Virus record (IMG/VR): IMGVR_UViG_3300029583_000202
Span: 5,114-25,744 of that record
Origin: a virus
Strand: one strand, 5' to 3'
Length of the DNA stretch: 20,631 bases
Shown: positions 1 through 20,631 of the stretch, in pieces
How the letters are laid out: each line of letters opens with the position of its first letter
Numbering within the stretch: position 1 is the stretch's first letter
The notes under the pieces: generated by a model
Told to the model about the DNA's origin: nothing
Seen by the model: the letters and a program-made list of their open reading frames with translations, nothing else
Databases searched by the model: none
Made by a program: the position numbers and the translations under genes

Positions 1-13
1 GATCACCGCCAAC

Positions 14-550
14 ATGGAACCACAGCCTCGGGAGGATATTGTGGAAGACAGCTCTCATTCCATGCGCTTGGCGTCCTGTGTGATGAGCTGGCGGAATGCA
101 CAGCCGACGCATGAACGGTATAACTTGTTAGAAAAGCGGCGGGAACAGCTTGCTACGCAATTTTCTGAAGTGGTTTGCAAAAAGGTAGACGGTTATTGGC
201 TTGCATCTACTTTTATGGACGGAACTTGCGGCGTTTACCGCTATTCTTATAACACAGAAGGGGTCGGTTATTCCGGTTACGAAAATTCAGCCCATATTTT
301 GATTGGGTGGTGGAGTCTTCTGGAAGATGCCCGCATTCAAAAGATTTACGCAGAAACGCTGAATCTTTTCCCGCTTGGAGAAAGCCGCGATAGCAATCCT
401 TATTTCGATTTTGCAACTGTACGGGATCAGAACCCGTATTTTGATGCTGATACAGGCTATGACCTTGGTATGTATGAATGTATGGTTCTTTGCGCGGCAA
501 AATTGAACGCCGGAATGAATACCCAGAACCTTACAGAAAATAATCAATAG
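14..550 (+). CDS. hypothetical protein, possibly 5'-truncated by the window edge
   Basis: Listed ORF. The same frame is open back to nt 2, so the true start may lie upstream. It is visibly AT-richer than the next genes. I recognise no motif. A 28-nt gap to the next gene suggests the same transcription unit. Confidence 0.45.
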   Translation: MEPQPREDIVEDSSHSMRLASCVMSWRNAQPTHERYNLLEKRREQLATQFSEVVCKKVDGYWLASTFMDGTCGVYRYSYNTEGVGYSGYENSAHILIGWWSLLEDARIQKIYAETLNLFPLGESRDSNPYFDFATVRDQNPYFDADTGYDLGMYECMVLCAAKLNAGMNTQNLTENNQ

Positions 551-578
551 CCGGGGAATGTAAAGAGAGGAGTTTTCC

Positions 579-1658
579 ATGAAATACGCGCTTATCGGCT
601 GCGGCCGCATCGCGGTCAACCACATGAAGGCCGCCCTGAACAACAAGCTGAACATCGTCGCCGTGTGCGACGTGCTGCCGGAGAAAATGGAGGAGCTGCT
701 GGCCAGGTATGACCTCCAGAACGACGATTCCATTGCCCGCTATACCGATTACAAGCAGATGCTCTCCGAGCATCCCGACATTCAACTGGCCTCCATCGCC
801 ACGGAAAGCGGCGTCCACGCCGAGATCGCCCTTACCTGCATCGACCGCGGCGTGAACGTCATCATCGAAAAACCCATGGCTATGAACATGGACGACGCCA
901 ACGAGATCATCCGCCGCAGCGAGGCAAAGCATGTCAAGGTGGCCGCCTGCCACCAGAACCGCTTCAACGTGGCCGTGCAGGAGATGCGCCACGCTCTGGA
1001 AGCCGGACGCTTTGGCCGGCTGTCCCACGGCAGCATTCACGTCCGCTGGAACCGCGGGCGGGACTATTACGATCAGGCGCCCTGGCGCGGCAAGTGGGCC
1101 AGCGATGGCGGGTGTCTGATGAACCAGTGCATCCACGGCGTGGACCTGCTTCGCTGGATGATGGGGGACGAGGTGGACGAGGTCTACGGCGTCACGAAGC
1201 AGCAGTTCCATGATTACCTTGAGTGCGAGGATGTCGGCATGGCCGTGGTGAAGTTCAAAAACGGCGCGGTGGGCACCATTGAGGGCACGGTGAACGTCTA
1301 CCCGAAGAATCTGGAGGAAACGCTTTACCTCTTCGGCGAAAAGGGCACGGTGAAGCTGGGCGGCACCTCCACCAACAACATCGACGTGTGGAATTTTGCC
1401 GACGAGGGTGCGGAGGATGCCAAGAACAAGGGCTTGCAGGAGGCCACCAGCAATGTCTACGGCAACGGCCACACCAGCCTGTTCGCCGACATGATGGACG
1501 CCATCGAGCAGGACCGCAAGCCCTATGTGGACGCCGTGGCGGGCCGCAACGCGTTGGAGATGATCTTAGCCATCTACCAGTCCGCCGCCACCGGCAAGCC
1601 GGTGAAACTGCCGCTGGAACATACCGCCAGCACGGACTTTACGGGAAGATTTGATTGA
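579..1658 (+). CDS. Gfo/Idh/MocA family NAD(P)-dependent sugar oxidoreductase (WlbA/WbpB-like context)
   Basis: N-terminal Rossmann motif ALIGCGRIA and the family-typical EKP motif (IIEKPMA). SD AGAGGAG lies just upstream of ATG 579. It sits in a polysaccharide gene block. Confidence 0.85.
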   Translation: MKYALIGCGRIAVNHMKAALNNKLNIVAVCDVLPEKMEELLARYDLQNDDSIARYTDYKQMLSEHPDIQLASIATESGVHAEIALTCIDRGVNVIIEKPMAMNMDDANEIIRRSEAKHVKVAACHQNRFNVAVQEMRHALEAGRFGRLSHGSIHVRWNRGRDYYDQAPWRGKWASDGGCLMNQCIHGVDLLRWMMGDEVDEVYGVTKQQFHDYLECEDVGMAVVKFKNGAVGTIEGTVNVYPKNLEETLYLFGEKGTVKLGGTSTNNIDVWNFADEGAEDAKNKGLQEATSNVYGNGHTSLFADMMDAIEQDRKPYVDAVAGRNALEMILAIYQSAATGKPVKLPLEHTASTDFTGRFD

Positions 1659-1735
1659 TCTTCGCCGAGCAGCTTCTGTGCGGCAGACCCCTGTCAGCGC
1701 AATACATTACACAGAAAACAAAGGAGAACTCTCCC

Positions 1736-3187
1736 ATGGATCGAATCCTGTACAAGGTATGGGACAGCCGATACGGCAAATATCTGCTCCCGCTGAGCTT
1801 TTGCCTTGGCAATTTAATCAATGTTTTCTTTTACTATCTGGGACTGGCCTTTGAGGACAACATTGCCCGTCAGGCCGCCTTCATCATCGGCAATGTTCTG
1901 TTTACCGTGATTGCCTTTACCGCGTTGCTTTCCACCCTGCGTTTCGGGCAGCTGAAGCTGCGCGCTCTGCTCCCGTTGGGAGCCGTTCTGCTGTTTTTCG
2001 CGGGCGGCTACATCTGGGCGCTGCTGCATTTTGGTTTTACGGGAACATGGATCCATCATGCCGGGCAGTTTGTCTTTTTTTCCTTTCCCGCGTTCTGCGC
2101 CGGGGTTTATGCCGCACGGAAAAGGTATGAAGCGGATTTTTTTGAAATATTGGAGCGGCTCGGACTTTTTGCCGTACCCGCCGCTTTGATTTATTTAAAT
2201 GGTGCGGTTTTTAACTGCAATCCGTTTAACTGGGGACGGGATCTCGGCATCATCAATTATATGAGCTTTTCCTATACGCTGATGCCGTTCCTGCTGGCAA
2301 TGGTCCTCCGTTTTTTAGAGAAGAAGCCCCTCACACTCTTCCGTCGGGCATTGAAGTATCCGCAGCGTGTCCGCGGGCTTCTCATTGCGCTGTACTGGGT
2401 CGCCATTATCGCAGCCGGTACACGCGGAACCTATTTTTGTGTGGTCGGTTTCTGCATTTTCCTGGTGCTTTCCGCCTGTTTGCATCGTGAGTCACGCCGG
2501 AAAAGTGCGATCCTGTCTGCTGCTATGACATTTGTCCTGTGTTTCAATATCTTCGTTTACGCGCCGCAGGGGTTCAACACATGGCGGATGGCCAGCTTTT
2601 TGCAGGACGTGTCCAAAGGGGAACTTGTTACAACAAAAGAGGATCCCACGGTTTCCGATAGAATCGATGATCTGGTAAAAGCGGACGGCGACCATCAAAT
2701 AGCCAACCGTCCGGAAACCCCGTCTGAGCCGGATGCCCCACCTCAAGAAGATAGTGCGGAGGAAAACATTCAAATCGGCAGCCGCGGCACTCTTTTCAAG
2801 CTGGCAATCAAGGAATTTCAGAAGTCGCCGATCACCGGCATGGGGCCCATGGGGTATACTGTGAAATACGGAATGTATCCGCACAATATTCCATTAGAGC
2901 TTTTGTGTGAAACGGGACTGGCGGGTTTTGTTCCTCTGATGCTTCTGATCCTCTGGGCAGTTATGAATCTGTTTTACTTCGGATGGAAGAAAAAGTATGT
3001 CCGCTATTTTTTCTTGTTCTTAATTGCTTATGTGGTACAGGCCAACATTTCCGGAAACCTGTGGTATTGCTCTCCGTTGCTGTGCGCCCTTGGTTACGGC
3101 TTGGCGCTGCCCGACAGGGAGTGCAGGAGGGTTCCGGATTCCGGGGCGCCGGAGAAGGAAGCCGCCGCCTCAGCAGACAGATCGTAA
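1736..3187 (+). CDS. O-antigen polymerase/ligase-like (Wzy family) polytopic membrane protein
   Basis: I chose ATG 1736, which has SD AAAGGAG at 1720-1726, rather than the listed 1655 start. That start overlaps the previous stop and has no SD. The protein has many hydrophobic segments. The late motif GMGPMGY...YPHNIPLELLCETGLAGF matches the Wzy_C / O-antigen ligase signature. Confidence 0.75.
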   Translation: MDRILYKVWDSRYGKYLLPLSFCLGNLINVFFYYLGLAFEDNIARQAAFIIGNVLFTVIAFTALLSTLRFGQLKLRALLPLGAVLLFFAGGYIWALLHFGFTGTWIHHAGQFVFFSFPAFCAGVYAARKRYEADFFEILERLGLFAVPAALIYLNGAVFNCNPFNWGRDLGIINYMSFSYTLMPFLLAMVLRFLEKKPLTLFRRALKYPQRVRGLLIALYWVAIIAAGTRGTYFCVVGFCIFLVLSACLHRESRRKSAILSAAMTFVLCFNIFVYAPQGFNTWRMASFLQDVSKGELVTTKEDPTVSDRIDDLVKADGDHQIANRPETPSEPDAPPQEDSAEENIQIGSRGTLFKLAIKEFQKSPITGMGPMGYTVKYGMYPHNIPLELLCETGLAGFVPLMLLILWAVMNLFYFGWKKKYVRYFFLFLIAYVVQANISGNLWYCSPLLCALGYGLALPDRECRRVPDSGAPEKEAAASADRS

Positions 3188-3202
3188 GGAGAAGATTCGG
3201 CA

Positions 3203-4711
3203 TTGACCATAAAAAAGAACCATATCATCCGCACGGTTTTTTCCGTTACCGGCCTGCTGATCGTCAGCAAGCTGCTGGGCTTTGTCAAACAGATGGTGAC
3301 GGCTGCGGCATTTGGCACGACGATCGAAACGGACCTCATCAGCCTTTCGCAGGGGCTGATCGGTGATATTCAATATCTATTGGTGCAGTCCGTGCTTTCC
3401 GCTCTCATTGCCGTTTATCTGCATACCGCGCGGCAGGGGGAGGACGCTTCGCGGCGCTTTGCCTTTGATGTCTGGAAAGCTTTGACGGTCTTTACCGCCA
3501 TAGTCGTGCTTTTTGTGGAGTTATGCGCGCCGTGGCTCGCCAGACTGATCGCGCCAAGCTATCCGGCTGAACAGATCGTGCAGCTGAGCCGCTACCTGCG
3601 CCTGTTTGCCCCGGTTCTGCTGCTGCTCACGTGGATCGCCGTATTCAACGGCTTGCTCCATGCCAACAAGCATTTTATCCCCGGTGAAATGATCTCTGTT
3701 CACCAGAGTATTTTTCTCATCATTATGACCGCGGCACTTGCGCGTGCGCTCGGTGTGCAGATTCTTGTTCTCTCATTTTTTGCCTACAATCTCTGGAATG
3801 CAGGCTATACGGCCATTCTCTCACGGCGCTATTGGACGGTCTCCCGCGGAAATCCGTTCCGGAATCCCGCGGTCCGTGAATTGCTGCGCATGATGGGGCC
3901 GCTGCTGCTGGGCTATTCGCTGGTGTACGTCAACCAGACGGTGGATAAGATCCTTGTATCCGGCCTTGAGGCTGGAGCGGTCACGGCGCTGAACTATGCC
4001 GCCGTCCTGAGTAATCTGGTCGGCACATTTATTATAACGTTTGCCTCCATGCTCTTTGCTTATGTCACCACGCGCATCGCCGCAGGCGATGAAAAAGGCG
4101 CGGCGCAGCTCACAGAGCGGGCAGCGCTTCTGCTTTCCGTCATCTTTCTTCCCATCAGTATTCTGACGGTTCTGTTGTCAGAGGACATCGTCACCATCGT
4201 CTATGCCCGCGGCGCCTTTGATGCAGAGAGCGTCCGCATCTGCGCTCAGGCGCTGCGTGGCTATGCCCTGATGTTCCCCCCGCTTGTCTTTCGTGAAGTA
4301 TATAGCCGCTTCCTCTATGGGCATCGAGATTCCAAACGCCCCATGGTCAACAGCAGCATCGCGGTGGTCTGCAACATCGTTTTGAGCATCGCGCTCTGTC
4401 CGCGCCTTGGGGTTCTCGGCGTCACGGTCGCCAGCAGTATTTCCGTCGCCCTGTGCGGAGCGATGGATCTGTGCTCCGCACGCCGCATTCACCCCGAACT
4501 GAACAGCGCCGCGCTTCTCCACGCGCTCCCGTGGCTTCTGACCGGAAGCATCGCTTGTCTTGCGGTGGCCGGCACCGGCCTGCACATCTTCTCCGGAATG
4601 GCTCCGCTCCCGCGCTTTGCGCTCACCGCGCTCCTCGGCATCGCCGCCTATGCGCTTGCCGCCGCTCCGCTGCTGCTTCGTCTGCTGCGGCAGCTTCGAC
4701 AGTATACTTAG
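3203..4711 (+). CDS. MurJ/MviN-like MOP-superfamily lipid-linked glycan flippase
   Basis: TTG start with SD AAGGAGAAG at 3186-3194. The N-terminus ...VSKLLGFVKQMVTAAAFGTTIETD... resembles the MurJ signature (SRxLGFxRDxxxAxxFGAxxxxDAF). Polytopic throughout. Confidence 0.8.
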   Translation: MTIKKNHIIRTVFSVTGLLIVSKLLGFVKQMVTAAAFGTTIETDLISLSQGLIGDIQYLLVQSVLSALIAVYLHTARQGEDASRRFAFDVWKALTVFTAIVVLFVELCAPWLARLIAPSYPAEQIVQLSRYLRLFAPVLLLLTWIAVFNGLLHANKHFIPGEMISVHQSIFLIIMTAALARALGVQILVLSFFAYNLWNAGYTAILSRRYWTVSRGNPFRNPAVRELLRMMGPLLLGYSLVYVNQTVDKILVSGLEAGAVTALNYAAVLSNLVGTFIITFASMLFAYVTTRIAAGDEKGAAQLTERAALLLSVIFLPISILTVLLSEDIVTIVYARGAFDAESVRICAQALRGYALMFPPLVFREVYSRFLYGHRDSKRPMVNSSIAVVCNIVLSIALCPRLGVLGVTVASSISVALCGAMDLCSARRIHPELNSAALLHALPWLLTGSIACLAVAGTGLHIFSGMAPLPRFALTALLGIAAYALAAAPLLLRLLRQLRQYT

Positions 4712-4728
4712 ATTCAGGAGTTTTTATT

Positions 4729-6669
4729 ATGTGTGGTATTTCCGGCTATCTTGATTTAAAAAACGGTGTTTCTATTCAAACACTCCGTCAGATGAACGAT
4801 GCGATTCGCCACAGAGGCCCCGACGATGAGGGTTATGCCCTTATCGGCACGGAGCAGACTCTTCTCTTCGGCGGGCAGGATACCGCTCCCATCCTAGGGT
4901 TACCTGTTCTGTCTGACACCACTGACAGCGGCGCTTTTCTCGGGTTGGGACACCGCCGCCTAAGCATTTTGGACCTCTCTCCGTCTGGACACCAACCGAT
5001 GCACCTGCCCGCGCAACAATTGACCTTGGTGTATAATGGTGAAATCTACAATTATGTGGAACTCCGTCAGGAATTAGAGCATCTTGGTTGTCATTTTAAT
5101 AGCTCCTGTGATACCGAAGTGCTGCTGCAGGCGTACTGCGTTTGGGGAGAAGACTGTCTTTCTCACTTCAACGGAATGTGGAGCTTCGCTCTGTGGGATG
5201 GTCGGGCAAACAAGCTATTCTGCGCTCGCGACCGCTTGGGCGCAAAGCCCTTTCACTACTGGCATCAGGGCGATAAGCTGATCTTCGGCTCCGAACTCAA
5301 GCAGCTCTGTCAGGATAATACGATCCCGCGCCGCTTTAACCGCTCCTATCTGTCGGCAAACCTAATGTACGGTCTCACAGATTACAACGATCAAACGCTG
5401 ATAGATGGAATGCAGGTTCTCAGACCCGGACACCAAATGACTGTGCAGTTGGATAGTAGCCGTTCCCACATCATGGATATTGCTATTCGTCCTTACTGGG
5501 AGCTCAGGGTCGGTGAATATGAGCCTCTGAGCCTTACACAATGGCAGGAGAAGGTCGGAGAGGAGTTTTCCCGCAGTGTGCGTTGGAGGCTTCGCAGCGA
5601 TGCTCCGCTGTCCGCACTATTATCCGGAGGCTTGGACTCTTCTTGTTTAGTAGCGGAGATTTGCTCCCAGTTAAATGATCCCTCCGCTCTTCAGACCTTT
5701 ACGACCAGCTATCCTGGCCGTACCGACTGCGATGAATGGGATTTTGCCGATATGGTGAATCATCATTGCGGCTGCATCGGGCATCAGATTTTTCCCGACC
5801 CCACCGACCATATTGAGCAGCGCTTCTCCGATATCGTTTGGTATGTAGAAGGCCTTGGAGGTTTGGCGCTCCTCGGCAGTAAGGCCGTCACCGATGAGAT
5901 TCGGCGCCGTGGCTTTAAGGTTATTCTAAACGGTCAATGCGGCGATGAGACAATGTTCGGTTATGAACGCTACTTTGCATATTACTTTTTCGATCTGCTC
6001 AAACGGGGAAAAGTTTTTCAGTTTCAGCGCGACTTCCGTTTGGCTTCTCTCCACACCAGTCTCGCTCTGCCGCAGCTGCTCGCTATGTTCTTCTACTTCA
6101 ACTTTCCCTTTGTGCGTGATCAGTGGCAACTTCGCCGTTCCGGCAGTTATGTACGGCAGGAGCTTCTTTCACAGCGAAAAAAGGAAGAGCTTCATGATTT
6201 ATTGTATCACGGTTCCCTCCAACATCTACAGAAAACGGAGTTAACACAAACGCAGCTCACCCATATCGTTCGATTTGACGACCGCATGAGTATGTCCTCA
6301 TCGGTTGAAACGCGCATTCCCTTTATGGACTACCGTTTTGTTGAGCTCTCCGTACGCATCCCTCCGCAGCTCAAGTTTGAAAATGGCTACACCAAGAGCA
6401 TTATGCGCCACCTTTATGACGCTCGTATGCCGAAAGAGGTTACTTGGCGCACCAATAAAATGGGCTTTGGGGCGCCTATCGATCGTTGGGCTGCCGCGTT
6501 TTCGGATGACTACCTCTATGATCTCCTCCATACCGCGAAAACCGCACCGTTCTTCCAGATCGACGCATTGAAAAAGGCCGTTCCTCACCGCGCCAACCAC
6601 ATCCGCGCTCTTTTTGACTTCGTTCAAGCCGAAGAGTTTTCCCGTCGCTTCAATGTTGGCATTTCTTAG
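4729..6669 (+). CDS. asnB: asparagine synthase (glutamine-hydrolysing) family amidotransferase, polysaccharide-cluster paralogue
   Basis: The true start is MCGISGY at ATG 4729 (Ntn-amidotransferase Cys2), with SD CAGGAG at 4715-4720. It has the HRGPDD motif and the PP-loop LLSGGLDSS. The 92 extra N-terminal codons of the listed ORF (4453-4728) are Arg/Ala/Pro-rich and overlap the flippase gene. Confidence 0.9.
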   Translation: MCGISGYLDLKNGVSIQTLRQMNDAIRHRGPDDEGYALIGTEQTLLFGGQDTAPILGLPVLSDTTDSGAFLGLGHRRLSILDLSPSGHQPMHLPAQQLTLVYNGEIYNYVELRQELEHLGCHFNSSCDTEVLLQAYCVWGEDCLSHFNGMWSFALWDGRANKLFCARDRLGAKPFHYWHQGDKLIFGSELKQLCQDNTIPRRFNRSYLSANLMYGLTDYNDQTLIDGMQVLRPGHQMTVQLDSSRSHIMDIAIRPYWELRVGEYEPLSLTQWQEKVGEEFSRSVRWRLRSDAPLSALLSGGLDSSCLVAEICSQLNDPSALQTFTTSYPGRTDCDEWDFADMVNHHCGCIGHQIFPDPTDHIEQRFSDIVWYVEGLGGLALLGSKAVTDEIRRRGFKVILNGQCGDETMFGYERYFAYYFFDLLKRGKVFQFQRDFRLASLHTSLALPQLLAMFFYFNFPFVRDQWQLRRSGSYVRQELLSQRKKEELHDLLYHGSLQHLQKTELTQTQLTHIVRFDDRMSMSSSVETRIPFMDYRFVELSVRIPPQLKFENGYTKSIMRHLYDARMPKEVTWRTNKMGFGAPIDRWAAAFSDDYLYDLLHTAKTAPFFQIDALKKAVPHRANHIRALFDFVQAEEFSRRFNVGIS

Positions 6670-6687
6670 CAACGATAAAGATCGTCA

Positions 6688-6727
6688 AAAACGACTGCCT
6701 ACCAATTTACAGCTAGGCAGTCGTTTT
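6688..6727. terminator. bidirectional rho-independent terminator
   Basis: Perfect 14-bp inverted repeat: AAAACGACTGCCTA (6688-6701) and TAGGCAGTCGTTTT (6714-6727), with a 12-nt loop. A-run and T-run on either side. It lies 19 nt after the asnB-like stop. Confidence 0.75.
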
Positions 6728-7000
6728 GCAGAATTTCGCCGAATTTACGGAGTTGTTTTCCGTGCATCGCTGCACGGGGAGGCAAACATCTACCTCCTCA
6801 TTTTGCGCACTGCGGCAGTCCAAATCTGCAATGACCTCCACAGCAAGGACATTGCTTAAGCCTGAATCTTTCCAAACGGAGACCATGCACAGGCACATTG
6901 CTCCGGCGATTAAAATAGCCAGAATTTGTTTTATGCGCTTTCCAGCTAAGGTTTTTTTGCGCAGCACGGTCTTAATTTTTTCGAGCAGCTTAGCTACCAT
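6713..7000 (-). CDS. doubtful small single-pass membrane protein
   Basis: Listed ORF, trimmed to ATG 7000 (MVAKLLEKIK...). It has a basic N-terminus and one hydrophobic helix (ILAILIAGAMCLCMVSVW). The SD is poor (GAAGAG about 12 nt upstream). The stop is embedded in the terminator hairpin. No recognisable family. Confidence 0.25.
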   Translation of the reverse strand: MVAKLLEKIKTVLRKKTLAGKRIKQILAILIAGAMCLCMVSVWKDSGLSNVLAVEVIADLDCRSAQNEEVDVCLPVQRCTENNSVNSAKFCKTTA

Positions 7001-7267
7001 GCAAGCAAGCAACTCTTCAATTATTGTTTTGGATAGAAAATTGAGAAACTACCTGCCCAAGGCCATCAGACCCGAGGCGATGATGTTCGTATTTACCATA
7101 CTACTTATTCATGTTTGTTACTCCGCATCAGCGGGGCTACATCATTTCTGTGCAGCTCTTATGGTCGCCCATAAGCTCAGACTGTGCCTTCATCCGCGTG
7201 GGATGCTCCGTGTCCAGTCGTTACACCTTCCCCTTAGGGGGCTTGGCTCGGCGTTCTCTGCACTTTT

Positions 7268-7296
7268 AATATAGCACATCATTGTCGCTGTGGCAA
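7268..7296 (-). promoter_or_regulatory. sigma-70-type promoter reading leftwards into the 7.0-7.26 kb non-coding stretch
   Basis: On the minus strand: TTGCCA (7296-7291), a 17-nt spacer, then TATATT (7273-7268). It starts 8 nt after the stop of the last phage ORF. Confidence 0.45.
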
Positions 7297-7303
7297 TACC
7301 CGC

Positions 7304-7444
7304 TTACCCCTCAAGTTCCCCTCGTACTGCCTTTCGCTCCGCCTCGCTCAGTCTCGGGTAGTCCCTCAGTACGGCGTCCAACTTCTCGCCCGCATCCACA
7401 CGGCGTTTGACCACGCGAAGCAAAAGCTTCAGTCTCAGCGTCAT
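7304..7444 (-). CDS. small phage protein (46 aa), XkdX-like by size and position only
   Basis: Not in the ORF track because it is under 60 aa. ATG 7444 overlaps the upstream stop (ATGA overlap at 7441-7444). My translation is MTLRLKLLLRVVKRRVDAGEKLDAVLRDYPRLSEAERKAVRGELEG, with stop TAA at 7306-7304. Small helical ORFs like this commonly follow tail-fibre genes in Firmicutes prophages. Confidence 0.4.
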   Translation of the reverse strand: MTLRLKLLLRVVKRRVDAGEKLDAVLRDYPRLSEAERKAVRGELEG

Positions 7445-7716
7445 TCGTCCTCACCTCCGTACAACAGCTCCGCCACAAGCTCCTCCAGCTCCTCGATGCG
7501 CGTTTTATCATCCGGATGCGCCGCGTGCCAATCCGCCCGCAGCGTTTCCGAGCAGTCCGCCTTGCTGCTTAGCTCGCAGTCTGCCGCAAGCGGAGAGTAG
7601 ACGATGGGATTTCCCTCCGCGTTTTTTGCTGTCACGCTGTCCGCCGTGTAGTTCTGCACATTTTCGATGGTCAGCACGGGAACTTCCGTCCCGATCCGAT
7701 ATAGATAAAGTGTCAT
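7441..7716 (-). CDS. phage hypothetical protein downstream of the tail fibre (XkdW-like position)
   Basis: Listed ORF. SD AAGGAGGGA overlaps the stop of the tail-fibre gene. Acidic helical C-terminus (RIEELEELVAELLYGGEDE). Assigned by context only. Confidence 0.55.
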   Translation of the reverse strand: MTLYLYRIGTEVPVLTIENVQNYTADSVTAKNAEGNPIVYSPLAADCELSSKADCSETLRADWHAAHPDDKTRIEELEELVAELLYGGEDE

Positions 7717-7729
7717 TATCCATCCCTCC

Positions 7730-8803
7730 TTAGATCAGCGTTCCGTTAGCTTTTGCGATGATACCGCCGCCGTGGACATTTGTCGCCGCGCCTAATGTAT
7801 CCGGCGTGTTCTCTCCTAACAAAATGATACCTCCGCGATAAACAGATGCTCCGTTCGTATTGTTGGCGTAAGTAACAGCAGAATTGTTGAACACAATCAC
7901 TCTGCCATTCGCACACGACTCAACCGCTGTATTGCAATCGCTGATCGGACAGTTCACTACGCAGATCGAGGAGGAAATGTAACCCGTCACACCGCCACAT
8001 GCACCATTCCCAACGAAAGAACAGTTCTGCATCCAAAGATGGCGATTATCCTTAGCATATAGCAGACTGTTTTGATACAGTCCGGTCGCCGGTGCCTGAA
8101 AAGCCATATCGAACAGTTGCATGGAAACCGAACAGCGATTGATGGCCATGTTCCCCGTCAGCGTACAGCCGTCCTTTCCGGATATATCCATGAGACCGCT
8201 TCCATAGAACCCATAAACCTTGATATTTCCCGTCCAGCTTCCGGTGACCTTGATCGTAAGGTCTTCGGTCAGCAGCTTCGGCAGACTGTCAAGGTAGCTC
8301 TGCAATGCCGAAAGCTCGATCGTTACCGAACGACTCGGCACGCTCACCGCCAACACCTTGTCGCGCGTAGGTGCAAGGTCCTCGTCGGTAAGCAGTCCCG
8401 CAGGGGAGCAGGTAACCGTCACACCGTCCTCGCCCACGCTCTCATGCAGATAAAAGCGGTATACGCTTTCGCCGCCCGATGAGACCGTCCTCGTCTCGTC
8501 AAGACGGAACACCTGATAAAGAATTTCGCCCTCGTCGGGGTCTGAGGCGTACACGCCCAGTTCGGTAAGCACATAGGACGCAGAGGCGTCCGTCTCCGAC
8601 AGTGTTACAGGAAGCGTCGCAGTCTGACCGCTGACCTCCGCCGTTCCAACGGTCAGGGTCTGTTTTTCCTCCGCAAGGGCCAAAGCGTTTGCCGCCGTTG
8701 TACCGCCGCCCGCTGTGACCTTAGTCACGGTCAGCTTTGTCCCGGCGGAGACCTTTGCCGCTAAGACAAGCCCCTTTTCCGTATAGTAGCCCTGTAAATT
8801 CAA
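7730..8803 (-). CDS. phage tail fibre / receptor-binding protein with a beta-helix-like C-terminal half
   Basis: TTG start with SD AAGGAGG 8 nt upstream. The N-terminal pattern (GLVLAAKVSAGTKLTVTKVTAGGG ... TELGVYASDPDEGEILYQV) resembles the phage tail-collar fibre N-domain. The C-terminal half is rich in short repeats with Asn, Gly, Cys, Ser and Val, typical of a right-handed beta-helix. Confidence 0.7.
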   Translation of the reverse strand: MNLQGYYTEKGLVLAAKVSAGTKLTVTKVTAGGGTTAANALALAEEKQTLTVGTAEVSGQTATLPVTLSETDASASYVLTELGVYASDPDEGEILYQVFRLDETRTVSSGGESVYRFYLHESVGEDGVTVTCSPAGLLTDEDLAPTRDKVLAVSVPSRSVTIELSALQSYLDSLPKLLTEDLTIKVTGSWTGNIKVYGFYGSGLMDISGKDGCTLTGNMAINRCSVSMQLFDMAFQAPATGLYQNSLLYAKDNRHLWMQNCSFVGNGACGGVTGYISSSICVVNCPISDCNTAVESCANGRVIVFNNSAVTYANNTNGASVYRGGIILLGENTPDTLGAATNVHGGGIIAKANGTLI

Positions 8804-8816
8804 CCTGCTTTCCTCC

Positions 8817-9107
8817 TTATCGAATGCGCTGAATGCCGCGTTTGGGGCGCTGTGGCAGGGGAGCGGTCAGAGTGGGCGTCTGTTCGGGCAGCCGCTTTTT
8901 GATGTCCTCCGTCAGACTTGCCTGATATGCCGTGCAGAACTCCTGCACACGCCGGTCCGTGTCCGCGTCATCCGTGCCGACGAGCAGCGCGGCGAAACCG
9001 ACGCTCACACCCGCCGTGCTGAGCGCCGTCCTCGCGCGCTCCGTCTGCTCGCGGCTATGTTTTTCGGCGCGCAGCGCCTCCAATTCTTTCTTTTCCTCTT
9101 CTGTCAT
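8817..9107 (-). CDS. phage scaffold-like protein (DUF4355-like)
   Basis: SD AAGGAGAAGG upstream of the ATG. Charged coiled-coil N-terminus (EEEKKELEALRAEK). The segment LSTAGVSVGFAALLVGTDDADTDRRVQEF... resembles the DUF4355 / Gp46-type scaffold family. It lies directly downstream of the portal gene. Confidence 0.5.
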   Translation of the reverse strand: MTEEEKKELEALRAEKHSREQTERARTALSTAGVSVGFAALLVGTDDADTDRRVQEFCTAYQASLTEDIKKRLPEQTPTLTAPLPQRPKRGIQRIR

Positions 9108-9120
9108 ATCCTTCTCCTTT

Positions 9121-10383
9121 TCATCTGTTGGTTTGGTCGCTCTCTGCCGCCTTGCGGCGCAGCTCCTCCTGCACGTCCGTCACCCACGGCAGATTTTCCA
9201 AAATCGTCTGCGCGGACAGTACCGGGGAGAGCGAGAGCAGCGTTTCCGCAAGGGCCGAATTATCCTGCGGCAGGTTTTTATAAAACGCCGCCGTGCCGCC
9301 CGTGAGGTCGATGTTCCGCCCCATGAGTCGCTCGCCCGCCGTCAGCACGGCGAGCAGGCCGCGCAGGCCATCTGTAAAGGTGCGCTCCTTTGCAGCGCGC
9401 ACCTGCTCGATGCCCCATAGCTTATACTGCAGCGCCACGCCGGAGCTGTTGCCCGCAAAATGCTCGTCGCACAGATCCGGCGTCATGGACAGCTGCAAAA
9501 TGCTGCGGCGCAGGTTCGTTTCCAGTTGACCGAGCGCCTCATGGTTGAGGTTTTTGACCACGAACTCCGCGCGCCCGCCCTCGCTGAGCGACAGGATCCG
9601 TGTGCGGTTGGCGTTGTCGATGTCCTTCTGTGTCGTACCCTGCATTCCATAGAGCGCCAAAAAGGCATTGGCGACCGACTGCATGTCGTCCAGCGCGCCG
9701 GAGAGCAGCACATTGTACGCATCCACCAGTCCCGTCACCATCTCAAAGTCGCCCACACCCTGACAGTTGTTGTAGAAGGGCAGCAGGGGAATGGTGTGCA
9801 GCAGATTTTCCTCCGCCGTGCCGAGCGTCGCGCCGGTTCCGTCCCACACAAACGGGATGAGCCGTTCGGCCGTGTACAGCACGCCGCGCGTTTCGCCCTT
9901 ACCGCCCGCAAACAGCCTCACGGCAGCGAGCAGGGGGGCGCCCGCGTCACCGGAGCGAATGGCAAAGCAGTCGCAGGGGTCGCAGCGGCAGACCCGCACG
10001 CCGCTGCGCTCCGCCCACACGAGTGCAAAGCCTGCGCCGCAAATACTCAGGTCGCGCCCGAGGTCAAAGTAGAGATGCGGCAGAGCCAGCTCGCGGCTCA
10101 GCGCCGTGTAGCGCTCGCCCGTCGTAGCCTCGCCGTAGGCGAGGGCAGGGGGGATGCCGAGAAAGTATCCCGTGTGTACCTCCGTGATGTAGCGTGGGAA
10201 CGGCGCGCGCAGCAGATTGTTGGGACGGCCCCGCACGGCTTCGCCCTTGTTCACCGGCTGCTCGCCACGGTAGTAGTCGTAGAGCCGCTGCCGATCCGGG
10301 CGCACCGTCCGCAGAAACTCTCCCACCGCCGCGCCCAGCATTTCCGCGTCCGGGACGCCGGAACAGATGATGTCCTGTTTCAA
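9121..10383 (-). CDS. phage portal protein, SPP1 Gp6-like
   Basis: TTG start at 10383 with SD GGAGGA at 10396-10391. The N-terminal region ...RQRLYDYYRGEQPV...RPNNLLRAPFPRYITEVHTGYFLGIPP... is characteristic of SPP1-type portals. Confidence 0.85.
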   Translation of the reverse strand: MKQDIICSGVPDAEMLGAAVGEFLRTVRPDRQRLYDYYRGEQPVNKGEAVRGRPNNLLRAPFPRYITEVHTGYFLGIPPALAYGEATTGERYTALSRELALPHLYFDLGRDLSICGAGFALVWAERSGVRVCRCDPCDCFAIRSGDAGAPLLAAVRLFAGGKGETRGVLYTAERLIPFVWDGTGATLGTAEENLLHTIPLLPFYNNCQGVGDFEMVTGLVDAYNVLLSGALDDMQSVANAFLALYGMQGTTQKDIDNANRTRILSLSEGGRAEFVVKNLNHEALGQLETNLRRSILQLSMTPDLCDEHFAGNSSGVALQYKLWGIEQVRAAKERTFTDGLRGLLAVLTAGERLMGRNIDLTGGTAAFYKNLPQDNSALAETLLSLSPVLSAQTILENLPWVTDVQEELRRKAAESDQTNR

Positions 10384-10391
10384 AGAAAAAG

Positions 10392-10430
10392 TCCTCCTTC
10401 ATTGAAGTCTATACTTCAAGTGTAGGAGGA
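10392..10430 (-). promoter_or_regulatory. hairpin that pairs the portal Shine-Dalgarno with an upstream anti-SD
   Basis: Minus-strand RNA: UCCUCCU-ACAC-UUGAAGU-AUAG-ACUUCAA-UGA-AGGAGGA. Arms at 10424-10430 / 10392-10398 and 10413-10419 / 10402-10408. The 3' arm is the portal SD itself. Confidence 0.4.
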
Positions 10431-10504
10431 TTTTCCGCGCCGTTCCTCTGTCGCCGTTCACAGTCTTCCGACCGCTCGGACAAAACTCACATGAGGCAAA
10501 ACAG

Positions 10505-10534
10505 AAGCACCTATAGCCGCAGCCACAGGTGCTT
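10505..10534 (-). terminator. rho-independent terminator after the 810-aa membrane protein gene
   Basis: AAGCACCT (10505-10512) pairs with AGGTGCTT (10527-10534), with further imperfect pairing inside. On the minus strand it is followed by CUGUUUUGCC. It lies 18 nt below the stop at 10552. Confidence 0.55.
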
Positions 10535-10551
10535 TTGCATTTTGGGGATCG

Positions 10552-12984
10552 TCAGGTCGTAAGCAGCGTCTCCGCAAAGCGCCGGTCATCGTCTATGCAG
10601 CCGTTCAGGACAACGATCTTGTCAAAGAACGCCTGTGCCGTCTCGTCCAGCCCCACCGGCACGAGCGCGGAGGCATTATGGGCCTGCAAGGCGTTATAGT
10701 AATCCGTCAGCTTTGGCAGCAGCGTCTCACGCTGTGTCAGCAGAGGACTCGATGCACCGTTGTCGAAAAACGCGGCTTGAAGCATTGCTGCGCAGGCATT
10801 CCATGTGTCCGCGTTCGACGCCGAATACATCGCGCCGAGAATGGCCTCATCGACCGCCTCGCCGTACTGCTCCGTCCGCAGATAATAGTCCACCAGATAG
10901 CGCGGAATGGTGTTGCTCTGCACCTTAGAGAGCTGCGCGGCATACTCGTCCGCCTGTTCACGGTAATCCTCCGGATATTCCATCTCCAATGAATTTACCA
11001 CATAGGAGAGCATCATGTCGTTCCGTTCATAAAGGTCGAGCTTTGCCGCCGCGCTGAGGTTATAGAGAAACTCATCCCCATCCGCGACCGGCGCGTCCGC
11101 CTTCGACGCCGCATAGAGGTTGCCGCACAGCGTCAGCACCACGACCGCGGTAAAGCCGATGCCAATATTCCGCGCCAGCAGGGAGGGGTCAAGCCTTTTC
11201 GCCTGCGTTTTCTTCTTTCTTCCGTTCTCCTCCGCCGCGGCGGCTTTTTCCGCAAACGGCTCAGCCCACGCGCCGACGATCAGCCCGTAGACAGCATAGG
11301 TCATGCAGAGGAACACGATCATCGACATGGATACGTCCCAAAGCATCTGCAAGCCGTTCATCACAAATTCCGCGCACAGTGCAGGGTAGAGCCAGTAAAA
11401 TTCGTCCTCCCGCGTCTGCTTCCGCCTTTTCCAGAGCGCAAGCAGCATTGCGGCCAGCGCACCAATATATAACGCAAGCCCGACCACGCCGTCCTCGAGC
11501 AGAATTTGCAGATAATGCTGATGCACATACCTCGTCTCATAAGGATAGTCCTGCACCCGCGTCACGCCCGTTTCAAACGCACCCACACCGCTGCCGACAA
11601 TGGGGCTGAGCTTCCAGAGCTTTACCGCGTCCCCCCAAAACATCTCACGCAGCATCGTGGAGTTGTTCATACCGAAGCTCTGCACACGGTAGGCTGCAAA
11701 GCCCGGCAGCAGCTTGTAGCGGAGCGGCAGGTCATCTGCGTCGTCAATGACCGCGCGGCTGACCGTCACGCCCGGTTCAGCGGAAAATACAAAAAAGGTC
11801 TTTGCGTCCTTGTCCGTCACGGTGAAGGAGACCGGCCCATCTGCCATCTCGTTGTAAAGCTCCGTGCTGCCGCTCGACATCATTTGAACAGCGTTCTGCG
11901 TGTATATCCTCACCGTCACCGCACCATCCGCCTCGACCTGAATCGTATGCTCGCCCGCATCCAGTTGGGCACTGCGGTAAAGCTCGGGGCCGAAGGTATA
12001 CGGTCCCGTCACATTCATTGCCGCAACGGCGTACACGCCCGCGCCCAGCACCACCGCGATCAGCACGCCGAAGGCGAGCTTCTCGTGCTGCTCCAGCACC
12101 GCGGAGAGCCTCGCGCTCACCGTCAGCTCCAGCAGCACGGACACCCCCGCATTTGCCAGCAGCAAGGCAAGCACCAGCGCGCTCCGCTCGCTGTTAAACA
12201 GCGCAAAGGCAATAAATCCGCACACCAGCGTCGGCACAGCCGCGCCCAGCATCCGCAGCAGGGCCGCGCTGCGTCCCTTTCCCGCAAAAATCAGATATAC
12301 TGCAACCGCCGCGATGAAGCAGGCGATCGCACCCATGCTGAACACCAGCAGGAATGCGAACGCGCTGAACGACAGCGTAACGGTAAAAAGAATGCGCTGC
12401 CACCTTTTCTCCGCTCCGCACACGAGCGCGGCTGAGAGCAGAACGCCGATGGCAAAAACCGACGCCTCAATGTTTGAGTTACCAAAGATACCGTACAGGC
12501 GTGCGCCATTAAATGCTATGTTATCCGTGTTGATCGCAGGCAGCCTTTCCAACAGCAGCTTTGTAATGCCCGTGCTCACCGCCTCCACGCTCAAAAGCGC
12601 ATAGAGCGCGGAAATCCCCGCGATCACGCCCATCACGCGCCGCGCAAACGCGCGGTCGAAGCGCCCGTGCATGGCAACAAGCAGGAAGAAAAACACCGCG
12701 ATGAGGATCTTCGACCCCTCGCGCAGATGAAACTTGCCGGACATCGCCCAAAAAATCGTCACCCACGAAAACGCCGCATAGCCGAGCAACAGCAGGGAGG
12801 GGAGGTTCCAAAGCCGCTTTTCGTCGCCGAAAAAGAGCAGCGCGATGACGCCGACGCCCGCGAGCAGCGTCAGCCATTTCGTTCCAATGCCGCCGAAATG
12901 CAGCACTCCCAGCACCGCGAGCGCGAGGCACAGCACCACCGTGATCCACGCAGAGTTCTGTTTCCCGTTTATCCTTGCACGCAT
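10552..12984 (-). CDS. large O-antigen ligase/polymerase-like membrane protein with an extracytoplasmic insert and a helical C-terminal domain
   Basis: Listed 810-aa ORF with many TM segments. Wzy_C-like motif GSGVGAFETG...YVHQHYLQILLEDGVVGLALY. A soluble insert spans roughly aa 325-450. After a last TM segment there is a helical, TPR-like tail of about 200 aa. Confidence 0.75.
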   Translation of the reverse strand: MRARINGKQNSAWITVVLCLALAVLGVLHFGGIGTKWLTLLAGVGVIALLFFGDEKRLWNLPSLLLLGYAAFSWVTIFWAMSGKFHLREGSKILIAVFFFLLVAMHGRFDRAFARRVMGVIAGISALYALLSVEAVSTGITKLLLERLPAINTDNIAFNGARLYGIFGNSNIEASVFAIGVLLSAALVCGAEKRWQRILFTVTLSFSAFAFLLVFSMGAIACFIAAVAVYLIFAGKGRSAALLRMLGAAVPTLVCGFIAFALFNSERSALVLALLLANAGVSVLLELTVSARLSAVLEQHEKLAFGVLIAVVLGAGVYAVAAMNVTGPYTFGPELYRSAQLDAGEHTIQVEADGAVTVRIYTQNAVQMMSSGSTELYNEMADGPVSFTVTDKDAKTFFVFSAEPGVTVSRAVIDDADDLPLRYKLLPGFAAYRVQSFGMNNSTMLREMFWGDAVKLWKLSPIVGSGVGAFETGVTRVQDYPYETRYVHQHYLQILLEDGVVGLALYIGALAAMLLALWKRRKQTREDEFYWLYPALCAEFVMNGLQMLWDVSMSMIVFLCMTYAVYGLIVGAWAEPFAEKAAAAEENGRKKKTQAKRLDPSLLARNIGIGFTAVVVLTLCGNLYAASKADAPVADGDEFLYNLSAAAKLDLYERNDMMLSYVVNSLEMEYPEDYREQADEYAAQLSKVQSNTIPRYLVDYYLRTEQYGEAVDEAILGAMYSASNADTWNACAAMLQAAFFDNGASSPLLTQRETLLPKLTDYYNALQAHNASALVPVGLDETAQAFFDKIVVLNGCIDDDRRFAETLLTT

Positions 12985-13019
12985 CGTAAAAGCCCGCTTT
13001 CTCAGTATTTTATGGTTTT

Positions 13020-13048
13020 ATTGTACCGTTTCCGCGCCCCTGTGTCAA
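13020..13048 (-). promoter_or_regulatory. near-consensus sigma-70 promoter for the 810-aa membrane protein gene
   Basis: Minus strand: TTGACA (13048-13043), a 17-nt spacer, then TACAAT (13025-13020). It lies about 36 nt upstream of ATG 12984. Confidence 0.6.
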
Positions 13049-13080
13049 GGCGGAGCTTGGCCCCTTCCATCCGCTTGTGC

Positions 13081-13109
13081 TTGCGGTGCGGCGCACGGCA
13101 TGATACAAT
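13081..13109 (+). promoter_or_regulatory. extended -10 promoter for the ST7/TPR-like gene
   Basis: TTGCGG (13081-13086), a 17-nt spacer containing TG at 13101-13102, then TACAAT (13104-13109). ATG 13151 lies downstream. Confidence 0.5.
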
Positions 13110-13150
13110 TAACTTACACCAGAGCCAAAATGGAAAGCGGGAGAACAACA

Positions 13151-14095
13151 ATGAGCCGAGAAAACGAAAAGGTATTGGCGGAGCTTCGGAAATTTCTTGA
13201 ACTCCACAACGAGGAGCTGAACGATGAGAAGGACTTTGACCGGCTGGCGGAGCAATTTCTGTCGCAGCACAACGGCTCTCCGGACGGCGGCAGTATGGGA
13301 GAGATCGAAATGGCCGATGACTATCTGGAGCTCGCCGAGCAGGCCGCATCAAAGAAAAAGCGCCTGAACTACTTGAAAAAGGCGCTGGAGCTTGAGCCGG
13401 ATCATGTGGACGCGCAGCTTCAGCTGATCCTGACCGAGGCGGAGGACGCTCCGGAGGCACGCCTTACCGCCCTGGAGGATCTCATCAAAAAGGCGGCTAA
13501 GCCGTTGGAGGAGGAAGGCTGCTTTGAAAGAGGGACAGGGGCGTTCTGGGGGATCATGGAGACGCGGCCTTATATGCGCGTGCGCCGCGAGTACCTCGGT
13601 TCGTTGATCGAATGCGGCATGATGCAGCTTGCGATCGAGGAATGCCGGCAGCTTTTGGAATTGTGCGAGGGGGATAACCTCGGCATTCGCTATCTCCTGA
13701 TGCATCTCTATGCCTATACGGAGGACGAGCTGCACGCATTGGCGCTGCATCGGAAATACGACGCCTATGAGGAAACGCAAATGCTACTTCCGCTGTCGAT
13801 CCTGTATTATAAGCTTCATCAGCTTGACAAGGCAGAGGACCACCTGAAACGGCTGGCTTCGGTCAATAAGGACACGAAGAAATTCCTGCGGATCATGATA
13901 AACGGAGACCCCAATGCCCTGATCGACCATCTGGACCCGTACGGGTATCGCCCCTTCACGATCGAGGAGCTGATCGAAGACCTTGTGGGGAATGCGTTTC
14001 TCTTCTCCTCTGTACCGCACTTCTTTGCATGGGCATCCAACTGTCTGAGCAAGCGCACAGGCGGTAAGGCAAAGTGGCCGGAGAAAGGCAGATAA
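13151..14095 (+). CDS. ST7-like / TPR-like helical protein of unknown function
   Basis: I chose ATG 13151 (SD-like GGGAGA upstream). ATG 13130 is an alternative. The longer listed ORF start at 12845 overlaps the divergent gene and both promoters. The all-helical sequence with ETRPYMRVRREYLGSLIECGMMQLAIEECRQLLEL... resembles the ST7 (suppression of tumorigenicity 7)-type bacterial homologues. Confidence 0.6.
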   Translation: MSRENEKVLAELRKFLELHNEELNDEKDFDRLAEQFLSQHNGSPDGGSMGEIEMADDYLELAEQAASKKKRLNYLKKALELEPDHVDAQLQLILTEAEDAPEARLTALEDLIKKAAKPLEEEGCFERGTGAFWGIMETRPYMRVRREYLGSLIECGMMQLAIEECRQLLELCEGDNLGIRYLLMHLYAYTEDELHALALHRKYDAYEETQMLLPLSILYYKLHQLDKAEDHLKRLASVNKDTKKFLRIMINGDPNALIDHLDPYGYRPFTIEELIEDLVGNAFLFSSVPHFFAWASNCLSKRTGGKAKWPEKGR

Positions 14096-14158
14096 GACGG
14101 AACGGCCTGCTGCAGGTCCATAGGAAAGGCAATATCCGGTGTGTTCTCCGTAAAATAA

Positions 14159-14189
14159 GCGTCCGCCCCCATAACAGGGAGGCGGACGC
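14159..14189 (-). terminator. rho-independent terminator of the GHKL-nuclease/HTH operon (may also stop the convergent + gene)
   Basis: GCGTCCGCC (14159-14167) pairs with GGCGGACGC (14181-14189), extendable by CCC/GGG. On the minus strand it is followed by UUAUUUUAC. Confidence 0.6.
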
Positions 14190-14268
14190 TGTATATTAGC
14201 CTATGGGCATATTCTCATCCTTCGCCAACAGAAGTCATACCGTTTTCGTTCACAATTTCCCATCTGTT

Positions 14269-14502
14269 TTACAAGCAATTTCGTTCAACCACAAGGTCGT
14301 TGACGGTCGTGCCGAGCAGTACGCTCAGCGCGTAGAAGTTATCGATGTTCGGCAGCGTCCGTCCCGCCTGCCAGTGATACACGGACTGAGGACACGCGAG
14401 GTTCAGGTACCGCTGCATGTCCAAAACCGTGTACCCTCTCTCGATCCGGCGGCGGAGGATGTTCTCCCCCGTCGCCTTCACATCGATCACCGGATAGAGC
14501 AT
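14269..14502 (-). CDS. XRE-family helix-turn-helix protein (77 aa)
   Basis: I chose ATG 14502, which overlaps the upstream TGA by one base (TGATG). The longer listed start lies inside the upstream gene. The sequence ...GENILRRRIERGYTVLDMQRYLNLACPQSVYHWQAGRTLPNIDNFYALSVLLGTTVNDLV fits the HTH_3/XRE pattern. Confidence 0.8.
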   Translation of the reverse strand: MLYPVIDVKATGENILRRRIERGYTVLDMQRYLNLACPQSVYHWQAGRTLPNIDNFYALSVLLGTTVNDLVVERNCL

Positions 14503-16046
14503 CACGCGCTGATGCCCTCCTCCGCCCACGTCCGCAGCACGAAGTGATACGGCGCTCCCGTGGGGTCGCACTGGCTGTTGAGCTGCTCCGCCAGACTGCA
14601 CACCTCCTTCGGATGGCGCGCCCCGATGAGCACGCTCTCCTTCGCCGGAACGCCGTCCATCGCGCAGCCGTCCGCGTAGAGCCGAAGCTGGTAGAGGTCC
14701 TCCGCCTTCGTGCCCTTTGCCTTCGCCTCATAGATGGTCATTCCATCGGTCTTGCTCACCAGCAGGTCGATCTTCCCCTGCAATCCGATCGTGCGGTAGG
14801 TGCCCTCCTCGCGGCCGATGCGGAGCGTATCGCTCTCCGCCGCCTTCTTCTCCGCGAGCTTGCCGACGAGACGGCTCTCCAGCGACTCGCGCGAGGTCTC
14901 CGGCTGCCTGACATTGGCGCGGATCCAACGGAAGAGCGCCTGCGTGCGCGCGTCTCCCTCGACAAAGGCGTTCTTCGTCGTCTCCGTTGCGGGGAACGCG
15001 ACGCCGTCCTCGCCGCGCAGGTCGATCTGCGCGAGGAAGCGGTTGCAGCTCGGGTGCAGCGCCCGTCCGAACACCTTGCTGTACAGGCCGCGCTCAATGC
15101 AGCGGCCGTTGATGCGGATCTCGAGGCCAGAGGAGGCCATATTGCCCTTATAGTAGGTGGCATTCTCCTTATCTGCCTCGATGGTGCCGTAGCAGCAGCG
15201 GACGGTGACCTCACCGCCGCCGAAGTCCGCCGGCGTCTCCGGCAGCTCCACCGGGTCCTCCTCCCAGAGAGGCTCGAGCGCCTCGAGCTGGTGGCAGCTC
15301 TCGTGCGCGTTCTGCTCACGGCAGATGATGCCGATGGTGATGCGGCCCTCTGCAAGGATGGATGCATAGGTGTAGGCGAGCTCCTCCTTGAGGTAGCCGC
15401 ACAGCTGACGGAAGTCTGCCTTGGCGCGCTTCGTTGCGGGCTTGAGACCCTCGAGCTTCTCCTTGCCGCAGCGGACGCGGACAGTGGTGCCGGTCTCAAA
15501 CAGAATGGCGCCGCTGCCCTGATGGACCTTTGCGCGCATCTTCCGGTCGATGGCGGCATAGGGCGCGGATACGCAGCGGTAGCGGTCCGCCGCCGCGTCC
15601 TCCTTGGTGCGGCTCTCAAGGAGCCACAGCTCGGCCTCCTCGCTGAGATAGGAAAGGGCGTTCTTCAGCCCGCAGCCATGCTCATTCAGCGGCGACTGCG
15701 CTCCGCCGTGGCCGGAGATGGTCAGGGCCGCACCGAGGTCCGAGATGCCGGTGCCGCTGTCGCAGACGGAGATGTCTACATAGTCGCCGCCATCCGTGAG
15801 GCAGAGAATGACCTTGCCGCTGCCGCCGCTTGCCCTGATGGAGGAAATGGCGTTGTCCACCAGCTCCTCGATGGCCTGAGCAGGGGAGGTATAGTGGCCG
15901 CCAATGGCCTGAAACAGGGCGAAGCCGCTGGGGGTGTTGTCGAGCACCGTGTCGCCGATGCAGACGCCGGAGGGCTCATAGATGTTCTCGGGGATCATGG
16001 GGTTTGTGCTGTTGAAGAGGCTCTTGATGTTGTCAGTCGTATTCAT
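14502..16046 (-). CDS. GHKL (HATPase_c_3 / paraMORC-like) ATPase fused to a C-terminal PD-(D/E)xK nuclease-like domain
   Basis: SD AGGAGA lies 8 nt before ATG 16046. Bergerat-fold motifs: N-box EELVDNA (aa 60-66, nt 15869-15849), G1 DSGTG (aa 96-100) and G2 GHGG...NEHGCGLKNA (aa 112-130). C-terminal IDLLV...IYEAKAK, with D427 at nt 14768-14766 and E440-x-K442 at 14729-14721, followed by QLRLY, fits a restriction-endonuclease / Mrr-cat-type core. Confidence 0.8.
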   Translation of the reverse strand: MNTTDNIKSLFNSTNPMIPENIYEPSGVCIGDTVLDNTPSGFALFQAIGGHYTSPAQAIEELVDNAISSIRASGGSGKVILCLTDGGDYVDISVCDSGTGISDLGAALTISGHGGAQSPLNEHGCGLKNALSYLSEEAELWLLESRTKEDAAADRYRCVSAPYAAIDRKMRAKVHQGSGAILFETGTTVRVRCGKEKLEGLKPATKRAKADFRQLCGYLKEELAYTYASILAEGRITIGIICREQNAHESCHQLEALEPLWEEDPVELPETPADFGGGEVTVRCCYGTIEADKENATYYKGNMASSGLEIRINGRCIERGLYSKVFGRALHPSCNRFLAQIDLRGEDGVAFPATETTKNAFVEGDARTQALFRWIRANVRQPETSRESLESRLVGKLAEKKAAESDTLRIGREEGTYRTIGLQGKIDLLVSKTDGMTIYEAKAKGTKAEDLYQLRLYADGCAMDGVPAKESVLIGARHPKEVCSLAEQLNSQCDPTGAPYHFVLRTWAEEGISA

Positions 16047-16080
16047 GGATCGTATCTCCTATAAAATAAAATTTAATTTC

Positions 16081-16100
16081 GGCGCGTTCCGCTCCGCGCC
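16081..16100 (-). terminator. terminator/attenuator-like hairpin just upstream of the GHKL gene SD
   Basis: Minus strand: GGCGCG-GAGCGGAA-CGCGCC followed by GAAAUUAAAUUUUAUUUUAU. A second possible stem (CTGCGGC 16107-16113 with GCCGCAG 16134-16140) lies just upstream. Confidence 0.35.
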
Positions 16101-16158
16101 TGTGAGCTGCGGCAGGGGGGAAGCGGGGCGGTGGCCGCAGGGTCACCCGCTGCGCTGC

Positions 16159-16212
16159 TCAGGGTATGTGCCGCGGATAAAGCGCGCAGCTGCGGGCCTT
16201 GAACTCTTTCAT
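16159..16212 (-). CDS. 17-codon micro-ORF in the leader (possible leader peptide)
   Basis: Strong SD AAAGGAGG (minus strand, 16228-16221), a 9-nt spacer, then ATG 16212. Translation MKEFKARSCALYPRHIP, stop TGA at 16161-16159. Too short for the ORF track. Confidence 0.25.
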   Translation of the reverse strand: MKEFKARSCALYPRHIP

Positions 16213-16246
16213 GGAACGGTACCTCCTTTCCCCCAGCGGTAAGCAA

Positions 16247-16279
16247 AACAGCGTGCAGGCATTTCGCCTACACGCTGTT
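16247..16279 (-). terminator. strong intrinsic terminator inside the leader of the GHKL operon
   Basis: 14-bp stem: plus-strand AACAGCGTGCAGGC (16247-16260) with GCCTACACGCTGTT (16266-16279), containing one G-U pair, and a 5-nt loop. On the minus strand the stem runs into UUUUGCUU. Confidence 0.6.
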
Positions 16280-16488
16280 CCATACCGCTATGAGGGTGCG
16301 GAGATCTGACGCCCGAGCGCACACGGAGGGAGTTTTATAGCAGCCGTATCTTGCCAAACGGGGCAAAACAGGGTATACTGCTTCCAGACGGTGCGGCTTC
16401 AGCCGTTGTGTAGGTGGTCCTATCACCTGCGCAGGTTGCGGAGTGTTGGTAGCGCTCCGCAGCTGCCGTTGTTTTACTTTGTAATGAT

Positions 16489-16517
16489 AGTATAGCATAT
16501 GTGTATGCACATATCAA
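16489..16517 (-). promoter_or_regulatory. leftward sigma-70 promoter with operator 1 in its spacer
   Basis: Minus strand: TTGATA (16517-16512), a 17-nt spacer, then TATACT (16494-16489). Confidence 0.55.
16497..16514. promoter_or_regulatory. operator 1: 18-bp palindrome ATATGTG-TATG-CACATAT
   Basis: Perfect 7-bp inverted arms. Identical to operator 2 apart from one base in the central 4 nt. Confidence 0.6.
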
Positions 16518-16556
16518 TAGGCAATGTATCCAAATATTCTTGTAATAATCTGTGAA

Positions 16557-16574
16557 ATATGTGTATTCACATAT
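16557..16574. promoter_or_regulatory. operator 2: 18-bp palindrome ATATGTG-TATT-CACATAT
   Basis: Second copy, centred 60 bp from operator 1. It overlaps the -35 of the rightward promoter. Confidence 0.6.
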
Positions 16575-16594
16575 GGCTTCTTATTTTGTAAGAT
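16566..16594 (+). promoter_or_regulatory. rightward promoter for the RHH gene
   Basis: TTCACA (16566-16571), a 17-nt spacer, then TAAGAT (16589-16594). ATG 16625 follows a GAAGG SD-like element. Confidence 0.4.
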
Positions 16595-16624
16595 GAAACA
16601 AAGAGGATAGAAGGCGGTATTCCA

Positions 16625-16813
16625 ATGAAGCAGACCGAGGCGCAATTGCGCGCCAGTAAAAAATATCACGAAAAACTGGAGAACATTCAGCTGCGCGTCC
16701 CCAAAGGTGAAAAGGGGAATATCGCAGAGCACGCCAAGGCGCGGGGAGAGTCCACCAACGCGTTCATTTACCGCGCCGTGAAGGAAACCATCGCGCGCGA
16801 CGAGCAGAAATAA
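16625..16813 (+). CDS. ribbon-helix-helix (Arc/CopG-like) DNA-binding protein
   Basis: Listed 62-aa ORF. Beta-strand IQLRVPK, then two helices EKGNIAEHAKARGES and TNAFIYRAVKETIARDE. This is the typical RHH layout found on Firmicutes mobile elements. Confidence 0.75.
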   Translation: MKQTEAQLRASKKYHEKLENIQLRVPKGEKGNIAEHAKARGESTNAFIYRAVKETIARDEQK

Positions 16814-17077
16814 AGCAAACGGACGGGGAGGGCAGAGCAATGACAAGGGAAGCTCTAAGTATCATTGCAATGAAACAACCCTCCTCAAGAAAGCCCTATA
16901 AGGCAACACCAGCGGCAGACTTCCGACTATGAGCCGCGGCCTGCGCCCGCCAATCCCGACAGGCCCCGTTCGATTTGGAAGCAGATGAAAACCTCCGCAA
17001 TACAGGCCGAGGCTGACCGGGGGAAATCCGCCCCAAAGGAAAATGTCCCCTGACTGGGGCGATAGATATGTCCACCT

Positions 17078-17129
17078 TTAGGATCCTGTGCCGCAAGGCG
17101 TGTGGGTTCGAGTCCCACTACCCGTACCA
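17078..17129 (+). pseudogene. 3' half of a type-II tRNA (tRNA-Leu, UAG-anticodon-like): probable att-site duplicate
   Basis: TTAGGA-TCCTG (anticodon loop remainder plus 3' anticodon stem). Variable arm TGCC-GCAA-GGCG. T-arm GTGGG-TTCGAGT-CCCAC. Acceptor 3' strand TACCCGT, then discriminator A and CCA. No matching 5' acceptor (ACGGGTA), D-arm or 5' anticodon stem lies upstream, so it is not an intact tRNA. Confidence 0.65.
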
Positions 17130-17249
17130 AAATCAAAGTTTATTATCAGGAAGAGAGAAATAATAAAAAACTTTATTGATTTGGCTTTTCCAAAAGAGTC
17201 TGCAGACAATTATTATCAAAACCAAACAAAAGCTGCGGTAGACAACTTT

Positions 17250-17387
17250 ATGTATATTGAAAAAGAGTGGTTCGAGAAGATATTTGAACCAAGCACATAC
17301 TATATCCTTGGGCCTAAGGGAAGTGGGAAAACTTTATATGCTGCGTATATGTGTGCTCATGTGCGCAAAAATTCTCGAGGATATTGA
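17250..17387 (+). pseudogene. N-terminal fragment of a P-loop NTPase gene, truncated at about nt 17375
   Basis: AT-rich. MYIEKEWFEKIFEPSTYYILGPKGSGKTLYAAYM... has a Walker A motif (GPKGSGKT). The reading frame dies 10-15 codons later, where it runs into inverted IS110 sequence. The true start could be upstream, near SD AGGAAGAGAG at 17149-17158. Confidence 0.55.
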
Positions 17388-17745
17388 ACACCGGTATCCA
17401 GAACTTACCGGAGGATTCCATACAAACATCGTTACAGTCGTATTTGGCAAGCCAGTCAGCCAGTTCCTGCAAGCCTTTTGTAAAGGAGGAAAAGCGAGCC
17501 TGCTTATACTCTGTACGTCCATTTGTGTCAGTAATTCCGATACAGGCGTAAATCCAGGTCTTGTGAACATCCAGTCCACAGCAGTTTTTGCGGAAAATCT
17601 TAAATGCCGCTATACAGCCCCACCACTCACCTCCACGGGTTCTGTAGTGTACCGAACTCTCCGTGGATATTGTAACAAATTTTGAAAATGTGCGAAAGGC
17701 CGCAGGTTTCATAACCCCGTCGGTGCCTTTCGCAGAAAGGCGGAT
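17374..17745 (-). mobile_element. orphan 5' end of an IS110-family element: about 70 N-terminal codons of the DEDD transposase plus the upstream non-coding end
   Basis: Minus-strand translation ...KNCCGLDVHKTWIYACIGITDTNGRTEYKQARFSSFTKGLQELADWLAKYDCNDVCMESSGKFWIPVFNILE matches the IS110 N-terminal DEDD domain (G-[IL]-D-V-[HS]-K ... ME[AS][TS]G.[YF]W). Similarity stops at about 17375. No canonical in-frame start codon. An extended -10 (TGTTACAAT, plus-strand coordinates 17670-17678) and hairpins lie upstream. Confidence 0.7.
17691..17734. repeat. 10-bp inverted repeat with a 24-nt loop in the IS110-fragment non-coding end
   Basis: TGCGAAAGGC (17691-17700) pairs with GCCTTTCGCA (17725-17734). 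It can be extended with a bulge by CCG/CGG. Confidence 0.6.
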
Positions 17746-17752
17746 TATACAC

Positions 17753-20631
17753 ATGAAGCACAAGCGAAGCGGCAGAGTGACGGCTCTGCTCCTTTCCGCT
17801 GTCCTGACGCTCTGCCTGCTCCCCCTGCCGGTCAGGGCCGCGGGCGCGGAGACGAGCGTTCAGCTCGGCGATTACATTCAACTGGGCCGCTACGACGGCG
17901 AGCCGATTTTGTGGCGCTGCGTCAGCGTGGACGAAAACGGCCCCCTGATGCTCTCGGACAGAGTACTGTGCGACTCTATGCCCTATGACGCGCAGACCGG
18001 CGAAAATTCCGACAGCGGCTCCCACCGGCGCAGCGGCTACCGGAGCAAATACGGCTCCAACCACTGGCGGGACAGCGATATGCGCTCGTGGCTCAATTCC
18101 GACGCCGACGCCGGACAGGTGAAATGGCTCTGCGGCAACCCGCCCAAGGACGGCTATATCCTAGGCGGCGGCGCGTATGACGGCAAGGCGGGCTTCCTCA
18201 ACGGCTTTACGAGAGACGAGGCCGCCGCCATCAAAACGGTGACGCAGCGTTCCATCGTTTCCCACCCGGAGTACACCGCGGGCTACATCGACGCCCCGGG
18301 CACCGACCTCCCCTACAACACCGATATCGGCTCGGTGGCGGACGGCTACGAGGGCGCGCATTACGAGAACATCACCGACAAGGTGTTCCTGCTGGATGTC
18401 AAGCAGCTCCACACCGTCTATGAAAGCCTCGGCGGCTACTACATCGGGCAGAACCGGAACGGTGTCAGCTGGAACTACTGGCTGCGGACGCCGGTGACGA
18501 ACTGCAACCACGATATGCGCTATGTAAGCTCGCAGGGGAGCATCGGGCGCGACGCGCCCTACAAGGGCTACTACGGCGTCCGTCCGGCGTTTTATCTGGA
18601 CGCGGCGTATTATGCCGTGACCTCCGGCAGCGGCACGGCGGCTGACCCCTATGTTGGCGCCGCGCCGAGCAAGCCGGCGGACAGCACACCCCTTTCTCCC
18701 GCCGAGCGGGACACCGGCGACGGGAATTGGGATGTGGACACCGAGACGTATCTTCAGGTGAAGATGAGCGAACGCTACACGACCGACCGTGAGTACGCCA
18801 ACCCCACCATTCCGGTGTATGTGATCCAGAAGCCCCGCAGCGACACGGAGAACATGGTGATCCTGTTCTGCGCCGAGGGCTACACCAAAAGCCAGCAGGC
18901 GGATTTCATCAAGGATGTTCAGCAGCTGTGGCAGGCAACGCTGAACACGGAGCCGTACCGCAGCATGGCGGACCGCTTCAATGTCTATGCGCTCTGCACG
19001 GCGTCGAAAGACGGCTTTAACGGCAGCAGCACGTTTTTCCAGGCGAATAAAAACGGCATCTCCGTCAACTACGGAGTCTGGAGAAACCACATTTTAGAGC
19101 GCATCATAGGCACGGCCTTCCTTGAAAAGATCCATGACGCGCACATTCCCAACACGACCATGCCGGAGGCCGATGAATACAGACAGTATGATTACGTTTA
19201 TGAGCACATCAACCAGTTTGTTGTGCTGGCGAACAGCGGGGAATATTTCGGCGGCTCCCACGATGAGATAAAAAGCGGCATCCACTATATTCTGGCAGCC
19301 GCGAAACACAACGACTCCCCGTTTATCCTGCGCCATGAGCTGGGGCACGGACTGTTTCATTTAGGCGACGAGTATGCGACCAGCTCGACCCCCGTGGGGG
19401 AGGCGTCCTACAGCGCCTCGCTGAATATCTCTCACACGGCGGACCCCACGCAGGTAAAGTGGAAGAATATGCTGGGCTTCCGTAATACCTATTCCTGCCC
19501 GCACAGGGACGATTCGTATGTGTACAATTCCAGCTTCGAGTGCCTCATGCGGGAGAATAGAAGAAACGAATTCTGCGATGTGTGTACCCTTCAGGGCACC
19601 AAGCGCATGAGCCAGCTGATCTCCGACCCGCCCGCCCTCTATGCGGCGGTACCGGAGGTGAAGCTCTACACCGGCGAGTATAAAAACCCCTCCGAGAACG
19701 CCGACGCTTACCGGCAGGCAAATTACTCCGGCTATTGGAGGTATCAGCAGGATCGGGAGAGCCGCCTTCTGAGCGGCAGCTACAAAAGCCGCCTCTCTCC
19801 GGACATGAAGGGGCGGGAGATCGAGTTGCGGACCATCGTTCAAAACCTCTCCGACACCAAAGAGCAGACCGTAACGCTGCGCCTGTGGGTGCAGCACAGC
19901 GGCAGCAGGGAGTTCTTGGCGGAAAAGGACTTTCCCATTCCCGTCTGGAGCGAAAAGTCCAAGTTCTGGCCCAAGGGCGCGCTGGAATACACGGGCAGCA
20001 ACTTTGATTCCGGCCTCGTCAACTGCTCTCTCGTTTATAAGCTCTCGGAGGACACGGAGCTGTACGCCGGCGACACCATCGGCTTTGAGGTGGTGGACGG
20101 GAAGGGGAATACCCTTGCCACCGACGCCACCGAAAATCAGTCCTACACCCCCGTCACCGTTCGCTATGCGCTGGAGGACGGCACGGCGATGCCCAACACC
20201 GCGCCCTCCATTCTGCCGATTCCGACAGGCGCAAGCGTGAACTGGCAGCCGCCTCAGACCCTGAACGGCCACGCCTTTGTCAATATGAAGGACAACGGCT
20301 CCACGGTCACCTTCGTTTATCAGGAGACCTCGGAGCAGCCGGAGGTAAAGACCTACACGGTGCGCTATGTCTGGGGCGAGGCCCCCTCCGACAGAAAGCT
20401 GCCCACCGACAGCAGGGCTTATCGCAGCGTGGAGCAGGCGAGGGACGCGGTGGACACCACCTTCACCGCCGCTTCGACCTCCAACGCGCACAGCGGCGGA
20501 CATAACGGCACATGGACGTTCTCCGGCTGGGACAACGGCACCTTAGAGGGCACGACCGTGGTGTTCCGCGGAGCATGGCGCTTTACCGCGGACAGCGGCT
20601 CCGCGGGCGGTGGCTCCGCGGGCGGCGGCTC
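17753..20631 (+). CDS. secreted multidomain surface protein: DUF6273-like domain, M64 (IgA-peptidase-like) zinc metallopeptidase domain and SHIRT-like repeat(s); 3' end beyond the window
   Basis: Absent from the ORF track because it has no stop in the window. I translated it by hand from ATG 17753 to nt 20631 and found 959 codons with no stop. Signal peptide MKHKRSGRVTALLLSAVLTLCLLPLPVRA/AGA. DUF6273-like landmarks: ILWRCV, MRSWLN, DKVFLLD, YWLRTP, GVRPAFYL. M64-like landmarks: VILFCAEGYT, FNVYAL, and HELGH (19334-19348) followed by GLFHLGDEY. C-terminal YTVRYVW...GTWTFSGWD...FRGAWRF. The long minus-strand ORFs here are GC-driven shadows. Confidence 0.85.
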   Translation, partial: MKHKRSGRVTALLLSAVLTLCLLPLPVRAAGAETSVQLGDYIQLGRYDGEPILWRCVSVDENGPLMLSDRVLCDSMPYDAQTGENSDSGSHRRSGYRSKYGSNHWRDSDMRSWLNSDADAGQVKWLCGNPPKDGYILGGGAYDGKAGFLNGFTRDEAAAIKTVTQRSIVSHPEYTAGYIDAPGTDLPYNTDIGSVADGYEGAHYENITDKVFLLDVKQLHTVYESLGGYYIGQNRNGVSWNYWLRTPVTNCNHDMRYVSSQGSIGRDAPYKGYYGVRPAFYLDAAYYAVTSGSGTAADPYVGAAPSKPADSTPLSPAERDTGDGNWDVDTETYLQVKMSERYTTDREYANPTIPVYVIQKPRSDTENMVILFCAEGYTKSQQADFIKDVQQLWQATLNTEPYRSMADRFNVYALCTASKDGFNGSSTFFQANKNGISVNYGVWRNHILERIIGTAFLEKIHDAHIPNTTMPEADEYRQYDYVYEHINQFVVLANSGEYFGGSHDEIKSGIHYILAAAKHNDSPFILRHELGHGLFHLGDEYATSSTPVGEASYSASLNISHTADPTQVKWKNMLGFRNTYSCPHRDDSYVYNSSFECLMRENRRNEFCDVCTLQGTKRMSQLISDPPALYAAVPEVKLYTGEYKNPSENADAYRQANYSGYWRYQQDRESRLLSGSYKSRLSPDMKGREIELRTIVQNLSDTKEQTVTLRLWVQHSGSREFLAEKDFPIPVWSEKSKFWPKGALEYTGSNFDSGLVNCSLVYKLSEDTELYAGDTIGFEVVDGKGNTLATDATENQSYTPVTVRYALEDGTAMPNTAPSILPIPTGASVNWQPPQTLNGHAFVNMKDNGSTVTFVYQETSEQPEVKTYTVRYVWGEAPSDRKLPTDSRAYRSVEQARDAVDTTFTAASTSNAHSGGHNGTWTFSGWDNGTLEGTTVVFRGAWRFTADSGSAGGGSAGGG
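20597..20631 (+). repeat. 15-nt tandem repeat encoding a GSAGG linker, continuing past the window edge
   Basis: GGCTCCGCGGGCGGT (20597-20611), GGCTCCGCGGGCGGC (20612-20626), then GGCTC... . It lies inside the surface-protein ORF. Confidence 0.6.

Follow-up and report, generated by a model that had tools for sequence, protein, structure and literature searches.

What does a 514-aa ATPase-nuclease, encoded in front of an overlapping regulator gene, do for the mobile DNA that carries it? The question is raised by a 20,631-nucleotide stretch of the viral record IMGVR_UViG_3300029583_000202 (positions 5,114 to 25,744; hereafter the window, to which all coordinates refer). The ATPase-nuclease gene (14502..16046, minus strand) joins a GHKL ATPase, a transducer-like middle domain and a NucS/RecB-type PD-(D/E)xK nuclease in one open reading frame, and is followed on the same strand by a 77-aa XRE-type helix-turn-helix (HTH) gene (14269..14502), a subclade-specific tail gene of the operon. 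A preliminary description had read the two as a translationally coupled defence module acting without a methylase, placed between a prophage remnant and a tRNA-half scar. Both reading frames and their 1-nt overlap were confirmed: at the junction (...GCG TGA TG C...), TGA at 14504-14502 and ATG at 14502-14500 form TGATG, with a GGAGG-rich stretch upstream. In Pfam the 77-aa protein matches HTH_3 weakly (18.3 bits, cut-off 23), but a homologue of it from locus L214 reaches 45.6 bits. A strong intrinsic terminator (14158..14190, minus strand), consisting of a 13-bp stem with 10 G-C pairs and a T-tract, closes the operon. No DNA methylase or helicase occurs among the large window ORFs scanned, in agreement with a stand-alone gene. 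As for the flanks, the phage neighbour is real but amounts to a single SPP1-type portal gene, and the tRNA scar was abandoned, as ARAGORN finds no tRNA or tRNA remnant in the window.

The proposed fusion of a GHKL ATPase to a PD-(D/E)xK nuclease is upheld by Pfam, a family alignment, AlphaFold2 and Foldseek, and both active sites are conserved. In Pfam, PDDEXK_1 matches aa 321-464 of the 514-aa protein with 27.3 bits (cut-off 22) and HATPase_c matches aa 54-142 with 26.3 bits (cut-off 26.4), while across the 33 members of the family alignment, which reaches down to 31% identity, HATPase_c is found in 30, HATPase_c_3 in 26 and PDDEXK_1 in 10. The protein belongs to the GHKL (Bergerat-fold) ATPase superfamily, with motifs I-IV (ExxxN/D, DxGxG, a GxxGxG-type lid and GT-x-V) present as E61-x2-D64-N65, D96-x-G98-x-G100, N121-E-H-G-x-G-L-K128 and G186-T187. 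Its second domain, with S306-G-x-E-I-R-x-N-G-R315 and the conserved basic residue K358, fits the GHKL + S5/transducer (MORC/paraMORC) class, and the nuclease residues are E413, D427, E440-x-K442 and Q453-x3-Y457. Invariant throughout the 33-member alignment are D64, D96, G98, G100, K128, G186, T187, K358, D427, E440, K442, Q453 and Y457, together with R311 and R315 of the transducer; E61 and E413 are conserved in at least 90%. These are therefore conserved catalytic motifs rather than chance resemblances. Among the residues earlier listed for mutation, D96, D427, E440 and K442 are invariant; N65 is not, being D in some members, and from the alignment E61 would be the better choice for an ATPase-dead mutant.

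The AlphaFold2 models are confident (pLDDT 87.6 at full length and 92.3 for the C-terminal domain). In Foldseek, aa ~20-400 match the GHKL and transducer modules of SMCHD1, Hsp90, GyrB and MORC3, with E-values down to 6e-14 and alignments spanning 390-450 columns (SMCHD1, GyrB 43K, MORC3 and the Hsp90 N+M modules). Residues 372-514 match NucS/EndoMS PD-(D/E)xK nucleases (E 8e-5, TM 0.62 for NucS 2vld), and a C-terminal profile searched against the PDB likewise retrieves NucS at E 0.014, with D/ExK/Q..Y aligned. The nuclease domain is thus NucS/RecB-like by profile and by structure comparison, replacing the Mrr-like fold first suggested. By sequence, the full-length protein has zero matches in the PDB, and a viral structure library returned generic GHKL proteins only.

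Several known families share parts of this architecture. The MORC, SMCHD1, Hsp90 and GyrB proteins share the fold of aa ~20-400, ATP motifs I-IV and a lysine-bearing transducer, but lack a PD-(D/E)xK nuclease; the MORC S5 motif GhXhhpXXRhl is only approximately matched by G307-L-E-I-R-I-N-G-R-C-I, which agrees at G, h, X, h and at R, h, l but has its fifth and sixth positions swapped in character (polar/hydrophobic where the motif has hydrophobic/polar). NucS/EndoMS (2vld, 5gke) provides the best structural and sequence match for the C-terminal domain, including the D...ExK...QxxxY constellation. Unlike the window protein, it is inherited vertically, acts in repair and has its own N-terminal DNA-binding/dimerisation domain and no ATPase; membership of that family was rejected, as the N-terminal part of the window protein is a GHKL ATPase. 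Cas4 was also set aside: the PD-(D/E)xK core and QxxxY are present and weak model matches occur (E 3e-4), but the family alignment contains no conserved cysteine set such as the four cysteines of the Cas4 Fe-S cluster. Restriction-modification types I-III were rejected because no methyltransferase was found among the scanned window ORFs.

The closest published architecture is that of paraMORC3, which combines GHKL, S5 and a RecB-like E-D-ExK nuclease in one polypeptide and occurs sporadically, often stand-alone, in bacteria and archaea, with prevalence in Proteobacteria and Bacteroidota (Iyer, Abhiman and Aravind 2008; PMC2292703). The window protein matches this published description in its GHKL and S5 domains, its C-terminal restriction-endonuclease-fold E-D-ExK constellation (E413, D427, E440-x-K442) and its sporadic, stand-alone occurrence, and the defining architecture is seen in the above-threshold PDDEXK_1 match, the weak Cas4 matches and the confirmed PD-(D/E)xK fold. 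ParaMORC3 was later equated with DUF4263 proteins. A protein of this same layout, VcSduA (Shedu type I-D) of the Vibrio cholerae island VSP-II(WASA), is a validated single-gene anti-phage system, in which E27A and K557A each abolish defence and protection is direct, without killing of the host (Adams et al. 2025; PMC12137116; see also Gu et al., bioRxiv 10.1101/2023.08.10.552793). VcSduA resembles the window protein in having a single chain that runs from an N-terminal GHKL domain through a clamp-like middle to a C-terminal PD-(D/E)xK nuclease, and in being a lone, methylase-free, patchily distributed gene of a genomic island. It differs in its nuclease, a DUF4263 Shedu domain that the window family lacks, in its length (roughly 600 aa, judging from K557, versus about 500 aa), and in that the window family is hosted mostly by Bacillota and expressed under a ribbon-helix-helix (RHH) protein and a structured leader.

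Membership of Shedu was rejected on both DUF4263 and the PADLOC model. DUF4263 (PF14082) gave zero matches at E<=0.05 in 33 family members and 10 distant relatives, the PADLOC SduA model was unmatched by the protein, the family and the distant relatives, and no Shedu chain appeared in the C-terminal profile search of the PDB at E<=10. In the structure search of the C-terminal domain, E. coli SduA (8ps4) ranked 36th (E 0.066, TM 0.39). A link to Shedu by way of the remotest database matches was also discarded, as P0109 and P0110 are ordinary family members. With the signature domain of Shedu absent, the mechanism of VcSduA may not transfer. More broadly, PADLOC and NCBIfam assigned no named system to the protein, its family or its distant relatives, with weak single-domain matches to Cas4, MzaB and PDC, and two recent defence-discovery preprints do not describe the architecture. 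The earlier statement that the layout belongs to no named defence system therefore stands as far as PADLOC is concerned but not for the layout itself, which is known as paraMORC3 and validated in VcSduA. What is already known is the single-chain combination of GHKL, middle domain and PD-(D/E)xK nuclease; what is new is an unnamed family with a NucS/RecB-like nuclease.

This distinct family comprises 275 representative clusters at E<=1e-30 and is spread patchily over bacteria, archaea, plasmids and viral contigs, including Oscillospiraceae, Lachnospiraceae, Coriobacteriia, Saccharibacteria, Bacteroidota, Psychrobacter, Leptospira, haloarchaea and Thaumarchaeota. Its architecture is constant at ~500 aa, with the Bergerat ATP site, a middle domain with an invariant lysine and the D-ExK-QxxxY nuclease. 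At 38 distant loci, no conserved partner gene recurs among 142 neighbour proteins, which include methylases, EcoRV, Sau3AI, ResIII/HNH, a DUF2397/2398 cluster, recombinases and IS1595. Housekeeping genes are common among these neighbours, and methylases flank only 3-4 of the 38 loci (3-4 of the 142 proteins), so that the defence linkage anticipated for homologues holds as a mild enrichment only. The placement in mobile DNA was borne out more broadly, the family being carried on integrative elements and plasmids, with serine or tyrosine recombinases within 3 kb in many Oscillospiraceae loci. In a sister subclade, a 67-aa acidic protein is encoded upstream and, in 23 of its 24 occurrences, tightly linked to the GHKL gene, which hints that some family members do have a partner.

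In Oscillospiraceae, the conserved context of the gene is a divergent RHH gene, an operator-flanked promoter and a covarying leader of ~240 nt with a terminator. The RHH gene (16625..16813, plus strand) encodes a 62-aa Arc/CopG/RepB-RCR_reg-like protein and is kept in 27 GHKL-anchored loci and 75 of 106 leader-anchored loci. The sigma-70-type promoter (16489..16517, minus strand; TTGATA, 17 nt, TATACT with an upstream TG) is conserved across loci, and its -35 region is bracketed by two copies of an 18-bp palindrome, ATATGTG(A/C)ATACACATAT, at 16557-16575 and 16497-16515 (together spanning 16497..16575, unstranded). At other loci both copies switch jointly to another palindrome, and this joint change suggests a locus-specific operator pair, of which the RHH protein is the likely repressor. 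Downstream lies the structured leader (16241..16482, minus strand), in which a multi-helix junction (about 16468-16389), an invariant CACCTACACAACGG and conserved AGTATACCC and GCAAG segments precede an intrinsic terminator (about 16278-16241, minus strand); the leader is probably a transcription attenuator. Rfam has no match to it at the gathering threshold or at E<=5, and its core has more than 120 exact matches in metagenomes; as a candidate for a new structured regulatory RNA, it is well supported. A spacer (16047..16240, minus strand) separates the leader terminator from the nuclease start and includes a deletion scar at 16103-16219, where a PemK-like gene pair, present at the same place in loci L001, L008 and L009, has been lost apart from its RBS and a 17-codon ORF (16212-16159). 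The last 56 nt of the spacer, including the nuclease RBS AGGAG, are conserved.

The same RHH-leader cassette also precedes integrases and PemK toxins. In a metagenome scan anchored on the leader only, which yielded 121 loci, just 89 of them with at least 1 kb of downstream sequence, the GHKL gene followed the leader in 51 of 121 and was the commonest gene behind it. The sharing of operon and leader by the GHKL gene, integrases and PemK toxins fits element maintenance or processing as well as it fits defence, and so tight a repression at two levels could mean that the product is toxic.

On balance, the 514-aa protein probably works alone as an ATP-gated DNA endonuclease of the paraMORC3 / Shedu type I-D kind, directed against foreign DNA, a reading in which we place modest confidence and in which the defence role is deduced from architecture and context. 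With both active sites conserved, the NTPase-gated nuclease design put forward in the preliminary description is judged the most plausible. By analogy with GHKL enzymes generally and with VcSduA, ATP binding would dimerise the protein through its ATPase domains, the middle domains would form a clamp that captures DNA, and the ATP cycle would license cleavage of incoming phage or plasmid DNA by the C-terminal nuclease, to the benefit of both the host and the element carrying the gene. Expression would be controlled at two levels, by the divergent RHH repressor acting on the two palindromic operators around the sigma-70 promoter, and by the leader with its terminator, in which CACCTACACAACGG could pair with the 5' arm of the terminator as an antiterminator. 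The nuclease would thus be a tightly regulated cargo of mobile elements.

It is quite improbable that the protein acts only together with the overlapping XRE-HTH protein as its autoregulator or antitoxin. The TGATG overlap is real, and the window's own subclade retains the pair over a range of 40% to 95% identity (L001, L008-L011, L034). A directly downstream HTH homologue is confined to this subclade (the window, L001, L008-L011, L034), occurs in 5 of 36 leader-anchored, independently sampled metagenome loci and is absent from the other 31 and from all distant GHKL loci. In the isolate genome L007, an intact GHKL gene of 95% identity adjoins an HTH gene with an internal deletion, a finding that counts against an essential antitoxin role, and one 96%-identical GHKL copy has no HTH gene. 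Moreover, HTH homologues end leader-driven operons of other cargo from which the GHKL gene is absent, following PemK in L023 and PemK and a RecD-like helicase in L187 and L214. The partnership claimed earlier is consequently not retained, and a type II toxin-antitoxin-like pair with the HTH was rejected, as the linkage is not conserved across the family; in the preferred reading, the XRE-HTH gene at the tail of the operon encodes a lineage-specific regulator that serves the mobile element and lies outside the nuclease system. A broader toxin reading is fairly unlikely: the nuclease would stabilise an integrative element by addiction, silenced by RHH and attenuator and perhaps neutralised by small partners, namely the HTH in the window subclade and the 67-aa acidic protein, with its regular linkage, in the sister subclade. 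It draws on the unusually tight control, on operons of the GHKL gene with one or two PemK/MazF-like toxins (L001, L008, L009, L011, L030-L032), on the PemK-like deletion scar in the window and on a type II toxin-antitoxin pair adjoining a family member on a plasmid. Against it, no antidote conserved family-wide was found, about 50 distant loci share no common small adjacent partner, intact GHKL genes stand beside a deleted HTH or without one, and the analogous VcSduA protects while its host survives (PMC12137116).

The frequent company of recombinases raises the alternative that the nuclease aids excision, replication, transfer or establishment of the element; it would be expressed alongside the recombinase and would, for example, process DNA ends or clear competing DNA upon entry. 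This is unlikely, though the order leader, small ORF, large serine recombinase, GHKL gene recurs in six loci (L015, L016, L019, L020, L025, L067), 13 of the 19 serine recombinases that the leader drives in the metagenome sample have the GHKL gene behind them and, as noted, no gene is more often leader-driven. A 2.4-kb RHH-leader-GHKL cassette is also 92% identical between the window and L007 in otherwise unrelated flanks, but recombination between repeated leader copies accounts for this well enough. Recombinases of the serine and tyrosine types work without an accessory nuclease, and distant members reside on plasmids and chromosomes that have neither the leader nor these recombinases. A multi-copy repeat element was rejected, since copies in one genome are 46-50% identical, same-copy fragments aside; paralogues inside one isolate genome share 47% identity. 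Such diverged copies within genomes, together with the patchy distribution and the location on integrative elements, on plasmids and beside IS1595, also make it highly improbable that the protein serves housekeeping repair, as a MutL-like ATPase with a NucS-like mismatch endonuclease in non-canonical mismatch repair. The nuclease domain is indeed nearest to NucS/EndoMS and the GHKL + transducer class includes MutL, but the NucS N-terminal DNA-binding domain is absent and expression of the gene is probably held down by repression and attenuation, not constitutive.

A wider reading, which we regard as speculative and rather doubtful, is that of an RNA-gated immune or exit programme in place of a defence gene with constitutive expression. 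The mobile elements of gut Oscillospiraceae would carry a regulatory cassette not described before, with the nuclease as its main cargo, and the covarying leader would be a novel RNA of the riboswitch or antitermination type that senses an infection- or transfer-linked signal and turns on nuclease, integrases and toxins. As for the defence reading, should the family prove protective against phages or plasmids, the combination of GHKL and nuclease already validated in Vibrio would acquire a second nuclease-domain lineage, unrelated to the first and overlooked by current defence finders, and the design would extend to abundant human-gut Bacillota as well as to archaea, to plasmids and to some of the viral contigs. 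The family is also well suited to comparative work on the way in which an ATP clamp of the MORC/Hsp90 type licenses a nuclease.

Open reading frames, Pfam domains and the junction sequence confirm a 514-aa GHKL/nuclease gene and a 77-aa XRE-type HTH gene. In the ORF listing, the GHKL gene occupies 14502..16046 on the minus strand, with the HTH gene (14269..14502, minus strand) immediately 3′ of it. Read directly, the TGA stop of the former lies at 14504-14502 and the ATG of the latter at 14502-14500, which bears out the TGATG overlap of the preliminary description. In the sequence, a strong intrinsic terminator (14190-14158, minus strand) lies 3′ of the pair. In Pfam, PDDEXK_1 matches aa 321-464 of the 514-aa protein at 27.3 bits (cut-off 22), and HATPase_c matches aa 54-142 at 26.3 bits, just below its cut-off of 26.4. 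The 77-aa protein itself has a weak HTH_3 match; its homologue at another locus scores 45.6 bits, and it is therefore a genuine XRE-type HTH protein.

A full-length AlphaFold2 model from the family alignment was confident (mean pLDDT 87.6, pTM 0.72). In a structure search against the PDB, modelled residues ~20-400 match two-domain GHKL-transducer modules over ~400 columns, led by the SMCHD1 ATPase module (6mw7, E 6e-14) and followed by Hsp90, GyrB 43K, MORC3 and Topo VI-B. Modelled separately (pLDDT 92.3), the C-terminal 143 residues adopt a PD-(D/E)xK fold closest to NucS/EndoMS (2vld and 5gke, E ~1e-4, TM 0.62), with further matches to R.BspD6I, R2 endonuclease, Can2/Card1 and Cap4. NucS is also the sole PDB match of the domain's sequence profile (E 0.014), spanning D...ExK...QxxxY. 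Given these structure and profile matches, the earlier call of a C-terminal nuclease is correct, with a NucS/RecB-like fold in place of the proposed Mrr-like one. The GHKL protein very probably joins an ATP-dependent clamp to a NucS/RecB-type nuclease, a biochemical identity that is well supported.

A database search gave 111 relatives without names, mostly of 490-520 aa and from gut metagenomes. Run exhaustively over 1.84 billion representatives, a profile search yielded 275 clusters with E≤1e-30, rising to 582 with ≤1e-10 and 1125 with ≤1e-3. Plasmid copies are annotated solely as 'ATP-binding protein'. In an alignment of 33 full-length members, with identity down to 31%, the expected catalytic residues are all invariant or nearly so. 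These are E61 and D64 of GHKL motif I (N65 being replaced by D in some members), D96-x-G98-x-G100 of motif II, N-E-H-G-x-G-L-K128 of motif III, G186-T187 of motif IV, and E413, D427, E440-x-K442 and Q453-x3-Y457 of the nuclease, together with S306-G-x-E-I-R-x-N-G-R315 and P352/T354/K358 of the middle region. When each member was scanned singly, HATPase_c matched 30 of the 33, MORC-type HATPase_c_3 26, PDDEXK_1 10 and NucS_C two.

The claim that this layout is unknown is refuted, as the single-gene GHKL-nuclease design was defined as paraMORC3 in 2008 and validated by the phage protection of VcSduA in 2025. ParaMORC3 proteins combine GHKL and S5 domains with a C-terminal nuclease of the RE fold, similar to the RecB family and bearing E-D-ExK motifs; they are sporadically distributed and often stand alone (Iyer, Abhiman and Aravind 2008, PMC2292703). 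VcSduA joins a GHKL ATPase and a clamp-like middle domain to a DUF4263 PD-(D/E)xK nuclease, and protects both E. coli and V. cholerae from phage; this protection is direct, not abortive, and is lost with E27A and likewise with K557A (Adams et al. 2025, PMC12137116). Gu et al. (bioRxiv 10.1101/2023.08.10.552793) list, under the name type 1D, Shedu homologues in which a GHKL fold is combined with a middle domain. The GHKL family has the architecture of the 2008 definition and, by analogy, is taken to work in the manner of paraMORC3 and VcSduA. Unlike that of VcSduA, its nuclease is NucS/RecB-like and lacks DUF4263.

Shedu is defined by its DUF4263 nuclease domain, and membership of the GHKL family in Shedu was rejected on negative results from this domain, the PADLOC Shedu model and structural rank. 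DUF4263 had no match at E≤0.05 in any family member scanned or in 10 distant relatives, the family matched no PADLOC Shedu model, and E. coli SduA (8ps4; E 0.066, TM 0.39) comes only 36th when the nuclease domain's structural matches are ranked. No PADLOC system model fits; single-domain matches, all weak, are to Cas4, MzaB and PDC. The family is thus separate from Shedu by the signature-domain test, VcSduA and paraMORC3 being compared by description only.

As originally conceived, the overlapping genes would form an obligate two-gene system, a reading now highly unlikely. Only the window and the compared loci L001, L008, L009, L010, L011 and L034 have an HTH homologue directly 3′ of the GHKL gene. 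An isolate genome (L007) retains an intact GHKL gene, 95% identical, next to an internally deleted HTH gene. Among metagenome loci sampled via the upstream leader RNA alone, and thus independently of the GHKL gene, the HTH follows 5 of 36 full-length GHKL genes, all five 59-95% identical to the window protein; the other 31 form a subclade of 43-49% identity plus one 96%-identical copy. HTH homologues also occur without a GHKL gene, behind leader and PemK in L023 and behind leader, PemK and a RecD-like helicase in L187 and L214. Rarely linked, deleted in L007 and ending non-GHKL operons, the HTH thus belongs to the tail of the element's operons and is neither an antitoxin nor a nuclease subunit. 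In the 43-49% identity subclade, a 67-aa acidic protein is encoded 19 nt upstream of the GHKL gene (L002 5779-5982, L012 5755-5958 and 22 further loci) and is linked to it in 23 of 24 occurrences. It has no Pfam match, and in that lineage may serve as an inhibitor or partner.

Beyond Oscillospiraceae, family members come from Lachnospiraceae, Collinsella, Saccharibacteria, Flavobacterium and other Bacteroidota, Psychrobacter, Leptospira, Acidobacteriota, Chloroflexota, haloarchaea and Thaumarchaeota. They are also present on two small L. plantarum plasmids and on 17 viral contigs, of which some are giant-virus MAGs. No recurrent partner gene was found among the neighbours of 38 loci outside Oscillospiraceae. 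Encoded there, alongside ordinary metabolic genes, are 3-4 DNA methylases, an EcoRV endonuclease, ResIII and HNH proteins, a DUF2397/2398 cluster, serine/tyrosine recombinases and IS1595 transposases. The lack of a recurrent partner and the mixed neighbours fit a laterally mobile stand-alone module, sometimes in defence-type surroundings, with modest enrichment by counts. One L. plantarum plasmid has a Sau3AI-family endonuclease adjoining the GHKL gene; on the other, its neighbours are a RecD-like helicase and the YafQ/Phd toxin-antitoxin pair. On balance, the GHKL protein would be a nuclease acting against phages or plasmids, its gene being carried as regulated cargo. That it is an addiction toxin is unlikely; a role as an element-processing enzyme is a weaker prospect still, and that of a repair enzyme is barely credible.

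In Bacteroidota loci L005 (5098-5988) and L006 (3575-4465), an IS1595-family transposase gene stops 12 nt short of the GHKL gene, which may therefore be a passenger of that element. Among proteins neighbouring the distant family members, two have IS1595 transposase domains in Pfam (loci not specified), and a ~270-310-aa ORF abuts the GHKL gene upstream in L049 and L069. On L. plantarum plasmid NZ_CP137848 (L102, 1884-6494), a RecD-like helicase lies immediately ahead of the GHKL gene, and in metagenome loci L187 and L214 one fills the slot of the GHKL gene between PemK and HTH; a functional link is possible.

The closest genomes to the window are Oscillibacter valericigenes and Oscillibacter sp. 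MSJ-31. A polysaccharide-biosynthesis locus (1-7274; oxidoreductase, Wzy, MurJ-type flippase, asparagine synthase), a lone SPP1-type phage portal gene (9124-10383, minus strand), a Wzy-like membrane protein (10555-12984) and a TPR protein (13157-14095) are also present. The portal gene lies between the Wzy-like protein and genes of no assigned function, is syntenic with MSJ-31 at 90% identity, and has no other recognised phage genes nearby. A 149-aa ORF (17314-17763, minus strand) with weak similarity (E 0.04) to the N-terminal region of IS621, an IS110-family transposase, is probably the fragment of an IS. In the region next to it, where a tRNA half had been reported, ARAGORN detects no tRNA.

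In Oscillospiraceae, flanking-ORF clustering and DNA comparison revealed a conserved cassette 5′ of the GHKL gene. At least 33 loci have it, including ones whose proteins share just 38-48% identity. It comprises a divergent 62-aa ribbon-helix-helix (RHH) gene (16625-16813, plus strand), short of the 149-aa ORF, and an 18-bp palindrome whose two copies bracket the -35 box (16497-16575). A sigma-70 promoter (16517-16489, minus strand) precedes a leader RNA of ~240 nt (16241-16482, minus strand; alignment A2) with its own intrinsic terminator (about 16278-16241, minus strand). At other loci both palindrome copies are altered jointly to a different palindrome, as expected for matched pairs of repressor and operator. 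The window and L007 have 14426-16814 alone in common, at 92% identity within unrelated flanks, and the RHH-leader-GHKL unit thus behaves as a cassette.

More than 120 exact leader-core matches are listed in metagenome contigs, mostly human gut, and one in the viral collection. The GHKL gene lies ≤4.5 kb downstream in 51 of 121 listed loci, of which only 89 continue for 1 kb or more downstream, and the RHH gene lies upstream in 75 of 106. Also behind listed leaders are large serine recombinases (19 loci, the GHKL gene being next in 13), tyrosine integrases (12 loci), PemK toxins, a RecD-like helicase and an apparently surface-located protein of 1069 aa (six loci). A PemK-like tandem pair sits between leader and GHKL gene in L001, L008 and L009, and window 16103-16219 is its deletion scar, where the RBS and first codons of a 17-codon ORF (16212-16159) align with the pair's first gene. 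In L073 (10098-12254), a large serine recombinase ORF continues into a SpoVT C-terminal domain, suggesting insertion of that element in the sporulation gene spoVT.

RNAalifold folds the leader into a multi-helix junction and terminator, with compensatory changes at 22 of 36 predicted pairs. Paired cells amount to 95.3%, versus 29-46% with partners slid, double-sided changes occur at 22 pairs versus 5-11 in slid controls, and none of 500 shuffles reached the observed score. Rfam has no match for the leader. An invariant CACCTACACAACGG in the junction resembles the 3′ arm of the terminator and could pair with its 5′ arm CCGTGTAGG, which suggests an antiterminator/terminator switch. The leader is a candidate for a new element of riboswitch-like or antitermination type, and this structured RNA, which would gate the GHKL gene and lies outside the interval of the original finding, is the more novel item.
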